Source: a virus
Reading direction: 5' to 3' (one strand)
Length of the DNA: 64,000 nucleotides
IMG/VR virus record: IMGVR_UViG_3300029999_000001
Coordinates: 3,557 to 67,556 of that record
Below are positions 1 through 64,000 of the stretch, piece after piece. Position numbers and translations under genes: made by a program. The notes under the pieces were generated by a model that was not told where the DNA came from, ran no database searches, and was given only the letters and a program-made list of their open reading frames with translations. Position 1 is the stretch's first letter. The number at the start of each line of letters is the position of its first letter.

Positions 1-2
1 GG

Positions 3-734
3 GAAGCCCGCGAAGCCTTCAAGCAGGCCCTCGCCGCCTACGAACGGGAAGGCATCCTCGACCCCAATCAGACCCGCCCCGAACCACCATCCATACAGCC
101 CATACTGGGCGACCCCGTATGGTGCGGCCGGTGCGCGTCCCGTATCCGCAGCAGCCTCGCCGATCTCGATGAGCTCGCCGCGATGCTCGGCTGGGTCGCT
201 GACGGGCACGCCACCTCCGCTGGCAGCGACGCCGGCCGCGTGTCCGGCACCGCCGAAATCATGTCCCCATCCGATGCGGCCGATGAACTGGCCGACCTGA
301 TGAACGTCCTGTCCGAGCATGAGAACGCCTACCGGGAACAGGTACTCGCGATCGGCACCCCACCGCGGCGCGGATACCTCGCCGCCACCTCCACCCAGTG
401 CATCGCCTGGCTCGGCCACCACCTCGATGACATCCTCACCTCCGGGATCGCCGAAGGGTTCGGTGCTGACGTGCTCGCCTGGCACAAGGTATGGAAACGC
501 CAGGCCAAGGCGGGGGCCCGGAAGCTGACGAAGCCGATGCGCTGCCCCTCCTGCCAGCTGCTGATGCTCGTCTGGCAGGAGGGTGAGAACCGGGTGGACT
601 GCGCGAACCCTTCTTGCGGGCGGATCCTGTCCTACGCCGACTACGACGCCGAGGTGGCGGCGCAGGCTGAAGCGATCACGCCGGGGAAAGGCAGCGAACC
701 ACTGACATCGTTAGTCCCGCGAGTCGCTGCCTGA
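3..734 (+). CDS. 5'-truncated zinc-finger protein, possible late-transcription regulator
   Basis: Frame of the 183..734 ORF is open back to base 3 (EAREAFKQ...WCGRC...). CxxC near the N-terminus and CPSC...CANPSC zinc ribbon at the C-terminus; lies just before the late operon. Confidence 0.6.
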   Translation, partial: EAREAFKQALAAYEREGILDPNQTRPEPPSIQPILGDPVWCGRCASRIRSSLADLDELAAMLGWVADGHATSAGSDAGRVSGTAEIMSPSDAADELADLMNVLSEHENAYREQVLAIGTPPRRGYLAATSTQCIAWLGHHLDDILTSGIAEGFGADVLAWHKVWKRQAKAGARKLTKPMRCPSCQLLMLVWQEGENRVDCANPSCGRILSYADYDAEVAAQAEAITPGKGSEPLTSLVPRVAA

Positions 735-781
735 CCAGGTACTGCTCCTGTGTAGTATTCGTGGTGGATTTCCATACCCAG

Positions 782-809
782 AGCCGCCCCCTAACCGGGC
801 GGCTTTTTT
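782..809 (+). terminator. Intrinsic terminator
   Basis: AGCCGCCC-7 nt loop-GGGCGGCT followed by a T run. Confidence 0.8.
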
Positions 810-828
810 GCGTGCGCGGGAGGCTTGT

Positions 829-1098
829 GTGGATGAGGCAGTGCTGAACGTCAACGCCCTGCTCACGGCCACCGAAGCTGCCACCTGCGCCGGGGTAACC
901 GTCGCTGCGATCTGCAACTGGCGCGCCCGGGGCTGGCTCCCCGTGGCCACCGATGAGCAGGGCCGGGAAATCCGGGACCGCCGCGGCCGGCCGAAGTACC
1001 GGCTGCTTGATGTGGCCAAGGCGGAGAAGGCGACAAAGGAGCGCGCCGAGAAGATGGCTCAGGGCCTGGGGCGGCGTGCGTTTCCCGCAGCAGCGTGA
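829..1098 (+). CDS. MerR/excisionase-like HTH DNA-binding protein
   Basis: LLTATEAATCAGVTVAAICNWRARGWL helix-turn-helix; GGGAGG RBS before GTG 829. Confidence 0.75.
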   Translation: MDEAVLNVNALLTATEAATCAGVTVAAICNWRARGWLPVATDEQGREIRDRRGRPKYRLLDVAKAEKATKERAEKMAQGLGRRAFPAAA

Positions 1099-1157
1099 CC
1101 GATAGGCTTTGACGTGGGCAATTCGCCCCCTCCAAGCCTCGCCCGATCGGTTCCGCC

Positions 1158-1325
1158 ATGCTTCACGCTGCCCTCATCGCTGCCTGCTTTCTCATGTTCC
1201 CCGTCTTCACCGCCGCTGTGCTCCTGCTGACGGCATCCCACGAGAGCGAACCCGGGCGTGAGAGCGAACCTGAGCGTGATGAGGTTCCGGTCGCGGCCGT
1301 GCCGGCTTTCCCACTGAGATCCTGA
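1158..1325 (+). CDS. Small single-pass membrane protein (55 aa)
   Basis: Hand translation MLHAALIAACFLMFPVFTAAVLLLTASHESEPG...; below the ORF-track cutoff. Confidence 0.5.
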   Translation: MLHAALIAACFLMFPVFTAAVLLLTASHESEPGRESEPERDEVPVAAVPAFPLRS

Positions 1326-1371
1326 CTCCGGCCCCGGGGTTCAGGCCAGCCCCGCCCGGAAGGATCCTGCA

Positions 1372-1692
1372 ATGACCAGCCCCACGCCTGTCTCGCCGAC
1401 GCTCTCACTGTCCACCGACGCCCCCGTGTACAACGTCGGTGACACGCTGACCCTCACCGCGGACTACAGTGACGCCTCGTCCGCGCCGCTGACGCTGACG
1501 ATCAGCGCGACCGCGACCGACGCGAACGGGGTGTCGGTATCCGCCACCACCACCGCGACGGTAAACACCGGCGTCCAGCTGCCGATGACCGTCGTCCCGT
1601 CCGACAGCTTCTCCGACACCTACGCCGAGGTGCCGAGCGCGGCCGGGACCGCAGTGTTCACCACCACGATCCAGGCCCCGCCCGCGTCGTGA
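1372..1692 (+). CDS. Thr-rich beta-sandwich (Ig-like) small protein
   Basis: GGAAGG RBS; alternating beta-strand pattern YNVGDTLTLTADY...LTISATATDANG. Confidence 0.6.
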   Translation: MTSPTPVSPTLSLSTDAPVYNVGDTLTLTADYSDASSAPLTLTISATATDANGVSVSATTTATVNTGVQLPMTVVPSDSFSDTYAEVPSAAGTAVFTTTIQAPPAS

Positions 1693-1814
1693 GCGCGCTG
1701 CTCATCACGGCGACTGTGACGGATGCGTTCGGGCAGGAAGCTACCGCATCGGTCACCGTCGATGTCCTCACGGACCCGGCCAGCGAGCCGCCCGCGCCCG
1801 CCCAGGGCCTGTAA
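1689..1814 (+). CDS. 41-aa peptide resembling a beta-hairpin of the upstream protein
   Basis: GTGA overlap; MSALLITATVTDAFGQEATASVTVDV resembles LTISATATDANGVSVSATTTATV. Confidence 0.5.
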   Translation: MSALLITATVTDAFGQEATASVTVDVLTDPASEPPAPAQGL

Positions 1815-1920
1815 GCCGCCGCGTTCCTGGCGCTCGCACGTCCTCACCCATGTGCTCAGGCGCAGCAGCGCCAGGAACAGCGGCATCCCAGCAGCCGAGT
1901 TGCGAGAGGAGGTGAAAGCC

Positions 1921-2079
1921 ATGGGTAATGTCACTGTCGGCCGGTACGATGACCCCGCCAGTGCCGGCTACCAGGGATGGATTGAGCCAGACGACAGGAC
2001 GTGGATCATGTTCGTCGCCAATGACGGGCATCCGGTCGCGTTCCTGAACCGTGACCCGGAAACCGGCGCGGTGCTGTGA
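1921..2079 (+). CDS. Hypothetical protein (52 aa)
   Basis: Strong RBS GAGGAGG before ATG 1921; MGNVTVGRYDDP... Confidence 0.65.
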   Translation: MGNVTVGRYDDPASAGYQGWIEPDDRTWIMFVANDGHPVAFLNRDPETGAVL

Positions 2080-2149
2080 CCGGCTGGCCGCTGCGGGATG
2101 AGCAGCGCGCCAGGGTCCTGGCCTTCACCTTGGCCGCGAGGAGCACCTG

Positions 2150-2434
2150 ATGGCCAGCGGCGAACTACCGGTCTGCGCCCACGGCGTGCTCATCAGCGCC
2201 ATGTACTGCGAGGCCTGTTACGGCCTTGGCCATGGCTCATGGACGCCGGGAACGGCTCCGTACTCCACGTCCGCGCCCGTGTTCCCGACGCACGTAGTGG
2301 CCGAAGCATTGCAGGGCTGGGAATGCCCGAAGTGCCGCCACGTCTTCGCCCCGTTCATGGTGGCCTGCACCTACTGCCCCGGCGATCAGGTGTTCACGAA
2401 CACCAGCACGGGAACCGCGCCGCAGGCAGGCTGA
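2150..2434 (+). CDS. Cys-rich hypothetical protein
   Basis: GAGGAG RBS; CEAC, CPKC and CTYC motifs. Confidence 0.6.
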   Translation: MASGELPVCAHGVLISAMYCEACYGLGHGSWTPGTAPYSTSAPVFPTHVVAEALQGWECPKCRHVFAPFMVACTYCPGDQVFTNTSTGTAPQAG

Positions 2435-2601
2435 CGGGAGGCGTGATGCCTCTCCAGCCCGGCGGCGATTGACCTCAGGCGGCGGCCCGGCATGGAGCCG
2501 GTGAGTATCTGACCAAGATCGTTCTTACGCAAAGATGCAGGCCGCATTCGCCAGACATGGACAAACCGGACATCTGAACCTCATGGATACACAGGCTGGC
2601 G

Positions 2602-3222
2602 GTGACCCTCATGAACACCGGCAAGGAAAAGTGCACTGGCACCGCCAAGCAGACCGGCAAGCGCTGCAAGCGTAAGCCGGCGATCGGCCTGGACAAGTGC
2701 GCCATCCACTGCGGGCTGTCCAAGGCTGAGCGTGACCGGATCGCCGCCGGGCACCTCGCCGAGCAGGAAGCCCGCAAGGCGGTCATCACCTTTGGCCTGC
2801 CGCGGGACATCTCAGCGACGGACGCCTTGATGGAAGAGGTCCGCTACACCGCCGGTCATGTCGTGTGGCTCCGTGAGCAGGTACAGGCGATCACCCCGGC
2901 CGACCTGGTGTGGGGCATGACAGAGCAGGCCGAGAAGAATGCCACGGAGTTCAGCGGCACAGACACGACCTATGCGGCGAAACCGAACATTTGGCTGGAG
3001 CTCTACTACCGGGAACGCAAGCACCTGCTGGATGTGACCAAGGCTGCTGTCGCCGCGGGGATCGAGGAGCGGCGGGTCCGGCTGGAAGAGTCCAAGGGCC
3101 AGCTTGTCGCGGAGATCATCAAGCGGATCACCGGGCGCCTGGACTTGTCCGCGGCGCAGGCGGCTTTGCTGCCGAGGGTGGCGAGCGAGGAACTGCGCCG
3201 CGCCGCGTCCGCCATGAACTGA
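2602..3222 (+). CDS. terS: Terminase small subunit
   Basis: N-terminal C-x-A-K-x-T-G-x-R-C...C-x-x-H-C-G (HGGxSTG-like) zinc knuckle; directly upstream of terL. Start may be ATG 2611. Confidence 0.75.
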   Translation: MTLMNTGKEKCTGTAKQTGKRCKRKPAIGLDKCAIHCGLSKAERDRIAAGHLAEQEARKAVITFGLPRDISATDALMEEVRYTAGHVVWLREQVQAITPADLVWGMTEQAEKNATEFSGTDTTYAAKPNIWLELYYRERKHLLDVTKAAVAAGIEERRVRLEESKGQLVAEIIKRITGRLDLSAAQAALLPRVASEELRRAASAMN

Positions 3223-3235
3223 CCTGGGAGCGGCC

Positions 3236-4768
3236 GTGGCGGTGACGTGGCTTGAGGCTGCCGCGGCAGAGTTCGAGCCCCCGCCAGATGACGTGTTCGA
3301 GAAGCTGGGCTTTACTCCCAACCCTGGCCCGCAGACCCGGTTCCTGTCGCTGCCGGACGAGAACATCGATGTCCTCTACGGCGGCGCGGCCGGTGGGTCG
3401 AAGAGCACGAGCCTTCTCCTGTACGCGCTGCGCGCCTGTGCCCGGTTCCCGGGCCTGCAGGCGTTCTGGTTCCGGCGCTCCTTCCCTGAGCTGCGGCAGT
3501 CGGTGCTGCGGCTGCTGGCCCGCTACCAGCACGCCCGCGCGCTCGGGGCCCGCTGGAACGAAGGCAACTTTGAGCTCCGGTTCTCCAACGGGTCGATCCT
3601 GACGTTCAGCCACGCCAAGAACATGATCGAAGCGTCCGCGTTCCTGTCAGCGGAGATCAATCTCCTGCTGATCGATGAGCGGACCACGATCCCGCCCGGT
3701 GTCGTGGACATGCTGTACAGCCGTGTCCGGTCCGGCGCGGCGGGGGTGCCGTGCCTGGGGATCCGCTCCGCGACGAACCCCGGGAACATCGGCCACGGCC
3801 GGGTCAAGGCCGAGTACGTGAAGGCCACCGAGCACGGCGCACGTGAGGTCATCGACCGGTACAAGCGGCGCCGCCAGTTCATTCAGGCCCGCGTCACGGA
3901 CACGCCCCAGCTGGGCGAGGAGTACCGGCTGAACCTCGCGGGTCTTGATGAGAAGCTCCGCAAGGCCATGGAGGAAGGCGACTGGGAAACCTTCGAAGGC
4001 CAGGTCTTCCCCGAGTTGTCCTGGGACCGGCACGTGGTGCAGCCGATCGAGCTGCCTGCCTCCTGGCGCCGCTATGTGGGTGTGGACTGGGGCTACACGG
4101 CCCCGTGGGCGACCGGATGGTTCGCGCTGGACGAGGATGGCCGGGTCTGGATCTACCGGGAGATTTACGAAACCCAGGTCGGTGAGGCTGATCAGGCGAA
4201 GCGTATCCTCGCGGCCGAGGACGACGGGGAGCAGATCAGCGTCCGCTATGCGGATGACGCGATGTGGGCGACCCGCGGGGACGCGAAGCCGATCGCTGAC
4301 GTGTATGCGGAGAACGGCTGCGCCCTCACCCCCGCAGGGAAGGGCCCCGGGTCGCGGGTGGCCGGCTGGCAGCGTCTGCACAGCTACCTGAAGGACGCGC
4401 CGGCGTGCCCGCATCACCGGGCGCTCGGCTGGGATATGTGCCCGAAACTGCACGTCTTCTCAACCTGCCCGAAGTGGTTCGATGAACTGTCCGAGCTGCC
4501 GCACGCGACCACAGGCGACCCTGAGGACTCCGATCCGAAGGCCCCCGACCACCTCGCGGACCTGACCCGGTACGTGCTGCTGAATCTCGACGGCGGCCCG
4601 GCGTTCCCCATCTTCGGTGACGACAAGCCCAGCCCCATCGCCGAGTTCGCTGAGCCCCTGCAGCCCCTGCACCAGTTCGCGTACCGGCCGATGGCTGATG
4701 AGCCCTCATGGTTCACCGACGACGAGGACACCGCCCGGCGGACCGTAAGGGTCGTGGATCCTGGATGA
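3236..4768 (+). CDS. terL: Terminase large subunit (Terminase_6-like)
   Basis: Walker A-like YGGAAGGSKS, Walker B LLLIDE, ATNPG coupling motif, RNase H-like GVDWGY and C-terminal DHLAD. Confidence 0.95.
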   Translation: MAVTWLEAAAAEFEPPPDDVFEKLGFTPNPGPQTRFLSLPDENIDVLYGGAAGGSKSTSLLLYALRACARFPGLQAFWFRRSFPELRQSVLRLLARYQHARALGARWNEGNFELRFSNGSILTFSHAKNMIEASAFLSAEINLLLIDERTTIPPGVVDMLYSRVRSGAAGVPCLGIRSATNPGNIGHGRVKAEYVKATEHGAREVIDRYKRRRQFIQARVTDTPQLGEEYRLNLAGLDEKLRKAMEEGDWETFEGQVFPELSWDRHVVQPIELPASWRRYVGVDWGYTAPWATGWFALDEDGRVWIYREIYETQVGEADQAKRILAAEDDGEQISVRYADDAMWATRGDAKPIADVYAENGCALTPAGKGPGSRVAGWQRLHSYLKDAPACPHHRALGWDMCPKLHVFSTCPKWFDELSELPHATTGDPEDSDPKAPDHLADLTRYVLLNLDGGPAFPIFGDDKPSPIAEFAEPLQPLHQFAYRPMADEPSWFTDDEDTARRTVRVVDPG

Positions 4769-4780
4769 CGGGGAGGTCTC

Positions 4781-6703
4781 GTGGCCTTCCGTGACTGGTT
4801 CCGGCGTGGCGGCGGCGAGATCGAAGAGGCGGCCACCAAGGCGCTGACCCCGGGCCAGGTTCCGGAGCGCGCCGGGTATTCATACGGCATCCCACGTGGC
4901 GGCCTCAACGAGGTCAACTCCAGCATGGGCGGGGCGACCGGAACCGACCGCCGCTCCCAGCTCGAACAGCTCTACGAGTCGTACCTGTCCTGCCCGTGGG
5001 CGTGGGCCTGTGTGAACGCCATCGCCCGCACCATCACCGCCGGCGGCCTGGTGATGGACTGGAACTCCGACACCGGGGAAGGCGACGAGAAACCCCCGGA
5101 CAAGCCGGAGAACGTCCTCGCGCTCGAGCGGCTGATCTCCTGGTGCAACGCCCGGCAGAACATCCGGCAGCTGATGCGGAACGTCGTCATCGACATGCTC
5201 GTCTTCGGTGATGCGTTCATCGAGGTGACCTGGTGGGGTGAGCTCCCGGTCGCCTTGTACAACCTGGATAACCCGACCACAACCCCGCTGGCTGATGAGC
5301 ACGGCAACATCACCGGGTACGTGCAGGTCACCGAATCCGGGCAGCGCGCCGAGTTCGAGCCCCGCGACGTCATCCACCTCTCCCTGGATGCGCCCCGCTC
5401 CGGGGTGTTCGGGGTGTCCCCGACGCAGGCGGCGAGCCTGCCGATCACCGCATGGCTGTTCGCCGCGGCGTGCGGGAAGGAAATGGCCCGCAAAGGCCTC
5501 CCGCCGAACGTGCACGTCGACTTCCCGGCGGGGATGCAGCCGGGTGAGATGAACCGGTGGCGGGCCCAGTACCAGGCGCAGAACGTCGGCCCCCGCAACA
5601 TTGGTGTCCCGGTGATGACCAAGGGCGGCGCCCGCATCGCCGAACTGCAGGCGGGGAAACTGCCGGACGTCCTGGCGTTTCTGGACCAGAAGCGCGACGA
5701 GATAATAGCCACCTATGGCGTCCCCCCGTCGAAGGCGTCGATCATCGAGTCCGGGAACCTGGGTGGCGGCACAGGTGAAGAGCAGGACATTTCGTACAAA
5801 GTCGACCTCTGCGCCCCGATCGGTGAGCTGATCCTGGAAGCGTTCAACTTCTCGGTCAGCAGCCAGGGTTTCGGGATCGAGAACTGGCGAGCGAAGTTCC
5901 GCGAGGTCGACTACCGGGCCTCAACGGTGGTTGAGACCATCCGGGACATGCGGCTCCGCAATGGCGCCTGGGTGCTGAACCGGTACAAGGCGGAGATCGG
6001 CGAGCCCTCGGTCGACGGGGGCGACGACGCCGTGCTGGTCGACCGGCAGAACCTCGTTCTCTGGTCGGACATGTCCGCGATGAGCAAGGCGATGATCGCC
6101 AGCAAGGGCGCCCCGGCTGTCGCGGCCGGGGAGACACCACCGGGCGGTGAGCCGATGGCCCCGGGCGCCCCGGATGCACCCGGCGGGCAGGACGGCGAGG
6201 ACGGCAAGCCGCAGGAGTCGCTGCTGGCCACGCAGATCGCCCGCTACCGGGCCCGTGTCGCCGAGGCCCTGGCCGTCACGCCCATCACCGAAGCCTCGGG
6301 CGGCACGGCAGCCGATGTCTATGACCAGCTCAGCGTTAATTTCCCCGCGTCGGCTATCGCCTGGGTGAAACCGGCGAAGTGGTCCGGCCCCCGGAAGGTG
6401 CTGGTCAAGGACGTCGACACGTCCGGCCGGGACAGCTGGGACGCCTCCCACCAGCCCGGCGAAGTCGCGGTGTTCACCAGCAAGCTCCGCAAACGGCAGC
6501 GCAAGGACCGGGAACTGAAACCGGTCGTGCTGGTGAAGCGGCCCGGTGCCGGGAAGCTCCTGATCGCGGACGGGCATCACCGGTTCCTCGCCTATGAGAA
6601 GGACGGGCAGGCGTACGTATGGGCGTACATCGGCACGGTGGGCAGCGAGCACGGGAAATGGGACGAGCTGGCCCTGTCGCAGAAGCGGGACAAGGCGGCA
6701 TGA
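4781..6703 (+). CDS. Portal protein with C-terminal ParB/Srx-like domain
   Basis: Follows terL; HK97-type portal motifs (WACVNAIA, FGDAFIEV, GVSPTQA, YGVPPS); Pro/Gly linker then KPVVLV...LIADGHHRFLA. Confidence 0.9.
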   Translation: MAFRDWFRRGGGEIEEAATKALTPGQVPERAGYSYGIPRGGLNEVNSSMGGATGTDRRSQLEQLYESYLSCPWAWACVNAIARTITAGGLVMDWNSDTGEGDEKPPDKPENVLALERLISWCNARQNIRQLMRNVVIDMLVFGDAFIEVTWWGELPVALYNLDNPTTTPLADEHGNITGYVQVTESGQRAEFEPRDVIHLSLDAPRSGVFGVSPTQAASLPITAWLFAAACGKEMARKGLPPNVHVDFPAGMQPGEMNRWRAQYQAQNVGPRNIGVPVMTKGGARIAELQAGKLPDVLAFLDQKRDEIIATYGVPPSKASIIESGNLGGGTGEEQDISYKVDLCAPIGELILEAFNFSVSSQGFGIENWRAKFREVDYRASTVVETIRDMRLRNGAWVLNRYKAEIGEPSVDGGDDAVLVDRQNLVLWSDMSAMSKAMIASKGAPAVAAGETPPGGEPMAPGAPDAPGGQDGEDGKPQESLLATQIARYRARVAEALAVTPITEASGGTAADVYDQLSVNFPASAIAWVKPAKWSGPRKVLVKDVDTSGRDSWDASHQPGEVAVFTSKLRKRQRKDRELKPVVLVKRPGAGKLLIADGHHRFLAYEKDGQAYVWAYIGTVGSEHGKWDELALSQKRDKAA

Positions 6704-6999
6704 CTGAGCACCAGAGGTCGCGCCTGATGCCCGAGGTTGGCCTCCCTCCCGGCTTCGTCCCCCCATCGGCTGCGCTGGCACCGCCAGGGGCAGCCCGCCG
6801 CGACCCGGCTGCCCTTCTCGCCGCTGTCGCCGAGGCCCTGAACGCTGCGGAACGGGCCGGCCTGATCATCGCCAGCCTGGACCATGGGGCGATCAAAACC
6901 CGCGCTGGCTATGTCGTCCCGTTCGGCACAGCCCAGCTCGGCTGCCGGTGGGTGGCCCGCTCCCGCATCCCCTACGACCCGGAAGGCGGCGAGGGGTGA
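6700..6999 (+). CDS. Hypothetical protein
   Basis: ATGA overlap with the portal stop; MTEHQRSRLM... Confidence 0.55.
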   Translation: MTEHQRSRLMPEVGLPPGFVPPSAALAPPGAARRDPAALLAAVAEALNAAERAGLIIASLDHGAIKTRAGYVVPFGTAQLGCRWVARSRIPYDPEGGEG

Positions 7000-7006
7000 C
7001 GGCGGT

Positions 7007-7447
7007 TCAGCCGCCGAGTACGCCTGCCTTCACTGCTGCCTCACGGTCCACGGGTGGCGCCCGCACGTAAACCTCCAGGATCACGACGGCCATCTGCCAG
7101 TCAGCCGACTCGGGCACCTCGTGCACATTCTCCGGGTCAAGGATTCCGCCCGTCACATAGCGGACTGTCTCATGCGGCAGTGTGACCGGCACGAATCCCT
7201 GACGGGTGACCAGTTCAAGCAAGTCGTTGCGCATGCGCTGCCGCAGGTACTCGCGGAAGCGGTCCGCCTCCCATTGCTCCCGGGGAACGGCCTGCCCGAC
7301 GTAGGTGATCTGGTCCCAGTAGGAGTTCGCCGCGTCGGCCAGCGCCCGCGCCTGGCTGTCGCTCATGTGGACGGTAACTCTCCAGTCCCGTGCGGCGTTC
7401 ATGACTGCCTCGGCTGCGCTCCGGACATTCCGCCTGTCGTTGAGCAT
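7007..7447 (-). CDS. Antisense hypothetical protein (leaderless)
   Basis: TATGGT -10 box 6 nt before ATG 7447; occupies a gap in plus-strand coding. Confidence 0.65.
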   Translation of the reverse strand: MLNDRRNVRSAAEAVMNAARDWRVTVHMSDSQARALADAANSYWDQITYVGQAVPREQWEADRFREYLRQRMRNDLLELVTRQGFVPVTLPHETVRYVTGGILDPENVHEVPESADWQMAVVILEVYVRAPPVDREAAVKAGVLGG

Positions 7448-7487
7448 GGTCACACCATAGAGCGGCAGCGAAGGGCGGTGAGCGCCA

Positions 7488-7706
7488 GTGAGCGGTGATG
7501 TCCTACGCGATTACATCGCGATCCGTGACGCCGATGACCCGGACCTAGCTCGCGCGCTGATCGAGAACCGGCGGCTGAGGGCGGAGAACAGCGCACAGGG
7601 CACGCAGGTCCGCCAGCTGACGGCACAGAACCGCGCTCAGGCCGCAGAGATCAGGGCGCAGGCCAACGAGATCGGGCGGTTGCGGGGAGCGGGCGGCAAT
7701 GCCTGA
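7488..7706 (+). CDS. Coiled-coil hypothetical protein
   Basis: Heptad-like ALIENRRLRAENSAQGTQVRQLTAQNRAQ. Confidence 0.55.
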   Translation: MSGDVLRDYIAIRDADDPDLARALIENRRLRAENSAQGTQVRQLTAQNRAQAAEIRAQANEIGRLRGAGGNA

Positions 7707-7827
7707 CGAGCCGCACCTGGACGGCGACACGGACGCGCCTGTCGTCGCGCTTGAGCCCGACACCCTGCCGAACCGGCCGCTGACGGCCGAGGAGGCCTCG
7801 CCCTTCCTCGAAAAGGAGATCGGATAG
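7699..7827 (+). CDS. Small acidic hypothetical protein (42 aa)
   Basis: Coupled to both neighbours; MPDEPHLDGD...EKEIG. Confidence 0.5.
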   Translation: MPDEPHLDGDTDAPVVALEPDTLPNRPLTAEEASPFLEKEIG

Positions 7828-7997
7828 TGGCCGAGATGGCCCCCGTCGTTGTGCCCATTGAAGCCGACCCCGGCAAGCTCATCCAGGTCGCCCGCATCCT
7901 CCAGAAGCATTTCGGGGCGCTGGCCGATGACCTTGAGGGCCTCCGCAGTGGCGAGCCTGCCGAGCCGCAGGCCGAGATCAGGGAGAGCGTGCTGTGA
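7827..7997 (+). CDS. Hypothetical protein (56 aa)
   Basis: TAGTG overlap, AAGGAG upstream; MAEMAPVVVPIEADPGKL...IRESVL. Confidence 0.5.
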   Translation: MAEMAPVVVPIEADPGKLIQVARILQKHFGALADDLEGLRSGEPAEPQAEIRESVL

Positions 7998-8293
7998 AGC
8001 CAAGCGTTGGGTGCGGCGTCCACTACGTTAGCTACGGGACACCCGCAGGCGAGTACAAGAGCGAGTGCCGCGCCGCTGTGGTCACGGAGGTTGGTGCGGT
8101 GTGGGTACCGGCCGGCGAGGAGGTCCCGCCGGGGACGCCCGTCAGCCTCGCCGTGCTGAATCCGGAGGGGATGTTCTTCAACCGAGGCGTCATGCAGCAT
8201 GACGGCGACGTTGGCCACGACCACGCGGGAGACGAGATTCCGGCCAGGTCATACCCGGGTGGCACCTGGCATTGGCCGGAACGGGTGGAGTAG
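7994..8293 (+). CDS. Hypothetical phage protein
   Basis: GTGA overlap; VHYV...CRAAVVTEV...GTWHWP pattern recalled from actinophage proteins. Confidence 0.65.
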   Translation: MKPSVGCGVHYVSYGTPAGEYKSECRAAVVTEVGAVWVPAGEEVPPGTPVSLAVLNPEGMFFNRGVMQHDGDVGHDHAGDEIPARSYPGGTWHWPERVE

Positions 8294-8394
8294 TGAAGCA
8301 CTGCCCGGTGACTGGTGAACTGGTCGCCACCTGCGGCTGCGGGGCCTGCGACGAAGACGACCAGGACGGGCCCGAGCTGGACGAGGACCGCTGA
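8293..8394 (+). CDS. Tiny Cys/acidic peptide (33 aa)
   Basis: MKHCPVTGELVATCGCGACDEDDQDGPELDEDR, coupled at both ends. Confidence 0.45.
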   Translation: MKHCPVTGELVATCGCGACDEDDQDGPELDEDR

Positions 8395-8621
8395 TGCTCG
8401 CCAAGATCATTGCCCTGGTCGCTCACGAGATCGTGACCGAGTACCGGAAGCTCGACGCCCCGCCTGCTGTACCCGCCGAGCCGCCGGCAGCACCGCAGGC
8501 CGATGAGATGCCCCGCTACGACACGTCATCAACGCTCAGCGCATCCACCGAGCGTGCCGGGGCCTGGGACCACGACACCAAGCCGCCAGTGCGCGCGTTC
8601 GGGTTCGGGAAGGCAGACTAG
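8394..8621 (+). CDS. Hypothetical protein
   Basis: TGATG coupling; ORF track. Confidence 0.55.
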   Translation: MLAKIIALVAHEIVTEYRKLDAPPAVPAEPPAAPQADEMPRYDTSSTLSASTERAGAWDHDTKPPVRAFGFGKAD

Positions 8622-8630
8622 GCTCGGGTC

Positions 8631-9044
8631 ATGAGTCATGCTGGGCAGATCATCGAGGACTACTTCCAGCGCAAGGGCCAGCCGCGCGACTCGGCGCTGG
8701 ACGCGGCCTACCAGTTCGAGATGACCATGCTGCGGGACATGCTCTCACGGCTGGAAGTCATCCTTGACGACGAGGGCGTCGGCCCGGATACCCGCGAGCG
8801 GGTGATCCGCTGCATGCTGTACGGCTCCCCGTCACCCGCCGCGGCCGAAATGAGGATGCGGCAGGAGCAGGAGATGGTGGATCTGCTCAACCGCACGTCG
8901 CTGACAGTCCACGTTGACGGCATCCATGACGGGGAGTTCGGCCAGCTTCTGGCCGAGACGAAGCGCGCAAGGCGCAGCGCGAAGCCTGCCGGTCTCAGGC
9001 CAGGTCCGATCGCCAGCATGTTCTTGCCGGATGGCGGCAAGTGA
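8631..9044 (+). CDS. Hypothetical protein
   Basis: ORF track; collinear with neighbours. Confidence 0.6.
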   Translation: MSHAGQIIEDYFQRKGQPRDSALDAAYQFEMTMLRDMLSRLEVILDDEGVGPDTRERVIRCMLYGSPSPAAAEMRMRQEQEMVDLLNRTSLTVHVDGIHDGEFGQLLAETKRARRSAKPAGLRPGPIASMFLPDGGK

Positions 9045-9295
9045 GCTATCCCTACGACCCCGGGCCCGCCTGTCATCCGTCCGGCGAACCGTTCAGGAAC
9101 ATCTTCCCGCGGCGTCCCAATTGCCGGTGCTCGCTGACACCAGCAGACGAACCTGCCGACGCGCTCTACGCCATCCTCCTGTGCGGATGCAGGATCCGCA
9201 TCAGTGCCGAGATAGCGAACGAGCCGGTACTGCGCTGCCTCTATCGTCATGGCGGCATAGCTGTCCCGTTCGTAGTGGAGACCGAACCGCAGTAG
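9041..9295 (+). CDS. Cys-rich hypothetical protein
   Basis: GTGA overlap; CHPS, CRC, CGC, CLYRH. Confidence 0.5.
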   Translation: MSYPYDPGPACHPSGEPFRNIFPRRPNCRCSLTPADEPADALYAILLCGCRIRISAEIANEPVLRCLYRHGGIAVPFVVETEPQ

Positions 9296-9320
9296 CCGCG
9301 CTGGCAGCGCCGTGATCGCT

Positions 9321-9563
9321 TTAAGCGCGCTGGATCTCCGGCAGGTACCTGAGCGTCTCCCGGTCGAAGATCCGCATCGTCCCCCGTGTGATCCCGAGTG
9401 ACGTCTTCACAGGCGCCCCGGCGAAGTTGGCTGGCTGGCCGATCTCCGCCCAGTCCGCCGGATGCAGGAACACTTCCGGGTCAGGCGGGTAGTACCGCGT
9501 CCAGACTTCTTCCCAGGTGAAGTTCATCGTCCGCCACAGCGGGTGGCTCGTGTCGGGCACCAT
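9321..9563 (-). CDS. Antisense hypothetical protein (leaderless)
   Basis: CATCCT -10-like box 6 nt before ATG 9563 (MVPDTSHPLW...). Confidence 0.55.
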   Translation of the reverse strand: MVPDTSHPLWRTMNFTWEEVWTRYYPPDPEVFLHPADWAEIGQPANFAGAPVKTSLGITRGTMRIFDRETLRYLPEIQRA

Positions 9564-9589
9564 ACGCTCAGGATGCCAGCGGAGGGCAG

Positions 9590-9877
9590 GTGAGCGTGAC
9601 CCCGTGCCCGTCGCTCCCAACGGCCTATTGCGCGCCCGGTCAGCGGGTCTACGCCGGGATCATCCTCGCGCTCAAAGGCGAGCAGGTCGCAGACATCGTG
9701 GAGCATCCGTGGCTGGACGGCCGGACGGATGTCCTAATCGTCAATCCGGCCGTGTTTGACCTGCCCAAATTCGAGCCGGGCGACTTCCGGGTGACCGAGG
9801 GCAGGTGGCCGTGGCCTCGCCCCCTCACCTGTTCTGCGACATCGACGGCGTGCTGGCCTTCCAGCCCGAGGGCCTGA
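9590..9877 (+). CDS. Hypothetical protein
   Basis: ORF track; 3' end overlaps the HAD gene. Confidence 0.45.
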   Translation: MSVTPCPSLPTAYCAPGQRVYAGIILALKGEQVADIVEHPWLDGRTDVLIVNPAVFDLPKFEPGDFRVTEGRWPWPRPLTCSATSTACWPSSPRA

Positions 9878-10377
9878 TCCTCGCGATCAACGCCCGCTTC
9901 GGAACCTCCCATCTCGTCCCCGAGGCGACGACCTACCCGTTCTATGCCACCCTCCCGCCACGGCAGCAGGTGTGGGCGCAGGCGAACCGGGCCCTGATCG
10001 CCGCGAACCTGGCCCCGGACACGATCGCTGTCCGCGCTATCCAGAAGGCGGCCAAGGCCGGTATCCCGGTCACCATCTGCACGGAACGCCCCCCGGTCAT
10101 GGAAGCGCTGACCCGCGCTTGGCTGGCTTACTGGGGCGTTCCCGGCGCCGATGACGCGCAAGTGGCCGGGCCGGGCGGCAAAGAGGTGCTTCTGGAGCCG
10201 TACGGGGACACCGCGCCCGCCGTGCTGATTGATGACAAACCCGGCAACGAGGCGCTCGCCCGGCCCGGCGTGCAGGTGTGGGTGCCCTCCCGGCCATGGA
10301 CGCCGGACGGTGACCCGCCAGCCGGTGTATGGCGGTTCACCGACTGGCGGGACGTTAAGAAGAAGCTCAAGCTCTAG
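9805..10377 (+). CDS. HAD-superfamily hydrolase (nucleotidase-like)
   Basis: Motif I FCDIDGVL, motif II ICTER, motif IV LIDDKPGN. Confidence 0.8.
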   Translation: MAVASPPHLFCDIDGVLAFQPEGLILAINARFGTSHLVPEATTYPFYATLPPRQQVWAQANRALIAANLAPDTIAVRAIQKAAKAGIPVTICTERPPVMEALTRAWLAYWGVPGADDAQVAGPGGKEVLLEPYGDTAPAVLIDDKPGNEALARPGVQVWVPSRPWTPDGDPPAGVWRFTDWRDVKKKLKL

Positions 10378-10553
10378 CGTGATCGGCGCCTCCGCCGCTG
10401 GCCCACCGGGCCGCCCACACTGAGCCAGCCACGCCGGCCCACCCGCCTACCCGCCGACACCCACGGGCGGCCACGGCCATTCAACGGCACACTGCCCCGG
10501 ATGCGAATGCCGCCGACCCTGAACGAGTCGCTGATCCTGAGTCCCATTACCGG

Positions 10554-10718
10554 TCACCTTTTCCTGATGCCTTCTATGTGCTCGCGGTATCTCGCGAGCG
10601 CCTCGTCAAGAACCACCTTGAGGGAAACGCCGCGATGTTCGGCCTCTGCCCGCGCCCACGCCGAAAGCTCGGCGGGCGGATGCCAGCCGAGCATCGGGGT
10701 CTTGTGCTTGTTCGGCAT
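10554..10718 (-). CDS. Ribbon-helix-helix DNA-binding protein (54 aa)
   Basis: Hand translation MPNKHKTPMLGWHPPAELSAWARAEAEHRGVSLKVVLDEALARY...; RHH pattern. Confidence 0.7.
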   Translation of the reverse strand: MPNKHKTPMLGWHPPAELSAWARAEAEHRGVSLKVVLDEALARYREHIEGIRKR

Positions 10719-10894
10719 CAGCGCTCGTCGGGGATGAGGTCGCGCGTCGCGATCGTGGTGCGGTTGCCGTATGGCTTGTCCCAGCGCACGTCGACCACGA
10801 GGCCGAATCCGCCATTGTCCGGCAGGTATGGCCCGGCCACGATGGTGCCGCTGCGGTTGATCAAGGTGTTGTAGACGCGCTGCCCGACCTTCAT
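10718..10894 (-). CDS. Small beta-rich protein (58 aa)
   Basis: MKVGQRVYNTLINRSGTIV...VDVRWD...; GAGGGAG RBS; TGATG coupling to the RHH gene. Confidence 0.6.
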   Translation of the reverse strand: MKVGQRVYNTLINRSGTIVAGPYLPDNGGFGLVVDVRWDKPYGNRTTIATRDLIPDER

Positions 10895-10910
10895 TCCGTC
10901 TCCCTCGCTA

Positions 10911-10952
10911 GGTGGTAAGCACCACTCTAGCCAAGGTGCTAACCACCGTCAA
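10911..10952 (-). promoter_or_regulatory. Sigma70-type promoter with inverted operator pair
   Basis: Minus strand TTGACG-17-TAGAGT; GGTGGTAAGCACC (10911-10923) and GGTGCTAACCACC (10935-10947) flank the -10 box as an inverted repeat. Confidence 0.7.
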
Positions 10953-10972
10953 GCGACACACGGAGGTCAGCG

Positions 10973-12106
10973 TTGCCGACCCTCCGGGATGCCGCCGCTG
11001 AAGCATTCGCTGCCGGCTGGGTCCTGTCGTTCGCCCCCCTCGCCAGCGACTACAAGCCCCGCGCCCTCGCCGCCATCGAACTCGCCTGCGAACGGCCCGA
11101 CGACCCGGCCATCCTCGAAGCCACCCTCCAGCTAGGGCACCTCGAAGGCATCTGGAAGACGGTCTACGACCGCCGCGACCGCCTCGTGGCCACCCACCTG
11201 AAGCGGATCACCGCCGCATGGAACGCGATCGTCTCCGGCCTGGACATCGGCCAGCTCGTCACCCGGTTCCGTTCCGCCGCCTACCTCACCGATGATGCGG
11301 CCGAATCGGAACTGGACGCGCTCACCGCGCACCTCGCCGAAGGCCGCCCGATCGGCGCCTGGCAGCCCCGCCATATCCCCGGTGCCGTCATGGCCGCGAT
11401 CAGTGAGGACCTCACCAAGAACCTCACGATCACGGAGTCGGTGAACCCGCACCGCCAGTTCTGGCGGGACACCGCCATCACGGCCGCCCTGGCCTGGCTG
11501 CGGCAGGTGTACACCGCAGACGGCTATAACGAGCTGGTCACCGCGGTTGAGGACGCGATCCGGGCCGGGATGGCTGAAGGGGAAGCCGGGGCCCTCGCTC
11601 TCGCCGCCAGCAAGCAGGGCAAGACGGGGTTTGACATCGCCGCCGCGTTCAAGGCCGCTTACGCGAAGGCCGGGAAAGGCTTCCGCATCCCCAGCCAGGC
11701 CCAGGATGTGGTGACCCGGATCATCGACGGGGCAGGCGGGGACGCAGGCCGGAAACTCGCCTCCCTCGCCGGAAACGGCGCGAGCAAGGCGGACATGGCG
11801 GATGCCGCCAGCGATGTCGTGAGCGGCCCGGATGTGCCGTCCGTGACTACCTGGACGGACTGGGGAATCTGGGCAGCGATGGGGGCGGGGGCACTAGACC
11901 TCTACGCATCCGCTGACGCCCAGACCGTCCAATGGATAACCGCCGGGGATGCGAACGTCTGCGAAAGCTGCCAGGACAACGAGGACAACAGCCCGTACCC
12001 GGTCGGCGAGGTGCCCTCGTATCCCGATCACCCTCGCTGCCGCTGTTATCTCGACTCGGACGATCCCGGGCTGTCGGCTCAGCTCATGGCCTATTACTTC
12101 GGGTGA
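10973..12106 (+). CDS. MuF-like minor head protein
   Basis: C-terminal WITAGDANVCESC...P.YPDHPRCRC MuF signature; lies between portal and protease. Confidence 0.85.
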   Translation: MPTLRDAAAEAFAAGWVLSFAPLASDYKPRALAAIELACERPDDPAILEATLQLGHLEGIWKTVYDRRDRLVATHLKRITAAWNAIVSGLDIGQLVTRFRSAAYLTDDAAESELDALTAHLAEGRPIGAWQPRHIPGAVMAAISEDLTKNLTITESVNPHRQFWRDTAITAALAWLRQVYTADGYNELVTAVEDAIRAGMAEGEAGALALAASKQGKTGFDIAAAFKAAYAKAGKGFRIPSQAQDVVTRIIDGAGGDAGRKLASLAGNGASKADMADAASDVVSGPDVPSVTTWTDWGIWAAMGAGALDLYASADAQTVQWITAGDANVCESCQDNEDNSPYPVGEVPSYPDHPRCRCYLDSDDPGLSAQLMAYYFG

Positions 12107-12369
12107 GGCTGACTGCGGGGCCTGCCTCCGCCAGCACCTTGGCCGGGCAGCGACTTCCGCCACTCCCGGATCTCTTCGAGGCGCCCGGGGAGCCAGCCGG
12201 GAATGGCGCGCTCGTCTTCCTCGCCGTCCCCGATCCACGCATCCGGCTGGGGGAACGGTGTGGGTGAGTTGCGGTAGCGGTTGCGCCACGTCGCGACTTG
12301 ATGGCGGCTGACGCCGAGTCTGCGGCCGATGGCGGCTTGCCCGAGGTAGCGGGCTGGCTCGCTCAGCAC
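12094..12369 (-). CDS. HTH DNA-binding protein (AlpA/MerR-like)
   Basis: YLGQAAIGRRLGVSRHQVATWRNRY...FPQPD...PGW; probable GTG start at 12369. Confidence 0.75.
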   Translation of the reverse strand: MLSEPARYLGQAAIGRRLGVSRHQVATWRNRYRNSPTPFPQPDAWIGDGEEDERAIPGWLPGRLEEIREWRKSLPGQGAGGGRPRSQPHPK

Positions 12370-12707
12370 CGGTTGCACCATGAGTCGCGCGTGTCGTTGT
12401 GCTCGCCGCGCTCGTGGGCCTGAAGCCGCTCAAGATCGCGCTGGGCGTGGCCCGCAGCCACATACGCGCGGCAGCTGCGAAGGTTCCCGCCCATGCTCAC
12501 CATGATGCGGCTGGCCTTGTGGATGATCAGCCAAGGCGTACCGGACGAGTCTTCGCGGTCGAACGCCCACACGCCGTCCGCCGTCTCGGCACCCCAGCAC
12601 TCGGCCTTCTCGGTGACCGCTGTTCCGCGGCGGATGAACCGCTTGTGCATCCGGGTCTTGATGATCGGGGCGAGCGGAGTGCTGGTCTTGGTAGCCATGG
12701 TGGTCAC
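12363..12707 (-). CDS. Hypothetical protein
   Basis: ORF track; part of a three-gene antisense cassette. Confidence 0.6.
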   Translation of the reverse strand: MTTMATKTSTPLAPIIKTRMHKRFIRRGTAVTEKAECWGAETADGVWAFDREDSSGTPWLIIHKASRIMVSMGGNLRSCRAYVAAGHAQRDLERLQAHERGEHNDTRDSWCNRC

Positions 12708-12958
12708 CGTCCTGCGATGAGGCCGGGGATGCCGGGGCCGGCGAGGTGAGTGAAGGTGGTCAGGGCGTCGTCGCCGTCCTCGGTGCTGACGGCCCAGGTG
12801 TTGGGGCCGGTGGTGTCGACGCCGGCGGGGCGGCTGGTGCGGGGGGCGGGCTGCGGCTTGGCGGCCTGCATGGCGCGGAACTTGGCGCGGGCGGCCTGCT
12901 CGGCGTCGCTGATCTGGCCGTTCACCAGGTTCGTGATCCAGGCCTCGTAGCTCTCCAC
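12704..12958 (-). CDS. Hypothetical protein
   Basis: TAAGGAGG RBS before GTG 12958. Confidence 0.65.
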   Translation of the reverse strand: MESYEAWITNLVNGQISDAEQAARAKFRAMQAAKPQPAPRTSRPAGVDTTGPNTWAVSTEDGDDALTTFTHLAGPGIPGLIAGR

Positions 12959-12991
12959 TGCCGCCTCCTTACCTCGTTTGCTTATGTCTCA

Positions 12992-13021
12992 AGGTTAACG
13001 CCGGGCACGAAACCTTGTCAA
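12992..13021 (-). promoter_or_regulatory. Sigma70-type promoter of the antisense cassette
   Basis: TTGACA-18-TAACCT on the minus strand, with nearby AAACCT/AGGTTT inverted repeats. Confidence 0.7.
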
Positions 13022-13087
13022 CACTTGTCATGAGGTTTCCCGTGTCCTTCCTTTCCTGACCGCTGACCGACGAAAGGGAGGCTGATT

Positions 13088-13516
13088 GTGGGCCAGGTCG
13101 CTGACCGCGCAACCCTCATCTGGAGCCTCACCAACTCCGGTATCGGCACGACCATCACCACCAGCGGGAACAGCGGTGGCTACTCGTCCGCCACCCCGAA
13201 CGCCCGCACAGCCGTGGATCTCCGCTACGGGTGGGCCGATGACGTAGAGATCATGGTCTACGTGGCCGGCAAGACCTCCACGCCGACGCTGATGGTCGGT
13301 CTCGGTGTCTACGACGACCAGGGGAACCTGTACCAGCCGACCGCGCTTCAGCTCACACCGATACTCACGAGCGTTCCGATCGGGTCACTGCTCGCGGCCG
13401 GCCGGCACGCCGGGACGGCTGGCACCTACATCTCGCTCCCGGAATGGGGGCAGATCTACTGGACCTGCTCCGGCGGGACCTGTACTGGCGTCGAGATCGC
13501 GCTGTACGGACGGTGA
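13088..13516 (+). CDS. Beta-rich hypothetical (possibly structural) protein
   Basis: GGGAGG RBS; Gly/Thr/Ser-rich beta pattern; in the head module. Confidence 0.65.
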   Translation: MGQVADRATLIWSLTNSGIGTTITTSGNSGGYSSATPNARTAVDLRYGWADDVEIMVYVAGKTSTPTLMVGLGVYDDQGNLYQPTALQLTPILTSVPIGSLLAAGRHAGTAGTYISLPEWGQIYWTCSGGTCTGVEIALYGR

Positions 13517-13520
13517 CGGG

Positions 13521-14060
13521 CTACGCTGCCGCGTGGTCCAGGCGGCAGCGGTCACCGTCACGCTTGGAGTTGTTGCGCGGCTGGCAGAGCGTCTGGTAGC
13601 CCTCGGGGAATCCGCTCCTGATCAGCCAGTTGTACATGCCTGAGCCGCCCTTGGTGCCGAGTTCCCGGCGGTGGGCCTCTCCGCCGCCATTGACGTGATC
13701 GATTGCGGGGGCATCGGCGGTACCGCAGCAGGCACAGGACCAGCCGTAATGATCGAACACGGCCGCCCGGTTCTTTTGATTCCGCTCCCGGTCTACCTCG
13801 CGACAGCGCTCAAGGTTCTCATCCCGCCACTGACGGCTGGCCTCGCGCTGGCGCTCAGGGTTCTCCTGCCGCCATCGGCGGGTGGCCTCGTTCGTGCGTG
13901 CCCGGTTCGCCTGCCTGTGGTGGCGAGAAGCCTCGGTGTGACAAGCGCGGCACCAGCTGTCGATCCCGTCGCGGTTCCTGGCCGCCCGCGGAAACTGATC
14001 TAGCGGCTTAGTCTCGCCGCATTTGGTGCAGGTCTTCTGCTGGGCCATAGGCTCAGTCAT
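13521..14060 (-). CDS. HNH-type endonuclease, possibly degenerate
   Basis: KTCTKCGETKP...CRAC zinc finger; CACC...IDHVNGGG...TLCQPRNNSK, where the second Cys of the usual CxxC-N is Arg. Confidence 0.75.
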   Translation of the reverse strand: MTEPMAQQKTCTKCGETKPLDQFPRAARNRDGIDSWCRACHTEASRHHRQANRARTNEATRRWRQENPERQREASRQWRDENLERCREVDRERNQKNRAAVFDHYGWSCACCGTADAPAIDHVNGGGEAHRRELGTKGGSGMYNWLIRSGFPEGYQTLCQPRNNSKRDGDRCRLDHAAA

Positions 14061-14093
14061 TAGGTCATCCCCTGGTTGCTCAGGTGGTGGCTA

Positions 14094-14135
14094 GGCCCGC
14101 CCGGTGTTTCCGCACTAGGCGGGCCGTTTGCTTTT
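14094..14135. promoter_or_regulatory. Hairpin upstream of the HNH gene (terminator or structured leader)
   Basis: GGCCCGCC...GGCGGGCC stem followed by GTTTGCTTTT on the plus strand. Confidence 0.5.
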
Positions 14136-14194
14136 GATCTTACCAAACGTGCAGGTCAGTATGCTGACCGACACCATTGAGAGGCTGCGCGACT

Positions 14195-14506
14195 ATGAGC
14201 TACAGCGTCTTCCTCACGGGCCCCCTGAGTCAGGGCGCCTCCGTACCGGGATCTCCTTGGAGTAACGGCAACACCTTTGTAAACACCACCTGGACCTTTG
14301 AGTGGAGCGACCCCACTGACTCTTCGGCAACGGCCATTCTGTATGGATCTACCGACGGCGGGTCGACTTGGTTTGTGCTCGGCTCTGTCGTTAGCGGTTC
14401 GCCGAGTCCGCAGTTCTTCACTGGCAAGCCGATCAATCAGGTCAAGGTGATGGTTCTAGCGGCGGCGTCCGGCAACACCCTCACATCGCAGATCGCCGGC
14501 CTGTAG
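14195..14506 (+). CDS. Small beta-rich protein
   Basis: GAGAGG RBS; MSYSVFLTGP...; beta-sandwich-like pattern. Confidence 0.6.
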   Translation: MSYSVFLTGPLSQGASVPGSPWSNGNTFVNTTWTFEWSDPTDSSATAILYGSTDGGSTWFVLGSVVSGSPSPQFFTGKPINQVKVMVLAAASGNTLTSQIAGL

Positions 14507-14580
14507 TCACAGGATCAGCCTGTACGGCCGCTGAGGGCCGCCTCTTCCGCATCTACCAAGCCCGAAAGGGGCGCTTTGCA

Positions 14581-14913
14581 GTGGCTAAGGATTGGATCAT
14601 CACGCCGTATGACGACAACGGATACTGCTCCGTCGCCCGGCTGACGAACACACTCACCTACACCGGCGGCGTTGTCAGCGCCAGCGCTGGACGCCTGCTC
14701 AAGGTCACCGTCACCACCGCGTTCGTGGGTGCCAGCGGCGTCCTCACCTTCTACGACAACGCGGGTGCCGCATCCGGCACTCCGCTGCTGGCCATCCCCG
14801 TCGCCCAGGGCGTCTCCGGCGCGGTCTTCACCATCGATCTGCCTGTCGTGAACGGCATCTTCGCCGGCAACGCGAGCCTCACGGCCGGCGGCGTCACCGT
14901 CGGCTACGCCTGA
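14581..14913 (+). CDS. Small beta-rich protein, paralogue 1
   Basis: Shares YDD.G, GRL.KV.VT, TFYDNA.A.SGT.L and GYA C-terminus with 14980..15294. Confidence 0.75.
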   Translation: MAKDWIITPYDDNGYCSVARLTNTLTYTGGVVSASAGRLLKVTVTTAFVGASGVLTFYDNAGAASGTPLLAIPVAQGVSGAVFTIDLPVVNGIFAGNASLTAGGVTVGYA

Positions 14914-14979
14914 TCGTCCCTGGCCGCTGAGGCCACATCAGACCGGACCCGCGACAAGCCCGAGAGGGGCACTTCCGTC

Positions 14980-15294
14980 ATGGCCAAGAACCAGCTTGCC
15001 ACCGAGTACGACGACGCTGGATTCCCCGCGTCAGCCACGTTCACCTACCCGATCTCGGCCGCAGGCACTTTCACGGTCAAGGCCGGCCCCGGGCGGCTTG
15101 TGAAGGTGTCCGTCACCGCAAGCAGCACGGGTGCGGTCACCATCTACGACAACGCCTCTGCGGGTTCCGGCACGATCCTCTGGTCTGGCACGAGCCCCGT
15201 CGTCGGCGTGTACGACGTGAACCTGCCCGCCGTCAACGGGATCACCGTTGTGGCCGCCGCATCGCCGTCCACGGTGACTCTCGGCTACGCCTGA
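14980..15294 (+). CDS. Small beta-rich protein, paralogue 2
   Basis: See paralogue 1; conserved upstream motifs. Confidence 0.75.
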   Translation: MAKNQLATEYDDAGFPASATFTYPISAAGTFTVKAGPGRLVKVSVTASSTGAVTIYDNASAGSGTILWSGTSPVVGVYDVNLPAVNGITVVAAASPSTVTLGYA

Positions 15295-15297
15295 GCC

Positions 15298-15537
15298 ATG
15301 GCCGCATCCCGTGGCCTGCAGCGGCAGGCGCAAGCCAACGCTGAGGCTGAGCGGCGCACAGAGTTCGTTGCCCGGCTGCTGCTGGCCATGGAAGACCCGG
15401 AAGTCGCTCAGGCTGTCGCGGACGCCCTCCGCGTCGTACAGGCCCGGAAAGCGCGCCGTACTGGCTCGTCCGTCACGTCCGCGGGGGCCGCGAGGGACCT
15501 GAAAGCACAGCGGCTCGCGGCACGAGGGAGGCGCTGA
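15298..15537 (+). CDS. Hypothetical protein
   Basis: ORF track; coupled to the next gene. Confidence 0.55.
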   Translation: MAASRGLQRQAQANAEAERRTEFVARLLLAMEDPEVAQAVADALRVVQARKARRTGSSVTSAGAARDLKAQRLAARGRR

Positions 15538-16016
15538 TGGACGGCGAACGCACGATGACACAGACCGCGCCGTTCCCCAGTGCGCTGGCCTACCTGGTGA
15601 AGTGCTTCCGGTACCGGCCCGGATGGAAATTTCACCTGGCCGACATGGACCGCGGGCAGGGCAGCGCGGGCCTGACGCTCGACATCATCACTCTCGGGTA
15701 CGACAGCTACCACCCGGATCGTGGCGAGAACTACCGGGTCCACCACTACATGATCGTGCCGGCCGCCTCCTACGGCTACGAGTCGTGGCAACGGTGGCTG
15801 TTCGATCAGTGCCTTGAGGTTGAGCGGCACGAGGCGATGGAGTTCTTCGCCGTCAGCGACAGCCCTGGCAGTGAGCATTTCGTGCGGCCGTTCGCGCCGA
15901 ACCATGGCCACGGTGAGAACCCGTACGTCGTTCATGACCTGACTACCGGCGAGGCCAGGCGCACGTCGTTCCGGAATGTGGTCGACGATGACGGCACCGG
16001 GCGCAGCAAGTCATGA
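15537..16016 (+). CDS. Hypothetical phage protein
   Basis: GGGAGG RBS; YRPGW, ERHEAMEFF and PFAPNHG motifs. Confidence 0.65.
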   Translation: MDGERTMTQTAPFPSALAYLVKCFRYRPGWKFHLADMDRGQGSAGLTLDIITLGYDSYHPDRGENYRVHHYMIVPAASYGYESWQRWLFDQCLEVERHEAMEFFAVSDSPGSEHFVRPFAPNHGHGENPYVVHDLTTGEARRTSFRNVVDDDGTGRSKS

Positions 16017-16028
16017 TCGGCAGGTCTG

Positions 16029-17966
16029 ATGGCTAAGACGATCGCGACCGTCTCCGGTGTCGCTCTCGCACCCGGCGTGTCCAGGAACGGCCGGCTCTAC
16101 ACCCGCGAGGCCATCGCCAAAGCGATCGTGCGGGCACAGGGCCGTCTCGCCGATGGCGAAACAGTCGACTTGACCTATCGCGATGAGCCGATGACTCAGC
16201 TGACCCATCACGCGGCCGAGGATGACAGTTCGCGGATCGTCGGGCGGATCACCTCCCTGAGCCTCGGTGAAGACGGGAAGGCCCACTATTCGGCCGCCAT
16301 TGCGGACACGCCGCACGGGCACACCATCGCGAACTTGCTGGACACCAGCGACGGCCAGCCGCCGTTCCTCAAGGGTGTCTCGATCCGCGGTGCATGGCTA
16401 GGCAAGGTCCGCCGCATAAAGGGCCCGGACGGCTCAGCCGTAGAAACCGCCGATGACCTGGAACTCGATGGCCTGGACTACACCCGCAAGCCGGGTGTCC
16501 CTGGCGCGGGCGTTGAGACCTTCGCCTGGGCCAGGGACGGAGCCAATGAGACCACCGAGCGCGTGCTCATCACTGAAAGCGCGGAGGCGTGCGTGACAAC
16601 CCTCACCGAAGAGACCGCGCCGGTAAGCGAGGTCATGCCCGCAGACGTGCGGGAGGCGACGCGGGAACTGCTGCCGCTGGAGCGCCCGCACCTGCTCGCC
16701 AACGGCCTGTGCGAGACCTGCACGGAGATCGGCGAGGCCGCCACGGTCGCCCTGTCGAAACGCAGCGCCGGACTGCAGGGCAAGAGCGGCACCACCTACG
16801 CGGACCCCGGCTACCAGCCGGACAAGAAGCAGCGGTATGAGCTGGACACCAAAGCTCACGTCAGGGCCGCCTGGTCGTTCATCAGCCAGGCGAGCAACGC
16901 CAAGCTGTACACCCCCGCGCAGCTCAAGCGGATCAAGGGCCGGATCAAGGCCGCAGCCGGGAAGTTCGGCATCACGATCGCGACGGAAGGCTGGACGATC
17001 GACCCGGCTCTCCAGCTCACTGAGGCCGTGACCGAGTTCTACGGCGGTGACCCGGAAACCGCGGGCTCCTACACCCTCACCGCCTCCAACGGGCCGACCA
17101 CGGTCACCGTGTGCTCCTACGGCCTTGACCCCGCCGACCTCGCCGTGATCCTGCAGAAGGCCTGCGATGGTGCCGGAAGCGCGCTGGCGTCCCTGGACCC
17201 GGACATGGACGGCGACATTGACGTGCCCGGTGCGGACGCTGAGGACACCGACGGTGACATGAACGGTGACGGGATCGATGACCTCGCCACCCGGCTCGCC
17301 GCCGCATTCAAGGGCGAGTCCGGCGAGGATCCGAAGACGGTTCTCGCCGAGGCCTTCGCCAATCCCCCCGCGGCCGAGGCCGCACCCGCTGAACCCCCGG
17401 CGCCGGACGCCGGACCGCACACAGAAACGGAGGATCCCGCCATGGGCGAGACCACCACGCAGGAGGCGGTCGTGCAGGCCCCGGCCGCCGCACCCGCTGT
17501 CAGTGTCCCCGAGGATCTGGTCGCCAGGTACCAGAAGAAGCTGGCGAAGAAGGAAGCGAAGAAGCGGCTCGCCGCGGCCAAGCCGGCCGAGTCCGCCCCG
17601 GCCGCACCCGTCGCCGAGACCACCACCGAGACCGCCGATGAGCGGATCGCCCGCCTCGTTGAGGAGAAGGTCACCGCGAAGCTCGCGGAGACGGCCGTCA
17701 CCGAGACCGAGGACCAGCGCATCGAGCGGCTCGTCAGCGAACGGCTCGTGGCGGAGAAGCAGGGCGCTGTCGCTGGCGGTGGCGGCCCGGGACGCAAGGG
17801 CCTGGTCACCGAGCACACGGCTGCCCGCACGGGCGGTGAGATCCCCGAGGGCTACCCGATGAAAGACGGCGTGATGAAGCCGATGGAGCAGTGGACCGAG
17901 GATGAGCGCCGCGTCGCCGGCGCGGTCCTGCAGCAGCACGTCCTCGGCGACCGCGCCGTCTACTGA
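16029..17966 (+). CDS. Prohead protease-scaffold fusion with DUF6582-like domain
   Basis: SRNGRLY, His cluster and GVSIRG (compare T4 gp21 GVSSRG); central YADPGYQ.DKKQRYELDT..HVRAAWSFI; acidic coiled-coil C-terminus. Confidence 0.85.
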   Translation: MAKTIATVSGVALAPGVSRNGRLYTREAIAKAIVRAQGRLADGETVDLTYRDEPMTQLTHHAAEDDSSRIVGRITSLSLGEDGKAHYSAAIADTPHGHTIANLLDTSDGQPPFLKGVSIRGAWLGKVRRIKGPDGSAVETADDLELDGLDYTRKPGVPGAGVETFAWARDGANETTERVLITESAEACVTTLTEETAPVSEVMPADVREATRELLPLERPHLLANGLCETCTEIGEAATVALSKRSAGLQGKSGTTYADPGYQPDKKQRYELDTKAHVRAAWSFISQASNAKLYTPAQLKRIKGRIKAAAGKFGITIATEGWTIDPALQLTEAVTEFYGGDPETAGSYTLTASNGPTTVTVCSYGLDPADLAVILQKACDGAGSALASLDPDMDGDIDVPGADAEDTDGDMNGDGIDDLATRLAAAFKGESGEDPKTVLAEAFANPPAAEAAPAEPPAPDAGPHTETEDPAMGETTTQEAVVQAPAAAPAVSVPEDLVARYQKKLAKKEAKKRLAAAKPAESAPAAPVAETTTETADERIARLVEEKVTAKLAETAVTETEDQRIERLVSERLVAEKQGAVAGGGGPGRKGLVTEHTAARTGGEIPEGYPMKDGVMKPMEQWTEDERRVAGAVLQQHVLGDRAVY

Positions 17967-18140
17967 CGGCCCCGGCCCGGTGACGGGCCGCCCCTAGCTG
18001 TACTGACCGCCAGCCTTCCGGGCTGGTGCCGCTGGTGACGGCGGACGGCAGAAATGGTCGGTCGACCCCTGGCCCCGTGCCTGACGCGCGGGGCCTTTCG
18101 CATGCCCAGACCACATTTCCCCAGCCCGGAAGGCACAGCC
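17967..18140 (+). promoter_or_regulatory. Structured leader of the major capsid gene
   Basis: Several hairpins; 18013-18026 is the exact reverse complement of 18121-18134, which contains the GGAAGG RBS. Confidence 0.65.
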
Positions 18141-19523
18141 ATGCCTAGTGAACTGAGGGAGGCGCTGACCGCCGCTGGCGCGTCCGCCCTCATCCCCAAG
18201 ATCATCGACCCGCAGCTCCTGGAGTACATGCGGCGCTTCTCACCCATGGTGCGGGCGATCCCCATGACCAAATGGGACGCGGACGTCTATTACTTCAACC
18301 AGCGCACCACCCTCGCGACCGGCGGGTTCGTGTCCGACGGCGGCGCAGTCCCCGTCTCCACCAGCACGTACGTGCAGAACAACTTCCAGATGAAGCACCT
18401 GCAGGTCGTCGGCGCGGTCACCGGCTACGCGCAGCAGGTCACCCGGCAGGTCATCGACGACCTGAGGCAGACTGAAATCGAGGGGGCCATTCAGGGTCTC
18501 CTGTGGGACATCGAAACCGGCATCGACTGGGGCAACTCCGCGTCCACGATCAACGGCGCCCGCCCCCAGTTCGACGGCTTGGACACCCTGGTGTCCACCT
18601 TCTCCGGGGCGACGCAGAACGCGCAGGACAAGGGCGGCAACACGCTCACCACGGCCATGTTCGATGAGGTCATCGACATGGTGCAGCAGAACGTGGCCAT
18701 GCCGATCCTCGGCTCCAACTGGATGTTCGTCGCATCGTCCACCGCGCAGAGCAAGATCTCGCAGTTGCTGCAGAACCAGCAGCGGTTCAACGACAAGGTG
18801 GAGGTCGCGCCGGGTCTCATGGTCGACTCGTACCGCAACATCCCGATCGTGCTGACGTCGTTCCTGTCGCCGCGGTCCTACCAGATGGGCACCGTGACCC
18901 CCGGCACCTCCAGCGCCGGGACGTGGGGCGGCTCGTACACGCTGAACGCCACCTACCGGTACGTCATCAGCCCGGTCATCGCCCGCCAGGGTGAGATCCT
19001 GCCGGCCGTTGAGGTTTCGCAGGCGGTCACGACCGGCAACGCGCTGACTCTGACGTTCTCGACGCCGAGCGGCTCGGACGGCGGCCAGCCGATCTCCTAC
19101 AAGGTCTACCGGACCGCAGCCGGCGGCGCGGCAGGCTCGGAGACGTTCCTCGGCTACGTCGATGGCACGGTCGGTCTCGCGGCTGACATGGTGACCCCGA
19201 TCCTGACGACCGGGATCGCGGACACCGGCACAGCCCTGGTTCCCTACAACGGGTCCACGGTGCCCGGCACCCTGCCGACGGCGTACTACGGCACCAACAC
19301 CGGCCTGTATCCGCTCGCGGCGGGCCTGGAGAACATCTACCTGATCTCCAGGGACCGGAACTTCGTGATCCGCCCGTACGTGCGTGAGTGCACTCCGCTC
19401 GATGTCTACCCGACCACGAGCAGCCCGGATACACTTCCTTTCGCTCTAGTCGATGACACCTGCCTGGCTGTCCGGGGCCCGAAGTACCTTGGCAGGCTGG
19501 CCCGGGTCGCGACTAGCGTCTGA
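18141..19523 (+). CDS. Major capsid protein with inserted beta-sandwich domain
   Basis: Follows the scaffold; MPSELREAL...IPKIID, QFDGL, YRNIPIV HK97-fold-like pattern; Thr/Gly-rich insertion YRYVI...SYKVYR. Confidence 0.85.
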   Translation: MPSELREALTAAGASALIPKIIDPQLLEYMRRFSPMVRAIPMTKWDADVYYFNQRTTLATGGFVSDGGAVPVSTSTYVQNNFQMKHLQVVGAVTGYAQQVTRQVIDDLRQTEIEGAIQGLLWDIETGIDWGNSASTINGARPQFDGLDTLVSTFSGATQNAQDKGGNTLTTAMFDEVIDMVQQNVAMPILGSNWMFVASSTAQSKISQLLQNQQRFNDKVEVAPGLMVDSYRNIPIVLTSFLSPRSYQMGTVTPGTSSAGTWGGSYTLNATYRYVISPVIARQGEILPAVEVSQAVTTGNALTLTFSTPSGSDGGQPISYKVYRTAAGGAAGSETFLGYVDGTVGLAADMVTPILTTGIADTGTALVPYNGSTVPGTLPTAYYGTNTGLYPLAAGLENIYLISRDRNFVIRPYVRECTPLDVYPTTSSPDTLPFALVDDTCLAVRGPKYLGRLARVATSV

Positions 19524-19544
19524 CCTGCGGTTTTAGCGGTTCCG

Positions 19545-19585
19545 GGTGTCCCTCGCAGTGGCTACTCCGCATTGCGAGGGACACC
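19545..19585. terminator. Long hairpin after the capsid gene
   Basis: GGTGTCCCTCGCAGTG...CATTGCGAGGGACACC; no clear U tract. Confidence 0.55.
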
Positions 19586-19610
19586 TCATTCCCCCTGAAG
19601 GAGGCCGCTG

Positions 19611-19829
19611 ATGTGGCTCAGCAAGCACGAGGTCGGCGGCGGCTGCGCGGTCGGCCCGCATGAGTGGAAGAACGACGGCGACGTGACAGAGGTCCCCGAC
19701 GACCTCGGTAACGACCTGCTGCGCCTCGGCGGGTACCAGGTCGCGGAAGCACCAAAACCAGCCAGCAAGGGGCGCGGCAAGGCGGTCAGCGACGAGGGAG
19801 ACGGCAAGAAGGACGACGTGAGCAGCTAG
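19611..19829 (+). CDS. Small head-associated hypothetical protein
   Basis: GAAGGAGG RBS; position immediately after the capsid gene. Confidence 0.65.
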   Translation: MWLSKHEVGGGCAVGPHEWKNDGDVTEVPDDLGNDLLRLGGYQVAEAPKPASKGRGKAVSDEGDGKKDDVSS

Positions 19830-20143
19830 TCCTGCGGGTAGTCCGGGTGGTCGCTGTAGACGGCGGCATCGGTGGTCAGTACTTCCTCTAGCGCCTCGCG
19901 CTTAGCGAACTCGAACTCGGTTTCATCGATGTGGGTGAAGTTCACCGCGAATGTCTCCCACATGCGGATGTGTGCCCGCTTGGCCTCGACCTCGCGGAGC
20001 ACGCGGGCCGGGTAGCCGCAGTCGCACGGGAACTCAATCCGGCCATGAGTGGGCAGTGATTCGCAGGTCCGGGCATGGATCTCGCACCGGTCGCGATCGT
20101 CCTCGTCTAGCCGGGCAGCAATAAAGCCGGCAAGATCCGTCAT
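19826..20143 (-). CDS. DUF6221-like protein
   Basis: MTDLAGFIAARLDED...PARVLREVEAKR...YSDHPDY pattern. Confidence 0.75.
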   Translation of the reverse strand: MTDLAGFIAARLDEDDRDRCEIHARTCESLPTHGRIEFPCDCGYPARVLREVEAKRAHIRMWETFAVNFTHIDETEFEFAKREALEEVLTTDAAVYSDHPDYPQD

Positions 20144-20274
20144 GCAGCAATCTCCTTCAAGACGGCCTGCACTGTCGACAGGTTACGGCTGACTTCCTTC
20201 GCGATCTTGCGGTGCGACAAGCCGTCCCGGCGTAGGGCGACAATTGCCGCCCGCTCGTCGGCCGCTGTCGTCAC
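20140..20274 (-). CDS. Small HTH protein (44 aa, leaderless)
   Basis: ERAAIVALRRDGLSHRKIAKEVSRNLSTVQAVL; AAGGCT 6 nt before GTG 20274. Confidence 0.7.
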   Translation of the reverse strand: MTTAADERAAIVALRRDGLSHRKIAKEVSRNLSTVQAVLKEIAA

Positions 20275-20309
20275 GCCGCTAGCCTTCCACACCTGGCCGG
20301 GGGTGAGCC

Positions 20310-20975
20310 GTGGCCGACAGTGTGACACCTCTCTGCTCGGCCGCTCAGTTCACCGAAGGCGCGTTCGGTGACCTCGTGAAGGACTACAGCACTCAGGCTC
20401 TCAGCGACCTTCTGGTGGAGGCCACCCGGGAGTGCGAGTCGGAGACCGGCCGCCGCCTGGCTCCGTTCACGGGCCTGACGGAAACACACCGCGCCTCAGC
20501 CGTGGACCCCGACGAGTACACCGACTCAACGAACGTCCCCATGGACATTTACGGGACGCTCGGCCAGTCCTATGCCGCCAGCCTGGCCGTGACCAGCCTG
20601 GTGCGGCATTGCTGGCTGAACGAGTACGCGGTCCGCTACCCGGACCTGTGGCAGTACACCAGCGTCGACCAGCTCACGATCGTCCGGTCGTTCGGCGGGA
20701 CCGAGAACCTGTCATCGTTCCAGTACCAGGGCCCCGAACTCGACTCGGGGCATGTGTGGTTCAACCTGGGCATGTTCATCCCGATCGGCTCCCTGATCCG
20801 GGTCACCTACTCGGGTGGCTACACCATCGCGACCCCGGCGGATCTGGTGCGCGCCAACAAGCTGATGGCGGCGTGGCTGGTGGTGCGGGAACTGGACCCG
20901 GAAGCCACCAACCACGACCCGGACCAGCTGCACACCGACGCGCTGATGATCTTGAGCAACTACGACCGGGCCTGA
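20310..20975 (+). CDS. Head-tail adaptor/connector
   Basis: Position; LLVEATRECESETGRRL and RVTYSGGY...PADLVRA adaptor patterns. Confidence 0.75.
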   Translation: MADSVTPLCSAAQFTEGAFGDLVKDYSTQALSDLLVEATRECESETGRRLAPFTGLTETHRASAVDPDEYTDSTNVPMDIYGTLGQSYAASLAVTSLVRHCWLNEYAVRYPDLWQYTSVDQLTIVRSFGGTENLSSFQYQGPELDSGHVWFNLGMFIPIGSLIRVTYSGGYTIATPADLVRANKLMAAWLVVRELDPEATNHDPDQLHTDALMILSNYDRA

Positions 20976-20977
20976 CC

Positions 20978-21463
20978 GTGGCGACCGGCTGGAAACCACG
21001 CAAGTCAGCCCGGCGCCGGACTCACTCGTCGCGGGTGTGGGCGCACCGGGGCAGCAGGTCCAGCACAACGTTCATGGCGCACCGGGGCCGCAGCCAGTCA
21101 GTGTTCAGCGCGCACGGCTCCCGCGCCCTGACACCGATCACCGCGGCGTCCCTGGCCCGCGCCTCGGTAGCCGCGGCCAAGACGACGGCCAGCAGCAGCT
21201 ACAAGATGTCCGCGGCGTCGAAAGCGAAACTGCGCGCCGAACTCCGCGCGGACGTCAAGGCGAAGATCGACAAGAAACTCAAGGGCAAGCACTACAAGGC
21301 CAGGCACTACAAGATGTCCGCGGCGTCCAAGGCGAAGATCCGCGCGGAGGTCAAGGCAGACATCAGCAGGAAGCTCAAGGGTCACCACCTGTCGGCCGCA
21401 GCGAGAGCGAGCATCCGGGCGAAGATCCGGGCGGACATGAAGAAGAAGTACGGCTACTACTGA
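20978..21463 (+). CDS. Highly basic repeat protein (161 aa)
   Basis: GTG 20978 is in frame with the 20432..21463 ORF; K/R/H/S/A-rich; YKMSAASKAK repeated twice. Confidence 0.7.
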   Translation: MATGWKPRKSARRRTHSSRVWAHRGSRSSTTFMAHRGRSQSVFSAHGSRALTPITAASLARASVAAAKTTASSSYKMSAASKAKLRAELRADVKAKIDKKLKGKHYKARHYKMSAASKAKIRAEVKADISRKLKGHHLSAAARASIRAKIRADMKKKYGYY

Positions 21464-21681
21464 CCGGGCTCCCGGTGGCGGCGTTTCCACCGCCACACCT
21501 CAAGCCGGCTCATCGGATACCAGCCGCCTGCGCGTATCAGGCTGACAGGGCAGCGCTTCCAGAGGGCACTGCAGCCACCGCATCGCCAGATACTCCCGAT
21601 GGGCCCCTTAGCAGTCCACGTCTCGCACATGTGGCGCTCTGGCGCGGCGTAAGCAGTGCTGCCGCTCTCGTTGTCGTTCAC
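21457..21681 (-). CDS. Antisense hypothetical protein (leaderless)
   Basis: CATTCT 7 nt before GTG; HMC, CGGC. Confidence 0.5.
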   Translation of the reverse strand: MNDNESGSTAYAAPERHMCETWTAKGPIGSIWRCGGCSALWKRCPVSLIRAGGWYPMSRLEVWRWKRRHREPGQ

Positions 21682-21714
21682 GCAGCCAAGAATGCCAGCG
21701 TGAGGCGGTGACCC

Positions 21715-22215
21715 GTGGCCTACACCGGCATCAGCACCGTAGAGACCCGCGAAGCGGCCTGGCTGTGCGTCTCAACGGACTCGCTTCCGTCGCTGCTGAC
21801 CGCCAGCGGCGGCCCGTGGGACGTGATCCAGGCCTTCTGGACGAGGACCCCGGCGACGCAGAAGACGCAGGTCTACGTCATGTCACTGGACCTCCAGGAC
21901 GTCCGGTCGGCGAACATCCGGATCATGCCGCACTACGAGATCACCCTCGAACTGCACTGGCCGGTCCGGCAAACGTCCAGCCCGGTCGCGGAGCAGGAAC
22001 AGCAGGCGTTCAGGAACGCTATCGACCTGCTGATCCAGCGGATCAGGGGCCCGCTCGGGGATAAGACGCACGGCGGGTTCCTGTCCGTCGGCGAGGATCC
22101 GCGCTCCCCGGGCGTGCGTGTGGTGATCGAGCCGCCGTGGACGACGATCCCGGCCGGCAAGGAACTCCGCGCGCTCATCACGTACTACGCAGACGACTTG
22201 GAGATCAACGACTGA
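21715..22215 (+). CDS. Tail completion/terminator-like protein
   Basis: Position before the tail tube; size; GAGG RBS. Confidence 0.6.
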   Translation: MAYTGISTVETREAAWLCVSTDSLPSLLTASGGPWDVIQAFWTRTPATQKTQVYVMSLDLQDVRSANIRIMPHYEITLELHWPVRQTSSPVAEQEQQAFRNAIDLLIQRIRGPLGDKTHGGFLSVGEDPRSPGVRVVIEPPWTTIPAGKELRALITYYADDLEIND

Positions 22216-22368
22216 CCCGCCGTTCCGGCGCCGGATCGTAGCGGGTGCCAGCTCCCCGGCACCGGCCGGAACGACGTGGCCGGCGGCAGGCGTGACTCTG
22301 ACCGCCGCCCTTGCACCGGCACACGGCCACGCGAATGGCCGGCCCGATCGACCTTACAAGGAGATCCC

Positions 22369-22572
22369 GTGCCTGACGTGCTCGACGTGTCGGTGCCGCT
22401 CTCGCAAACCACCAACGGCTCCGCAACCACCGTCACCTGGACCGTCATCTATGGCCCGGATGATCCGCCGACTGCTGCGGTGCCTGCCCGGCCCGGGCCG
22501 CCCCGCCCATTCTTTCCGCCTATCGAGGAGGCCGCATGCCCCGACAGCGAAACGACACCGGCAGCGTGCTAG
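22369..22572 (+). CDS. Hypothetical protein
   Basis: AAGGAG RBS before GTG 22369. Confidence 0.5.
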   Translation: MPDVLDVSVPLSQTTNGSATTVTWTVIYGPDDPPTAAVPARPGPPRPFFPPIEEAACPDSETTPAAC

Positions 22573-22754
22573 TGGCCTTCGACCTGGACGGCGAGGCACG
22601 GAACATCGGACCGGGTGATGAGTTCGACTGCTCTCTCCCAGTGCCCGGCTGCACACCCGTGGACCCCCCCGGGGCGCGGGTACCGCCGGTCATCCGGCCT
22701 TCCGTCCCGGCCACTAAAGTGCACGACGACCCGGAGACGGGGGACCCGCGATGA
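22536..22754 (+). CDS. Hypothetical protein
   Basis: GAGGAGG RBS; ATGA coupling to the tail tube gene. Confidence 0.6.
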   Translation: MPRQRNDTGSVLVAFDLDGEARNIGPGDEFDCSLPVPGCTPVDPPGARVPPVIRPSVPATKVHDDPETGDPR

Positions 22755-23911
22755 CCTATCTGTCCCGGCTCGCCAAGCTCGGCGGCGCCAAGGAAGGCAC
22801 CCAGTACCAGTACACGGCGCCTGCCTTCAGCGTCCCGTTCACCAGCGCAAAGTTCAACGACAACATCGTCCCCATCCGGGACGAGTCGATGCGGGCGAAC
22901 GATGTGAAGCTCCAGGGCATCAACCAGGGCCCGTGGACAACCTCATGGGAGATCGAGGCGAACGGCTACCCGGACCTGCTCGGGTATTTCCTCCGCGCCA
23001 TCATCGGCCCCGACACGGTGACCGCTGGTGTGTCAACCACGCTGGCCTCAAACTGCGTGGCCGGGGCGACGTCGCTGTCGATGACCGCGAACCCGGGCAG
23101 CAACAGCATCATCCAGATCAATGATGCGACCGGCATCAACCTGGAATGGGTGCAGCTCGGCACCGTCACCGGAACCGGCCCCTACACCTGCCCCGTGGCC
23201 ACGCCGGCCACAGGCACACGGTTCGCGCACACCGCCGCCGGCGGGGCTGTGCTGTCCCAGAGCACGCATGTGTTCACCCAGAACCGGACCTTCACCACGG
23301 TCTGGCCGACCTACAGCTTCACCACCGATGACGGTCAGGATCAGCTCGGCTGGCCCGGCTGTGTCATGTCCGAACTCGGCATCAAGATCGACCCGAAGGG
23401 GTTCATCACCTGCTCCCCGAAGTACATGGGGTTCCCGTCGATCACCGAGGCGACGTTCTCGTATGCGGCGTCGGCGGTGCAGCCGGTCGTCGGCTGGGGC
23501 TGGACCGTGAGCAACCCGGGTGCCTCAACGCGCGGGCTGACGATGGACATCACCCTCAAACGGGAGATCGAGGCCATCCAATCGTCGGATGGGACGCAGG
23601 CACCGCGGGAGATCTTCCCCGGCCCGCTGGAGCTGGACGGCTCCTACAAGGCGGTTTACGACAACGCCAACGACATGGCCAACTTCAGGCAGTACCTGCA
23701 GACCGGGACGACGCATCTGCTGACGCAGCCGGTCACCTCGGGCGGGCAGTCGCTGCAGATCGAGATGGCCAAGTCCGGCTACACCACCGGTGAGGCGGAT
23801 CTGGGCTCGCTGTACGTGTCGCTGTCGCAGGCCGTCTCGGCGATCGGGAACACGAGTGACGGCGGCCTGACCACCGTGACCCTGAAGAACTACGTCAGCA
23901 CCTCCTACTAG
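22751..23911 (+). CDS. Tail tube (major tail) protein with inserted beta domain
   Basis: LGGAKEGTQY, YPDLLGYFLRAIIG, TFTT, LELDGSY tube-type motifs; no sheath gene nearby. Confidence 0.8.
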   Translation: MTYLSRLAKLGGAKEGTQYQYTAPAFSVPFTSAKFNDNIVPIRDESMRANDVKLQGINQGPWTTSWEIEANGYPDLLGYFLRAIIGPDTVTAGVSTTLASNCVAGATSLSMTANPGSNSIIQINDATGINLEWVQLGTVTGTGPYTCPVATPATGTRFAHTAAGGAVLSQSTHVFTQNRTFTTVWPTYSFTTDDGQDQLGWPGCVMSELGIKIDPKGFITCSPKYMGFPSITEATFSYAASAVQPVVGWGWTVSNPGASTRGLTMDITLKREIEAIQSSDGTQAPREIFPGPLELDGSYKAVYDNANDMANFRQYLQTGTTHLLTQPVTSGGQSLQIEMAKSGYTTGEADLGSLYVSLSQAVSAIGNTSDGGLTTVTLKNYVSTSY

Positions 23912-23929
23912 CAGGAAGTTTTCCTTACC

Positions 23930-24358
23930 GTGGCATACGCCAACCGCGTCATCACGAAGCACTTCACTGAGCTTGTGGAGCCCGGCGATGACATCTGGGT
24001 GACCATCCGCAACCCGCAGCTCATGTCCCCCGGCGAGTTCACGTCCAGCGAGGCAGACCTGGAGACCGGGCCGGACGGGCAGCCGGTCGCGAACGAGGCG
24101 AACAAGCGGGCCGTGAACCGGCTCGGCGCCAAGCTGATCATCGGGATGCGGGTGTATGACCCGACCGCCCCGATCGAACTGGACGACCACGGCAACCCGC
24201 TGCCCACCGCAGAACCGGTGCTGCTGCCGGCCAAGCCGGCAGCCGAGGACGTCGCGAAGTTGCCGATGGGAATCATCAACTGGCTGGCTCAGGAGCTGGC
24301 CAGGGTAAACCCTCAGCAGACCCCGGAGAGCCCGGGGGCTACTGGGAATCCGTCCTAG
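23930..24358 (+). CDS. Tail assembly chaperone (G)
   Basis: Directly after the tail tube; slippery heptamer near the 3' end. Confidence 0.8.
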   Translation: MAYANRVITKHFTELVEPGDDIWVTIRNPQLMSPGEFTSSEADLETGPDGQPVANEANKRAVNRLGAKLIIGMRVYDPTAPIELDDHGNPLPTAEPVLLPAKPAAEDVAKLPMGIINWLAQELARVNPQQTPESPGATGNPS

Positions 24359-24567
24359 CACCCGCCGAGTCGATTTACGACGGGACGTGGGCGCAGGACT
24401 GGATACCGGCGGAGGTCCGCGACTTCGAGCTGATGGGCGGCCTGCGGATCGCCTGGTCCTGGTCGGAGCTGCAGGAGACCCCGGTGTATGTGCGGCGGTT
24501 CTGCTGGGACCTCAAGCAGATCAAGCAGCGGTGCATCAACCAGCGGACGGAGCGCGGCCGTGGTTAA
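23930..24567 (+). CDS. Tail assembly chaperone G-T (-1 frameshift product)
   Basis: C CCG GGG heptamer at 24331-24337; the -1 frame reads PGGYWESVLAPAESIYDG...WSWSELQETPVYVRR to TAA 24567. Confidence 0.8.
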
Positions 24568-25057
24568 CAACGCTGCTGCGGAGGTGGCCGCGAACCTGCG
24601 GGCCATCCAGGCGCGCGCCCAGTCCGACGCCCCTATCGCCGCGGTGAAAGCGCTGACGGCAGCCGCTGAGACGACGGTGAAACTGGCGCTCACCGCCCGG
24701 TCCCACGCCAAGGGCGTGGGCATCCGGACAAACTCGCCGCCGGGCGCCCCGCCCGCGAAGGTGTCCGGGGACCTGGTGAAAGGCATCCACCGGACCCCGG
24801 CGGAGGCCATGGGGGCGGGCATGGCCTCCCAGGTGCTCGGTTCCACGACGGCCTACGGGGCTGTGCACGAGTTCGGGCCGGTCACGATCCGGGCGAAGAA
24901 CTTTCCCCAGCTCGGCAACCCGGAGGTGGGGTTTTTCGGCCCGGTCGTGAAGATCCCGAAACGGCCATGGATGAAGCCGTCCGTGGAACTGCTGATCACC
25001 TCCGGGGCGGGCTCGAAAGCCTGCATGACCGCCTGGGCAGCCGCCATCTTCGCTTAG
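24560..25057 (+). CDS. HK97 gp10-like neck/tail protein
   Basis: PGAPPA.VSGDLVKGI, YGAVHEFG, IPKRPWMKPS; GTG 24560. Confidence 0.75.
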   Translation: MVNNAAAEVAANLRAIQARAQSDAPIAAVKALTAAAETTVKLALTARSHAKGVGIRTNSPPGAPPAKVSGDLVKGIHRTPAEAMGAGMASQVLGSTTAYGAVHEFGPVTIRAKNFPQLGNPEVGFFGPVVKIPKRPWMKPSVELLITSGAGSKACMTAWAAAIFA

Positions 25058-25070
25058 CTTCCCGGGGGCG

Positions 25071-27827
25071 GTGGGCGTCATCCCGAGTCTCCCCCCGGTC
25101 GAGCAGGTCTTCACAGTCTCCGCCGGCGAGTTCATGGCCGGCATCAGCGAGATGCTGGAAGGGGTCGAAAAGCTAGCCGCCGGGATCGATGAGGTGGCAG
25201 CTGCGGCGGACCGGCTGAGCGCGGCCGCGGATGTGGCCGGGGAGGCTGACGACCGGCTCGCGGCGGGGATCGATGAAGTCGCCGCGTCCGCTGACCGGCT
25301 GGCCGTGGCCGCGGACATCGCCGCCGATGCTGACGAGCGGCTGTCGGCGGCGGAGCAGCTCGCGGCGATCGACGCGGAACGCCAGGCCGCCGCGGTTGAC
25401 GCGCTGGTCGCCTCGTGTGAGGAGACCGTCGCCGCAGTCGATGAGGCCACGGTTGCGATCGACCGGGAAACGGTCGCGCTGGAAGAATCCGGCGACGCCG
25501 CCAAAGACACCGGGGCGGAAGGCCTGGCCTTCGGCGGCATGATGAAGACTGCGCTGCTCGGGGTCGCTATCGCGGCCGGGATCGGGATCGAGCAGGCCGG
25601 GAAGTTCCAGCAGGGAATCACGCAGCTCCACACCCAGGCGGGGGTTGCCACCAGCCAGCTGGGCACCCTCAGCCAAGGGGTACTGAAGCTGGCGGGGGCG
25701 GTCGGGCAGGGCCCGGAGTCGCTGACCGAATCCCTGTACCACGTCGAAAGCAACATGGCGTCGCTGGGGATCTCCAGCGCGAAGGCCCTGAACATGGTTC
25801 AGGTCGCGGCCGAAGGCGCCGATGTGGGCCGCGCGTCCCTGGTCGACGTCACCAACGCCCTCACCGCCGCCGTCGCGTCCGGCATCCCCGGCGTACAGAA
25901 TTACCAGCAGGCAATGGGCGCCCTGAATGCCACCGTCGGTGCCGGTGACATGCAAATGCAAGACCTGGCCGACGCGATGGGCACTGGAATGCTCGCCGTC
26001 GTGAAAGGCTACGGCCTTTCATTGACCGATGTTGGCGCCGCGCTGGCGACATTTGGCGACAATAACATTAGAGGGGCTAAGGCAGGCACCGATTTGCGGA
26101 TGTCTGTGCAGGCCCTGGCTGTGCCGATGGCAACCGCAGGAGCGCAGCTCAGCGCACTGGGCATGAACAGCAAAACGCTCTCCACTGACATGGAGAACGG
26201 CGGGCTCATGAAAGCCCTAGACGACCTTACCAACCGGTTCCATAAAGCGGGAATAACCGCTAAAACCGAAGGTGAGGTAATCACCACCCTCTTTGGCAAG
26301 AAGGCCGGGGCGGGTGTGTCGATCCTGCTGGAGCAGATGAGCCGTCTCCAGTCCAAATACCCGCAGATCGAAAAGGCCGCTGGTGATTTCGGGAACGCCT
26401 GGCAGGGCCAGCAGAAGACTCTTTCCCAGCAGTGGGCCGACCTCAAAAACGGGGTGGACGCGCTTGCGATCTCGTTCGGGGAGAAGCTTCTGCCTGTGGC
26501 CACGAAGGTGGTCGGCGCGCTGGCTAAGTTTGCGAACTTCCTGGAGAAGAATCCGGCACTGGCTGCGTTCGCGGGGGCGCTCCTCGCGGTCGCAGCCGCG
26601 TTCAAACTCGTTGCTACCGCTGAGGCACTGTTCGACGCAGTCACCGATGCGAACCCGGTGATGCTGGTCCTCATGGCCGTGATCCTGCTTGCGGCCGGCC
26701 TGTACGAGCTGTACAAGCATTGCAAGCTGGTCCGGGATGCCGTGGCCGACGTCGGGAAGTTCTTCAAAGCCGCTGGCCACGACATAGCAGACGCCACCGA
26801 TGCTGTCCGGGAAACGGCCATACGGGCCGGTCACGACATAGAAGCAGCCTGGCATGACATAAAAAACGGCGTTGATGCTGTCCGGGAAACCTTCATCCGG
26901 GCCGGTCACGATATAGAGGCGGCCCTCAATGCGGTAGCGAAATGGATTTCCGGTCACTGGAAGGAAATCCTCGCCTGGCTGGTCGATCCGGTCGGCATGG
27001 CGGTCTTCGAAATCCGGACCCACACGCACGAAATCGCGCAGGCGTTCGATAAAATGCGTCATGATGTCGCCGCAATTCTTGACGACGCGCGCCACGACGT
27101 TTCCGCCGCATTCGATGATGTGCGCCATGATATCGCGGCATTCGCTGACTGGGTGCCGCGGGAAATAGAGGACGCCTGGGATACAGCCCGCCACGACACC
27201 ATGTCATTCCTCGATGGGCTGCGCCACGACATTTCCGCCGCGTTCGACTGGCTGGGCAGCACAACACGCTCGGTGATATCCGACGTGGTCGGCTTCTTTT
27301 CGAAGCTGCCGGGGGAGGCGCTACGTGAGCTGGAGGCCCTTCCCGGGCAGATGCTCACGGCCGGGAAGAACATTATCAACGGGCTGATTAATGGGATAAA
27401 GAACGCTGCGGCGGCCATTCCGGGCATTATGAAGGGCCTGGCGTCCGACGTGGAGAGCTACTTCACCGACCCGCTGAAGATGTTCTCCCCGTCGCGGGTG
27501 TTCTTCCAGCACGGCGTCAACACCCTCCAGGGGTACATCAACGGGCTGCGGTCGATGACCCCGCAGGTGCTTGCCGCGATGCACGAGATCGGCGGCCATG
27601 TCGCCAGCGGCGGGATCGGTGCTGCGGGCCTGGCCGTCGCCGGCGGCACTGCGGCCGGCGGGGGGACCGGGGGCGGGACGTCGATCGGGCCGATCACTCT
27701 GACCGTCAACGGGTTCGTCGGCAACCAGCAGGAACTGATGCAGCAGCTCTACTACCAGTTCCAGCAGATCGTGCTTCAGCAAAATCGGCGCAATAGCGTC
27801 AACGGCCTGTCCCTCACGCACCCGTAA
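25071..27827 (+). CDS. Tape measure protein (TP901-type core)
   Basis: 918 aa, Ala-rich; GAALATFGDNNIRGAKAGTDLR core; membrane segments; aromatic-spaced repeats. Confidence 0.95.
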   Translation: MGVIPSLPPVEQVFTVSAGEFMAGISEMLEGVEKLAAGIDEVAAAADRLSAAADVAGEADDRLAAGIDEVAASADRLAVAADIAADADERLSAAEQLAAIDAERQAAAVDALVASCEETVAAVDEATVAIDRETVALEESGDAAKDTGAEGLAFGGMMKTALLGVAIAAGIGIEQAGKFQQGITQLHTQAGVATSQLGTLSQGVLKLAGAVGQGPESLTESLYHVESNMASLGISSAKALNMVQVAAEGADVGRASLVDVTNALTAAVASGIPGVQNYQQAMGALNATVGAGDMQMQDLADAMGTGMLAVVKGYGLSLTDVGAALATFGDNNIRGAKAGTDLRMSVQALAVPMATAGAQLSALGMNSKTLSTDMENGGLMKALDDLTNRFHKAGITAKTEGEVITTLFGKKAGAGVSILLEQMSRLQSKYPQIEKAAGDFGNAWQGQQKTLSQQWADLKNGVDALAISFGEKLLPVATKVVGALAKFANFLEKNPALAAFAGALLAVAAAFKLVATAEALFDAVTDANPVMLVLMAVILLAAGLYELYKHCKLVRDAVADVGKFFKAAGHDIADATDAVRETAIRAGHDIEAAWHDIKNGVDAVRETFIRAGHDIEAALNAVAKWISGHWKEILAWLVDPVGMAVFEIRTHTHEIAQAFDKMRHDVAAILDDARHDVSAAFDDVRHDIAAFADWVPREIEDAWDTARHDTMSFLDGLRHDISAAFDWLGSTTRSVISDVVGFFSKLPGEALRELEALPGQMLTAGKNIINGLINGIKNAAAAIPGIMKGLASDVESYFTDPLKMFSPSRVFFQHGVNTLQGYINGLRSMTPQVLAAMHEIGGHVASGGIGAAGLAVAGGTAAGGGTGGGTSIGPITLTVNGFVGNQQELMQQLYYQFQQIVLQQNRRNSVNGLSLTHP

Positions 27828-27851
27828 CCAGGCAGAGGGGGCGGGGCCGCC

Positions 27852-30800
27852 GTGACGTCTGTGATCAGCCAGTGGACTGGCGGGTTCTCCTACCTGTCCG
27901 GCTATTTCACCCCGGAGCCGGCTGGCCAGTCCGTTGACGTGCCGGTAAGCAACACAGGCGACAGTGACAACTGGCTGTTCGCGGTGTGCGCGTGGCAGAC
28001 CCCCGCCACGTTCGGGTCCACCGTCGCGGTCGGCGACGACGCGCACAACTGGTGGGAACCATTGGGTGCACCCACCGGGACGAGTCCGGATGATGGGATC
28101 ACCCGCTGCTCGGTGTGGGCGGCCCCGAACCCATCCGTGGCCGGGAACGTCTTCGTAAGCCCCAACGGGTACTGCCAGGCCCTCATCGCGTTCGTGTTCG
28201 AGGTTCAGGGCATGAGCCCGTGGCTGGACGTGCCCGGCGTGGTCACCGCGTACGCGAACGATGCCACCGCGCTGTCCGGGCTGGCGCTGGCCGCCCCGGG
28301 GTCGCAGGCGCTGGTGCTGTCGGTGTGCGCGACGGACAAGACCACCGCGACCGTCACCGGGCCGGGCGCCGGGTGGACGGCGCTGCCTGCACAGTCGTGG
28401 AGCAACGGTGTTGACCACACCTCCGACATCACCATCGCCACCAGCTATCAGGTCACGTCCGCTGCGACCGCCGCAGCGTACACAACAAGCGGGACCGCGG
28501 ACCTGGCCGGCCTGATGGCCGCGGTGCTGATCAGCCCGGCGGCACCGTTCGCCCCGTCCCAGACCTGGCCGCACATTCAGTTCCAGCTCGGCTTCGGGGC
28601 CGGGGTGCAGACCCCATGGGATCAGGTCACCTGGACGGATGTAACCGGCCGGTTCCGGGGCATGACCACCCAGCGCGGCAAGCAGTACGAGCTCGATTCG
28701 GTGCAGGCGGGGACGGTCAACATGACCCTCTCCAACAATGACGCTGCGCTGACCCCCGAAAACAGTGCGTCCCCGTACTGCCCGGATGTCACCGTCTACA
28801 CGCCGGTCCGGGTGCTGGCGACCTGGCCGCCGCCCCCGGCCGCCGGCGCGAAAACCTATGTGGTGTTCCGCGGGTTCATGGAACGCTGGCCCCTCGCCCT
28901 GACCAGCAGCCGGTATCAGAACACGGCCGGGGTCGCCACCGACGTGTGGGCGCTGATGACGCCGCTGCTGAACACGATCACCCGCGCGGAGATCCTCCTC
29001 GATCAGCCGTTCGCCTACTGGACGATGAGCGACGCCGCCGGGGCACCGTACGCGGCGAACCTGGCCCCCGGCAACATGAACCCGCTGCAGGTCATCCAGT
29101 CCAAGTACGGGATCGGGTCAAGCACTGTCAGCTTCGGGAACGACCCATCGGATCTGATCATCGGTGACCCGTCCGGCACCGTGTGGGCCCAGTCGGGGCT
29201 GACCAGCGGGCAGGGAAGCGACGGGTACGCCCTCGTCTACAGCGACTCCGGGCTCCCGTCCCTCGCTGGCGGGGTGACGGCCGAAGGCTGGTTCCAGGTC
29301 TCGAACTCCAACCCGGCAGTGGTCGGGTGGACGCTGATCATCCTGAAGAACACCGCCACCCCCATGTTCAAGGTGTGGGTCCGGGCATCCGACGGCGCGA
29401 TGATGGTCACCGCCTGGGACAAAACCACCCACGTGAGCACGAACACTGTCGTCAACAGCGCCCAGTCGTGGGCGGACAGCACCTTCACGCATGTTGCGCT
29501 GCTGCTGACGCAGACGACATGGCAGGTCATCCTCGACGGGGGGGCGTTCCCCGGCGCGTCCGGGTCCTGCAACCTGGGCAGCACCTGGGCGTTCACCGAC
29601 TTCGGTGGTGAAGCTGACCGGCTGTTCAGCGGGAACATGTTCAACGGGCAGGTCGCGCATCTGGCGATCTTCCCCCGGCTGCTGCCGAACGCCCGGATCG
29701 TCTCCCACTTCTACGGGACCACCGCCGGGTTCGGCAGCGGGCAGGAACTCGCCGGGGCGCGGATCGAGCGGATCCTCGCTGACTCCGGATGCTTGCAGCC
29801 GCGCAGCATCGGGGTGACCGTTGACGCGGTGCAAGGCGCCCTTGACATTCAGGGGCAGGCCACCGGGCAGAACGTCACCAACATCGCCGAGTCGGAGAGC
29901 GGGCTGCTGTACGCGGACGCGGCCGGGTACCTGTGCTACACACCCCGCCGCGCCGGATACAACCTCGGGTCGTTGTGGACTGCTGGGGAGATGGCCGGGC
30001 AGCCGTTCAACCTCAACCCAACGTTCGCGGGCCTGCTCGCGCCGTGGACCGCCTACCAGGGGACGATCACGCTGACGCAGGCGCAGGTGTACGGCGCCCC
30101 CTACTCGGCGCTGCTCACCCCCAGCCCCAGCGTCACGTTCTGCGAGATCCTCGACGCGCCGGTGCTGGTCACCGCCGGGGAGGAATACACCGCCTCCGCA
30201 TGGGTGTACTCGCCGGCAGGGTGGGGAAGCGTCCAGATCGGTTTCGACTGGCAGGCCGCCGGCGGCGGGTACCTGTCCACCTCAACGGAACTGTTCCCGG
30301 TGCAGGCCGGGCAATGGACATACCTGACCACCACCCAGACCGCCCCAGCCGGGGCGGTGAGCGGGGAAATCCGGGTCGGGGAAGCGGGCAGCCCGGCACC
30401 AGCGAACATCCTGTACGTGTCACAGGCGGCCATGACGGCCGCGTTCCAGACCGAAGCGCCGTACCAGGCTGACATCCAGTTCGACTACGACCCCAGCCAG
30501 GTTTACAACGACATCACGCTGACCCAGTTCGGGGCGCCGCAGGAGATCGGCGGGGCGGACATCTCCACCGTCACCGCGATCACATCCCCCGCCTCGATCA
30601 GCGCCTACGGTGACCAGACGCTGCAGGAAACGATCTACCTGTTCAGCGCGGCCACCCAAGGGGACCTCGCGAACTGGATCCTGGGCACCAGCGACCAGCC
30701 GTACATCCGGGTGTCGCAAATGACGTTTGACCCGAGCGCGAACCCGGCGTTGTGGCCGATCGTGCTGTCCGCTGAGGTCGGGCAGGTGATCACCGTCAAC

Positions 30801-30983
30801 CGGCGGCTCGGCGGGACCCTCACCGAGATCAGCGGCCAGTTCCAGATCCTCAACGTCGCCCACTCGACCGCACCCGGGCGGTGGACGACCCGGATCATGG
30901 CGGTCGCCTACCTGAGCAACGTCCTAACCTGCGATGACCCGGACCGGGGTCAGCTTTCGGGCTCCAACGTCCTAGGTTTCTGA
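27852..30983 (+). CDS. Minor tail/hub protein with LamG-like and CBM-like domains
   Basis: Follows the tape measure; WTDVTGRFRG...RGKQYEL; TAEGWF...FNGQVAHLAIF (LamG-like); YTASAWV...GQWTYL (CBM4/9-like). Confidence 0.8.
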   Translation: MTSVISQWTGGFSYLSGYFTPEPAGQSVDVPVSNTGDSDNWLFAVCAWQTPATFGSTVAVGDDAHNWWEPLGAPTGTSPDDGITRCSVWAAPNPSVAGNVFVSPNGYCQALIAFVFEVQGMSPWLDVPGVVTAYANDATALSGLALAAPGSQALVLSVCATDKTTATVTGPGAGWTALPAQSWSNGVDHTSDITIATSYQVTSAATAAAYTTSGTADLAGLMAAVLISPAAPFAPSQTWPHIQFQLGFGAGVQTPWDQVTWTDVTGRFRGMTTQRGKQYELDSVQAGTVNMTLSNNDAALTPENSASPYCPDVTVYTPVRVLATWPPPPAAGAKTYVVFRGFMERWPLALTSSRYQNTAGVATDVWALMTPLLNTITRAEILLDQPFAYWTMSDAAGAPYAANLAPGNMNPLQVIQSKYGIGSSTVSFGNDPSDLIIGDPSGTVWAQSGLTSGQGSDGYALVYSDSGLPSLAGGVTAEGWFQVSNSNPAVVGWTLIILKNTATPMFKVWVRASDGAMMVTAWDKTTHVSTNTVVNSAQSWADSTFTHVALLLTQTTWQVILDGGAFPGASGSCNLGSTWAFTDFGGEADRLFSGNMFNGQVAHLAIFPRLLPNARIVSHFYGTTAGFGSGQELAGARIERILADSGCLQPRSIGVTVDAVQGALDIQGQATGQNVTNIAESESGLLYADAAGYLCYTPRRAGYNLGSLWTAGEMAGQPFNLNPTFAGLLAPWTAYQGTITLTQAQVYGAPYSALLTPSPSVTFCEILDAPVLVTAGEEYTASAWVYSPAGWGSVQIGFDWQAAGGGYLSTSTELFPVQAGQWTYLTTTQTAPAGAVSGEIRVGEAGSPAPANILYVSQAAMTAAFQTEAPYQADIQFDYDPSQVYNDITLTQFGAPQEIGGADISTVTAITSPASISAYGDQTLQETIYLFSAATQGDLANWILGTSDQPYIRVSQMTFDPSANPALWPIVLSAEVGQVITVNRRLGGTLTEISGQFQILNVAHSTAPGRWTTRIMAVAYLSNVLTCDDPDRGQLSGSNVLGF

Positions 30984-31105
30984 GCTGGCAAGTGGCTCAC
31001 TGAGTGCCACTTGCCAGCAGATCTCTGTGCCGTCGTCTGCACTCGCGCGTTCCCGATCTTCGCGCCCTCGGGGAGCCTTTCGCGGAACACCTCCACGTAG
31101 CCCAT
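30950..31105 (-). CDS. Possible small antisense ORF (51 aa)
   Basis: MGYVEVFRERLPEG...; GAGAAT 6 nt before ATG; same start context as 32991 and 42527. Confidence 0.35.
   Translation of the reverse strand: MGYVEVFRERLPEGAKIGNARVQTTAQRSAGKWHSVSHLPAQKPRTLEPES
30984..31018. repeat. Perfect 13-bp inverted repeat
   Basis: GCTGGCAAGTGGC-9-GCCACTTGCCAGC. Confidence 0.8.
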
Positions 31106-31142
31106 CCCGTCATTCTCTCACCGCGGCCGGGGGTGATGCGGG

Positions 31143-32300
31143 ATGCCGATTCCCCCGTACCCGGTCATCCCGAACCCGCGCACCTGGGGGCTGAATGGCC
31201 CGGAACCCGTGCTCGTGCCCGAGCTCCGCAGCGACGTAACCAACGCGGTCACCCTGCTGGAAAACCCGCCGCTAGTGATGCTCGGGCAAGGCGGCACCGG
31301 CCAGAACATCACCAACATCACCGAAACCGCTGTCGCGATGACAGAAGAACTGACCGACCCGTGGGGGATGCACAACGGGGCGACCACCGCCCAGGTGTAC
31401 CCGCCGCTGCCCGGCTGGTACCTAGTGTCCTCAGCGGTCCCGACCAGCGACATGACCGCCGGCGGTATCCAGGTCGCCGGGATCGTGGCTGTCCAGGGCG
31501 GCGGGGCCGCCACCTATTTCGACGGCGGCAAAACCCAAATGGAGACCGGGTTCTCAGCGCACCCGACCGCCAGCAAACTCGTCAAGATCACCGACCTGGG
31601 CACGGATTATTTCGCGGCCTCCACCTACCAGTCGTCCGGGTCAGCGCAAGTCCTTGAAATCACCACAACGAAGTTCCCGATGCTGCACGCCCAGTGGGTC
31701 GCCGCGGTCACCGGGACGACCGGGCTGCCGGTGCCGGACCCGTCAGCGTGGCCCGTGCCCCCGGCGTACGTGACCAGCTCGTTCCTGAACACGAACATCC
31801 GGGACACGATCAGATTCCTGAGCTACCCGCCGATCGTGGAGGTCTCCAGCGCCGGCAGCCAGGCGATCCCGAACGGGGGGATCGGCGTGACCGGGACCGC
31901 GCTGACGATCCTCACCAGTGAGCTGATCGACAACTACAGTGCCTTCGCCGCCAGCACGTTCACAGCCCCGGTCGCGGGCTTGTACTGGATGTACGGGCAG
32001 GTCTGTTTCGCTGAGGCGGGGGTGACGACGGGGATCAGCCGCGGTGCTGGCCTGACGGTCACCAGCTCGAACTATGGCGGGTCCGCGGTCACCCTGTGGG
32101 GATCATCGGAGACCCCGTCAACAGGGTCGAATGCGGCGATGAACCTGGGTCATACGTCGATCGTCCGCCGGTATCTGCGGCTCAACGCCGGGGACACGGT
32201 GCAGCTCGCCGCGTACAGCAACGATTCCGGCGGGTCCCGGACGGCTGGCACATCAGGGAACTCGGTGTGCCGGTTCATCGCGGTGTGGAGGGGTGCCTGA
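31143..32300 (+). CDS. Minor tail protein (two related beta domains)
   Basis: Repeated P.P.W...N.NIRD/LRSD...PP.V units; AGLYW/PGWY motifs. Confidence 0.7.
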   Translation: MPIPPYPVIPNPRTWGLNGPEPVLVPELRSDVTNAVTLLENPPLVMLGQGGTGQNITNITETAVAMTEELTDPWGMHNGATTAQVYPPLPGWYLVSSAVPTSDMTAGGIQVAGIVAVQGGGAATYFDGGKTQMETGFSAHPTASKLVKITDLGTDYFAASTYQSSGSAQVLEITTTKFPMLHAQWVAAVTGTTGLPVPDPSAWPVPPAYVTSSFLNTNIRDTIRFLSYPPIVEVSSAGSQAIPNGGIGVTGTALTILTSELIDNYSAFAASTFTAPVAGLYWMYGQVCFAEAGVTTGISRGAGLTVTSSNYGGSAVTLWGSSETPSTGSNAAMNLGHTSIVRRYLRLNAGDTVQLAAYSNDSGGSRTAGTSGNSVCRFIAVWRGA

Positions 32301-32839
32301 TGGCCGCGCCGCCCGGCCCGCCGTCGTTTGTGGCCGGGTCCGGGCCCGAACCGCCTGACTTCAATAATCTGATCCAGGCGCCCTTGCTGTTCTGCACCGC
32401 GAAAACGGTGCTGCGGGTCGCCCAGCCGACCGGGGGGCAGTCCGTTTCCGGGGGCGGTTACACATCCCCGGTCCAGTTCACGCAGGTGCTGGAAGACCCG
32501 TACAGCGGCTGGTCGGCGGTGGCCACGGGCAGTCAGCCTGCGTACTCCTACCTTGTGCCGTACGACGGCTGGTACGACATCACCCTTGTGATTGCCTGCG
32601 GTAATGTCACCGGGCACCTGGAACCGGCGATCGAGATCAGTAACACCACGACGTTTGAGCTGGCTGCTGTGGCTGTGGGCGGGTCAACACCACCGATCTC
32701 TACCGGGAGTGTCAAGGCTGGGCTGATCGGTGGCCTGGATTATGTGACGGCCCGGATCGCGTCGTCGGTGGCTGCTACCACCTCCGGATCAGCCCCCGGC
32801 CGTAACTGTGCGATGGAGATCGTCTACACCGGGGAATGA
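32300..32839 (+). CDS. Minor tail protein
   Basis: TGATG coupling; resembles domains of the previous gene (EDPYSGW, DGWYDI). Confidence 0.7.
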   Translation: MAAPPGPPSFVAGSGPEPPDFNNLIQAPLLFCTAKTVLRVAQPTGGQSVSGGGYTSPVQFTQVLEDPYSGWSAVATGSQPAYSYLVPYDGWYDITLVIACGNVTGHLEPAIEISNTTTFELAAVAVGGSTPPISTGSVKAGLIGGLDYVTARIASSVAATTSGSAPGRNCAMEIVYTGE

Positions 32840-32991
32840 CGCGGCCGGAAGCCGTGGTCGTGGCAGCACCACCAGCAGTAGGTCTCGTAGACAGGGCCGG
32901 ATGCTGTAGTGCCTTGATCCGCTTCCCGGATCATGAGGGCGCTTCCGCACAGATAGCAGTGCCCCCAGAGGTTGCCGGTCTCGCCGCTCAT
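32824..32991 (-). CDS. Small antisense zinc-ribbon protein (55 aa)
   Basis: MSGETGNLWGHCYLCG...YCWWCCHDH; GAGGAT 6 nt before ATG. Confidence 0.6.
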   Translation of the reverse strand: MSGETGNLWGHCYLCGSALMIREADQGTTASGPVYETYCWWCCHDHGFRPRHSPV

Positions 32992-33029
32992 CCCGTCATC
33001 CTCTCACTGCCACCCGGGGGTGATCCGGG

Positions 33030-34799
33030 ATGGCGATACCAGCGGACAGCCCGGGAGGGGCATCAAGCGCCTCCCAGTTCGCCGCGCTGCTCGCACAGAA
33101 ACCCGGCAGCAGCTACCAGGCGTTCGACCCGGCTCAATGGCGGCTGGCCCGCTTCTCGGCGCCGGGCCCAGCATCCGGCACCGCATCAGTCACCAACACC
33201 TACCCGGCCACCTATGAGGCCACCTACGGGACAACCGTTGACGTCCCCTCCGACACGGAGGCCTTCTGGGAGACGGTGGCCATGACCCGAAGCGCCTACC
33301 TCGACGGCGACGTCGAAATCAGCGGGAACCTCCAGGTCGACGGGACCAGCAACATCCCCGGGACGACCGACTGGACGGTGGTCGAGCCGTCAGGAGACAC
33401 GACCGGGGCGACGGACACGGCATCGATCCAGGCGGCGATCAACGCGGCCCCCGGCGGCGGGACAGTGTACCTGGAAACCGGGATCTTCTACACGAACGCA
33501 CCGATCGTGTTCGGGGCGAAAGTCGTGCTGCAAGGCTCGGACTCCTCATTCAACTGGGGGTCCTACAACGGCGGGTACGGGAACAGCGCGACCGCGCCGA
33601 CCGGCTTCCAGTCCACACCACCGACCCCGCCGTCCGGTGCGGTGATCAGGCCAGTCGCGGGCTGGGCGCAGGGGGCTGCGGTCGCCGCGGCGGTGCTGCT
33701 GTTCACCGCGCCGACCCACTACATCACTGAAGGCCCGGTCCTCCGCAACATCTGCGTCGACGGGGTCAGCCTGGTCGCGACCGCTGACGGGATTCAGGGG
33801 TACGGCGCGGTCGCCGACGTGATGATGACCAACGTCTACGTCATGCGGTGCACCGGGTGGGGCATCAACACCGCCGCCGACCCGTCCGCGCCGGCCGGGT
33901 ACTCGATCAACACGCCGGGGACGTGGAAAGTTCACCATTCCGAGGTGTGGAAATGCGCCGCGGGCGGCATCAACCTGAACTTCGTCTCCGACTCCGACTG
34001 GATCGATGTCCTTGTCGAAGGATGCAACGGCAACGGCTGGTCGATCACCTCCTGCGACAACTCCCACTGGATCGGCTGCCGTGCTGAATGGTCCAACGGG
34101 CACGGTTTCCACCTGACCGGCACCTGGCTGTCCGCCGCAGGGTACGGGGTCCTGCAATGCGTGTTCAGCGGGTGCACGACGGATGCGAACTTTGAGCACG
34201 GGTTCTTCATTGACGCGAGCACGGGCACGGCGGTTGTCGTGCTGGCGGGATGCTCGTTCCACCGGGACGGCAACAACGCGACCCCGGCGAGCTGGGCTGG
34301 GCTGGCGATCAGCCAGGCGGCGGCCGGGAACCTGCACTTCCAGGTGATCGTGCGGGGCCTGGTGACCTCCGCGACGACGGGCCAGGCTGGTGTCGGCCCC
34401 GCCTACGGGCTGTCCCTGGCCGGGACCGGTGTGTGGCTCGACATCGACGGCGCGAGGCTGATCGGCAACACGGGTGCCGTCCTGCTGTCCGGGACGCCCG
34501 CCCGCCTCCAGGTCGGCCCCGGCATGAGCTACGCGACCGGCGACTCGAGCGGGCCGGCGGTGGCAACCCCCGCGAACTGGAAGTCCGGCACGGCCACCCT
34601 CGCGGCGGGGACGGTCACCGTGGCGAACACGTGCGTGACCGCAGCGTCGCGGATCTGGCTGTCCGTGCTGACTCCGGGCGGAACGCCGGGAGCGCCGTAC
34701 GTCTCGGCGGTCACCGCAGGAACGAGTTTCACGATCAAATCGACGGCGGGTGCCTCCGATACGTCCGTGATCGCTTACCGGATGGATGAGCCGGGATGA
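33030..34799 (+). CDS. Tail spike/fibre with pectate-lyase-like beta-helix
   Basis: DTTGATDTASIQAAINAA...GTVYL.G.F entry motif; GCNGNGW/NGHGF helix coils. Confidence 0.8.
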   Translation: MAIPADSPGGASSASQFAALLAQKPGSSYQAFDPAQWRLARFSAPGPASGTASVTNTYPATYEATYGTTVDVPSDTEAFWETVAMTRSAYLDGDVEISGNLQVDGTSNIPGTTDWTVVEPSGDTTGATDTASIQAAINAAPGGGTVYLETGIFYTNAPIVFGAKVVLQGSDSSFNWGSYNGGYGNSATAPTGFQSTPPTPPSGAVIRPVAGWAQGAAVAAAVLLFTAPTHYITEGPVLRNICVDGVSLVATADGIQGYGAVADVMMTNVYVMRCTGWGINTAADPSAPAGYSINTPGTWKVHHSEVWKCAAGGINLNFVSDSDWIDVLVEGCNGNGWSITSCDNSHWIGCRAEWSNGHGFHLTGTWLSAAGYGVLQCVFSGCTTDANFEHGFFIDASTGTAVVVLAGCSFHRDGNNATPASWAGLAISQAAAGNLHFQVIVRGLVTSATTGQAGVGPAYGLSLAGTGVWLDIDGARLIGNTGAVLLSGTPARLQVGPGMSYATGDSSGPAVATPANWKSGTATLAAGTVTVANTCVTAASRIWLSVLTPGGTPGAPYVSAVTAGTSFTIKSTAGASDTSVIAYRMDEPG

Positions 34800-36382
34800 C
34801 GCTGAAGGCTTTCACACTCCCGCCGGACACGCGCTACACCGACGGCCCGAGCCCGGCTGAGGACATGAACGGCGTGGTCGACACGGCCAACGCACTGGGC
34901 GCGGGCGTCAGCGTGCTGAACACGGCGTTCGCCGGCGGCGCTGACGCGTCCGGTGCCACCGACTCGGCCACCGCGTTCCAGGGCGCCGTGACCGCGGGCG
35001 CGGGCGGCCCCGTCTACGTGCCGCCCGGCACGTACAAGATCGGCAGCACGGTGACCAGCACCACGCCGGGCACGCTGATCGTGTGCGCGCCCGGCGTGGT
35101 CATCAACTACACCGGCTCCGGTCCCTGCATCCGCATGTACTCCACGGCCTCGTACACCAGCGGCTGGGGCGGCGGGATCATCGGCCGCCCCATCATCGAC
35201 GGCACCAGCGCCAGCGCCGGGGCGTGCGGCGTGCACGCCGGGGACATCTACCAGCTGCAATGGGACGTCGCGGTGCGCAACTTCCAGGGCACCGGCTCCA
35301 AGGGTGTCTGGCTCGACAACCAGTACAGCTACACAGAGGACATGAACGGTCACATCTGGGCTGAGGAGAACACGCAGAACGTCGTCTTCGACAACTCCGC
35401 GAACCCCGGCGGCGGCGCGACCACCAGCTTCGCCCGGGCGCTGCTGGACATCGTGCTCGACTGCAAGGGCGCCGGCGACGGGGTGACCCTGCTGAACGGG
35501 GCCACCGTCTACGACTCCCGGCTGACCATCGTCGGCAACATGGACTATGGGGCGGCGCAGCATTACGCGGTGAACCTCACCGGGGCCCCCAGCTACTCAT
35601 TCACCGCCACGAACGCCTCACCGTGCGTGTTCACCGCGACCGGCTCCTACTACTACGACGGCGCCACCGTCACCATCTCCGGCGGCTCCCTGCCCACCGG
35701 GTTCACCGCGGGCACCTACTACGTCGTCAACGCCTCCGGCGCCACATTCGAGCTGGCCGCCACCTCCGGCGGGACGGCGATCAACTCGACGTCGACCGGC
35801 TCCGGGACGGTGCAGGGAGGCTTCAGCCAGATCAAAAACAGCTTCCTGATGATCGGCATGGAATGCAACGCCACGAGCAGCACCTATCAGCCGATCACGA
35901 TCAACTTCGGCACGGCGGGCAGCAACCAGATCCGCGACTGCGGCGGCATCATCGACTTCAGTGCCGCCAGCGCGTTCGCCAGCGCGGTCAACTGGAATGG
36001 CTCGTTCCAGTTCGACGGCATCTGCATCGGCGACTCCGACCTGTTCCGGTCCGTTGGCACCGGCCAGGGCGCCTACTCCAACGGGGCGATCAGCAACGGG
36101 GCGTTCATCACAACCCGGTACAACAACCTGGCGACCGCAGCGCCCACCTCGAACGTGACCGGGGTGATCCTGGGCACCAACGACCCCGGCACGGGCGGGA
36201 GCAGCGGCAGCCACTGGTCCAACACGACGTTCACCCTGGTCAACGATGGCACCGGCAGCATCACGTTCGCGGCCCTGGCCACGTCGCATGTTTCCACCGG
36301 GACCGCCTGCGTGATTCCCGCGGGCGAGGCCATGACGTTCGTGTGGATCTCGAACAGCAGCACCTGGTACCCGGTGGCTTAA
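34796..36382 (+). CDS. Tail spike/fibre with beta-helix and inserted beta-sandwich
   Basis: GADASGATDSATAFQGAV...VYVPPGTY; ASPCVFTATG...GTYYVV insert. Confidence 0.8.
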   Translation: MTLKAFTLPPDTRYTDGPSPAEDMNGVVDTANALGAGVSVLNTAFAGGADASGATDSATAFQGAVTAGAGGPVYVPPGTYKIGSTVTSTTPGTLIVCAPGVVINYTGSGPCIRMYSTASYTSGWGGGIIGRPIIDGTSASAGACGVHAGDIYQLQWDVAVRNFQGTGSKGVWLDNQYSYTEDMNGHIWAEENTQNVVFDNSANPGGGATTSFARALLDIVLDCKGAGDGVTLLNGATVYDSRLTIVGNMDYGAAQHYAVNLTGAPSYSFTATNASPCVFTATGSYYYDGATVTISGGSLPTGFTAGTYYVVNASGATFELAATSGGTAINSTSTGSGTVQGGFSQIKNSFLMIGMECNATSSTYQPITINFGTAGSNQIRDCGGIIDFSAASAFASAVNWNGSFQFDGICIGDSDLFRSVGTGQGAYSNGAISNGAFITTRYNNLATAAPTSNVTGVILGTNDPGTGGSSGSHWSNTTFTLVNDGTGSITFAALATSHVSTGTACVIPAGEAMTFVWISNSSTWYPVA

Positions 36383-36402
36383 CCGCACCCACCCGCTGTG
36401 AC

Positions 36403-36445
36403 GTTCTGCTGCCAGCACCGGCCGCCCTGGTGCTGGCAGCAGAAC
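36403..36445. repeat. Perfect 17-bp inverted repeat
   Basis: GTTCTGCTGCCAGCACC-9-GGTGCTGGCAGCAGAAC. Confidence 0.85.
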
Positions 36446-36520
36446 AGGGCGGGAATCCGAGCATGATCGCCTACCGGGCAAACGAGCCAGAGTGACCCGC
36501 TCACAGGCAGGGGGCAGGCG

Positions 36521-38059
36521 ATGACATCGCTCAGCTATGTCCAGATCACGGGCACGTTCGAAGATGGCACCGGCAGCCCGCTTACCGGGACGGTGACGTT
36601 CACCCCCTCGGCGACGGTGTACGCGGGCGGGGTGCCGGTCCTGGCCCCCGACGTCCCGATCCGCGCGCTGATCAACGCGGGGCAGCTCGGGAACCTGGCC
36701 GGCGGGACGCTGCAGCTGCTTGCCACCAATAATGCGGGCCTGACGATCGAGGGGCTGACCGGGTTCTGGTTCTGGACTGTGCAGGTCACCCTCGGCGGGC
36801 AAATCCAGGACCCGTGGTCGTTTTTCCTGCCATCATCCCCATCCACGGTTGACCTTTACAGCCTGGCGGACACTGCCGCCAGCGGTGGCGGAACCTCGGT
36901 CAACGGGCTGACCGGTGGCACGATCACCAGCTCCGTGGCGGTGACGGGGTCGCTGGGCACGACCCCGGTGACACTGACGGACGCGCCCACGATCACCGTC
37001 AACGCCGCGCTGTCCAATGTGCAGCGGGTCACGCTCGGCGGGAACCGCACGCTGGCCAGCCCCACGAAGCCCGCGGACGGGCAGCCGCTCACTTTCGAGG
37101 TGATCCAGCCGGCCTCAGGAGGCCCGTACACCCTGTCCTACGGCGCCGCGTATTCGTTCACGGCCAGCACGCCGCAGCCGTCCCTGTCCACTGCGGCCGG
37201 GGACCGGGACCTGATCTCGTTCCTGTACGACGCTGGCACAGCGCTATGGATCTGCACGGGCTACGTCCTGGCGCAAAACGGCGTGCTGGTGATGATCGCG
37301 CAGGGCGGCACCGGGGCGACCACCCAGCAGGGCGCGATCAACGCGCTGACCGGTGTGCAGACCGCCGGGCAGTACCTGCGGTCGAACGGCACGAACGCGG
37401 GGCTGAGCGCGCTCCTGGCGGCTGACCTGCCGTACGACACAACCGCCGCGCACATCCTCGGCGAAGGCACCCAGACCGCGGGCGGCAACGCTCAGCCCGC
37501 CGACTCCGGGCACATCCACCCGGCGAGCAGCATCGTGCCGTCTGATCATGGCCTGCTGGCCTGGTCGATGGACCTTGACTCGGCAGTCAGCGGGACGACG
37601 CTGATCGCGGGAACCGTGTACCTCGTCAAGGTCCCGATCCGGTACGCGCTGACCGCCACATACCTATGGTTCTCTCTCACCGTCGCCGGGGTCGGCACCT
37701 CGACGGGCAGCTACGTCGGCCTGTACTCAAGCGCCGGGTCTCTGCTGACCGGCTCGGCCGACCTGGGTACGGCTATCGCCATCGGTAACCATCAGGTCGC
37801 GCTAACGACGCCACAGGCCCTGACCGCCGGATCGTTCGTGTGGGCCGCGATGGTCACGAACCAGTCGAGCAGCCAGCCCGCGGTACGGTCCCCGTTCAAC
37901 TTCACCAGCCCCGCGTCGCCGAACATCGGCCTGACCGCCGCGACGTACCGGATAGCGGTTCCCGCTGGGGGCACTACTCAGACCGCCCTGCCCGGGTCGT
38001 TCACGCCCTCATCGAATACGAATACCGGCGCCGCGCAGCTCTGGTTCGGGATCTCCTGA
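36521..38059 (+). CDS. Tail-fibre-like protein
   Basis: N- and C-terminal modules shared with 45267..47384; IAQGGTGATT fibre motif. Confidence 0.7.
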   Translation: MTSLSYVQITGTFEDGTGSPLTGTVTFTPSATVYAGGVPVLAPDVPIRALINAGQLGNLAGGTLQLLATNNAGLTIEGLTGFWFWTVQVTLGGQIQDPWSFFLPSSPSTVDLYSLADTAASGGGTSVNGLTGGTITSSVAVTGSLGTTPVTLTDAPTITVNAALSNVQRVTLGGNRTLASPTKPADGQPLTFEVIQPASGGPYTLSYGAAYSFTASTPQPSLSTAAGDRDLISFLYDAGTALWICTGYVLAQNGVLVMIAQGGTGATTQQGAINALTGVQTAGQYLRSNGTNAGLSALLAADLPYDTTAAHILGEGTQTAGGNAQPADSGHIHPASSIVPSDHGLLAWSMDLDSAVSGTTLIAGTVYLVKVPIRYALTATYLWFSLTVAGVGTSTGSYVGLYSSAGSLLTGSADLGTAIAIGNHQVALTTPQALTAGSFVWAAMVTNQSSSQPAVRSPFNFTSPASPNIGLTAATYRIAVPAGGTTQTALPGSFTPSSNTNTGAAQLWFGIS

Positions 38060-40068
38060 TGGCGATCGACACGCAGCCGGTCCTGGCCAACAGCTTCGCG
38101 GGCGAGACGAACGGGGCGACGGTGGCCGCGTCGGCGTCGCCCGGGTATCAGTCGCTGGGGACCGCGGACGGGATGCTGTTCGACCTGGTGACGATATCCA
38201 GCGGCCAGGCGATGACGATTGATACCACAACCGCGCCTATCCCGATGGCGAAGATCGTCACGACTGCCACGACCACTTGCTATGGCGCCTGGCTGAACAG
38301 CGGCCTGCTGGTCAACGCCGCCGCCCAGCAGTGGTTTGAGCTGTTCCTGTACCAGACGGCGAACCCGTCCGCCGTGCACCAGGTGTTTGCGTTCGTGGTC
38401 TCCGGCACCCGCGCCGCGGACGTGGTGATCAACGCGAACGGCACGCTGAGCGTACGGAACACCAGCGGCAGCGTCATCGTGACCACGACGAACACGGTCC
38501 CGCTGAACCAGCTCTTCCGCATCGAGGGCTACGTCACATCGAGCGCCACTGTCGGCCAGGTGGAGCTGAAGCTGTTTAGCAGCCCCTGGTCGGCCACGCC
38601 CACCGAGACACAGACGTCCGGGGCGAATCAGAACACGCTCGGCGGCGTGCTGAATGCCGCCCGGTTCGGTGCGGCGACCGGCGCCGTGTCCGGGCTCACA
38701 TTCTGGCTCGGGCGCCCCGCGGTGTCGGTGTCCGGGTACATCGGCCCCGGCGCGATCGTGCAGCAGATGGTCTGCGGTGCCCCGACCCCGTCCGGCTTCA
38801 CGGTGATCAGCAAGCCGACCGGCGGGACTAGCCTGCGGCTGAAGCTGGCCACCAACTCAGGCATGACGCAGAACGTCTCCTACGTCGCGGCGCAGGCCCC
38901 GGACTCCTACGGCTACGTCAAGCATGTTGTGACCGGGCTCAGCCCGTTCACCCGCTACTGGTGCCAGCTCGCCGACACCCCGCCCGGCGGCACGGAGATG
39001 CTCGTCGGCAACGTGGGCACATGCAAGACGCTGGCCACGCCCGGCACCCCGCAGAGCTTCACGTTCGCCGTCGCCAGCTGCGTCAACACCGCCGACGAGA
39101 CGCCGGGCCCGGACACCGCCCTGAACGACTGGATCGCCTGGGGCGCCGACCTGAACATCTTCACGGGGGACTACAGCTACCAGAACCCCGCCTTCACCGA
39201 CCAGCCCAGCCAGATCGGCACCTGGGAGTACCAGACCTGGTTCTACGGCATGGAGCCGATCACCCGGCAGGCGTGGGGCTACTACCTCCGCTCCAACCAC
39301 GACAGCACGTCGGACACCTACTACTGCGACAGCGACAACACCTGGACCGCGGCGAACCTGGTGGCCGCGCAGGAGATCTTCCCCCAGGGGACGCTGGGCG
39401 ACACGGTGAACAGCCCCGTGCACGGCCTGTTCCAGACCTGGGTGACCGGCCGGGTCCGGTTCATCATGCTCGACATCCGCAACATAGACCGGTCCCCGGG
39501 AACGAACACCGACAACAGCTCCAAGACGATGCTCGGGCCGGCCCAGCTCGCATGGCTGCAGGCGCAGCTCATCCAGCCGGAACCACTGAAGATCATCGTG
39601 ACGGACACGCAATGGCTCGGCTCGACGGTCCCGTCGCTTGGCGTAGACGACGAGCTGGGCAAATGGTGGAGCTACCAGACCGAGCGGGCCTCGATCGTCA
39701 GCTACATGATCGAGTCGTGGTCCCGGATGCGGAACGTCGCCCTGATCCACGGCGACTTCCACGGTGTCGCTGTCGCCTACGCCTCCGAAAACGCGGCCTG
39801 GGGCGGGTTCCCGGTCTACGGTGCCGCCCCGATGCGGCAGACCGGCGCCTCAACCAACAACCCGAACACGTTCACCCGGTATTACAACAACAGCGGCGGG
39901 GAGTGCCGCCAGTACGGGCGGGTCACCGTCACGGACTCCGGCTCGGCGATCACCGTGAACTTCCAGGGCTGGGATGCGGTCAACCAGGTCGCGCAAGTCA
40001 GCCAGACCGACGTGTTCAGCGTCGCCGCCGGGAACGTGCCCGCCCGCGGCCTGATGGGAGCCTTGTGA
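38059..40068 (+). CDS. Lectin-like domain fused to a PhoD-like metallophosphoesterase
   Basis: VTGLSPFTRY (Fn3-like), FAVASC, FTGDYSY, SNHD, LDIR, TMLGPAQLAWL, HGDFH; no Tat or Sec signal. Confidence 0.85.
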   Translation: MAIDTQPVLANSFAGETNGATVAASASPGYQSLGTADGMLFDLVTISSGQAMTIDTTTAPIPMAKIVTTATTTCYGAWLNSGLLVNAAAQQWFELFLYQTANPSAVHQVFAFVVSGTRAADVVINANGTLSVRNTSGSVIVTTTNTVPLNQLFRIEGYVTSSATVGQVELKLFSSPWSATPTETQTSGANQNTLGGVLNAARFGAATGAVSGLTFWLGRPAVSVSGYIGPGAIVQQMVCGAPTPSGFTVISKPTGGTSLRLKLATNSGMTQNVSYVAAQAPDSYGYVKHVVTGLSPFTRYWCQLADTPPGGTEMLVGNVGTCKTLATPGTPQSFTFAVASCVNTADETPGPDTALNDWIAWGADLNIFTGDYSYQNPAFTDQPSQIGTWEYQTWFYGMEPITRQAWGYYLRSNHDSTSDTYYCDSDNTWTAANLVAAQEIFPQGTLGDTVNSPVHGLFQTWVTGRVRFIMLDIRNIDRSPGTNTDNSSKTMLGPAQLAWLQAQLIQPEPLKIIVTDTQWLGSTVPSLGVDDELGKWWSYQTERASIVSYMIESWSRMRNVALIHGDFHGVAVAYASENAAWGGFPVYGAAPMRQTGASTNNPNTFTRYYNNSGGECRQYGRVTVTDSGSAITVNFQGWDAVNQVAQVSQTDVFSVAAGNVPARGLMGAL

Positions 40069-40478
40069 ACCCGGAGTGGGTCGCCGCGCTCACCGCCTTC
40101 ACTGTCGCTGTCGTCACCGGTATGGCATGGGGGACCCGGCGGGCGTGGCACGCCACCCGCTGGCTGTGGCACATCGGCCGCCGCACCAGCCGCTTCCTCG
40201 ACGACTACTTCGGTGAACCGGCACGCGACGGTCTCCCAGCCAGGCCCGGCATCATGGGCCGCCTCAAATCCGTCGAGGATGCAGTTGGCCATGTCGCCAG
40301 CGAAATAGCCAAGGTCGCCGTAGAGACCATGCCGAACGACGGCACGTCAATGCATGACGTCCTGGCCCGCACTGAGCAGTCCGTGGACGAGATCAGGAGT
40401 GAGCAGGTGAAGATGCGGGCCCGGATGGAACTGTTCGAGACCCAGCGCGGCGAACGCGAGGACGAAGAGAGCCCGTGA
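40065..40478 (+). CDS. Membrane protein of the lysis region
   Basis: N-terminal TM helix; RFLDD.FGEPARDG.PARPGIM.RL then coiled coil. Confidence 0.7.
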   Translation: MNPEWVAALTAFTVAVVTGMAWGTRRAWHATRWLWHIGRRTSRFLDDYFGEPARDGLPARPGIMGRLKSVEDAVGHVASEIAKVAVETMPNDGTSMHDVLARTEQSVDEIRSEQVKMRARMELFETQRGEREDEESP

Positions 40479-40912
40479 GCGCCAGGCTGGCCCGCCCGGC
40501 GATCTTCGGTTTGGCCGACGGCATGATGAGCCTGCTCGGCGTGGTGCTGTACCTGCTCGGCCACGAGGCCCTGATCTTCCCGGCCGCGCTGTCCGGCGGC
40601 ATCTCAAGCGCGCTGTCCATGGCCGGCGGGGAATGGCTGTCCGACAGCGACAACGGTCTCGGCGCGTCCTGCGTGATGGGTGCGGCGACCGGGGTCGGTG
40701 CGATCCTCCCCGCCATCCCGTACGCCGTCACGAGCGGCACAACAGCGCTCGCCTGCTCCATCGTGATATGCGTCCTCATCGCCGCGGTCGTGGCCCTGAT
40801 GCGGCCCATGCGCAGCCAGACGCTGGCCTTCGCCGAGACATACGCGATCCTCGGTGCGATCTTCCTCGTCGTCCTGGCCTGCGGGCTGTTTTTGCCAGGA
40901 AGCGCAGCCTGA
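40475..40912 (+). CDS. Minimal VIT1/CCC1-family-like membrane protein
   Basis: IFGLADG, ALSGGISSALSMAGGEWLS and GAILPAIPY motifs; about five TM helices. Confidence 0.75.
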   Translation: MSARLARPAIFGLADGMMSLLGVVLYLLGHEALIFPAALSGGISSALSMAGGEWLSDSDNGLGASCVMGAATGVGAILPAIPYAVTSGTTALACSIVICVLIAAVVALMRPMRSQTLAFAETYAILGAIFLVVLACGLFLPGSAA

Positions 40913-41244
40913 TGTGGTGGTGGCACTGCTGGCTTCCGTTCCAGCACTGGCTCGCCATCCACACCGGCACCGACAACGAGGCCGCCGACTTCTACGGGTT
41001 CTTCTCGGGATTCGGCAGCGACATCGGTGAGGTCACGATCGTCGGCGGCCTGCTCGCCATCTACAAGAAGCACACCTGTCATCAGCGCTGGTGCTGGCGT
41101 TTCGGCCACTACGACTTCACCGACGAGGCGACGGGGCTCACCTACCGCCTGTGCCGCAAGTGTCATCCCGGGCATCCGGGCCGCCATCTTACGGGGCAGC
41201 ACATCGCCCGGATCCACGCCAGTAATCGCGGGAAGGAAACGTGA
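40912..41244 (+). CDS. His/Cys-rich small membrane protein
   Basis: TGATG coupling; MWWWHC...HTCHQRWCWRFGH...CRKCHP. Confidence 0.65.
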   Translation: MWWWHCWLPFQHWLAIHTGTDNEAADFYGFFSGFGSDIGEVTIVGGLLAIYKKHTCHQRWCWRFGHYDFTDEATGLTYRLCRKCHPGHPGRHLTGQHIARIHASNRGKET

Positions 41245-41248
41245 TCGA

Positions 41249-42193
41249 GTGACTCGTATGTTCCGCGCCGGCGGCCTTAATCGTGGCCCGGCCAGCGTCG
41301 GGGTCGTCTCCGCCGGGCCGGAAGTGCTCCTCGCGGACATCAGCGAGTATCAGGCCGACATCAACGATGCCCTCTACCTGCATTGGTCGCAGGCGGTGGT
41401 CATCCGCGCGCTGTTCGGTGACGCCCATGATGATGCCGCCTGGTACGGGGGCGCGCGGCGGACTGCGCTGCACGAGGGTGGCGCCCAGTTCCTCGGGATC
41501 TACCAGTACCTTGTGGCCGGGCAGGACGGGGCGGCGCAAGCCCAGGCGTTCCATCAGCTCGTCGGCGCCATCGAGGCCGGCGAGGTGTTCATCGCGGACT
41601 TCGAGGAAGGCGATCACGCGATGCTGACCGCCTGGTACAACGAGATGCTCTCGCTGCATGGGGAGGGGATCGGCCCGTACCTGTGGACCTACACCGGCCT
41701 GGACTTCGGGGAAGCCCTGGGGTTCCTGCCGGTCCAGTGGCTGGCCGGCTACACCGCCGACGAACCAGCCTCACCGCACACGCTGTGGCAGTTCACGAAC
41801 TCGTATCAGGTGCCCGGCGTGGGCGTGGCTGACTGCTCGGTCTTCCACGGGACCATCAGCGAGCTGGCGGCGCTCGCCTACGCCGTGCCGAAGGGCTGGA
41901 CGTTCCCGGCCCCCGGTGGCCTGCATCTGGTGAGGCAGACCCGCGAGGGCTACTCGTTCGCATGGGACGCGGTGACCGGCCCGGCCGGGCAGAAGCCGTC
42001 CGGGTACAGCGCCTTCACCTACAACGAGGCCGGGGACCTGGCGAACCATCAGGTTGTGACCGGCCTGAGCGCATCCGAGTACGGGCCCGCCGGGAAAGGC
42101 CTGCCCGCAGGGACGTACCGGACCAACGTGTGGGCCAACGGCGGCGAAGTTGGGCCAAGCCATGCCACCTTGACCGTCACCCTGACCCGCTAG
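41249..42193 (+). CDS. Endolysin, GH25 muramidase with C-terminal Fn3-like domain
   Basis: ADISEYQ, IADFE (DxE), LWQFT and ADCS GH25 motifs. Confidence 0.85.
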   Translation: MTRMFRAGGLNRGPASVGVVSAGPEVLLADISEYQADINDALYLHWSQAVVIRALFGDAHDDAAWYGGARRTALHEGGAQFLGIYQYLVAGQDGAAQAQAFHQLVGAIEAGEVFIADFEEGDHAMLTAWYNEMLSLHGEGIGPYLWTYTGLDFGEALGFLPVQWLAGYTADEPASPHTLWQFTNSYQVPGVGVADCSVFHGTISELAALAYAVPKGWTFPAPGGLHLVRQTREGYSFAWDAVTGPAGQKPSGYSAFTYNEAGDLANHQVVTGLSASEYGPAGKGLPAGTYRTNVWANGGEVGPSHATLTVTLTR

Positions 42194-42527
42194 CGCCCCG
42201 GATTACCCAGGCGTACTCGCGCTCATGGCCGAACGGAGTCCCCTGGCGCTCCTCGTGCTGCTTCGGATGATCCCAGGCTGAGGCGATGGTCACATCATGG
42301 CCCAGGATGCCGGACAGCTTCTCTGTCATGTCCGGCATCTCCAGTTCGTCGCTGATGCCGTCCAGGTCTTTGCTCAGGAACGCGACCGCGCGAATCCTGC
42401 CGCCGCTCAGCCTTACCGGCACGACCTCGGCGAAGAAATCGAGCGCCGCGGCGGCGTTGATAAACCGCTCGATCACCCGTTCATCGTCGTACAGGAGCCC
42501 CGTGATGTGCATGTGGCGGTCGCTCAT
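42177..42527 (-). CDS. Antisense hypothetical protein (leaderless)
   Basis: TAAGCT 6 nt before ATG 42527. Confidence 0.65.
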   Translation of the reverse strand: MSDRHMHITGLLYDDERVIERFINAAAALDFFAEVVPVRLSGGRIRAVAFLSKDLDGISDELEMPDMTEKLSGILGHDVTIASAWDHPKQHEERQGTPFGHEREYAWVIRGASGSG

Positions 42528-42705
42528 CCCGTCAGCTTAATGACTTCATCCCTGCAGGCCCCGGTGCAGGCCGAGGACATTTACCGGCGTTTCGGGTACA
42601 CGACGACGCTCGGGTCCGCGATCTGCACGTGGGCGCTCATCGCCGGGCTCGGCAGCCAGGGGGCTCCCGCAGCCCTGACCAGGCCGTTCTGTCCCTTTTC
42701 CCTCC

Positions 42706-42737
42706 GTCCCCTTCGCCGCCCGGCGCGGGGGCTTTTT
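42706..42737 (+). terminator. Terminator-like hairpin
   Basis: GC stem plus TTTTT followed by CATGCC. Confidence 0.55.
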
Positions 42738-42756
42738 CATGCCGGGAGGCAACCAG

Positions 42757-43236
42757 ATGGCAATAAGCGACCTTTTCGTGGCCGACTCGGGGATGGTGTC
42801 ACTCGGGACCAGCACCCAGACCGGCCTGATCGCGTTCAACACCCCGTCAACGAAGCGGATCTGGGTCGTCGGTGTCCGTCTCGCTGTCGGGGTGACCTCG
42901 GCGGCGGCGGGGAACTGCGTGCAGTTCACCCTCGCCCGGGTCGCCAACACCCCGTCCACGACCAACACGGTGAACATCCGCGCGCAGGACGCTTCCGCCC
43001 CCGCCTCGCTGATCGGCACCACGGCCATGATCGACCCCTGGACGACCACGGCCCCGACGCTCGGGAACATTCTCGGTGAGTGGGAACTGCCGCAGGTCAC
43101 CGGCAGCGCATGGGAGGAGTTCCCGCCGCTGGGATACGAGTTCGGTATCGCCGTGTCCTCGGGCGTGGGCATCTTCGTGACGCCCTCGGTGAACACCACG
43201 ACGCTACTGCAGGCACAGATCATCTGGTCCGAGTAA
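42757..43236 (+). CDS. Beta-rich hypothetical (possibly virion) protein
   Basis: GGGAGG RBS before ATG 42757; jelly-roll-like strand pattern. Confidence 0.65.
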   Translation: MAISDLFVADSGMVSLGTSTQTGLIAFNTPSTKRIWVVGVRLAVGVTSAAAGNCVQFTLARVANTPSTTNTVNIRAQDASAPASLIGTTAMIDPWTTTAPTLGNILGEWELPQVTGSAWEEFPPLGYEFGIAVSSGVGIFVTPSVNTTTLLQAQIIWSE

Positions 43237-43263
43237 CCGCACCGCCCGCCAGCCCCAGGAGGA

Positions 43264-43300
43264 TGCACCCGGGCCCGTGATCACTGCGGGCCCGGGTGCA
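43264..43300. repeat. Perfect 14-bp inverted repeat
   Basis: TGCACCCGGGCCCG-9-CGGGCCCGGGTGCA. Confidence 0.8.
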
Positions 43301-43346
43301 CGACCACGGCTAACGCACTGACGGCCGGGGCGGACGGAGGTGTCCG

Positions 43347-45254
43347 GTGGGCTTCGGGACGCCGTACCTGATCGGCCACAGCACAGCCGGGTCAGGTCAG
43401 ACGCAGACCATCACCGCCGGCACGGCCACCAGCCCCGGCGACGCGATCATCGTCGCGCATTCGAGCTCGTCGACGAGCGGCGCGACGATCAGCAGCATGT
43501 CCGATTCGGCGGGCAACTCCTACAGCCGGATCATCCCCGCCGCGAACACGACCAACGAGTTCGGGGACCTGTGGGCGGCGCTGCCGCAGAACAACGGCGG
43601 CACCACCGCCGCGCTGACCACCAGTAACACGATCACCGTCAACTGGTCGACGTCGACCGGGGAGAAGCTCAGCGTCGCCGCCGGCGTCCCCGGCGTCAAC
43701 GTCACCTCGGCGGTGGACCAGGACCCGGCCCCAGGGCACGGCACCAGCACGTCGCCGACGGTCAGCACCAGCACGCTCGCCCAGTCCACTGAGATGGCGA
43801 TCGGTGTCCTGAACAACCCGGACACCGATGCGCCGAGCAGTGTCAACCTGACCCAGCTGACACAGCAGCAGTCCGCCACCAGCCCTTATGTGACGATCTG
43901 CTACGAGCAGACCAGCTCCACCACTGCGGTGACGTTCGGCGGTACGCTTCCCGCGAGCCTGAACTGGTGCGCGATGCTGGTCACACTGCTGCCCGCCGCG
44001 CCTGCCGTGACAGCGGCGGCACCTGCGCAGGTGCCGCCCCCGCGGCCGCGGGGCTCGAGCCGGGCGGTCATCCGCGGTCTCACTGTCGCCCCGCTCATCG
44101 CCGCTGCGCTGACCGGCGGCCACGCCTATCAGCGGGCCAGCCCGCCGCATCGCCTGGTGTGGCACGGCACGACCGTGACGACGGTCAACGTGAGCGGGCC
44201 GTCGGGGACGGTCCAGCCCCGCGCCACGATCCCTGTCCCGCGCCGGGCCGCGGCACGGGCGGTGTGGGCGCGGGAGACCGGGCCGGGGAACGCGCACGGC
44301 CCGTCAGGCATCCCGCCGCTCCCGCATCCTCAGCCACGCCGGCAGCCGGCGCGGGCAGTATGGCGGGGGACCGTCACCCGGGGCAGTAACGCCACCACGA
44401 TCGGCACGCCTGCACTGGTGTTCCCGCGGCAGCAGCCGCGGCGGCAGCCATCCCGGGCGGTGTGGCACGGCACCATCACCGCGGGCAGTAACGCTGCGGC
44501 GATCGGCACGCCTGCGGTGATACGGCCACCTGCCCCGCTGCGGCGGCAGCCGGCGCGGGCCCTGTGGCGGGGGATGACCGCTGCCGTACAGCACGGGGTT
44601 CCCGGCACCGGGAAGCTGCCGGCGGCCCGGCGCATCCCGGGCCGGGCGGTCTGGCGGGGGACGCTCACCCCCGGCACGGTCGCACCGGGCCCCGCACCGC
44701 GGCAGCGGCCACCCATCCCGCGCCGCACCCCCGTACGGGCTGTGTGGACCGGTATCCGTACGGCCACGGTCAACGCCCTGCCGGTTGCTGTCCCGCCACC
44801 AGCCCAGCGGCCCGCCATCCCGCGCCGCACCACTGCGCGGGCTGTGTGGGCGGGGACGATCACGCCGGGCACGCTGCGGGCGCCCGGGATAACCACGATC
44901 ACCGTCACCGGCACCTGCCTGGACTACCGGGGTGCCCCACTGCCAGGGCCGGTGGTGTTCGACCCGGGCGGGGTGATCATCGACGCGGCCGGCCGGGTGA
45001 TCCTGGGAGGCCCGGTCACCGTGCCCCTCTCCACGGCGGGAACGTTTTCGGTGGTCCTGCCATGCACCGACAACGCTGGTCTCAGCCCGGCCGGATGGCA
45101 GTACACGGTCAGCATCACGCTCACCGTCCCAGCAGCGGCCTGGACCCCGGCGACGCTGGTCCAGGACCTGCCGGTTCCCGTGCCGCCCGCCTCGTTCCGG
45201 ACCGGGCTGCCGTCCGCCCTCGGCCCGGCCACCGACCTCAGCGCACTCGTCTAA
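43347..45254 (+). CDS. Virion-like protein: beta domain, RRxPARAVWxG repeats, shared adaptor-like module
   Basis: Ser/Thr-rich N-domain; about nine Arg/Pro/Trp repeats; C-terminus homologous to the N-termini of 36521 and 45267. Confidence 0.75.
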   Translation: MGFGTPYLIGHSTAGSGQTQTITAGTATSPGDAIIVAHSSSSTSGATISSMSDSAGNSYSRIIPAANTTNEFGDLWAALPQNNGGTTAALTTSNTITVNWSTSTGEKLSVAAGVPGVNVTSAVDQDPAPGHGTSTSPTVSTSTLAQSTEMAIGVLNNPDTDAPSSVNLTQLTQQQSATSPYVTICYEQTSSTTAVTFGGTLPASLNWCAMLVTLLPAAPAVTAAAPAQVPPPRPRGSSRAVIRGLTVAPLIAAALTGGHAYQRASPPHRLVWHGTTVTTVNVSGPSGTVQPRATIPVPRRAAARAVWARETGPGNAHGPSGIPPLPHPQPRRQPARAVWRGTVTRGSNATTIGTPALVFPRQQPRRQPSRAVWHGTITAGSNAAAIGTPAVIRPPAPLRRQPARALWRGMTAAVQHGVPGTGKLPAARRIPGRAVWRGTLTPGTVAPGPAPRQRPPIPRRTPVRAVWTGIRTATVNALPVAVPPPAQRPAIPRRTTARAVWAGTITPGTLRAPGITTITVTGTCLDYRGAPLPGPVVFDPGGVIIDAAGRVILGGPVTVPLSTAGTFSVVLPCTDNAGLSPAGWQYTVSITLTVPAAAWTPATLVQDLPVPVPPASFRTGLPSALGPATDLSALV

Positions 45255-45266
45255 GGGAGGCCGGTC

Positions 45267-47384
45267 ATGCCGCTGCCCGGCGACCTGAACCTGATCACCG
45301 TCACCGGCACCTACCTGGACATGCAAGGCAACCCGCTGTCCGGGTCGGTCACCTTCACCCCGTCAACCGCGCCGCTCGCCGACACGACAGGGGAGGTGAC
45401 TCTCGCCGGGATCCCGGTCGCCGCCAGTCTGACGGCTGAAGGCACGATCAGCGTCGTACTGCCGTGCACCGACCAGATGCCCGCCGCCGGCTACTGGGTG
45501 TGGCAGGTCACCGAAAACATCACCGGCAGCCCGGCCCGCACCTACGGCATCGCCCTCCCGCATTCGCTCGGCTCCACCGTGGACCTGTCCACGCTGGCGC
45601 CTGTGACCCCGCCGGCCGCGTTCGCGTCACCGAACGTCTGGGCAGCCACCCAGACGTTCGGCGGGACCCCTGCGATCGTCGTGCCCGCAGGCGCCGGAAA
45701 CGGGTACATCTGGACGTCCGACGCTGACGGCAACGGCTCCTGGCAGCCAGCAGCCCCGCTGGCATGGGTCAACGTCAAATCCTATGGGGCCACCGGGAAC
45801 GGGGTCACCGACGACTCAGCCGCGATCCAGGACGCCATCAACGCAGCCAGCGCCGTCAGCGGGACGGTTTACTTCCCGGCCGGAACCTACTACTCGGCGG
45901 GCACCGCCCTGACGGTCACCGCGCCGATCCGGCTCACCGGCACCTCCGCCTCAGTGCTCTTGTTCGCCAGCTCCGGCGGCATCAACTTCAGTAACACCTA
46001 CATTTCCGCCGGCAGTTTCAACAACGGCGGCACGGTGGGCCTGGAAATCGATCACCTGGTGTTCGACGTGACCGGCGGGGACATCTTCTACAACTGCAAC
46101 TGGAACAACTTCAGCCTGCATGACCTGCGGCTGATCCAGCGCAGCGCCGGGCATGCGGTGTGGTCCTGCTCGGGCAGCGTCAGCCTGCTCGCCGGGCTCG
46201 TGTCCAACGTTGTCTCCAACGTCGCCGGGACAGGCCGGACGGTCCCCGGCTGGAACCTGGTCTCGTCCATCGGCGGCGGCATCGCCCTGCTGACCTTCCT
46301 CAACTGCCACTTCGGGAACCTCAGCCACGACAATGCCCAGCCTGCCGTGTGGATCGAATGCAACGGCACCCACAACTACACCGCGAGCATCAAATGGGTG
46401 GGCTGCACGTGGGACTCGGCTTACGGCGGGGCGGTGCACGCCCTGTCGGCCAAATACTGGTCGTTCGACACATGCGAGATCATCGACACCAGCACGTACA
46501 CCGTCGCGGCGAGCATGTTCTACCTCGGGGCCAGCACCGGCGGCTCCCAGTGGCCATCCGATCACGTCACCTTCCGGGACTGCTCCCGTGACCTGCAAGG
46601 ACCCAACGGCTCGTCCTACTGGGACATCTACTGCGAATCCACCTGCGACACCATCACCGTCGCCAGCTACGGTGTCCGCGACATTCCCGGCGTGTCAATC
46701 TTCTACCCGTACTTCAACTTCAGCGGCTGCACGAACGTTCTCATCGAGAACTGCCCGGGCGCCGTGGTCACCAGCGCTCCCAGCTCGGGGGTGACGCTCG
46801 GGCCGGGCGGGAACATCTCCTACACCGGGACGCTGGCCGGTGCGGCATTCCCGGACACGACTCTCCCGGGCGACCTCGGGTTCCAGGCGTGGACGTCCGA
46901 CCCAGCCGAAGCATCCGGTGGCGGCACGCTCGCGGTGGGCGGCACGGTCTACCTCGCCGCCATATACACGCGCGGCAGCATCACCATCAACTACCTGTAC
47001 TTCTCGCTGACCAACGCCGCTTCCGGTGCGGTCTCCGGGGAGAACTACATCGGGATCTACAGCTCATCAGGCACCCTGCTCGGCTCGGTGGAGGTGACGT
47101 CGGCTCTCGGGACCACCGACAAGATGATCAAGGCGACGCTCTCGTCGTCTCTGACCCTCAGCGCGGGCTACTACTGGGTCGCTGTCGTGTTCAACGCCTC
47201 CACCACCGAGCCGCAGCTCATGCGCGCGAACAACACCAACTTCGGTGTCTACAACGGTGAGCTCGGAACCTCATCCCTCCGGTACACGTCGAACGGGACC
47301 GGTCAGACCTCGCTGCCGTCATCGATCACCCCGTCGGGCAACAGCACGACCACCGGCATCCCGTTCTGGGCAGCGGCCGGCTAG
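45267..47384 (+). CDS. Tail spike with pectate-lyase-like beta-helix
   Basis: WVNVKSYGATGNGVTDDSAAIQDAINAA...VYFPAGTY. Confidence 0.85.
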   Translation: MPLPGDLNLITVTGTYLDMQGNPLSGSVTFTPSTAPLADTTGEVTLAGIPVAASLTAEGTISVVLPCTDQMPAAGYWVWQVTENITGSPARTYGIALPHSLGSTVDLSTLAPVTPPAAFASPNVWAATQTFGGTPAIVVPAGAGNGYIWTSDADGNGSWQPAAPLAWVNVKSYGATGNGVTDDSAAIQDAINAASAVSGTVYFPAGTYYSAGTALTVTAPIRLTGTSASVLLFASSGGINFSNTYISAGSFNNGGTVGLEIDHLVFDVTGGDIFYNCNWNNFSLHDLRLIQRSAGHAVWSCSGSVSLLAGLVSNVVSNVAGTGRTVPGWNLVSSIGGGIALLTFLNCHFGNLSHDNAQPAVWIECNGTHNYTASIKWVGCTWDSAYGGAVHALSAKYWSFDTCEIIDTSTYTVAASMFYLGASTGGSQWPSDHVTFRDCSRDLQGPNGSSYWDIYCESTCDTITVASYGVRDIPGVSIFYPYFNFSGCTNVLIENCPGAVVTSAPSSGVTLGPGGNISYTGTLAGAAFPDTTLPGDLGFQAWTSDPAEASGGGTLAVGGTVYLAAIYTRGSITINYLYFSLTNAASGAVSGENYIGIYSSSGTLLGSVEVTSALGTTDKMIKATLSSSLTLSAGYYWVAVVFNASTTEPQLMRANNTNFGVYNGELGTSSLRYTSNGTGQTSLPSSITPSGNSTTTGIPFWAAAG

Positions 47385-47400
47385 ACCCCCGTCCAGCCCT

Positions 47401-47424
47401 GCCCGCCAGCGTGCGGGCTTTTTT
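47401..47424 (+). terminator. Intrinsic terminator
   Basis: GCCCGC-6-GCGGGC plus six T. Confidence 0.75.
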
Positions 47425-47442
47425 CATGCCCAGGAGGCAAAT

Positions 47443-48300
47443 GTGACCAGTCCCGTTCGCGTCGCGGGGAAGCTTGGCGCCCGTCCTGCCGTCTTCCCGG
47501 CCGGCCTGCGTGACCTCACCCACTACGTCGCCGGGTCGCTGCCGAAGGCGCCGGCGAGCGTGCCCATCCCCGACGTGAGCGACTGGGAGATGCTCGGGAA
47601 TGACACATATGGCGACTGTGGCGTTGCGGGCTGTGAGCATCTGTTCATGGCCGACGCTGCCGACGCCAAGGAAACCGAGTCGTTCCCCAGCGACAAGCAG
47701 GCCGTCGCCTATTACCTGAAATACACGGGCGGCCAGGACAGCGGCGTCGTCCTGAGCCAGTACCTGACCTACGTCCGCGCCCACGGCTACTACGGCCACT
47801 CGGTGAAGGCATTCGCGCCCGTCTCCGTGCACGACGTGCCGGTCCTCCAGTCTGCGATTTACCTGTACGACGCCGTCTACACCGGCATCGCGGTCACGCA
47901 GGCCATGATGGACGCCTTCGGGCAGGGTGAGCCGTGGACGCTGGAAATGGCGCAGGGCGAGCCGATCGGCGGGCACTGCATCCCGCTGGTGGCCTTCGAT
48001 TCCAAGACGCTCACGGCGGTGACGTGGGGCGGCACGCAGCAGATCGAGTACGCCGCCTGGCACGCCATGAGCTCCGAAGCGTGGGCTGTCATCCCCGGCG
48101 AGCTAGCCGCTGGTGACGGGCACGGCGTGAACCTCGCTGCGCTTGAGGCCGACCTGGACCGGCTCGACGTCCCGGCGCCCGCGCCGGCCGCGCACAAGGG
48201 CCTGCTTGAGGAGTTCGCCGACGTCGTGCGCACCGTGGCCGCCTCAGCCGACCGGGACATCAGCGAGGCCGTTGCCTGGCTGGCCAGCCACGGGCTGTAG
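47443..48300 (+). CDS. Papain-like cysteine peptidase
   Basis: LGNDTYGDC (catalytic Cys context), GGHC (His), VTWG; AGGAGG RBS. Confidence 0.75.
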   Translation: MTSPVRVAGKLGARPAVFPAGLRDLTHYVAGSLPKAPASVPIPDVSDWEMLGNDTYGDCGVAGCEHLFMADAADAKETESFPSDKQAVAYYLKYTGGQDSGVVLSQYLTYVRAHGYYGHSVKAFAPVSVHDVPVLQSAIYLYDAVYTGIAVTQAMMDAFGQGEPWTLEMAQGEPIGGHCIPLVAFDSKTLTAVTWGGTQQIEYAAWHAMSSEAWAVIPGELAAGDGHGVNLAALEADLDRLDVPAPAPAAHKGLLEEFADVVRTVAASADRDISEAVAWLASHGL

Positions 48301-48309
48301 GAGGCCACC

Positions 48310-48525
48310 ATGCCCGCATCGAAGCTCGTCTACGCCTTCGGCCTGCTCCAGGCGGTCGTCGTCGCGGTCGGCGCCTACCTGTCCCAGCCGGACGACCCAA
48401 CGGGACGGCCACTGGTGATCGCGCTGATCGGGGTCGCGGTGTCAGCGGCGGTCAGTTTCCTGGCCGGCCGGAAGGTCAACACTGCGGTCGCCCGGGAAGT
48501 CAAGAAGGCGCAGGTGTTCCCGTGA
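48310..48525 (+). CDS. Holin-like two-TM protein
   Basis: 71 aa, two hydrophobic helices, basic C-terminus; follows the peptidase. Confidence 0.65.
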   Translation: MPASKLVYAFGLLQAVVVAVGAYLSQPDDPTGRPLVIALIGVAVSAAVSFLAGRKVNTAVAREVKKAQVFP

Positions 48526-48662
48526 GTGGCCCCGGCCAGTACCGGCCTCCGGGGCGGCTGCGGCTCCTGGTCATGTTCCTCGGCGAGCAGGTGTATGAGT
48601 TCCTGACCGCGCTCGGATGGCAGCCGAAGGAACAGCGCGACGAGGAGAAGCCGCCCGGCTGA
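48522..48662 (+). CDS. Small hypothetical protein (46 aa)
   Basis: GTGA overlap; MSGPGQYRPPGRLRLLVMFLG... Confidence 0.4.
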   Translation: MSGPGQYRPPGRLRLLVMFLGEQVYEFLTALGWQPKEQRDEEKPPG

Positions 48663-48772
48663 CCCTCGCCGTCAGCCTCGTCTGGGCCATCGCTGCCGTG
48701 GCCATCACGGTCACCGTGTGCGCCACGGTCATCGTCACGGCACGGATGCGGGAGCGTCATTACGTGAACTGA
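48617..48772 (+). CDS. Small single-TM protein (51 aa)
   Basis: MAAEGTARRGEAARLTLAVSLVWAIAAVAITVTVCATVIVTARMRERHYVN. Confidence 0.45.
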   Translation: MAAEGTARRGEAARLTLAVSLVWAIAAVAITVTVCATVIVTARMRERHYVN

Positions 48773-48787
48773 GCGCAGGTAAACGAA

Positions 48788-48837
48788 ACGCCCGTCCGGC
48801 TCTGGTCCTTCGGGACCGGGCCGGGCGGGCGTCTTTC
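48788..48837. terminator. Long UUCG-capped hairpin between convergent operons
   Basis: ACGCCCGTCCGGCTCTGGTCC-TTCG-GGACCGGGCCGGGCGGGCGT. Confidence 0.75.
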
Positions 48838-48944
48838 GCATGCCCAGGTTTCGCGGTCTCGCCGCTGCGGGTATCACCTATGTGACCGGGGCTGAGCGCT
48901 GGCCTTGGGGAAGGTAACTCCGGGCACACCGATCGGTGTCACTC

Positions 48945-50816
48945 TCAGAGATTACCCTCCAGGGCACCGAGAGAGTCAATCTCCCGGTCGAGTTCTTCAG
49001 TAAGCCACTGAACGGCATTCTCCTGTTCCCGTGTATCACGGGACAGTTTTCCTGATATGACGCTGACGTAATGCACGGCTATCGGGGAACCGGCGATAAG
49101 ACCCGTGATGGACGCCCACACCAGGAGTCCCGCCCAGGTGGAGGCAAGCCCCGCAAAAGCCAGGGCAAGTACCGCCACACTCCATACCACCCAGATCAGG
49201 TGGGAACGGAATGTGCGGAGACTGTCCGGGCTGGCAAGATCACCTTTCGGGGTGACCTTGTACACCAGTTTCCGGCCGGACAGGCTCGCTGCCGCCGCTG
49301 ACACATACACGGGAATTGTCATCAGCATGAGCGCCATTCCCGGCATTCCCCATTCGCGTCGCTCATGGTCTGCGAGGTTGAATTTCCGCAGCCACATGAA
49401 CAGTGCGAGACTGAACACCATGGAACTCGCCCACAGTGGCGCCCAGTAAGAGATAGGCAGTTCCAGGGACACCCGGGACACCATGTACAGGGATGTCAGG
49501 GCAATCGACAGCATCCAGGACAGCGCGGTCAGCGGGTAAAACGACTGGATCAGCGCGTACGCGAACTTGTGGGACAGTTTCGTTCTCGGCAGCACACGCG
49601 GGGAATCATGCAGGACAATCTCCCAGATGCCGTACGCCCATCGTTTCTGCTGAATGAACCAGTCAGTGAACGATGTCGGGCCCGTCCCGAGAGCTACCAC
49701 GTCAGGGGTGTACACACCCTTCCACCGGTTCCCGGTGCGGGGGTTGAACTGGGTGTACATCTCCATCGCGGTGAGGTGGTCTTCCACGATGGCGTCCTGG
49801 TAGCCGCCCATCTGCTCCCAGCAGGAAACCCGGCACAGGTGGTTCGTGCCGATGAGCAGCGGTGCGTCCAGCCCGTTGAGACCATGCTGCACGGACCCGT
49901 GGAACACGTATGCGAGCTGCGCTGAGGCGCGGGCAATCCAGGATTCTTCCACGTTCCCGTACACCTGAGGGGCAACGACGAACCCGGTGTCAGGGTCGTT
50001 GAAATATCCCAGGGTCCGGGTCAGGAAATCGGGGAACGGAACATGGTCCGGGTCCATCTGCGCCACAATGTCGTAGTCTTCACCATGCTGGTCGTGCCAC
50101 GAATTGTGGTTCCCGGCCTTGCTTTTCGTCCGGAACGGCCCGCTGGGCTGATGGTATCGTTCGATACCGTTCCGGCTGAAATGGTTCACGCCGATCCGGG
50201 CGCACATTTCCCGGACCTCAGGTGAGTTCCCCTCATCCAGCAGCCACACATCAAACGTGCCGTGCATGGCCCTCATTGCCCGGAGAGTATTTTCCACCAT
50301 TCCGGTAGGTTCTTTCCCCGGCACGATGGTGGTCATCACTGCGACCCGCAGCCCCAGTGACTTGTCGGCCCGCAAGGGGATGGGAACCCGCGCCCTGGTG
50401 GTGAAGACAGCCAGGGAAACAGAACCCACGAAGCGGGTGGCTTCCAGTGCGACCATCAGCACAAGCAGCGACACAGCAGCTGCCCCGCTGAGGGTGGCCG
50501 CTGCGACAAGCCATGCCATGAGCGCCAGGCCGGCGGCGGTGACAGTCCCCGCGAGAGCGGCAAGAATGAGGCTCTGGCCCCGGGACAGCAGTGGCCGGTA
50601 AAGCACCTTGTTCCCGCTGGTGAGGGGACCGGTGTTTGTGCTGGTCCCCTTGTACTGGTGGTCTGGGGGAAGAAAATGGTTTACTTCCCTGGGTTTGCTC
50701 TGGGCCTGCTGGATCAGGTCGAGGAACATGGCGGAGGTATCTTCCCCGACCGTGTTCCTGTCCAGCACAGACCGCGCTGACCTGCCCAGGCCCGTAGCGC
50801 TGTGGCGGCCCGTCAT
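48945..50816 (-). CDS. Processive GT2 glycosyltransferase (cellulose-synthase-like)
   Basis: LLDEG, KAGN, MDPDH (DxD), VEDH, QQKRW (QxxRW), YKVTPKG; N- and C-terminal TM helices; no PilZ-like tail. Confidence 0.92.
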   Translation of the reverse strand: MTGRHSATGLGRSARSVLDRNTVGEDTSAMFLDLIQQAQSKPREVNHFLPPDHQYKGTSTNTGPLTSGNKVLYRPLLSRGQSLILAALAGTVTAAGLALMAWLVAAATLSGAAAVSLLVLMVALEATRFVGSVSLAVFTTRARVPIPLRADKSLGLRVAVMTTIVPGKEPTGMVENTLRAMRAMHGTFDVWLLDEGNSPEVREMCARIGVNHFSRNGIERYHQPSGPFRTKSKAGNHNSWHDQHGEDYDIVAQMDPDHVPFPDFLTRTLGYFNDPDTGFVVAPQVYGNVEESWIARASAQLAYVFHGSVQHGLNGLDAPLLIGTNHLCRVSCWEQMGGYQDAIVEDHLTAMEMYTQFNPRTGNRWKGVYTPDVVALGTGPTSFTDWFIQQKRWAYGIWEIVLHDSPRVLPRTKLSHKFAYALIQSFYPLTALSWMLSIALTSLYMVSRVSLELPISYWAPLWASSMVFSLALFMWLRKFNLADHERREWGMPGMALMLMTIPVYVSAAAASLSGRKLVYKVTPKGDLASPDSLRTFRSHLIWVVWSVAVLALAFAGLASTWAGLLVWASITGLIAGSPIAVHYVSVISGKLSRDTREQENAVQWLTEELDREIDSLGALEGNL

Positions 50817-51853
50817 GCGACGTACGGTCCGGCAGGGCTGTACACCCGCACCCAGTCAACCGCCATGACCTCGTGCGGCAGTGAACCAGCAGCCGGGGTG
50901 CTGCCCACGACGCTCTGATTGACTGCGCAGTTCATGACAATGCACAGTCCCTCGCCGGGCTGGTTGTAGGGCCATTCCTGCCCGCCGAACTGGGCGCTGA
51001 TTCCCGTCTGCGCCCCGAATGCGGCATTCACCTGCGCCTGCGTGATCGTGTACTGGAGCACGCCGTCGATGTATGCGTTCAGGTGATCGGTGAAGTAGTC
51101 CAGCCGGTAGGTGTGGTAGTTCCCGTCACCCAGATTGAATGGGGTCCGGGCGGCGCCGACCTTGGTGCTCAGGTTCTGCTGTGCGGTTGCGCCCGGCCCC
51201 CATGCGGTGTTCTGGGTGAGCGCCGGGTTGCCGTCGAAAATCCCGGATTCCATCAGGTCGAACTCGTAGTAGTCGGCGGGGTATGCGCCGCCGACGGCAC
51301 CGGGGCTGGTGAACCACAGGGACGGCCACAGCCCCTCCAGCGGCATGGTTTTCGCGGAGAACTCCACCGACTGCCCTGGGAGCACGGCGACCTTGGGAGT
51401 CTTCCCGTGCGTGATGAACACCCCGTCATCGAACTGCCCGGGGCTAGCGAACGTGTCCACCCTGGGGGCGGGCCAGTATCCTGCCTGCGCGCCGAGACTG
51501 CCCGGCGCGCCGACCGTGAAGATCAGGTTCGTGTCACCGTCCTGCGCGACCAGTGCCGGGTTCGCAAGGTACTGCTCCTGGTCCCCATTTCCGAACGCTT
51601 CCGGGTTCTGCGGGCCGGATGTCGTGTTGATGACGTTCCAGTTCGCCGAGTTGGGCAGGCTCCCGGCCGGGGCAGTGAAATCATCGAAGAAGACAGTGGT
51701 CGACATCCCGGACGGGGGTGGCGTCACGGGTGGCGGGACTACCGGGGGATCCACGGTGATGGGGCCGTCGGATGTGACAGTGACGGTCATACCGTCGCTC
51801 GTTGACACCGTGACGGTCGATGCGGTGGCGGTTCCCGCAGTGGGCTGGGACAT
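50813..51853 (-). CDS. GH16 glycoside hydrolase
   Basis: FFDDF, EQY, GLWPSLW, EFDLME (ExDxxE), YHTYRLDY, VDWVRVY. Confidence 0.9.
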   Translation of the reverse strand: MSQPTAGTATASTVTVSTSDGMTVTVTSDGPITVDPPVVPPPVTPPPSGMSTTVFFDDFTAPAGSLPNSANWNVINTTSGPQNPEAFGNGDQEQYLANPALVAQDGDTNLIFTVGAPGSLGAQAGYWPAPRVDTFASPGQFDDGVFITHGKTPKVAVLPGQSVEFSAKTMPLEGLWPSLWFTSPGAVGGAYPADYYEFDLMESGIFDGNPALTQNTAWGPGATAQQNLSTKVGAARTPFNLGDGNYHTYRLDYFTDHLNAYIDGVLQYTITQAQVNAAFGAQTGISAQFGGQEWPYNQPGEGLCIVMNCAVNQSVVGSTPAAGSLPHEVMAVDWVRVYSPAGPYVA

Positions 51854-51855
51854 TC

Positions 51856-52041
51856 TTAACTGGCTCCTTCAGGTGGGGAACTTCTCTCATCGCGCCGGGA
51901 ACGGATCCGGTGCATGACGGTGACCACGCCATTGATGGCCGCGTAAACGAGCAGGGAGGCGCCCGCCCAGAGAATGACAACGGCAACAGCGAAGACACCC
52001 AGCGCGGCGAAGGCGGCGATCACGGCGAGAACACCGGTCAC
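51856..52041 (-). CDS. Small membrane protein
   Basis: Hydrophobic N-terminal 40 aa; ATGA coupling. Confidence 0.6.
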   Translation of the reverse strand: MTGVLAVIAAFAALGVFAVAVVILWAGASLLVYAAINGVVTVMHRIRSRRDERSSPPEGAS

Positions 52042-52574
52042 GGCTGCCCGGCCTCTCCGGGGGCCGCGGGCTCATGTGTCTCGGCGAACACATCAGGGCG
52101 GCACGGGTAGAACTCGTTCCGGATGCCCTTGATGATCCAGTCGCCGTCGTATACGCGAACCCAGGTGCTGTGCAGCTTGTCCAGGACCGCAGCGGTCTGG
52201 TCAGGATCTTCGCCGCGGTCTTCCGGGTCAACGGCGTAAAAGTGCCCCGTCCCCGTCAGCTCCTGAACCTCCCGGAGGTTCGCGCCGGTCCACTGGACAG
52301 CCTTTATGACCACGGGCTTCTTGCGGTAGCGCCCGGGTTCTGCGGTCGCGTCCGATTCCCCTTCCGCGTCCCCGGTGATGGCCTCACACTGGCGGGTGAT
52401 CTCCGCATCCTTCGCCTCAAGCACCGGGCCGACCACGGTCATGACCGCGGAAATCAGATCGGGGTTGATCAGAACGGGGTCATCTGCGGTGAAGCCACGC
52501 TTGAGGAACTCGCGGCAGATGCCCTGCTCAACCTCGGCGGGAGAAGCAGCGAGGAGAGGGTCCGGGCCGGTCAT
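52038..52574 (-). CDS. Phage protein with YRKKPVVIxAVQW domain
   Basis: YRKKPVVIKAVQWTG...GDWIIKG..NEFYPCRPDVF, a widespread phage family pattern. Confidence 0.75.
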   Translation of the reverse strand: MTGPDPLLAASPAEVEQGICREFLKRGFTADDPVLINPDLISAVMTVVGPVLEAKDAEITRQCEAITGDAEGESDATAEPGRYRKKPVVIKAVQWTGANLREVQELTGTGHFYAVDPEDRGEDPDQTAAVLDKLHSTWVRVYDGDWIIKGIRNEFYPCRPDVFAETHEPAAPGEAGQP

Positions 52575-52840
52575 GCGGCATCGCCATGGCTGGTCTCAGG
52601 GAACGGCTCGCCGGTCACGGTGAGGCCGAGCTCGTGCATCAGGTCAGCCTTGCGTACCCGGTAGAACCGGCCGATCCGCATCACCCGGCACGGGAACTCC
52701 CCGGCGCGGGCCATCTCGTGGGCCTTGGTGCGCCCGAGACCGAACGCCCGGCCCGCAGCCGGCAAGTCCATCGTCACCGGCAGGCCGAGCAGTTCCTCCA
52801 GGCTCATCCGCAGTGACTGCGGTTCCTGATCTTTCGCCAT
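52571..52840 (-). CDS. xis: Excisionase-like HTH protein
   Basis: LPAAGRAFGLGRTKAHEMARAGEFP..V.RIGRFYRV; divergent from the repressor and integrase. Confidence 0.8.
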   Translation of the reverse strand: MAKDQEPQSLRMSLEELLGLPVTMDLPAAGRAFGLGRTKAHEMARAGEFPCRVMRIGRFYRVRKADLMHELGLTVTGEPFPETSHGDAA

Positions 52841-52859
52841 CACATCTACCCCACGCCAG

Positions 52860-52997
52860 GTCGGCACTGAACCCGGAAAGTCGGCACTGATGCCGTCCCG
52901 GGTGGCTGGGCCCTAGATTGCCCCACCCGTACCGCGCTGTCAAGCCTCATGCCGATCCGTCTGGACTCATGCCGACCCGTGCGGCTAAGCTCGCGGT
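52860..52997. promoter_or_regulatory. Lysis-lysogeny switch: divergent promoters and four operator-like repeats
   Basis: Leftward TTGACA-17-CAATCT; rightward TGGACT-18-TAAGCT-6-GTG (leaderless repressor); GTCGGCACTGA at 52860 and 52880; CTCATGCCGAYCCGT at 52946 and 52966. Confidence 0.75.
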
Positions 52998-53606
52998 GTG
53001 GACAACGAAAACGGCAGGCCGCCAGACGCTGACCAGCTACCCGTGCGGCGCATCTCGATCAATCAGGTCGTCGCCTGGAACATGGCCTACTTCCGCCGGA
53101 TAGCGGACATCACCCAGGAAGGACTCGGCGAGCTGATCGGCGGCAGGCCCAAGACCGCCGTCTCCGCCGATGAGCGCTCATGGGACGGGAAACGGACCCG
53201 CGAGTTCGACGCCCACAGCATCACGCTCATCGCCGAGGCGCTCGGTGTGCCGATCATCGCCCTGTTCCTGCCGCCCGAAGACGACGGCCTCAGCGAGCAG
53301 TACGTCTACGACGCCGGCACCGGGCAGGGCTTCATGACCGACCTGATGCAGGCCGTACTCCCCAACACCGGAGACCGGACACCTGTCATGGACGCCTACC
53401 GGAAACGATTTCAGAACGCCGTCACCTACTATGCGGACCCGACGTTCGGTGAGCAGGTCGCCCGGTTCCTGCGGGACGCCACCGACGACGAGCTGCGCGC
53501 CGACCGCGCTTCGCGGATCCGCCAGCGGCAAGCCGACCTTGAGGGAGTGGCCGCCGAGCTCGGGGAGATCGCGGAAGCACTGGAGAACCCGGAGGCTGGC
53601 CAGTGA
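52998..53606 (+). CDS. XRE-type immunity repressor
   Basis: VAWNMAYFRRIADITQEGLGELIG...AVSADER HTH; coupled to the integrase. Confidence 0.75.
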   Translation: MDNENGRPPDADQLPVRRISINQVVAWNMAYFRRIADITQEGLGELIGGRPKTAVSADERSWDGKRTREFDAHSITLIAEALGVPIIALFLPPEDDGLSEQYVYDAGTGQGFMTDLMQAVLPNTGDRTPVMDAYRKRFQNAVTYYADPTFGEQVARFLRDATDDELRADRASRIRQRQADLEGVAAELGEIAEALENPEAGQ

Positions 53607-54991
53607 GCGAACCGGTCTACAAGCGCTGCAAATGCCGCGACGCTGACGGCAAGGACATCGGCGTGTCCTGCCCGAAGCTGAAACGGGCCGACGGGTCATG
53701 GAATCCGAAGCACGGGACGTGGTACTTCGCGCTCGAGCTGCCGCCCGGCCCCGGCGGCAAGCGGCGGCCGAGGCTGCGCCGCGGTGGGTACGAAACACGC
53801 GAGGCGGCGGCGGATGCCCGGGATCAGGCCAGGGCCACGCTCCGCAGGGGCGTTGACCCGTCCGTCAAGACGATGACCGGCAAGTACCTCACCACCTGGC
53901 TCGCTGGCCGCCGCGACCTCAAGCCGACCACCCGGCACAACTACGAGGTCAGCATCAGCACCTACCTGGTCCCGCTGCTGGGGCACATTGAGCTGAGCAG
54001 GCTTCAGCCGGAGCACATCGCGGACGCCTTCGCCACGATCAGGGAATGGAACGACCTGCTTCTCTCGGGGCAGCCGGTCCGCAAGTACCAGCGGCACGTC
54101 GGGCCCGCAGCGATGCAGCGGATCCGCAACGTCCTTCAGTCCGCGCTGCGGGATGCGATCAAGGCACGGATGATCGAGTTCAACGCCGCGAAGCTCGTCA
54201 GCATGGACCCGGTAACGTCCCAGAAGCCGATGATGTGGACGGCTGAGCGGGCACGGAAGTTCTGGGCCGGCTACGAGGAAGCACTCGAAGCCTCTCCGCT
54301 GACCCGCGGGGACAGGGCTTTCCTGGTGTGGCGGTCCGTCGCGCTGCGGCCCTTCCCGGTGATGGTGTGGAATCTGAGCGACCTCGGGGCCTTCCTCGAC
54401 TACGCCGCTGGGCATCGCCTCTCCCCCGTGTTCGAGCTTGCCGCCGGCACGGGGATGCGCCGCGGTGAGCTGTGCGGGCTGCGCTGGACGGATGTGGACC
54501 TGGATCAGAGCATCCTCTACATCACGCCGGGCGGGGTGCGTGTCCAGGCCGGATGGGAAGTCTTCGAAGGCGGCCCGAAGACAGAAGCGGGCGGCCGGGA
54601 GGTCCCGCTCATCGACCAGGACACCGGGACGCTCCGGGCGTGGAAGCGGCAGCAGAACCGGGAGCGGCTCTCCTGGGGCAGCGACTGGCAGGACAGCGGC
54701 CTTGTCTTCACCCATGAGGACGGGTCGGCATGGCACCCGGAGGCTGTGACTGATGCTTTCGAGCGGCTCGCGTTCGCCGCGCATCTCCCGCCGGTCCGGC
54801 TGCATGACATCCGGCACGCGCACATCTCCCAGTTGCTTGCCGCCGGGGTCGATGTCCGGATCGTTTCGGAGCGGGTCGGTCACTCCGGGAGCAAGATGAC
54901 CCGCGACTACGCGGCGGTGGCGGCTGAGGTCTCCCGGCAGGCCGCCGCGACGATTGTCGGGATGATCCCGAGGAAAGCAGGTGGGCAATGA
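53603..54991 (+). CDS. int: Tyrosine integrase
   Basis: GMRRGELCGLRW, PKT, LHDIRH, GHS and DY catalytic residues; N-terminal arm-binding region. Confidence 0.95.
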   Translation: MSEPVYKRCKCRDADGKDIGVSCPKLKRADGSWNPKHGTWYFALELPPGPGGKRRPRLRRGGYETREAAADARDQARATLRRGVDPSVKTMTGKYLTTWLAGRRDLKPTTRHNYEVSISTYLVPLLGHIELSRLQPEHIADAFATIREWNDLLLSGQPVRKYQRHVGPAAMQRIRNVLQSALRDAIKARMIEFNAAKLVSMDPVTSQKPMMWTAERARKFWAGYEEALEASPLTRGDRAFLVWRSVALRPFPVMVWNLSDLGAFLDYAAGHRLSPVFELAAGTGMRRGELCGLRWTDVDLDQSILYITPGGVRVQAGWEVFEGGPKTEAGGREVPLIDQDTGTLRAWKRQQNRERLSWGSDWQDSGLVFTHEDGSAWHPEAVTDAFERLAFAAHLPPVRLHDIRHAHISQLLAAGVDVRIVSERVGHSGSKMTRDYAAVAAEVSRQAAATIVGMIPRKAGGQ

Positions 54992-55200
54992 GCAACAGCC
55001 GCAGTTTCCGCCGCCGCCTGGAGGCGAGCCGCAATGACCGGCGGTCACGGCGCGGCCTGGCGATGACCTCCACGCCATCGCTTAGCACCACGCGCCGATG
55101 GCTGAAGGCGGCTGAAGCCGAAGGCGTCGTGAGGCGCGCGGAGGATCGGCGCACGGGGAAGCCCGGCCGGCCCGCGCATATGTGGGAGCTGGCGCAGTGA
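54988..55200 (+). CDS. Small basic protein (winged-helix fragment-like)
   Basis: LSTTRRWLKAAEAEGVVRR...GRPAHMWEL. Confidence 0.4.
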   Translation: MSNSRSFRRRLEASRNDRRSRRGLAMTSTPSLSTTRRWLKAAEAEGVVRRAEDRRTGKPGRPAHMWELAQ

Positions 55201-55215
55201 TTGGCGTGATTCCGG

Positions 55216-55497
55216 GCGGACTCCAAATGGACTCCCCCGCACCGCTCCGGGTGGGGGGCCGGAAAACGGCAGATGCGCGGCCGCATGCCCAGGGCCTATG
55301 GGTGGGAGCCGGTGAGCGGATTCGAACCGCTGACCTGCCGTTTACAAGACGCCGGGAGTTCATGTCGCCCGAAATAGACTCATGTCGGGCACATGGAGTT
55401 CGCGCAGGTCAGGGGAGAGGCAGATCAGCTTTCCGGGTCATCTCGTATCGCCTCAAAAGGCCCAACTCCAGGCCGTGCGGACTCCAAATGGACTCCC
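55216..55497. mobile_element. attP site with arm-type repeats
   Basis: Perfect 21-bp direct repeat GCGGACTCCAAATGGACTCCC at 55216-55236 and 55477-55497, flanking a tRNA-derived core, immediately downstream of int. Confidence 0.85.
55303..55351 (-). other. att core: 3' half of tRNA-Thr(UGU)
   Basis: Minus strand CGT-CTTGTAA-ACGGC-AGGTC-AGCGG-TTCGAAT-CCGCT-CACCGGCTCC; no D-arm or 5' acceptor strand upstream. Confidence 0.88.
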
Positions 55498-55525
55498 AGA
55501 GCGCAGAAATCAGAAGGGGGGAGTC

Positions 55526-55738
55526 GTGACCGGGAAAGTGATCACCGAGGGGACTCCTGTCGTCATCACGGACGCCTTCGGGAAAGAATGGCCGACGACC
55601 GCACTCAGCGGCGTCGAAATCAAGGGCCACAGCTTCCCGGTGATATGGGTCAAGCGCCCGCTGACGGCAGGCGGCTGGGACAAGGCTCCATGGCCGGCCG
55701 AATCGGTCCGGCTGGCCCGGCCTAGTGAGACCCGGTGA
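55526..55738 (+). CDS. Small hypothetical protein
   Basis: GAAGGGGGGAG RBS before GTG 55526. Confidence 0.6.
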   Translation: MTGKVITEGTPVVITDAFGKEWPTTALSGVEIKGHSFPVIWVKRPLTAGGWDKAPWPAESVRLARPSETR

Positions 55739-55813
55739 GGCAGCGGCCCGCGGTCACGTCAGCGTGACCAGCTCGCATGAGCTAGGCGTCTTGCGTACCG
55801 GGGCCGCTGCCTC
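55737..55813 (-). ncRNA. Candidate structured RNA 1 (multibranch)
   Basis: 13-bp closing stem GAGGCAGCGGCCC/GGGCCGCTGCCTC enclosing GGTCACG/CGTGACC and AGCTC/GAGCT hairpins. Confidence 0.5.
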
Positions 55814-55816
55814 TTC

Positions 55817-55917
55817 TGGTGGCGGGGAGACAGGGACCAGCCTTCCGGGCCGCTGGCGCCCGCCGGCACTGGCCGCTTACGCGGGGGCCGGGCAATCCCA
55901 TCCCTGAACGTCTCCCC
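55817..55917 (-). ncRNA. Candidate structured RNA 2 ending in GCCACCA
   Basis: GGGGAGAC/GTCTCCCC plus AGGGA/TCCCT closing stems; GTAA and GGAA (GNRA) loops on the minus strand. Confidence 0.55.
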
Positions 55918-55933
55918 AAACGGGAATTCTGTG

Positions 55934-56041
55934 AGTGCCGGGTGAGGCTGCCGCCCGGGCCATTTGTGTCGGACACTCCAGCCGTGCACTGCCTCGGCGT
56001 CCAGCTACCGCACTGCGAAGTGCGTGCACCTTCCCGGCACT
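55934..56041 (-). ncRNA. Candidate structured RNA 3
   Basis: 9-bp closing stem AGTGCCGGG/CCCGGCACT; internal TGCAC/GTGCA and GCACT/AGTGC helices; starts 3 nt after the tRNA. Confidence 0.5.
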
Positions 56042-56044
56042 ACG

Positions 56045-56118
56045 TGGCGGAGACGTGATTTGAACACGCGACCTCTGAGTTATGAGCCCAGCGAGCTACC
56101 GAACTGCTCCACTCCGCT
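56045..56118 (-). tRNA. tRNA-Met(CAU), initiator (fMet)-type
   Basis: AGCGGAG-TG-GAGC-AGTTCGGTA-GCTC-G-CTGGG-CTCATAA-CTCAG-AGGTC-GCGTG-TTCAAAT-CACGT-CTCCGCC-A; 1:72 mismatch; CCA not encoded. Confidence 0.93.
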
Positions 56119-56127
56119 GTGATCATC

Positions 56128-56514
56128 TTACCGATGCCGTCTCCGCTTCGCCCGCAATGACGGCTTGACGTGCAGCGCCGGGCCGGAGTTCGCGCACGGG
56201 TTGCAGGTGGCGCAGCGGATGTGAGCGCTGGGGTTGCTGGCCGCGTGATAGTCGTGGGCGGCGAAAAGGGGCTGCAGCGTCGCCGCCATCCGCTGAAAGC
56301 CCCGCATGAGCGAGGTTACTTCCGGGATGACGATCACGTTGTAGTAGTAGGTGCTGTGCCGCAGAACGCTCCACCGTTCCGGCCAGATTGCGCCGCCCCC
56401 GTCGCAGATGATCCGTCCGGCGTCCGGGTTCCACCGCATCGCGTCGCTGCTGGTCGTGGAGTCCTCAAGGGCGCCGTCGATCGCGGCGAGGACGCCGGGA
56501 GTGTCAGTGGTCAC
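56128..56514 (-). CDS. Hypothetical protein (leaderless)
   Basis: CAGAAT 7 nt before GTG 56514; HIRCATCNPCAN near the C-terminus. Confidence 0.55.
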   Translation of the reverse strand: MTTDTPGVLAAIDGALEDSTTSSDAMRWNPDAGRIICDGGGAIWPERWSVLRHSTYYYNVIVIPEVTSLMRGFQRMAATLQPLFAAHDYHAASNPSAHIRCATCNPCANSGPALHVKPSLRAKRRRHR

Positions 56515-56603
56515 GGCTACCATTCTGCACGGCAACGGCCCGGAACCAGCGCTCTGGGCGCGATCCCGGGCCGCTCAGGGCCGTGGTGGGCGCGGCCCTG
56601 GTC

Positions 56604-56945
56604 TCAGCCGGTTAAAACGAGGCGTTTGCCTAGCGCGCACTCAAGCGGGATGGTGTCCGGGGCCCTGGGGAGCAGGCCCGCGTAGGAGGCCAGGTCGTAC
56701 GGAAGCCTGCTGAACTCTCCGGTGGTGATAATGAGCTCGGGGACGCCCGCTTCTAGCCGGCGGTGATGCCGGAGCCGCACGTGAGTCTCGTTCTCGGTGA
56801 CGTCCAGGCAGCCGATGCGTGTCATCGCAGTGGCATCGCCATGGCGATCCCACCGCCGACACTGCGCTGAAGGACACCGGCCGGGGGTGTGAGGATCTCT
56901 GGCTGCTCGATGCTGTTGGAGAAGCTGTTGCCGTACACAGGTCAC
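56604..56945 (-). CDS. Hypothetical protein (start probably MTRIGCLDV, ~56825)
   Basis: ORF track; the 3' half looks protein-like. Confidence 0.45.
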   Translation of the reverse strand: MTCVRQQLLQQHRAARDPHTPGRCPSAQCRRWDRHGDATAMTRIGCLDVTENETHVRLRHHRRLEAGVPELIITTGEFSRLPYDLASYAGLLPRAPDTIPLECALGKRLVLTG

Positions 56946-56990
56946 ACTCCTGTCGTTGCGGGCGGTCAGCGGGTTGCGGATCCGCCATGC

Positions 56991-57179
56991 TCAGCCTTCG
57001 TAAACATAGTTGGGCTTGACGCCGTTGTGGAGGTAGGCACCATAGTGGGCCACGCCGCCGTACCGCAGCGCCACCACGACGGCGGCAGTCATGGCCAGGG
57101 CGATCAGGGCCAGCATGGCTAGGCGCATGGCGGGGGCTAGGCGCATGGCGGGGATTGTGTGCAGGACTCCGGGCTTCAT
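56991..57179 (-). CDS. Small secreted or membrane-anchored peptide (62 aa)
   Basis: GAAGGAGA RBS; basic N-region, hydrophobic MLALIALAMTAAVVVAL, polar C-tail ...NGVKPNYVYEG. Confidence 0.7.
   Translation of the reverse strand: MKPGVLHTIPAMRLAPAMRLAMLALIALAMTAAVVVALRYGGVAHYGAYLHNGVKPNYVYEG
57117..57152. repeat. 18-bp tandem duplication
   Basis: GGCTAGGCGCATGGCGGG twice (encodes PAMRLA twice). Confidence 0.9.
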
Positions 57180-57216
57180 GGTTCTCCTTCGCGGGATGTC
57201 CCTTATGCCCGCAGGA

Positions 57217-57633
57217 TCACTTGTTCCCGGGATGTCCGGAAGCGGGAACATTCACGGGAACCACCGACAGGCCAATATGGGCGACCTGGCCGAGCTCGTT
57301 GTGGCAGTACGGGCAGCGTGCGAGAGAAGTTACCGTCAGCATTGGCCCGGCATCCTCCCCCGGGGGCAGTGGCGGCAGGTGCCGGGTGCCGGCCATCGCC
57401 TCGATAGCAGCATGAGCCTTGATGAACACGCCGCCCGCGGCGAGCTCACGGTCCATCACCTGCCAGAACCGCGCAGACCGGCGGGCACCGGTTTCCGCGT
57501 TCGCGATCGTGGTCCGCTTGAACGGGGTCCGTGCGGCGAGCTGGTCTTGTGTCAGCCCGGCGGCGTGGCGGCGGTCCGCGAGCTGGTGGCCGAGATCCGC
57601 GAGCGCGGCGTCAACCTCGGCGGGGGTGGCCAC
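57217..57633 (-). CDS. XRE-family HTH regulator
   Basis: LGHQLADRRHAAGLTQDQLAARTPFKRTTIANAETG; C-terminal CPYC. Confidence 0.85.
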   Translation of the reverse strand: MATPAEVDAALADLGHQLADRRHAAGLTQDQLAARTPFKRTTIANAETGARRSARFWQVMDRELAAGGVFIKAHAAIEAMAGTRHLPPLPPGEDAGPMLTVTSLARCPYCHNELGQVAHIGLSVVPVNVPASGHPGNK

Positions 57634-57761
57634 TGCGCTCTGTCTTGGTGCGTGGAAGCATGCGCATACGGGTGATGTCCCTTCCGGGGTCTACGCGGTT
57701 CCTGTGGGACTGATCCCTAGGCCGGGTCCGTGTTCGCTGCACGGGCCCGGCCGCCTTCGGG

Positions 57762-57977
57762 TTATCCGGGTGGGGTGTCTGGAACGTCGGCCTCGGTGGC
57801 CGACTCGCCGTGGCTGCACCCGTCATCCCAGACCTGAGACAGCACATCCGTCAGCCTGGCACGCTGCTGCGCGTCCAGGCCGCACGGAACAATGTCGCTG
57901 ATACGGGTGTGGGCTCTGGCGATGCAGTCACCGCGGGCGTGCTTGCGCATGATCTCAGGGTCAGGCATGGGGCTCAT
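57762..57977 (-). CDS. Hypothetical protein
   Basis: ORF track; ATGA-type coupling. Confidence 0.5.
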   Translation of the reverse strand: MSPMPDPEIMRKHARGDCIARAHTRISDIVPCGLDAQQRARLTDVLSQVWDDGCSHGESATEADVPDTPPG

Positions 57978-58216
57978 TCTGAGTAGGGGTCTGGGATTCC
58001 ACCAGGCAGCAACGTGATCAGAGCCATTATCTCGTCAGAGAGGTCGTCAATTGTCTGGCCGGGAACGAGAGCGGCCAAGCGACTATCCAGCAGGCGGACG
58101 ATCGCGTCATGCAGATCGCTCGCGCCGACCCACTTGACGCCCTTCTCTGTCGTCATGCCGGCGCGTATCACGATCAGGAGATCATTCGGCTTCTGCTCGG
58201 GTTGGTCGTCACTCAT
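57974..58216 (-). CDS. Hypothetical protein
   Basis: GAGGAG RBS before ATG 58216 (MSDDQPEQ). Confidence 0.55.
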   Translation of the reverse strand: MSDDQPEQKPNDLLIVIRAGMTTEKGVKWVGASDLHDAIVRLLDSRLAALVPGQTIDDLSDEIMALITLLPGGIPDPYSE

Positions 58217-58230
58217 TGCCGCTCCTCTCG

Positions 58231-58425
58231 CTAGAAGGGTGGTTCGTCGCTGTAGACCACGCCGGCAGTAGGCCACTCGGGCTGCGGGCAGTCGCATTTC
58301 TTGCCACCGTGCGCGTCGTCGCAGTGCTCCCAGTACTCCTCTTCAGCGCGTCTCTCCTCGTAGTCGCTGGGGTCAGGCTCATGGCCGTCGTAGGTGGGGT
58401 CGCTCCAGTCGTTGACGTCGGTCAC
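58231..58425 (-). CDS. Acidic hypothetical protein
   Basis: ORF track; ends YSDEPPF. Confidence 0.55.
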   Translation of the reverse strand: MTDVNDWSDPTYDGHEPDPSDYEERRAEEEYWEHCDDAHGGKKCDCPQPEWPTAGVVYSDEPPF

Positions 58426-58652
58426 GGCCTTCCCCCTGCCGTCACGCCGCGCAGCACGGCGGGGACATCGGCTGGCTTAGGGGCCGGGTGAACCAGCTCA
58501 GCGAACTTGCCGACCTTATCCAGCACGGCGAGGATGAACTCGCGGTCATGCTCGTCAAGGTCAAGGCGTGCGTTGACGTGCAGCTCAACCCGGCCGTTAC
58601 CGGATATCGGCAGCACGTAGGCCACGGACATCGATCCCGGCGCCTCGCTCAT
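58422..58652 (-). CDS. Hypothetical protein
   Basis: ORF track; coupled. Confidence 0.6.
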   Translation of the reverse strand: MSEAPGSMSVAYVLPISGNGRVELHVNARLDLDEHDREFILAVLDKVGKFAELVHPAPKPADVPAVLRGVTAGGRP

Positions 58653-58909
58653 CGCTGGTCCTCTCCCGCCTGTTCGATGCGGGCCACCACGTCACGCAGG
58701 GACGGCCCGCCGTTCGGCTGCGCCCGTTCCCGCTCGGAACGCTGCGCCTGATAGGCGTCGTGCCCACCTTCGCTGTAGCCCTGCTCAAAGCCTTCGGCGC
58801 GCTCCTTGGCGAGTACCCGGCGGACGATCATGCGGGTGTTGATGTCACCGGCCGGGTACCGCTCGAAGGCCCGGACGACCTCCTCGATGCGGCCGTTGAA
58901 GTCGCCCAT
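58649..58909 (-). CDS. Hypothetical protein
   Basis: GAGGAG before ATG 58909 (MGDFNGR). Confidence 0.55.
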   Translation of the reverse strand: MGDFNGRIEEVVRAFERYPAGDINTRMIVRRVLAKERAEGFEQGYSEGGHDAYQAQRSERERAQPNGGPSLRDVVARIEQAGEDQR

Positions 58910-58911
58910 GG

Positions 58912-59190
58912 CTACTCCTCTCCCGTCAGCGCCGGGAGCCCGCACGCGGCGGCGCGCTCGGCATTGATCCGGTCCGCGTACTCCTCGTCGCCCTCGTCGG
59001 CGAGGGCGGTCGCGCAGCGCCCATCCCCGGGCGCGAACTCGATGTCACAACCGGTCCCGCACTGCATGCAGCAACGGCCCCGGCAGCCGGGAGCGTCGCA
59101 GCCGGTGTCATACAGGGGCTCACCACATCCCCCGCATTCGTCGGGGGCAATGGCGAAACCCTCGGCCTCGGTGTCGTAGTAAACGGCCAT
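58912..59190 (-). CDS. Cys-rich zinc-finger-like protein
   Basis: CGGC, CDAPGC, CCMQCGTGC; start ATG 59190. Confidence 0.6.
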   Translation of the reverse strand: MAVYYDTEAEGFAIAPDECGGCGEPLYDTGCDAPGCRGRCCMQCGTGCDIEFAPGDGRCATALADEGDEEYADRINAERAAACGLPALTGEE

Positions 59191-59194
59191 TGGG

Positions 59195-59452
59195 TCAGTC
59201 CTCTCCCGCCTGTACGGCGCCGATGTCGTCCAGCTGCGCACGCACCCATTCCGGGTTGCGGCGAATGAACTCCTGAACCTGCGGGGTTACGTCGTGGCGC
59301 TCGCTGGCGGCGAACGTGGCCGTCGTCCCGTCCTCGCTCTCACTCACGACCCGCCGCCTGGTGACGGCGAACACCTGCCCGCTGAAGTCAGCGAGGTAGA
59401 GGTTTATCGGGTAGTGGCGTCGGCAGTCTGGCTCCGTGCAGCATCCGCTCAC
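59195..59452 (-). CDS. Hypothetical protein
   Basis: GTGA coupling; MSGCCTEPDC... Confidence 0.55.
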   Translation of the reverse strand: MSGCCTEPDCRRHYPINLYLADFSGQVFAVTRRRVVSESEDGTTATFAASERHDVTPQVQEFIRRNPEWVRAQLDDIGAVQAGED

Positions 59453-59760
59453 CGCCCTGTCTCCTTCGGGAGGTAGATCAGGAAAGACGCACCGAGGAAA
59501 GCGGCGAACTCTTCCAGCCACCGCTCAGCCTCAGCCTTGAGCCGGTCCTGGGCATCGTCGTCCCAGCCGCCGTACCGCACCTGCTCCGTTGAGCCGGGGA
59601 ACGTGGTGCAGAGCGCCCACTCATTGAAGCGGCGGCCCGTGATGTTGGCCACGGGGTGCAGGATCTGGAACAGGGCCGTCGTCACGGTGCCGACGTAGCC
59701 GAACCACTCGACGACGGTCCCGTCTACGTGGTGCCAGCGGATGCGCTTGACCTCGTTCAC
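59449..59760 (-). CDS. Hypothetical protein
   Basis: ORF track; coupled. Confidence 0.55.
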   Translation of the reverse strand: MNEVKRIRWHHVDGTVVEWFGYVGTVTTALFQILHPVANITGRRFNEWALCTTFPGSTEQVRYGGWDDDAQDRLKAEAERWLEEFAAFLGASFLIYLPKETGR

Positions 59761-60086
59761 TGCCCTGCCTCCCTTGCCATCTCCGCGTACCGGCGCTCCA
59801 GCTCGCCCCAGATCACCTCGTCATCGAACCCGGCCCGGGCCCACGCCAGGCTCAGATGCCAGCCGTCGTAGCCGGACCCGGACGGGTAGCAGGGGCCTTC
59901 AAGAATGTCGCAGCGGTCCGGTTCGTCACCGTTATACAGGGGGCGGGGCGAGTGATACTCGACGCCGAGGGCATCGCCGTTGCGGCGCAGGGCGTGGTAC
60001 TCGACCGCGCCAGCTGCACCCGCGACGATGTAGCGCCACTGGCGGTCATCGTCGCGGTGGATGCGGTGGATTGCGGTGGCGGTCAC
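59757..60086 (-). CDS. Hypothetical protein
   Basis: GAGGAG before GTG 60086; YHSP.PLY...CDIL.GPCY. Confidence 0.6.
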   Translation of the reverse strand: MTATAIHRIHRDDDRQWRYIVAGAAGAVEYHALRRNGDALGVEYHSPRPLYNGDEPDRCDILEGPCYPSGSGYDGWHLSLAWARAGFDDEVIWGELERRYAEMAREAGQ

Positions 60087-60211
60087 CGTCCTGGCTCCTC
60101 GTCGTCCTCGGGCTCGCTGCACGGGCAGTCAGGGCTGTTGCAGTCGCAGCCCCAGGCGTCATTGGGGTCACAGCCGCACTCGGGGCATGGCTTCGGGCGC
60201 CCGGGGGTCAC
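60083..60211 (-). CDS. Metallothionein-like mini-protein (42 aa)
   Basis: MTPGRPKPCPECGCDPNDAWGCDCNSPDCPCSEPEDDEEPGR; GTGA-coupled at both ends. Confidence 0.55.
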   Translation of the reverse strand: MTPGRPKPCPECGCDPNDAWGCDCNSPDCPCSEPEDDEEPGR

Positions 60212-60546
60212 GAGAACTCCACGGGAACGAACCGGTTACCCGCCTCGTCACGGAAGTCACTGCCGTACGTGTCGTCCAGGCCGCCGCGCTGGGTCTCGAT
60301 CAGCGCCAGCAGGTCAGCCAGCACGACATGCCGGCCGTACTCGTCAAAGACGCCGCCGAGGTCCAGCAGTTGCCGCCAGGAGGCGAAGTCGGTCACGGGC
60401 CACGTCACAGCAGGCGGGGCGGTGTCCGGATCCGGGTAGGCGCGGAAGGTGAACGTCCATCCGATGCTGGACTTGCCGAGGTGCACCCAGTTGCTGCACT
60501 GGGACTCGCAGGCACCGGTAGGGCGCAGGTAGAAGTTGGTGGGCAC
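60208..60546 (-). CDS. Hypothetical phage protein
   Basis: M.TNFY...VHLGKSSIGW.F.FRAY...DEYG pattern. Confidence 0.7.
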   Translation of the reverse strand: MPTNFYLRPTGACESQCSNWVHLGKSSIGWTFTFRAYPDPDTAPPAVTWPVTDFASWRQLLDLGGVFDEYGRHVVLADLLALIETQRGGLDDTYGSDFRDEAGNRFVPVEFS

Positions 60547-60549
60547 GGG

Positions 60550-60822
60550 TCAGCCCTCCATCGCTGTCACGAGCAGGCGGCCGGTTCGGCCCTCCCTGAC
60601 CAGCCAGCCCTTGCGGCGGAGCACGGCGGTCATTTCCTTCAGCGCTAGCAGCCGCAAGCTCTCATCGTCGTTGGCCTCGTAGCTGACACGAACAGCCGAC
60701 GCGCCAGGTGTGCCGTGCCACTCCACGACGTAACCTTCGCGGTCATCGCGGGCCGCTGGGAGGTCAGCCGCGCGCAGGGTCGCGGAGACGGACCGGGCAG
60801 TGGGGGGCTTGGGGGTGCGCAT
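60550..60822 (-). CDS. Hypothetical protein
   Basis: GGGAGGG RBS. Confidence 0.6.
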   Translation of the reverse strand: MRTPKPPTARSVSATLRAADLPAARDDREGYVVEWHGTPGASAVRVSYEANDDESLRLLALKEMTAVLRRKGWLVREGRTGRLLVTAMEG

Positions 60823-60825
60823 GGG

Positions 60826-60999
60826 TCAGCCCTCCCTTGTGATCTCGGCGACGGCGGACCAAGCGCCGTGGGTGGAGCAGAAGATCTCGCCGCCAGCCTT
60901 GAACCGCCATCCAGAAACGGCGTCCTCGAAGGCGATGCTGTGGCCGCATGCGAGGTGCGCGATGCGGTCCACCGGGATCTCGGCGAAGTAGTCGCTCAT
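60826..60999 (-). CDS. Small Cys/His protein (57 aa)
   Basis: MSDYFAEIP...HLACGH...FCSTHG. Confidence 0.5.
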   Translation of the reverse strand: MSDYFAEIPVDRIAHLACGHSIAFEDAVSGWRFKAGGEIFCSTHGAWSAVAEITREG

Positions 61000-61001
61000 G
61001 C

Positions 61002-61280
61002 TCACTGACCAGCCTTCCTTGCTGCCGCCACGATCGCCGCTGACGCGACGTCAGGGCATCCGCCGTCGCTCTGGGCCCACGCCTCGAAGGCGCCCTCCGC
61101 CGCCGGGCACCTCTCGCAGATCACGTCCATGAGGACGACGCGAGTGAGCCGCTCCTCATCGGTCAGTCGCCGCTCGTGTGCTCTGCGGTCCAGGGTCTCC
61201 AGCGACCAGGCGAGCAGCCGCACGGGCAGCTCCCGGCATCGCGCCTTCATCTGCTCGACGACTTCTTCGCGGGTGCTCAT
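61002..61280 (-). CDS. Hypothetical protein
   Basis: ORF track. Confidence 0.6.
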   Translation of the reverse strand: MSTREEVVEQMKARCRELPVRLLAWSLETLDRRAHERRLTDEERLTRVVLMDVICERCPAAEGAFEAWAQSDGGCPDVASAAIVAAARKAGQ

Positions 61281-61283
61281 TGC

Positions 61284-61643
61284 TCAGGCCGCCTTCCGGG
61301 CCAGGACCAGCCGCGCGGCCAGCGAGTGCTTGCAGGACACCGCAGTGAGCCGGCGCAGGCCGCTCGGGCAGTTGCAGGTCTCCCGGTGGGTCAGGTAGGT
61401 CCGTTCCCCGTCGCTGCTCACTGCACGGAACACGCCGGGGCGGGAGGTGGGGACGAGACCGCCGTCCTCGATCAGCTCGCGGGCCTTCTCAACCTGCGCG
61501 GCGGCGAAGCCCTTGACGGCCTCGGCAGCAGCGGCGGCGCGGATGCGGGCCCGGCAGACGGGGCCGTAGGTCTGCGAGACCCGGAGCTTGCGCCCGCAGC
61601 GGAGGCAGCGGGCCGGCTCGGCTGGGGTCGTGGTCAGCTCCAT
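61284..61643 (-). CDS. DUF6011-like zinc finger plus SWIM-like domain protein
   Basis: RCLRCGRKL...YGPVC; CNCPSG...CKH (CxC-xn-CxH). Confidence 0.75.
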   Translation of the reverse strand: MELTTTPAEPARCLRCGRKLRVSQTYGPVCRARIRAAAAAEAVKGFAAAQVEKARELIEDGGLVPTSRPGVFRAVSSDGERTYLTHRETCNCPSGLRRLTAVSCKHSLAARLVLARKAA

Positions 61644-61645
61644 AG

Positions 61646-61704
61646 GCCACATCGTATGGCCACAACGTGTGGCATGGCAATAGGTTTTGGCCAACTCGTA
61701 TGGC
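61646..61704. promoter_or_regulatory. Three GCCA-N7-TGGC operator-like sites
   Basis: GCCACATCGTATGGC (61646), GCCACAACGTGTGGC (61659) and GCCAACTCGTATGGC (61690) between divergent genes. Confidence 0.7.
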
Positions 61705-61716
61705 ATCATTTTGTGC

Positions 61717-61950
61717 ATGGTCGAAAGCGACGGGATCAAGCGGCTGCGACAGCTCGCCAGCAAGAGAGACCGGCTCGACGCCGACATCGACGCGCTGACG
61801 GACGACCTGCTGCGCGAGGGTGAGTTCGTAGAAGACATCGCCGCCGCACTCAGCACCTCCCGCGAGAAGGTGCGCCGCTTCCGCAAGGATCGCAACATCC
61901 CGGATGCGCGCGAGATCCGCCGCGCGAAGGGCGCACCGGGGCGCCGCTGA
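61717..61950 (+). CDS. Small HTH repressor-like protein
   Basis: FVEDIAAALSTSREKVRRFRK; lone plus-strand gene in the early region. Confidence 0.7.
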   Translation: MVESDGIKRLRQLASKRDRLDADIDALTDDLLREGEFVEDIAAALSTSREKVRRFRKDRNIPDAREIRRAKGAPGRR

Positions 61951-62292
61951 TCAGGCGGCACGGCCGTCCCGCCTCGCTGCCGTCTCCTGCACTACCGGCT
62001 CGTAGTTCCTGGTTGCCGCGTCCACACTGATCCCCACCCGCCCAGCCGCCTCCGCCACACTCACGCCCCACGACCGGAGTTCCGCGTAGTCCTCCAGCCG
62101 GTCCGCGTACGAGCCTGTGGCCCGCTGACGGCTCGGCCGGGGGCCACCCTCAGGACGGCCCTGACGCTGCCAGCGGCGGTTGCATGTGTAGCAGTAGGGG
62201 CCGCGCCAGCCCGCATAGGAGGCATCCTCGGGACGGATGGCCGGGCATGCGAGGCAGGTTGGCCCATGGATCCACCTGCCGACGAGGCTCAC
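61951..62292 (-). CDS. Zinc finger plus HTH protein
   Basis: CLAC, CYTC; DYAELRSWGVSVAEAAGRVGISVDAA. Confidence 0.65.
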   Translation of the reverse strand: MSLVGRWIHGPTCLACPAIRPEDASYAGWRGPYCYTCNRRWQRQGRPEGGPRPSRQRATGSYADRLEDYAELRSWGVSVAEAAGRVGISVDAATRNYEPVVQETAARRDGRAA

Positions 62293-62513
62293 GGTTCCTC
62301 CCCCGTGGCCTTGCCGCTGATCAGCGCGCACGCCGTCGCGTACTGGGCGACGCACTTCATCGAGCAGAACGTGGCCGCGACCGAAACCTCCGGGTTGCCG
62401 GTGAGTGCCGCCATGAACCCGGACGGCTCTCCCTGCTGAAGAAGATGCAGCCATCCGGTAGCGGGCATGGGGGCGAAGGCGCGGCAGTTGTCACACTGGA
62501 CGCCGGCGGTCAT
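62289..62513 (-). CDS. Zinc-finger hypothetical protein
   Basis: CDNC...FCSMKC. Confidence 0.6.
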   Translation of the reverse strand: MTAGVQCDNCRAFAPMPATGWLHLLQQGEPSGFMAALTGNPEVSVAATFCSMKCVAQYATACALISGKATGEEP

Positions 62514-63169
62514 CTCGGCCCCTGATCCCGTGCGGCCATCAGCAGGCGCGTCACCTCGCGGATATGGTCGGCTGTTTTCCAGCGGATCGTCTCGCGGCTG
62601 TCCGTGATGTGGAGCATGTCGCCCGCCTCGACCTCGCGGTGGTCGGTGACCCTGGCCTCATGCCAGTCGCCGCCGTGATCCTTGCCGCTTACGCACGTCA
62701 GCGTCCAGTAGCCGACGGAGCGCACCGCGCCGCACTGCCCGGCTGCCAGTGCCGCACCAAGGGCGGGGGTGACATCCTGGTCGGGTTCGGTGCTCGCCGC
62801 AGGCTGATTGCCGGACCAGATGACCCGGCCGGCGAACCCCCCGCGCTCTTCCGCCTTAGCAGCCCGCAGCTCCTCCAGCTGTGCCCGGCTGACGCCTGCC
62901 TGCCCGGCGAGGGTGTACAGCACCTCAAGGATGTCGGCGAGTTCCCCCGGGTCACCGGAGTTGAGGTATTCCTGAACCTCTTCCCGGAGTTTGTCCCGCA
63001 GCCGGATACGGTATTCCCCGGTGCCGGCTGTGTATGTGACGGGTTCCGGGCCCTGGGACCGGATGATCTCCGGGATCTTGTCGCGTACCAGCTTGCCGTG
63101 ACCATACGGTCCCGCCAGTGCCGCACCGAGGGCCGCCCGTTCGGGTGCGTCAGGCTCGGTGTCGGCCAT
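62510..63169 (-). CDS. Protein with a MazG-like (all-alpha NTP pyrophosphohydrolase) domain
   Basis: GKLVRDKIPEII, KLREEVQEY, ELADILEV, KAEERGGF. Confidence 0.8.
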   Translation of the reverse strand: MADTEPDAPERAALGAALAGPYGHGKLVRDKIPEIIRSQGPEPVTYTAGTGEYRIRLRDKLREEVQEYLNSGDPGELADILEVLYTLAGQAGVSRAQLEELRAAKAEERGGFAGRVIWSGNQPAASTEPDQDVTPALGAALAAGQCGAVRSVGYWTLTCVSGKDHGGDWHEARVTDHREVEAGDMLHITDSRETIRWKTADHIREVTRLLMAARDQGPR

Positions 63170-63582
63170 CAGAACGGGCCCTCCTCGTCATCGTCATCGG
63201 CTGCCGCTGGCAGTGCGGGGCGCTCCCACGGGCCAGGCATCTCCGGTTCGGGCGGCGTGATCAGGTGCACCGAATCAGGCGGGAACTTCGCGATCTCCCG
63301 GCCGTCGGCGTCCCGCAGGAAGGCGTACGGCTGGCCGCAGAACGTGCCCTCAGTGAGATAGCCGGTGTACTCCTGGTAGCCCTTGATCTGAACGTCGCAG
63401 TAGACACCCTCGGGCTGCGGAGCACCCGGGCCGGGGCTGCCGCAGGCCTCGATGACGGCCATTACTGCTTCAACCTGCTTGTCGCACGTCTTGCATCGGG
63501 CGCAATCGTCCATGCTCTGCTGCAGGGCCGCATCGATCCGCCGGGCCAGTTCCTCGCGGGTGATGGTCTCGCTGGTACTCAT
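63169..63582 (-). CDS. Hypothetical protein
   Basis: ORF track; CARCKTC; ends EEGPF. Confidence 0.6.
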   Translation of the reverse strand: MSTSETITREELARRIDAALQQSMDDCARCKTCDKQVEAVMAVIEACGSPGPGAPQPEGVYCDVQIKGYQEYTGYLTEGTFCGQPYAFLRDADGREIAKFPPDSVHLITPPEPEMPGPWERPALPAAADDDDEEGPF

Positions 63583-64000
63583 GCCGCATTGCCTCCGATC
63601 TGCCGCAGGTACGCCTCAGCCTCAGCACCCACGGTCGGCAGGCCGACTACTTCCCGGTAGTTTTCCGGGTCCACTGAAATCGGGACCAGCGCCGGCACCC
63701 GGTACGCTTCCGCCAGCTCGCGGAGCAGATGATGCGGTTCGGTCAGGGCCTCATCAACGAGGAGGATCGCGGCGACCCGCGCGTACTGGGCCCGGTACCC
63801 CTGCGTCGCGGGGATCACCCGGCCACCGAGCTCCACCACACCGAGGATCGGTGCTTCGCGGGACAGGTAGTGGTTGATCACGCCAAGGTCGGTGGTGGCG
63901 TAGATCCCGCACCTGCATTCCATGCCGGGCACCGGGCCGTGCTCCTCCTCGTCGTCCTTCGCCTTCTTCCTCGGCTGCCCGCATGTTGCGGTGATGAGCT
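63579..64000 (-). CDS. Hypothetical phage protein (5' end likely outside the window)
   Basis: ECRCGIYA...GVVELGGRVI...GYRAQYA pattern; continues toward the window edge. Confidence 0.6.
   Translation of the reverse strand, partial: LITATCGQPRKKAKDDEEEHGPVPGMECRCGIYATTDLGVINHYLSREAPILGVVELGGRVIPATQGYRAQYARVAAILLVDEALTEPHHLLRELAEAYRVPALVPISVDPENYREVVGLPTVGAEAEAYLRQIGGNAA

Follow-up and report, generated by a model that had tools for sequence, protein, structure and literature searches.

A conserved junction RNA upstream of a phage major capsid gene, with an alternative predicted fold that hides the capsid Shine-Dalgarno sequence

We report that the leader of the major capsid gene in a phage from peat metagenomes contains a conserved junction RNA of about 55 nt, whose helices covary among relatives and which is linked exclusively to this one gene. 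In the phage analysed here, one arm of the junction is also one half of a perfect 14-nt inverted repeat whose other half carries the capsid Shine-Dalgarno (SD) sequence, so that the junction and an SD-burying helix are mutually exclusive folds, and complementarity between junction and SD is enriched across the family. The junction RNA probably controls the amount of capsid protein made. Our preferred reading, which we put forward tentatively, is a factor-dependent translational switch on the capsid mRNA, in which the junction would act as sensor and the anti-SD arm would deliver the output.

Results

The window, the whole stretch of 64,000 nt that was analysed, comes from a peat-metagenome virus record of 100,323 bp in IMG/VR. 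The open reading frame at 18141 encodes the major capsid protein, with matches to Pfam SU10_MCP (E 3e-9) and to the PHROG 752 major head protein (E 2.5e-32), and the N-terminus of its product, MPSELREALTAAG, is common to all relatives (Table 1). In the product of the gene before it, residues 7-164 match the PHROG 207 head maturation protease (E 1e-5), and the product also matches Pfam DUF6582; the stop codon of this gene lies 38 nt from the junction. No DNA similarity of the window to cultured phages was found, and at the protein level the only matches to cultured phages were to Leptospira phages LE3 and LE4, at 30% identity. No promoter-like site was found in 15500-20500. The heptamer TACTGAC occurs in the window at 17961 and again at 18001. 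In many relatives (e.g. L087, L102, L105, L165) a CCTGA(A/T)C stands 6-12 nt upstream of the junction, and together with the CCTGACC that opens P1 it makes up a short direct repeat in their leaders. Many relatives also have, before the junction, hairpins like the small one that follows the upstream stop codon here.

Table 1. Features of the capsid leader and its flanking genes, in coordinates of the window
Feature	Position	Strand	Description	Basis
Upstream gene	16029..17966	+	head maturation protease with a long C-terminal part (probably scaffold)	PHROG 207, DUF6582
Small GC hairpin	17973..17990	+	just past the upstream stop; 7 pairs, GTGA loop	fold of 17967-18160
Junction RNA	18005..18059	+	conserved, ~55 nt; P1, P2, P3 and the one-pair 'P4'	model R1, covariation, column conservation
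P1	18005-18008 with 18056-18059	+	GACC/GGUC	
J1/2	18009	+	lone G between P1 and P2	
P2	18010-18015 with 18021-18026	+	loop TTCCG	
Anti-SD arm	18013..18026	+	last three bases of the P2 5' strand, P2 loop and P2 3' strand	
J2/3	18027	+	lone U between P2 and P3	
P3	18028-18031 with 18046-18049	+	14-nt insertion in the window	family form GCC(N)/(N)GGC
'P4'	18050 with 18055	+	A-U pair closing GAAA (GNRA), directly 5' of the P1 3' strand	
Terminator-type GC hairpin and tail	18071..18109	+	hairpin 18071-18095, -21.7 kcal/mol; tail CTTTCGCATGCCCAG, 18095-18109	
SD arm	18121..18134	+	CCAGCC then CGGAAGGC; SD GGAAGG, 18128-18133	
Major capsid protein gene	18141..19523	+	460 aa	Pfam, PHROG, relatives' N-termini

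The two halves of the repeat, GCCTTCCGGGCTGG (18013-18026) and CCAGCCCGGAAGGC (18121-18134), are 100% complementary over 14 nt across a gap of 94 nt, and the second contains the SD GGAAGG (18128-18133), 7 nt ahead of the capsid ATG. A sequence-only reading of this DNA had described the segments as exact reverse complements, the downstream one bearing the capsid SD, and on both points it was borne out (14/14 nt). Three loci of the window have a perfect inverted repeat of at least 14 nt with a gap of at most 150 nt, while dinucleotide shuffles (n=200) hold a mean of 0.235 such repeats per 64 kb and 16.5% of the shuffles have any; the leader repeat is thus far from chance expectation, which for this leader of ~150 nt is of the order of 5e-4. 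The other two loci, 36403-36445 and 43264-43300, are simple long hairpins. The same reading had proposed that each arm can instead form a local hairpin, and this holds for the upstream arm, where CCAGCC-TTCCG-GGCTGG (18010-18026) is real and conserved; the hairpin on the SD side, GCC-CGGAA-GGC, has only three pairs, although its loop is exactly complementary to TTCCG. The upstream arm is in fact part of the conserved element of ~55 nt, which that reading had missed.

Folding of 17967-18160 gave a minimum free energy (MFE) structure and a centroid that both use the 14-bp helix (-100.5 kcal/mol, z -3.3). The probability that the SD hexamer is paired with the upstream segment is 1.00 in the window fold, to be read against a median SD pairing of 0.67 over 30 crude gene starts, since in silico pairing of the SD is common in this GC-rich genome. 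The helix occupies the P2 loop and the P2 3' strand. With a junction arm thus doubling as the anti-SD, only one of the two structures can form at a time, which upholds in silico the earlier suggestion of two alternative folds. The SD arm opens with the same CCAGCC as the P2 5' strand, which gives the arrangement the geometry of toehold-mediated strand exchange, the complementary loops being the toehold; the loop-loop kissing proposed in the sequence-only reading would fit this geometry. In the nearest-neighbour model, constraining the fold of the window to contain the junction costs 14.3 kcal/mol relative to the fold with the 14-bp helix, and among 82 leaders the junction is never part of the MFE structure, at a median cost of 10.9 kcal/mol. 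Such a predicted cost is typical of RNAs that need tertiary contacts, a bound partner or co-transcriptional trapping. An RNA thermometer of the fourU or ROSE kind, which would need a weak pairing of the SD with a short U-rich tract, was rejected: the window helix has 14 perfect pairs, 11 of them G-C, lies within a fold of -76.8 kcal/mol and would not melt at physiological temperatures.

The junction of the window scores 51 bits (E 3e-9) against the covariance model R1. Over its 15 pairs, 95.3% of cells are paired in 81 distinct sequences, and seven of the 15 pairs vary on both sides; the observed covariation score was reached by none of 500 shuffles, and slid registers collapse. A covarying, structured sensor domain, the mark of a riboswitch or factor-responsive leader, is therefore present here over these 15 pairs. 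At position 2 of P1, A-U (71) alternates with G-C (9); P2, which in the family begins with an invariant CC/GG base and continues into a variable stem and loop, shows A-U/G-C, G-C/C-G/A-U/U-A and further exchanges at positions 3-6; and the P4 pair across the GNRA turn is A-U in 63 sequences and G-C in 11. All four helices are supported by covariation in relatives. The turn itself is nearly invariant (G 80/81, R 80/81, A 81/81), and 20 of the 48 junction positions are at least 95% identical. G-U pairs within the junction occur on the + strand only, which means that the constraint acts on the coding-strand RNA.

The P3 insertion of the window (18032-18045) is able to form its own GTGA-capped stem. 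In this region and at 17979-17986, GGTGACGG is present twice (17979 and 18034), and CGGCGGA/CGGCAGA look like a small tandem duplication; a rearranged junction may have left this remnant. GGCUGG-U-GCC presumably resembles the 3' end of 16S rRNA, a likeness too short for testing. A coding extension or leader peptide starting from the conserved AUG of GNRAUGG was rejected because the reading frames into the capsid gene are not conserved (they split 32, 22 and 18, with 11 leaders having no AUG). A pairing of AUGG with a CCAU 3' of the hairpin can be drawn in many leaders, but a U-to-C change is offset by A-to-G across the GNRA turn and not downstream, and this pairing was likewise set aside.

The family was built from a starting set of 13 capsid relatives from viral contigs, in whose leaders a common block was seen. 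A DNA pattern of this block occurred in 55 viral contigs and 12 actinomycete genomes, each time immediately 5' of the capsid gene of the family. To avoid ascertainment bias, 99 further loci were picked by the capsid protein profile alone and then searched with R1, which found the junction in 95 of the 97 capsid-homolog loci having upstream sequence; in every case it is on the coding strand, 26-98 nt before the capsid start. These loci come from Streptomyces, Amycolatopsis, Kitasatospora and peat metagenomes. The two loci that lack the junction have the most distant capsids (48-53% identity): one (L099:1270-1500; 48%) keeps a TTTTTTCATGC-tailed terminator and a GAGGAG SD, its junction being a degenerate remnant, and the other (L097; 53%) has neither junction nor terminator. 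At L147:393-512, two complete junctions stand in tandem, 16 nt apart, 5' of the capsid gene.

Searched across host genomes that hold the prophage or plasmid, R1 gave one match in each of four actinomycetes and two in a Catenulispora genome (G004). It gave no match in 150 other Streptomyces genomes, a result that reads as 'not found' and not as 'absent', as about 39 candidates per genome were scored. With a relaxed DNA pattern, 14 of the 16 loci that gained a score with the model were capsid-linked, the two weakest not, and the other 50 gave no score; the matches to this pattern were mostly chance ones. Weak R1 matches in the window at 44573-44630 (- strand) and 37819-37858 (+ strand) lie within long open reading frames and were taken as chance. 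Among the carriers are two plasmids, the 92.5-kb circular pAmyja1 of Amycolatopsis japonica and the 97.9-kb pCMC57_01 of Kitasatospora sp. CMC57, which points to temperate phage-plasmids. In pAmyja1 (L200:3468-4862; NZ_CP008954.1) the RefSeq capsid coding sequence begins at an upstream in-frame ATG, just past the T tract of the hairpin (a place inferred from the similar leaders L178 and L180); alignment with relatives moves the true start from 3468 to 3501, 11 codons further on, where a normal SD precedes it. The annotation shows no RNA feature in this leader.

Searches of 17800-18300 with Rfam 15 (4227 models, E up to 10) found no family match, the best overlapping one being nhaA-II on the opposite strand with 18.3 bits against a gathering score of 70.4. 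Five representative relatives gave no Rfam match at E up to 1, ARAGORN found no tRNA or tmRNA gene in 17800-18300, and our literature searches returned no description of this RNA.

The terminator-like hairpin that the sequence-only reading had placed between the two arms is present as a GC hairpin followed by TTT, and it is a recurrent module in relatives: 59 of 82 distinct leaders have, between junction and SD, a GC hairpin (-16 to -27 kcal/mol) followed by a U-rich tail, and in some relatives the U tract is 4-6 U long. The hairpin of the window went uncalled in a strict terminator scan because just 3 T follow it. About 20 leaders lack a hairpin 3' of the junction, often having one 5' of it, where it also stands in short leaders, and some leaders have both. 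The same 15-nt tail recurs after another long GC hairpin of this phage (48790-48847), which marks the leader hairpin as a generic terminator-type module, independent of the junction. The two occurrences suggest a shared terminator-tail motif in this phage, and related tails, UUCGCCAU.CCC and UUUUUUCAUGCCCCC, follow leader hairpins of relatives.

The candidate switch needs the junction and the capsid start on one RNA, and a terminator-type hairpin between them counts against it. Two peat metatranscriptome runs contain exact fragments of this phage, in fragmentary contigs in which RNA ends are not visible. One 170-nt contig from an RNA library corresponds to 18050-18219, across the hairpin, SD and start codon, and is weakly compatible with read-through RNA, DNA carry-over being possible. 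Terminator/antiterminator riboswitch logic was rejected, since the leaders, when read, held no consistent segment competing with either hairpin arm.

The hairpin raises another reading, in which the junction would be a processive antitermination site similar to lambda nut or HK022 put, letting polymerase pass the hairpin into the capsid and tail genes, with the 14-bp pairing secondary. The strength of the hairpin and its U-rich tail in so many leaders, and the return of the window tail after a second terminator-like hairpin, fit this reading. Two hairpins joined by a single U, together with a GNRA turn, recall put and boxB, which are likewise small hairpin RNAs acting in cis before a terminator, with a GNRA-type turn and hairpins one base apart. 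However, the capsid-leader element lies in the middle of the head operon, away from a promoter, no boxA-like element was identified, and among the roughly 20 leaders without a downstream hairpin several have it upstream, beyond the reach of the junction. The complementarity between junction and SD, which has no counterpart in nut or put, would be left unexplained, and we regard antitermination as unlikely.

We assign a similarly small chance to a second reading, in which junction and hairpin together govern the processing or stability of the capsid mRNA (a 5' structure protecting it from RNase J/E, or a defined RNase cleavage site) and set its half-life with no switching. Stable structures immediately 5' of the most highly expressed late gene would suit such a role, and the variable position of the hairpin, which stands 5' of the junction, 3' of it or in both places, is suggestive of a stabiliser or terminator module in its own right. 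The extent of conservation in the junction, which includes helix bases and the GNRA turn, nevertheless exceeds what generic protection needs, and the lineage-specific complementarity to the SD would again have no explanation.

As to that complementarity, the exact 14-bp helix is found only in this phage, whereas pairing potential between junction and SD recurs in relatives. Most relatives use P3 for it; the window, L105 and L126 use P2. In the nearest clade (capsid 70-74% identical), P3 has the form GCC-UUCC-GGC and matches the SD region CCGGAAGG perfectly over 8-9 nt (L102, L106, L109; also the more distant L124 and L169). L105 has the TTCC tract both in P2 (10 nt) and in P3, and L126 has CCUUUCG in both, against CGAAAGG; L123 sets UUCU against AGAA, other extended matches occur in L117, L125 and L163, and the Streptomyces group has CUCGGCA (P3 loop and 3' strand) against UGCCGAG immediately 5' of the SD. 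The loop types fit the SD variant of their own leader (TTCC with CCGGAAGG, TTTC with CCGAAAGG, TTCT with CCAGAAGG). In the window UUCC is gone from P3 through the insertion and is present in the P2 loop instead.

The enrichment can be put in numbers, although shared ancestry among the representatives makes the p-values optimistic. The mean probability of pairing between the SD hexamer and the junction is 0.48, compared with 0.20 when the junction is shuffled (40 representatives, Wilcoxon 1.5e-6), and junction/SD duplexes from the same leader average -21.9 kcal/mol against -19.3 for swapped ones (30 representatives; permutation p 5e-5, 0/20,000). The own duplex is the stronger in 22 of the 30, and Watson-Crick runs of at least 7 occur in 25% of own pairs but 8% of swapped pairs. 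A fixed-register column test was negative (pairing 0.695, against 0.687 in permuted leaders, p 0.21); as these columns pair no better than permuted ones, there is no formal covariation for the long-range helix. Some predicted ensembles contain no junction-SD pairing (e.g. L104, L113, L127, L131, L138, L139), and in L104 and L131 the SD is predicted to pair with nearby linker sequence. Comparison of the leaders thus supports junction-SD pairing in several lineages, the window included, and leaves it not proven family-wide.

These data bear directly on the reading that the junction is functional and the 14-bp complementarity of the window an accident, for instance a by-product of two similar GC-rich stems. 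In its favour, relatives lack the exact pairing, the fixed-register test came out negative, and leaders in these GC-rich genomes often share exact matches of 11-16 nt with unrelated genome regions: the window leader has three matches of at least 14 nt elsewhere in its own genome, leaders of relatives are similar, and 13-16-nt matches to unrelated parts were common in all five genomes examined. On the other hand, the chance expectation given above is very low for a 150-nt leader, the match covers exactly the SD, and a P2-loop anti-SD fitting its own SD variant appears in three lineages independently, which leaves accident improbable in our judgment. One of the matches repeats all 14 nt of CCAGCCTTCCGGGC, from the P2 5' strand through the loop into the beginning of the 3' strand; it stands at 55837-55850 in noncoding DNA, next to a tRNA-Met (56044-56118, minus strand), and its flanks (55833-55860) resemble the 5' half of the junction (GACC..CTGG.GCC). 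An RNA acting in trans from this site was rejected, as the match is no better than chance and the region lacks conservation in the four relatives compared. In relative G160 a 15-mer match was dismissed as apparently ordinary coding sequence, by appearance only.

Discussion

Based on these folds we can outline how the proposed translational switch might work. The junction, transcribed first, would fold into P1-P4 and leave the SD free. Once made, the SD segment could invade P2, with the loops TTCCG and CGGAA as a toehold and CCAGCC displacing the identical P2 5' strand, and formation of the 14-bp helix would block ribosome binding. We infer such switching in vivo and its direction, with the folded junction as the ON state, as well as the existence and identity of a factor that would recognise the invariant junction core, pick the fold and so set the timing and amount of capsid protein. 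The candidate factor would most likely be a phage or host protein and less likely a small ligand. A more specific version, in which the GNRA core is recognised by a small signal or by an assembly-related protein (capsid protein or the free scaffold-protease) so that the SD is freed or hidden, seems to us possible but doubtful; if true, this new phage-specific circuit would couple capsid translation to head assembly or to the state of the host, and the movement of the anti-SD tract between P2 and P3 among lineages would be its evolutionary trace.

Highly improbable, in our estimation, is that the junction is the aptamer of a small-molecule riboswitch with SD occlusion as the expression platform: its compactness, invariant core, variable peripheral loops and covarying helices, its instability on its own in silico and the tandem pair in L147 all recall one, but it occurs 5' of only one phage structural gene and never of host genes in the genomes searched, its joining strands of 1, 1 and 6 nt leave little room for a pocket, and no Rfam aptamer is similar.

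Leader RNAs whose alternative folds conceal the SD are a known kind of system. Work from van Duin on the MS2 A-protein leader reportedly describes a cloverleaf closed by long-distance pairing of the SD with an upstream complement. The capsid leader resembles it in having a multi-helix junction 5' of a phage structural gene and an SD paired about 100 nt upstream, with an outcome thought to be set by the folding kinetics of the nascent RNA. MS2, however, is an ssRNA phage and the protein concerned a low-copy one, whereas here the phages are dsDNA phages and the protein is the most abundant of the virion; moreover, the anti-SD is here the junction arm itself, and there is no sequence relationship. 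SD-hiding riboswitches such as SAM-II and preQ1-II also have a conserved sensor domain of which a part occludes the SD, but the capsid-leader element is limited to one phage gene and matches none of the 4227 Rfam models.

Other phage leaders share single features with this one. In lambda cIII, and in the N leader with its RNase III site, translation is set by the fold of the leader or by removal of an SD helix, but these are early regulator genes and their structures differ from the capsid-leader junction. T4 gene 32, regA and the P22 scaffolding protein likewise use post-transcriptional feedback via leader RNA, although the junction architecture is unlike those operators and a binding protein is here only hypothetical. 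Compared with Rfam and the papers searched, the RNA family, its exclusive link to the major capsid gene and the lineage-wise relocation of the anti-SD have not been described. Very few cis-regulatory RNAs have been described in dsDNA-phage structural operons; 5' of a major capsid gene none is known, to judge from these tools.

In summary, the gene for the most abundant virion protein in a widespread group of temperate actinomycete phages of ~70-100 kb and phage-plasmids is preceded by a compact RNA that covaries clearly, keeps an invariant core and exists in more than 100 distinct natural variants. Experiments are feasible, since the family is present in cultured strains (Amycolatopsis japonica with pAmyja1, Kitasatospora sp. 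CMC57 and several Streptomyces prophages), and the junction offers a testable handle on the tuning of late proteins and a candidate for the discovery of ligand- or protein-binding RNAs. Should it prove to be a switch, it might also find use as a regulatory part in high-GC hosts.

Follow-up and report, generated by a model that had tools for sequence, protein, structure and literature searches.

The window analyzed here is a 64,000-nucleotide stretch of viral DNA, the source of which is an uncultured phage from soil. At positions 38059..40068 of the + strand lies a gene for a PhoD-like, three-domain protein of 669 aa (P0001), recognized from its open reading frame and translation, Pfam and PHROG profiles and an AF2 model. 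It is the last gene of a tail-tip block in which the tape measure gene (25071..27827, +; PHROG tape-measure families down to 1.3e-39, Pfam PhageMin_Tail) is followed by that of a PHROG 5313 protein, by beta-helix spikes and by a fibre-like gene, and no strong + strand terminator was found in this run of tail genes before position 42710. The fibre-like gene (36521..38059, +; 512 aa), the C-terminal module of which resembles minor tail proteins of Streptomyces phages and the spike at 45267, ends in a TGA (38057-38059) that shares one base with the ATG at 38059 of the PhoD-like gene, in line with the translational coupling of the two genes seen in an earlier note on this DNA. The stop of the PhoD-like gene is in turn overlapped (GTGA) by the GTG at 40065 of a holin-like gene (40065..40478, +), the 137-aa product of which has an N-terminal transmembrane helix and a coiled coil and matches PHROG 9869 (2.3e-16) and PHROG 15431 ‘holin’ (5.6e-7). 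The lysis cassette continues with a VIT1-like multi-pass membrane protein (40475..40912, +), recognized from its open reading frame and from a homologue in the related locus L008 with a Pfam VIT1 match, and a GH25 endolysin (41027..42193, +; Pfam Glyco_hydro_25 at 28.9 bits, PHROG 291 endolysin), and more fibre and spike genes lie past the endolysin. The PhoD-like gene is coupled to the downstream lysis cassette as tightly as it is to the upstream fibre gene.

An in-frame GTG at 37840, which would give a product of 742 aa, was rejected as the start because 35 homologues begin at the position of the ATG and share an M-A...QPVL N-terminus there. A 505-aa open reading frame at 38961..40478 in the program-made list was also discarded, since the real gene, which is holin-like, is its final 137 codons from GTG 40065. 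By inspection, residues 1-40 of the PhoD-like protein contain no Tat RR, no basic n-region and no hydrophobic core, and residues 9-11 of the AF2 model are already part of a sandwich strand. The absence of a secretion signal noted earlier is thus upheld, and the Tat or Sec export signal of the PhoD family was not found in these 40 residues. Bacillus subtilis PhoD is a Tat substrate. A signal peptide is marked in the legend to Fig. 4 of the paper describing the structure 2YEQ (PMC4223295).

Membership in the PhoD family is indicated by both sequence and fold. With Pfam PhoD (PF09423), the cut-off for which is 27 bits, the protein scores 41.3 (E 1.4e-10) in an alignment that covers only profile positions 146-271 of 343. 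It also matches PHROG 13624 ‘hydrolase’ at 3.6e-58, and it has no match in NCBIfam. A search of the PDB with the single sequence returned just chance matches to haemagglutinin (E 0.017), and it took a profile to reach 2YEQ; the profile built from the 35 homologues matched B. subtilis PhoD with an E of 6.8e-12 over residues 289-568, and the full PhoD motif series reported in the earlier note aligns to 2YEQ within it. The AF2 model of the whole protein (pLDDT 88.9, pTM 0.90) has 2yeq_A as its top Foldseek match (E 4.3e-20, 490 columns, TM to target 0.61), with plant and mammalian purple acid phosphatases second best at E about 1e-14, and from both the model and Foldseek the domain order is that of the PhoD family, with an Fn3-like N-domain ahead of a core that is a metallophosphatase beta-sandwich. 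These data support the description of the 38059-40068 product as an enzyme module of the PhoD family that lacks an export signal and bears a lectin-fold domain at its N-terminus.

The N-terminal domain, residues 1-232 (38059..38754, +), was defined by AF2 and fold comparison as a ConA-like jelly-roll that is lectin or lyase-like and constitutes a mobile module. Folded alone, it is an all-beta sandwich (AF2 pLDDT 92.9), and the N-terminal beta-sandwich of ~230 aa that had been described previously can now be placed in the ConA-like lectin/glucanase superfamily, with VIA Z values of 17.4 to PL14 (5gmt) and PL20 (2zzj), 17.1 to TtX122A, 16.6 to Cip1, and 13.6 to the CBM2 of the phage J-1 Dit and also the receptor-binding domain of TM4 gp23. 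Pfam gave no match for this domain, and a profile search of the PDB returned just Cip1 at a non-significant E of 0.023. Jelly-roll polysaccharide lyases of families PL7, PL14 and PL20 use catalytic Tyr/His/Lys together with Arg/Gln in the cleft. In the window domain, the polar residues W78, R94, R154, E156 and E183 are invariant, and none of its Tyr, His, Lys or Gln residues was found to be so. Because its nearest structures are the PL14/PL20 jelly-roll lyases and Cip1, the modelled domain might possibly have a second catalytic activity. The same domain is found without the PhoD part in P0069, P0071, P0074 and P0075, and P0071 (L006), in which it stands alone, is a structural-module protein encoded between capsid and tail tube. 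Residues 233-323 (38755..39027, +) form the Fn3-like PhoD_N domain, for which the Pfam score is weak (16 bits against a cut-off of 30 in the query, up to 26.7 bits among homologues); in the AF2 model they are a beta sandwich that lies inside the Foldseek alignment to 2YEQ. Neither a baseplate-attachment domain nor a trimerising one can be recognised in the protein, and a predicted complex of fibre residues 140-512 with PhoD-like residues 1-330 scored 0.00, which is uninformative either way.

In seven lineages, in which PhoD identity is 49-83%, the gene directly before PhoD is homologous to the upstream fibre gene, with such pairs located in L022/23, L024, L026/27, L028, L008/29 and L036. The gene 3′ of PhoD varies, being a holin in the window, a GH25 gene in L002 and a spike in both L022 and L008. 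The order in L008 is tape measure, a 423-aa fibre-like protein, PhoD, a 504-aa protein and a 1106-aa PHROG 5313 protein, and the starts and stops of these genes overlap; in L028 a 943-aa open reading frame, tape-measure-like by size only, precedes the fibre-like and PhoD genes. In L030-L035 the PhoD module lies within proteins of 1261-1603 aa, and the giant protein of L030, the locus in which marker genes were tested, is encoded between an HK97-type capsid gene and the tape measure. The family amounts to 230 clusters at 50% identity (E <=1e-30), in many of which the proteins are 1000-2000 aa in length.

This context has to be set against a role in lysis, in which the protein would be a soluble late enzyme that is freed via the holin lesion with the GH25 endolysin and either cuts phosphodiester-linked wall polymers or their linkage units to finish lysis or clears debris of receptors that would otherwise trap the progeny, much as might be envisaged by analogy with the lysin B of mycobacteriophages. 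Such a role would account for the overlap of the PhoD stop with the holin-like start and for the VIT1-like and GH25 genes that follow, as well as for the GH25 gene immediately 3′ of PhoD in the L002 prophage, and a missing signal peptide is typical of holin-dependent lysis enzymes. It is the pairing of fibre and PhoD that is conserved among relatives, however, and not the adjacency to lysis genes. The VIT1-like gene has tblastn matches in L022, L028 and L008 that are each away from PhoD, being 8-9 kb upstream in L008/L029 and L028, and in L022/23 some 4.5 kb downstream, on the far side of a spike gene. The occurrence of the module inside the giant structural-module proteins of other phages also speaks against it, and since fibre and spike genes resume beyond the endolysin of the window, proximity to lysis genes carries little weight. 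A lysis enzyme is considered unlikely.

Another reading is that of an auxiliary metabolic gene, the product of which, like cellular PhoD, frees phosphate from organic phosphate esters so that phage DNA can be made when phosphate is limiting. This is in keeping with membership in the PhoD family and with the homologues in BK-cluster Streptomyces phages, which are found among tRNA genes and outside any obvious tail block, and a 2026 preprint on Anabaena phages described very high expression of phoD, which was interpreted as phosphate acquisition, although phoD in those phages constantly adjoins neck-fibre genes and the phoD-carrying phage fares worse without phosphate (10.64898/2026.02.14.705889). 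In addition, the characterised PhoD enzymes are extracytoplasmic, whereas the window protein has no export signal, is fused to a domain of a glycan-binding type, is encoded by a gene coupled to and embedded among tail genes with a conserved fibre partner, and has relatives that are internal domains of giant structural-module proteins. In the Nostoc phage YongM, the distant homologue is abundant in the particle preparation, where it ranked 7th by score when concentrated phage was analyzed by LC-MS/MS (score 1132, 35% coverage); DNA polymerase had a score of 19, and three operon neighbours of the PhoD homologue were detected too (PMC8875764). The earlier note had favored a virion enzyme over a phosphate-scavenging gene, and this preference stands on the tail-gene run, the fibre pairing in seven lineages, the giant structural-module proteins and the YongM proteome, but it is tempered by the coupling to the holin-like gene, the BK-cluster genes and the phosphate reading of the cyanophage preprint. 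Phosphate scavenging is thus regarded as improbable for this gene.

Evidence on whether the protein is an active enzyme comes from the PhoD-type metallophosphoesterase core at residues 334-655 (39058..40023, +), which was delimited by the 2YEQ alignment, Foldseek and conservation counts and has as its key residues C341, D371, Y374, S412-N413-H414-D415, D472, R474, D516, H564, D566 and H568. In the profile alignment to 2YEQ, S340-C341 corresponds to C180 of PhoD, G370-D371-x-x-Y374 to D207/Y210, S412-N413-H414-D415 to D265-D266-H267-E268, and H564-G-D566-x-H568 to D436/H438, and an L-D472-x-R474 motif is present. The roles of the residues at the B. subtilis site, including the Fe3+ ligands, have been described (PMC4223295), and the window protein has all of the latter (Cys180, Asp207, Tyr210, His438 and the bridging Asp436), their equivalents C341, D371, Y374, H568 and D566 being invariant in the 35 homologues and kept in at least 188 of 195 relatives. 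D472, R474, D516, D566 and H414 are likewise invariant or near-invariant among the ~195 relatives, and the near-invariance of the Fe site and of D472, R474, D516 and D566 argues for retained catalysis. The replacement of DDHE by SNHD recorded in the earlier note is evident in the alignment and represents one form of a clade hallmark, S-[D/N]-H-[D/E], with the ~195 relatives having SDHD (99), SDHE (42), SNHD (31) or DDHD (5). The equivalent of D265 (S412) is Ser in 183 of 195, and that of D266 (N413) is Asp in 156 and Asn in 36, which makes Asn413 the minority state, while more distant relatives retain DDHDFGPN[DN]S. The window protein has Ser and Asn in place of the all-aspartate CaA site (D265/D266 of DDHE), and among the ~195 relatives the CaB ligands Asn271/Asn272 are not conserved, the equivalent positions 418 and 419 being variable; query positions 418-423 are the lowest-confidence loop of the AF2 model. 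The D265A form of B. subtilis PhoD is inactive (PMC4223295), so with Ser at this essential position and the equivalents of N271/N272 lost, the chemistry may differ from that of PhoD, and the centre would probably hold two metals rather than three. That these losses, together with the Asn/Asp variation at 413 and the action on phospholipids of the PhoD-family PLD of Streptomyces chromofuscus (PMC4223295), signify a non-catalytic or chemically altered receptor-binding protein, with the PhoD fold as a head that binds phosphate polymers, or a phospholipase-D-like enzyme of membrane lipids rather than a teichoicase, is given little credence, as the near-invariant C341, D371, Y374, H568, D566, H414, D472 and R474 fit an active and not a decayed metal centre and the sequence holds no hint of lipid binding.

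The host could not be read from relatives. No near-identical DNA was found among cultured phages, and both the 645-aa open reading frame at 16029-17966 and the endolysin have cultured relatives that are absent or remote. The close relatives returned by a scan of bacterial genomes were all on short contigs from MAGs with the bin labels Silvibacterium, Saccharimonadales and Patescibacteria, which are treated here as unreliable for host assignment, and WhiB was not found in the phage genome. No conclusion here draws on those genomes of the YchF comparison that are flagged as unpublished. The YchF encoded beside the L002 prophage shares 65-72% identity with that of the best large Actinomycetota genomes sampled, and as the comparison was confined to Actinomycetota this is compatible with, rather than indicative of, an actinobacterial host, to which the available hints are indirect.

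The preferred reading, with a probability of roughly 55%, is that the PhoD-like product is a catalytically competent, signal-less phosphodiesterase that serves as an accessory virion enzyme in the fibre region of the tail, where its attachment to the virion, its substrate and its host are inferred. It would be synthesized late, together with the tail fibres, with the ConA-like domain gripping a host surface glycan or aiding the mounting on the particle, and the Fn3-like domain acting as a spacer. The PhoD core would hold a tyrosinate/cysteine-ligated Fe3+ (C341, D371, Y374 and H568) with a single divalent metal next to it (D371, N413 and D566), and would cut the phosphodiester linkages within a phosphate-linked polymer from the wall of a Gram-positive, probably actinobacterial, host, with teichoic-acid-type or sugar-1-phosphate polymers as candidate substrates. 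In this way a path might be cleared for the fibres and the tail tip, which would make the enzyme functionally equivalent to the GDPD domains on the baseplates of staphylococcal and enterococcal phages. As the hints to an actinobacterial host are indirect, teichoic acid has to be seen as one option within a range of phosphodiester-linked polymers, and a substrate of this kind is assumed.

The window protein is a further member of an already catalogued family (PHROG 13624), and no activity assay of any family member was found in the literature. To our knowledge, nearly all of the phage depolymerases studied to date are glycosidases, lyases or esterases, and the only phosphodiesterases that have been placed on virions have the GDPD fold. 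A tentative generalization, held at somewhat less than even odds, is that PhoD modules with the derived site (Ser for Asp265, CaB lost, probably binuclear) make up a large class of virion phosphodiester-polymer depolymerases in soil and freshwater phages, shuffled among fibres, tail-tip and giant neck or head-fibre proteins, with swappable jelly-rolls that set glycan specificity or are themselves lyases. Should the PhoD fold serve the same purpose as that of GDPD, phages would have a second, independent route through phosphate-linked wall polymers, these modules would be a source of specific enzymes with which to dissect actinobacterial wall glycopolymers, and phage phoD genes would no longer be habitually labelled as phosphate auxiliary genes.

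Of the known systems, purple acid phosphatases share with the window protein the Asn of GNH(D/E) and the tyrosinate-Fe site. They have seven invariant ligands in DxG / GDxxY / GNH(D/E) / VxxH / GHxH, whereas in the window protein the first Fe-ligand Asp is Cys341, the first His of GHxH is Asp566 and the Asn is just a minority state of the clade. Membership in this family was rejected on these differences, and by fold the purple acid phosphatases rank lower than PhoD. B. subtilis PhoD (2YEQ, PF09423), an Fe3+/2Ca2+ phosphodiesterase described as an endolytic teichoicase that cuts glycosylated wall teichoic acid (PMC7086022), shares the Fn3-like N-domain, the metallophosphatase core, the Cys/Asp/Tyr/His iron ligands and the GDxxY, LDxR and GDxH motifs at an identity of about 16%, and a phosphodiester-polymer substrate is plausible for both. 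In contrast to PhoD, the window protein has neither a signal peptide nor a C-terminal capping helix, has Ser for D265, Asn for D266 (Asp in most relatives) and no conserved N271/N272, carries the additional 232-aa ConA-like domain, and is encoded in a phage tail module.

Homologous PhoD modules of actinophages, at 26-33% identity over the PhoD part only, are those of PHROG 13624 (‘hydrolase’), of PHROG 24476 (‘phosphodiesterase’, Thermobifida phage P1312 ORF22) and of the Streptomyces BK-cluster ‘hydrolase / purple acid phosphatase’ (e.g., Jay2Jay gp121). ORF22 of P1312 is a protein of 1096 aa encoded 3′ of the tape measure and a tail protein, in which a predicted signal peptide was noted and the PhoD module is N-terminal, with a CBM_4_9 at the C-terminus. 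Its authors proposed teichoic-acid hydrolysis in 2015, and mass spectrometry of P1312 did not detect it, the adjoining tail protein ORF21 being likewise missed. The ‘alkaline phosphatase D’ of the Nostoc phage YongM and the Anabaena phage Elbi adjoins neck or capsid fibre genes in a small cluster of structural genes. The homologue from YongM, a myovirus of a cyanobacterium, is homologous to the window PhoD core end to end (28% identity, E 1e-28), but it has the canonical DDHD, an N-terminal PhoD part with a C-terminal extension of about 260 aa, and no N-terminal lectin domain. The job proposed for the window protein, that of a virion-borne teichoic-acid phosphodiesterase encoded in the tail module, matches that of the GDPD domains (GlpQ-like, PF03009) in the tail proteins of staphylococcal and enterococcal phages, which are found in tail modules and in the central spike of phage 812 (PMC10194240, PMC13433997). 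The GDPD fold is a TIM barrel with two-His chemistry that has no sequence or structural kinship to the window protein, for which there was no GDPD Pfam match at E up to 1 and the model is a metallophosphatase sandwich and not a barrel. Hence the window protein would be an analogue of the GDPD enzymes and not one of their members.

The PhoD-like gene (38059-40068, + strand) encodes 669 residues and lies in an IMG/VR virus record of 100,323 bp, judged complete by CheckV, that has a G+C content of 67% and for which no close relative was found among cultured phages. Its ATG has one base in common with the TGA of the preceding gene, which encodes a 512-aa fibre-like protein (36521-38059), bearing out the coupling to a fibre gene claimed in an earlier note, and its own TGA overlaps the start codon (GTG at 40065) of a gene for a 137-aa protein. 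A longer in-frame start (GTG 37840) was rejected because all 35 homologues begin at the position equivalent to the ATG. The product matches the Pfam PhoD family (41.3 bits, cut-off 27), with PhoD_N below threshold, and belongs to a known but uncharacterised family of phage proteins, PHROG 13624 ('hydrolase', 3.6e-58), with a further match to PHROG 24476 ('phosphodiesterase'). A profile built from the 35 metagenomic homologues matched the Fe3+/2Ca2+ phosphodiesterase PhoD of Bacillus subtilis (PDB 2YEQ) at E 6.8e-12.

The AlphaFold2 model, for which the 35-homologue alignment was the input (pLDDT 88.9, pTM 0.90), has three domains, namely an all-beta domain spanning residues 1-232, a further beta domain at 233-323 and, at 334-655, an alpha/beta sandwich. 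Foldseek returned 2YEQ as the top match (E 4.3e-20), with plant purple acid phosphatases next (~1e-14). The N-terminal domain, with a pLDDT of 92.9 when modelled alone, is predicted to be a ConA-like jelly roll, in agreement with the ~230-aa beta-sandwich noted previously. Its closest structural matches by VIA-align are PL14 and PL20 lyases, TtX122 and Cip1 (Z ~17), while those from phages (Z ~13.6) are the CBM2 of the J-1 Dit, the receptor-binding domain of TM4 gp23 and the Douge baseplate; among viral models, the top match is a 260-aa 'hydrolase' from Microbacterium phage Shocker (TM 0.76).

Using the residue numbers and metal roles of the 2YEQ paper (PMC4223295), the active site aligns with that of PhoD at C341 (PhoD C180), D371 and Y374 (D207, Y210), S418 and D419 (N271, N272), and D566 and H568 (D436, H438). 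The proposed replacement of DDHE by SNHD is correct, with S412-N413-H414-D415 opposite D265-D266-H267-E268. Across ~195 relatives, C341, D371, Y374, D472, D566 and H568 are almost invariant while residues 418 and 419 are variable, and the motif itself is SDHD in 99, SDHE in 42, SNHD in 31 and DDHD in 5; remoter relatives (27-33% identity) retain DDHD followed by GPN[DN]S. The alignment is consistent with retention of the iron site and one adjoining metal site, and the third metal of PhoD (the calcium site CaB) has probably been lost. Residue 413 (codon 39295-39297), a ligand position of the second metal, is either Asn, the purple acid phosphatase-like state, or Asp, the PhoD-like state, in a ratio of 19:16 in close homologues and of 36:156 across the family at large; this alternation suggests that metal preference has switched repeatedly.

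The gene is embedded in a region of tail and fibre genes. The tape measure (25071-27827) is followed by a 1043-aa protein containing Laminin_G_3 and CBM_4_9 domains (PHROG 5313), smaller tail genes, a beta-helix spike (33030-34799), a 528-aa protein and the 512-aa fibre-like protein. Just upstream of the tape measure, ARAGORN reported an anomalous 'tRNA-???' whose anticodon has only two bases (24158-24247, - strand), which is probably a false positive. The C-terminal domain of the spike is K1-lyase_C (PF24146, 79 bits), and the same stretch matches PHROG 24355, automatically named polysaccharide deacetylase; the domain probably forms the autochaperone-type terminus of a depolymerase. On the 3' side of the PhoD-like gene are the 137-aa protein, which is holin-like (an N-terminal TM helix plus coiled coil, with a match to PHROG 9869 and a weaker one to a holin family), a VIT1-like membrane protein, a small His/Cys-rich ORF, a GH25 endolysin (41027-42193) and two genes for further fibres or spikes (43347-45254 and 45267-47384). 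The lysis cassette (40065-42193) is set within the fibre region, and no convincing + strand terminator was found between 33030 and 42710.

The association with the fibre-like gene recurs among relatives, where a homologue of that gene lies directly 5' of PhoD in loci L022/23, L024, L026/27, L028, L008/29 and L036, while the gene on the 3' side varies. The fibre-like protein is modular, with residues 140-310 and 337-512 conserved independently across different relatives; it has modules in common with the products of the genes at 45267 and 43347, and its C-terminal domain is 33-38% identical to minor tail proteins of Streptomyces phages. A shorter fibre-like gene immediately follows the tape measure in L008 and a tape-measure-sized gene in L028. 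The order in L008 is tape measure, fibre-like protein (423 aa), PhoD, a 504-aa protein, a 1106-aa PHROG 5313 protein and a 382-aa protein, with overlapping starts and stops and a VIT1-like gene 8 kb upstream. In L036, a fibre-like frame (8208-9344) overlaps the start of a 751-aa PhoD ORF (9089-11344) by ~255 nt in another frame; possible explanations are a frameshift, an assembly error and recoding that yields a fibre-PhoD fusion.

An initial set of 77 homologues was entirely metagenomic, and an exhaustive search gave 1946 representatives at E <=1e-3 and 230 at E <=1e-30, many of them of 1000-2000 aa. Both halves of the protein are mobile. The PhoD part can stand alone (447-451 aa) or follow different N-terminal domains, and P0069 (with two copies), P0071, P0074 and P0075 have the N-terminal domain but no PhoD part. 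P0071 (L006:8872-10746, 624 aa), whose jelly roll is 38% identical to that in the window and whose C-terminal 400 residues gave no family match, is encoded between the capsid and tail-tube genes of a different phage. The module is internal to giant proteins of 1261-1603 aa in L030-L035, encoded upstream of tail genes (L030:8492-12277, L031:8672-12664, L033:6611-11107, L034:8378-12943 and L035:8462-13273), whose other ~800-1100 residues gave no Pfam match; in L030, where markers were tested, the gene has an HK97-type capsid gene on one side and the tape measure on the other. In prophage L002, PhoD is last in the tail block and adjoins a GH25 gene, and in Thermobifida phage P1312 the module is in the 1096-aa ORF22, which comes after the genes for the tape measure and one tail protein. 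A counter-example to this tail context is Jay2Jay gp121, a homologue from a Streptomyces BK-cluster phage, which is encoded among tRNA genes.

The most likely reading, with a probability of about 0.55, is that the protein is carried on the virion as an accessory fibre-region enzyme and cleaves phosphodiester-linked polymers of the host surface. The observation in the earlier note, a PhoD-lectin-like fusion in the tail module, stands, and its interpretation as a virion enzyme that strips teichoic acid or related glycopolymers is supported in part. Teichoic-acid phosphodiester hydrolysis had been listed as one possible role of P1312 ORF22, which was not detected by virion mass spectrometry, although ORF21 was missed too (PMC4569894). 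The homologue in Nostoc phage YongM (28% identity across the whole PhoD core, E 1e-28) ranked 7th by score in LC-MS/MS of concentrated phage (score 1132, coverage 35%), amid capsid, sheath, tube and fibre proteins and with replication enzymes at ~19, and its three operon neighbours were also detected (PMC8875764); because the preparation does not appear to have been gradient-purified, this is suggestive rather than proof. A soluble enzyme associated with lysis, as might be considered for a gene that abuts a holin-like gene, is an unlikely alternative. A phosphate auxiliary gene, as a 2026 preprint on Anabaena phages interprets a homologue that it also finds in a fixed position next to neck-fibre genes, is more doubtful still. 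The strong conservation of the remaining site residues argues for an active enzyme, and a variant that only binds, or is directed to lipids, is likewise improbable.

The hints as to the host point to Actinomycetota: the high G+C, the similarity of the fibre tip and PhoD part to Streptomyces phages, and a WhiB gene in L009, a related temperate phage, although the source genome itself has none. No assay of any phage PhoD-type protein was found in the literature; the class of PhoD modules as a whole merits a biochemical test, and the copy in the window adds to it a clear-cut case with three domains and a fibre partner that is conserved. The virion phosphodiesterases known to date have the GDPD fold and are unrelated to this protein. 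PhoD of B. subtilis is described as an endolytic teichoicase that can cut glycosylated wall teichoic acid (PMC7086022). Compared with the latter enzyme, the phage family has Ser at the D265 position almost throughout, and since D265A abolishes the activity of B. subtilis PhoD (PMC4223295), this is a true departure from the PhoD centre.

Follow-up and report, generated by a model that had tools for sequence, protein, structure and literature searches.

A loop-less VIT1/CCC1-family protein with exchangeable membrane-protein neighbours in late operons of uncultured phages

What is a relative of VIT1, the iron transporter of plants and yeast, doing between the holin-like and endolysin genes of a bacteriophage? 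The question is raised by a 64,000-nucleotide stretch of viral DNA (hereafter, the window) lying within the 100,323-bp record IMGVR_UViG_3300029999_000001. With genes for terminase, portal, major head, tape measure and integrase, the phage is a tailed and temperate one, and it probably infects an actinomycete, since its relatives include a Streptacidiphilus carbonis prophage and a bog Actinomycetota MAG.

The tail block of this phage is followed by four closely spaced genes specifying a holin-like protein, the VIT1-like protein (mini-VIT), a His/Cys protein (HC) and a GH25 endolysin (Table 1). The holin-like product has one N-terminal transmembrane (TM) helix and then a soluble tail; mini-VIT is the sole multi-pass protein of the cassette. 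A GTGA overlap joins the holin-like gene to the mini-VIT start, which bears out the original prediction that the latter is coupled to an upstream lysis-type membrane gene. Coupling had also been predicted downstream, and here only the first half stands: the end of the mini-VIT gene overlaps the start of the HC gene (TGATG), but the endolysin gene (29.6 bits against PF01183, cut-off 27) begins 4–13 nt past HC and is merely adjacent. Both middle genes are under purifying selection, with dN/dS values of 0.15–0.28 for mini-VIT and 0.24–0.47 for HC. At its upstream edge the cassette is overlapped by the last gene of the tail block, and an antisense ORF overlaps the end of the endolysin gene.

Table 1. 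Positions of the genes and other features discussed in the text. Plain coordinates refer to the window; L numbers are other loci retrieved for comparison.
Feature	Position	Strand	Evidence or remark
Last gene of tail block, 669 aa	38059-40068		PhoD-like phosphatase domain (E 1e-10)
Holin-like protein, 137 aa	40065-40478	+	phrog_9869 (E 2e-16); phrog_15431 'holin' (E 6e-7); hydropathy
Mini-VIT1/CCC1 transporter, 145 aa, five TM helices, GTG start	40475-40912	+	PF01988
HC (His/Cys) protein, 110 aa	40912-41244	+	No Pfam or PHROG family
GH25 endolysin; GTG at 41249 a possible alternative start	41258-42193	+	PF01183, phrog_291
Lone antisense ORF, ~111 aa	42177-42512	-	Matches no family
Terminator-like hairpin, past the antisense ORF	42710-42731	+	
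KcsA-type K+ channel genes beside HC and mini-VIT	L005:5625-5972, L006:3987-4322, L042:1406-1738, L071:2755-3294, L161:5821-6156, L021		Actinophage-like contigs
2-TM family beside VIT/HC	L068:701-1198, L032:600-989, L050:1946-2222, L146:5624-5935		Unannotated
His-rich HNH-like gene, ~150 aa, just upstream of mini-VIT	L004:5552-6004, L051, L052, L012, L054		
Relatives of the HNH-like gene, upstream of HC	L104, L107, L108, L116		
Frameshifted VIT genes	L063:3156-4130, L066:4947-5415		Sequencing errors or pseudogenes

The 145-aa product is, as had been proposed, a member of the VIT1/CCC1 family. It scores 35.9 bits against the PF01988 profile (gathering cut-off 28.1), and its AlphaFold2 model (pLDDT 91.6, five long helices) superimposes on EgVIT1 [6iu4] with Z 16.5 and an rmsd of 2.5 A over 143 of its 145 residues, the runner-up reaching Z 8.1; the TM-score against 6iu3 is 0.79. 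The mini-VIT family profile finds EgVIT1 at E 3e-13. Single-sequence searches of the PDB missed VIT1, and EgVIT1 was recovered there only with a profile built from distant members, which aligns to it as two pieces and skips the metal-binding domain (~65–68 residues).

The motifs read from the sequence at the outset are present as G12-x-x-D15-G16 and S48-M49-x-x-G52-E53, followed by P79-x-x-P82. Since 26 residues separate E53 from P79 and ~68 residues of EgVIT1 go unmatched, the cytoplasmic loop ahead of the PxxP helix has indeed been lost. EgVIT1 (PDB 6IU3/6IU4) likewise has five TM helices and a PxxP equivalent, and D15, G16 and M49 correspond to its D43, G44 and M80 (residue numbering from PMC7714665). 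It is, however, ~250 aa long, shares 16% identity with the phage-encoded protein and carries between TM2 and TM3 a Glu-rich cytosolic metal-binding domain (MBD, ~residues 91–160) where mini-VIT has a short turn. Neither E72, P48, G69 nor G76 is conserved: the position of the Glu72 proton relay, eight residues before the Met (M-8), is held by G41, E53 is not its equivalent, the kink proline P48 has no counterpart, and T72 replaces Y175.

Loss of the loop is in itself already known. Having a VIT TM core and no loop, mini-VIT falls under the definition of VTL-like or MBD-less VITs, as do plant VTL/SEN1 and the prokaryotic family groups IA, II and III (PMC7714665, PMC7540006). Loop-less VTL4 and VTL8 rescue yeast ccc1 (PMC7540006); because such proteins still transport iron on their own, mini-VIT has no need of a domain supplied in trans. 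The NCBIfam models TIGR00267 (24.3 bits, cut-off 157) and MbfA (12.3 bits, cut-off 450) match only far under their cut-offs, and mini-VIT lacks the N-terminal ferritin-like domain of the latter. The mini-VITs differ from VTL, TIGR00267 and MbfA in forming a separate clade of 140–155 aa proteins coupled to small membrane partners, and those of recorded taxonomy are mostly viral. A VIT1/CCC1 gene is also annotated, by annotation only, in a chlorophyte-infecting giant virus (10.1101/2022.12.26.521929), a eukaryotic virus for which no partner genes are described.

The family comprises 169 close clusters and 438 representatives at 50% identity, and nearly all of the best 150 of these 438 are 135–160 aa in length. 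Both PxxP prolines and the D, G and M residues are kept in 135–138 of 141 members (D15 in 135, M49 in 138), down to ~25% identity, and the E53–P79 spacing is 24–31 in nearly all of them. E53 occurs in only 84/141; position M-8 is L, G, V or A across the family, and 29/141 members have a Glu at M-4, a helical turn ahead of the Met. Viral sequences make up 75–86% of the top Atlas clusters. Among 50,697 GenBank phages there was no match to mini-VIT and none to HC, and GTDB gave two mini-VIT matches, both in prophage-like context, in S. carbonis and the bog MAG. The uncultured phages concerned probably infect soil actinomycetes. One 175-kb contig (L002 and L004) carries two separate holin-VIT-Fet4-like-endolysin cassettes. 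An apparent VIT-DUF1003-like fusion of 324 aa in L063 was rejected; the frameshift falls in the last VIT helix and the usual GTGA junction is intact.

The neighbouring HC had been described as a His/Cys-rich membrane protein. Its composition agrees (11 His, 5 Cys), while the membrane label comes from a single helix of moderate hydrophobicity, with mean hydropathy peaking at 1.2. The protein appears to consist of an N-terminal amphipathic helix, one probable TM helix and then a probable zinc finger; the helix modelled at 30–54 by AF2 bears conserved S32, G33, G35, S36, D37 and E40. With C56, C61 and C81 invariant across 86 HC sequences and either His or Cys at position 84, the alignment points to one structural zinc site of the Cys3His/Cys4 type. 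Fold searches gave nothing clear (best Z 3.1 in the PDB; weak matches in BFVD and Atlas). HC is nonetheless a widespread phage family, with >110 matches in IMG/VR, found between connector genes, after the capsid gene or within lysis cassettes, and it behaves as a mobile insert of late operons.

Might the HC zinc finger be the missing metal-binding domain, supplied in trans to form a two-part transporter? This was one of the two roles first suggested, and we now find it quite doubtful. VIT-HC adjacency does recur in divergent lineages (17 of 88 HC proteins, with at least nine state changes on the HC tree), often with start-stop overlap and well above chance for two rare genes; as it is scattered over the branches of both trees, some functional affinity is likely. 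HC is, however, missing from 38 of 49 VIT loci and outnumbered there by the other partners described below, and 68 of 73 HC-seeded loci have no VIT beside HC (it adjoins in the other 5). Its ligands are those of a typical structural zinc site and not of a Glu-rich MBD, profile-profile comparison detected no homology between HC and VIT, and the loop-less VITs are self-sufficient. A predicted complex of two VIT chains with HC scored 0.00 with the fold of HC uncertain, and it speaks neither for nor against the pairing.

The original prediction missed that membrane proteins resembling ion transporters replace one another in the slot beside VIT. Among the 49 VIT loci that are non-redundant and have enough flank, this slot is occupied by HC in 11 and by a DUF1003/Fet4-type protein in 24, never by both, and by neither in 14; a DUF1003 match in L068 that spans only the C-terminal tail was taken out of these counts. 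The alternative partners are DUF1003 [PF06210], low-affinity iron permease [PF04120] and a divergent type related to both. The DUF1003 and Fet4 types are mutually related (HHalign 64–86%), while HC, in comparisons of shallow profiles, gave a probability of <1% against these and against the K+ channel. Mutual exclusivity of the two kinds of partner has a Fisher p of 2.4e-4 if kinship is ignored and of ~0.25 from five independent pairs, an underpowered test, and may be due in part to a single hot spot of insertion. On the VIT tree the partner changes 19 times, compared with a mean of 21.4 after shuffling, and shows no significant phylogenetic signal. The VIT closest to that of the window (L001, 85%) follows the same holin-like gene, a DUF1003-like gene replaces HC, and DNA similarity stops exactly at the VIT stop codon. 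One distant VIT is followed by DUF1003 and another by HC, amid head-tail genes.

The association is asymmetric: VIT is absent from all 17 new viral loci seeded with DUF1003/Fet4. Two small membrane families thus share one set of genomic slots, and VIT is an extra that may accompany either. Several of these 17 loci directly precede an endolysin gene or follow a capsid gene, as HC does. DUF1003/Fet4-like genes in these positions and lacking VIT were seen in L173-L178, L156, L183, L185 and L186. A K+ channel-like gene joins five loci, always with HC (PF07885 confirmed in L006 and L071); the copy in L161 has a degenerate filter, TTDGCD vs TTVGYG. A third, unannotated family with two TM helices also fills the slot, and the C-terminal tail of its L068 member, common to DUF1003 partners, suggests a domain swap. 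The HNH-like gene often found just upstream of mini-VIT, with relatives upstream of HC, may drive the mobility of the slot. Searches covering few subscription journals found no literature on phage VIT proteins in lysis cassettes or on VIT with swappable partners, and, on DUF1003, only two papers that mention it in passing. This large phage clade, with its neighbour slot holding HC or a DUF1003/Fet4-type protein, is apparently undescribed.

How firmly is the module tied to lysis? Among 28 long loci an endolysin or holin-like gene lies within 3 kb of VIT in 16 and in the other 12 there is none; counts of lysis genes are lower bounds, since the fetched loci were annotated with a custom ORF caller and locally built HMMs. 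Elsewhere VIT follows the major capsid gene, sits among connector genes or occupies accessory regions. The neighbourhood survey thus upholds the placement beside lysis genes for part of the family, and the cassette would be only one among several places of insertion.

These counts weaken the other role first suggested, in its form of a VIT recruited to serve as the holin itself, which we regard as very improbable even though no other protein of the window's cassette is multi-pass. Of 15 loci linked to an endolysin, 11 have a holin-like gene besides VIT, PF23778 members included. PHROG and Pfam holin families match the gene upstream and neither mini-VIT nor HC, and the compact transporter fold is retained together with its metal site. 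In F1 mycobacteriophages one 1-TM protein alone supports lysis (PMC13056207), so that the holin-like protein can serve as the lysis protein here. Other, multi-TM actinophage cassettes (LysF1a/b, LysA2a/b; Gordonia holin-like proteins) likewise have several small membrane genes around the endolysin and, as with the holin-like protein and HC, include 1-TM proteins; the survey of Gordonia holin-like proteins mentions no transporter, iron or channel.

A subtler role would be in the timing of lysis, VIT and its partner leaking cations or protons in a controlled way and so setting the moment at which the 1-TM holin-like protein triggers, while making no lesion themselves. In many loci VIT has a holin-like gene on one side and an endolysin gene on the other, DUF1003-like genes directly precede endolysins even in the absence of VIT (L175-L178), and K+ channel genes join the VIT cluster. 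Moreover, as D29 LysA2b illustrates, actinophage lysis regulators may lie outside the cassette (10.64898/2026.08.27.747656), which makes a timing role compatible with the non-lysis positions of VIT. The near-invariant Asp/Met transition-metal site nevertheless suggests that metal binding, and not simple leakage, has been selected for, and some copies are found in small-gene accessory regions (L011, L014, L161); we consider such timing possible, though unlikely. Of similar standing is the further proposal of a modular ion/metal gate in late operons, in which the minimal VIT, physically associated with HC or DUF1003/Fet4 as unrelated small channel-like subunits and with a K+ channel as an optional extra, would tie lysis timing to host metal/ion status. 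On this view HC would constitute a new family of zinc-sensing pores or regulators in the membrane, functionally equivalent to DUF1003/Fet4.

Rather unlikely, in our judgement, is a part in superinfection exclusion or against competitors, whereby the module would depolarise the membrane or drain ions on the arrival of a second phage. Actinophage prophages reportedly contain membrane-protein defence genes, the window's phage is temperate, and the VIT gene and its channel-like partners are membrane morons, small and mobile. They are, on the other hand, translationally coupled inside late operons, and no sigma-70-type promoter was found near mini-VIT or HC, which counts for little in an actinomycete.

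At roughly even odds (about 0.5) we favour mini-VIT being an accessory, late-expressed metal-carrier module of the late operon. The 145-aa protein would be a self-sufficient, loop-less carrier of the VIT/VTL type. By analogy with EgVIT1 it would act as a homodimer, D15 and M49 of both protomers forming a site at the cytoplasmic mouth for a transition metal of the Fe2+/Mn2+/Co2+ type; lacking the Glu72 relay, proton coupling might be weaker or rerouted via E53/D57. Presumably co-transcribed and translationally coupled with late genes, it would be an accessory to a small membrane protein with one or two TM passes, which in the window's phage belongs to the HC zinc-finger family and elsewhere is a DUF1003/Fet4-like permease; a KcsA-type channel gene is sometimes present as well. 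While virions are being assembled, such a module may tune the passage of metals or ions through the host membrane, for example by exporting excess Fe2+/Mn2+, and lysis itself would be left to the neighbouring holin-like gene and endolysin.

A carrier is favoured by the EgVIT1 fold match, by the near-invariance of D, G, M and PxxP across the 141 members and by the rescue of yeast ccc1 by loop-less relatives, and its accessory nature by the exchange of partners across the 49 loci and the varied positions of VIT. The proposal is weakened by the proximity of lysis genes in 16 of the 28 long loci, as the link to lysis is real in many, and by mini-VIT being the only multi-pass protein of the window's cassette. 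The 14 loci with no recognised partner and the kinship-corrected exclusivity also tell against it, as does the nature of the partners: we know of no established substrate for Fet4-like or DUF1003 proteins in bacteria.

Should the module affect lysis, phage lysis timing would be linked to metal/ion homeostasis, of which we found no description in the literature. Mini-VIT is in any case a natural minimal VIT, the core only, with neither MBD nor Glu72, and is usable as a construct for studying the part of the loop and of the proton relay in transport by VIT/VTL proteins. Its exchangeable neighbours, finally, provide a guilt-by-association lead for DUF1003 and for the wholly unannotated HC family.
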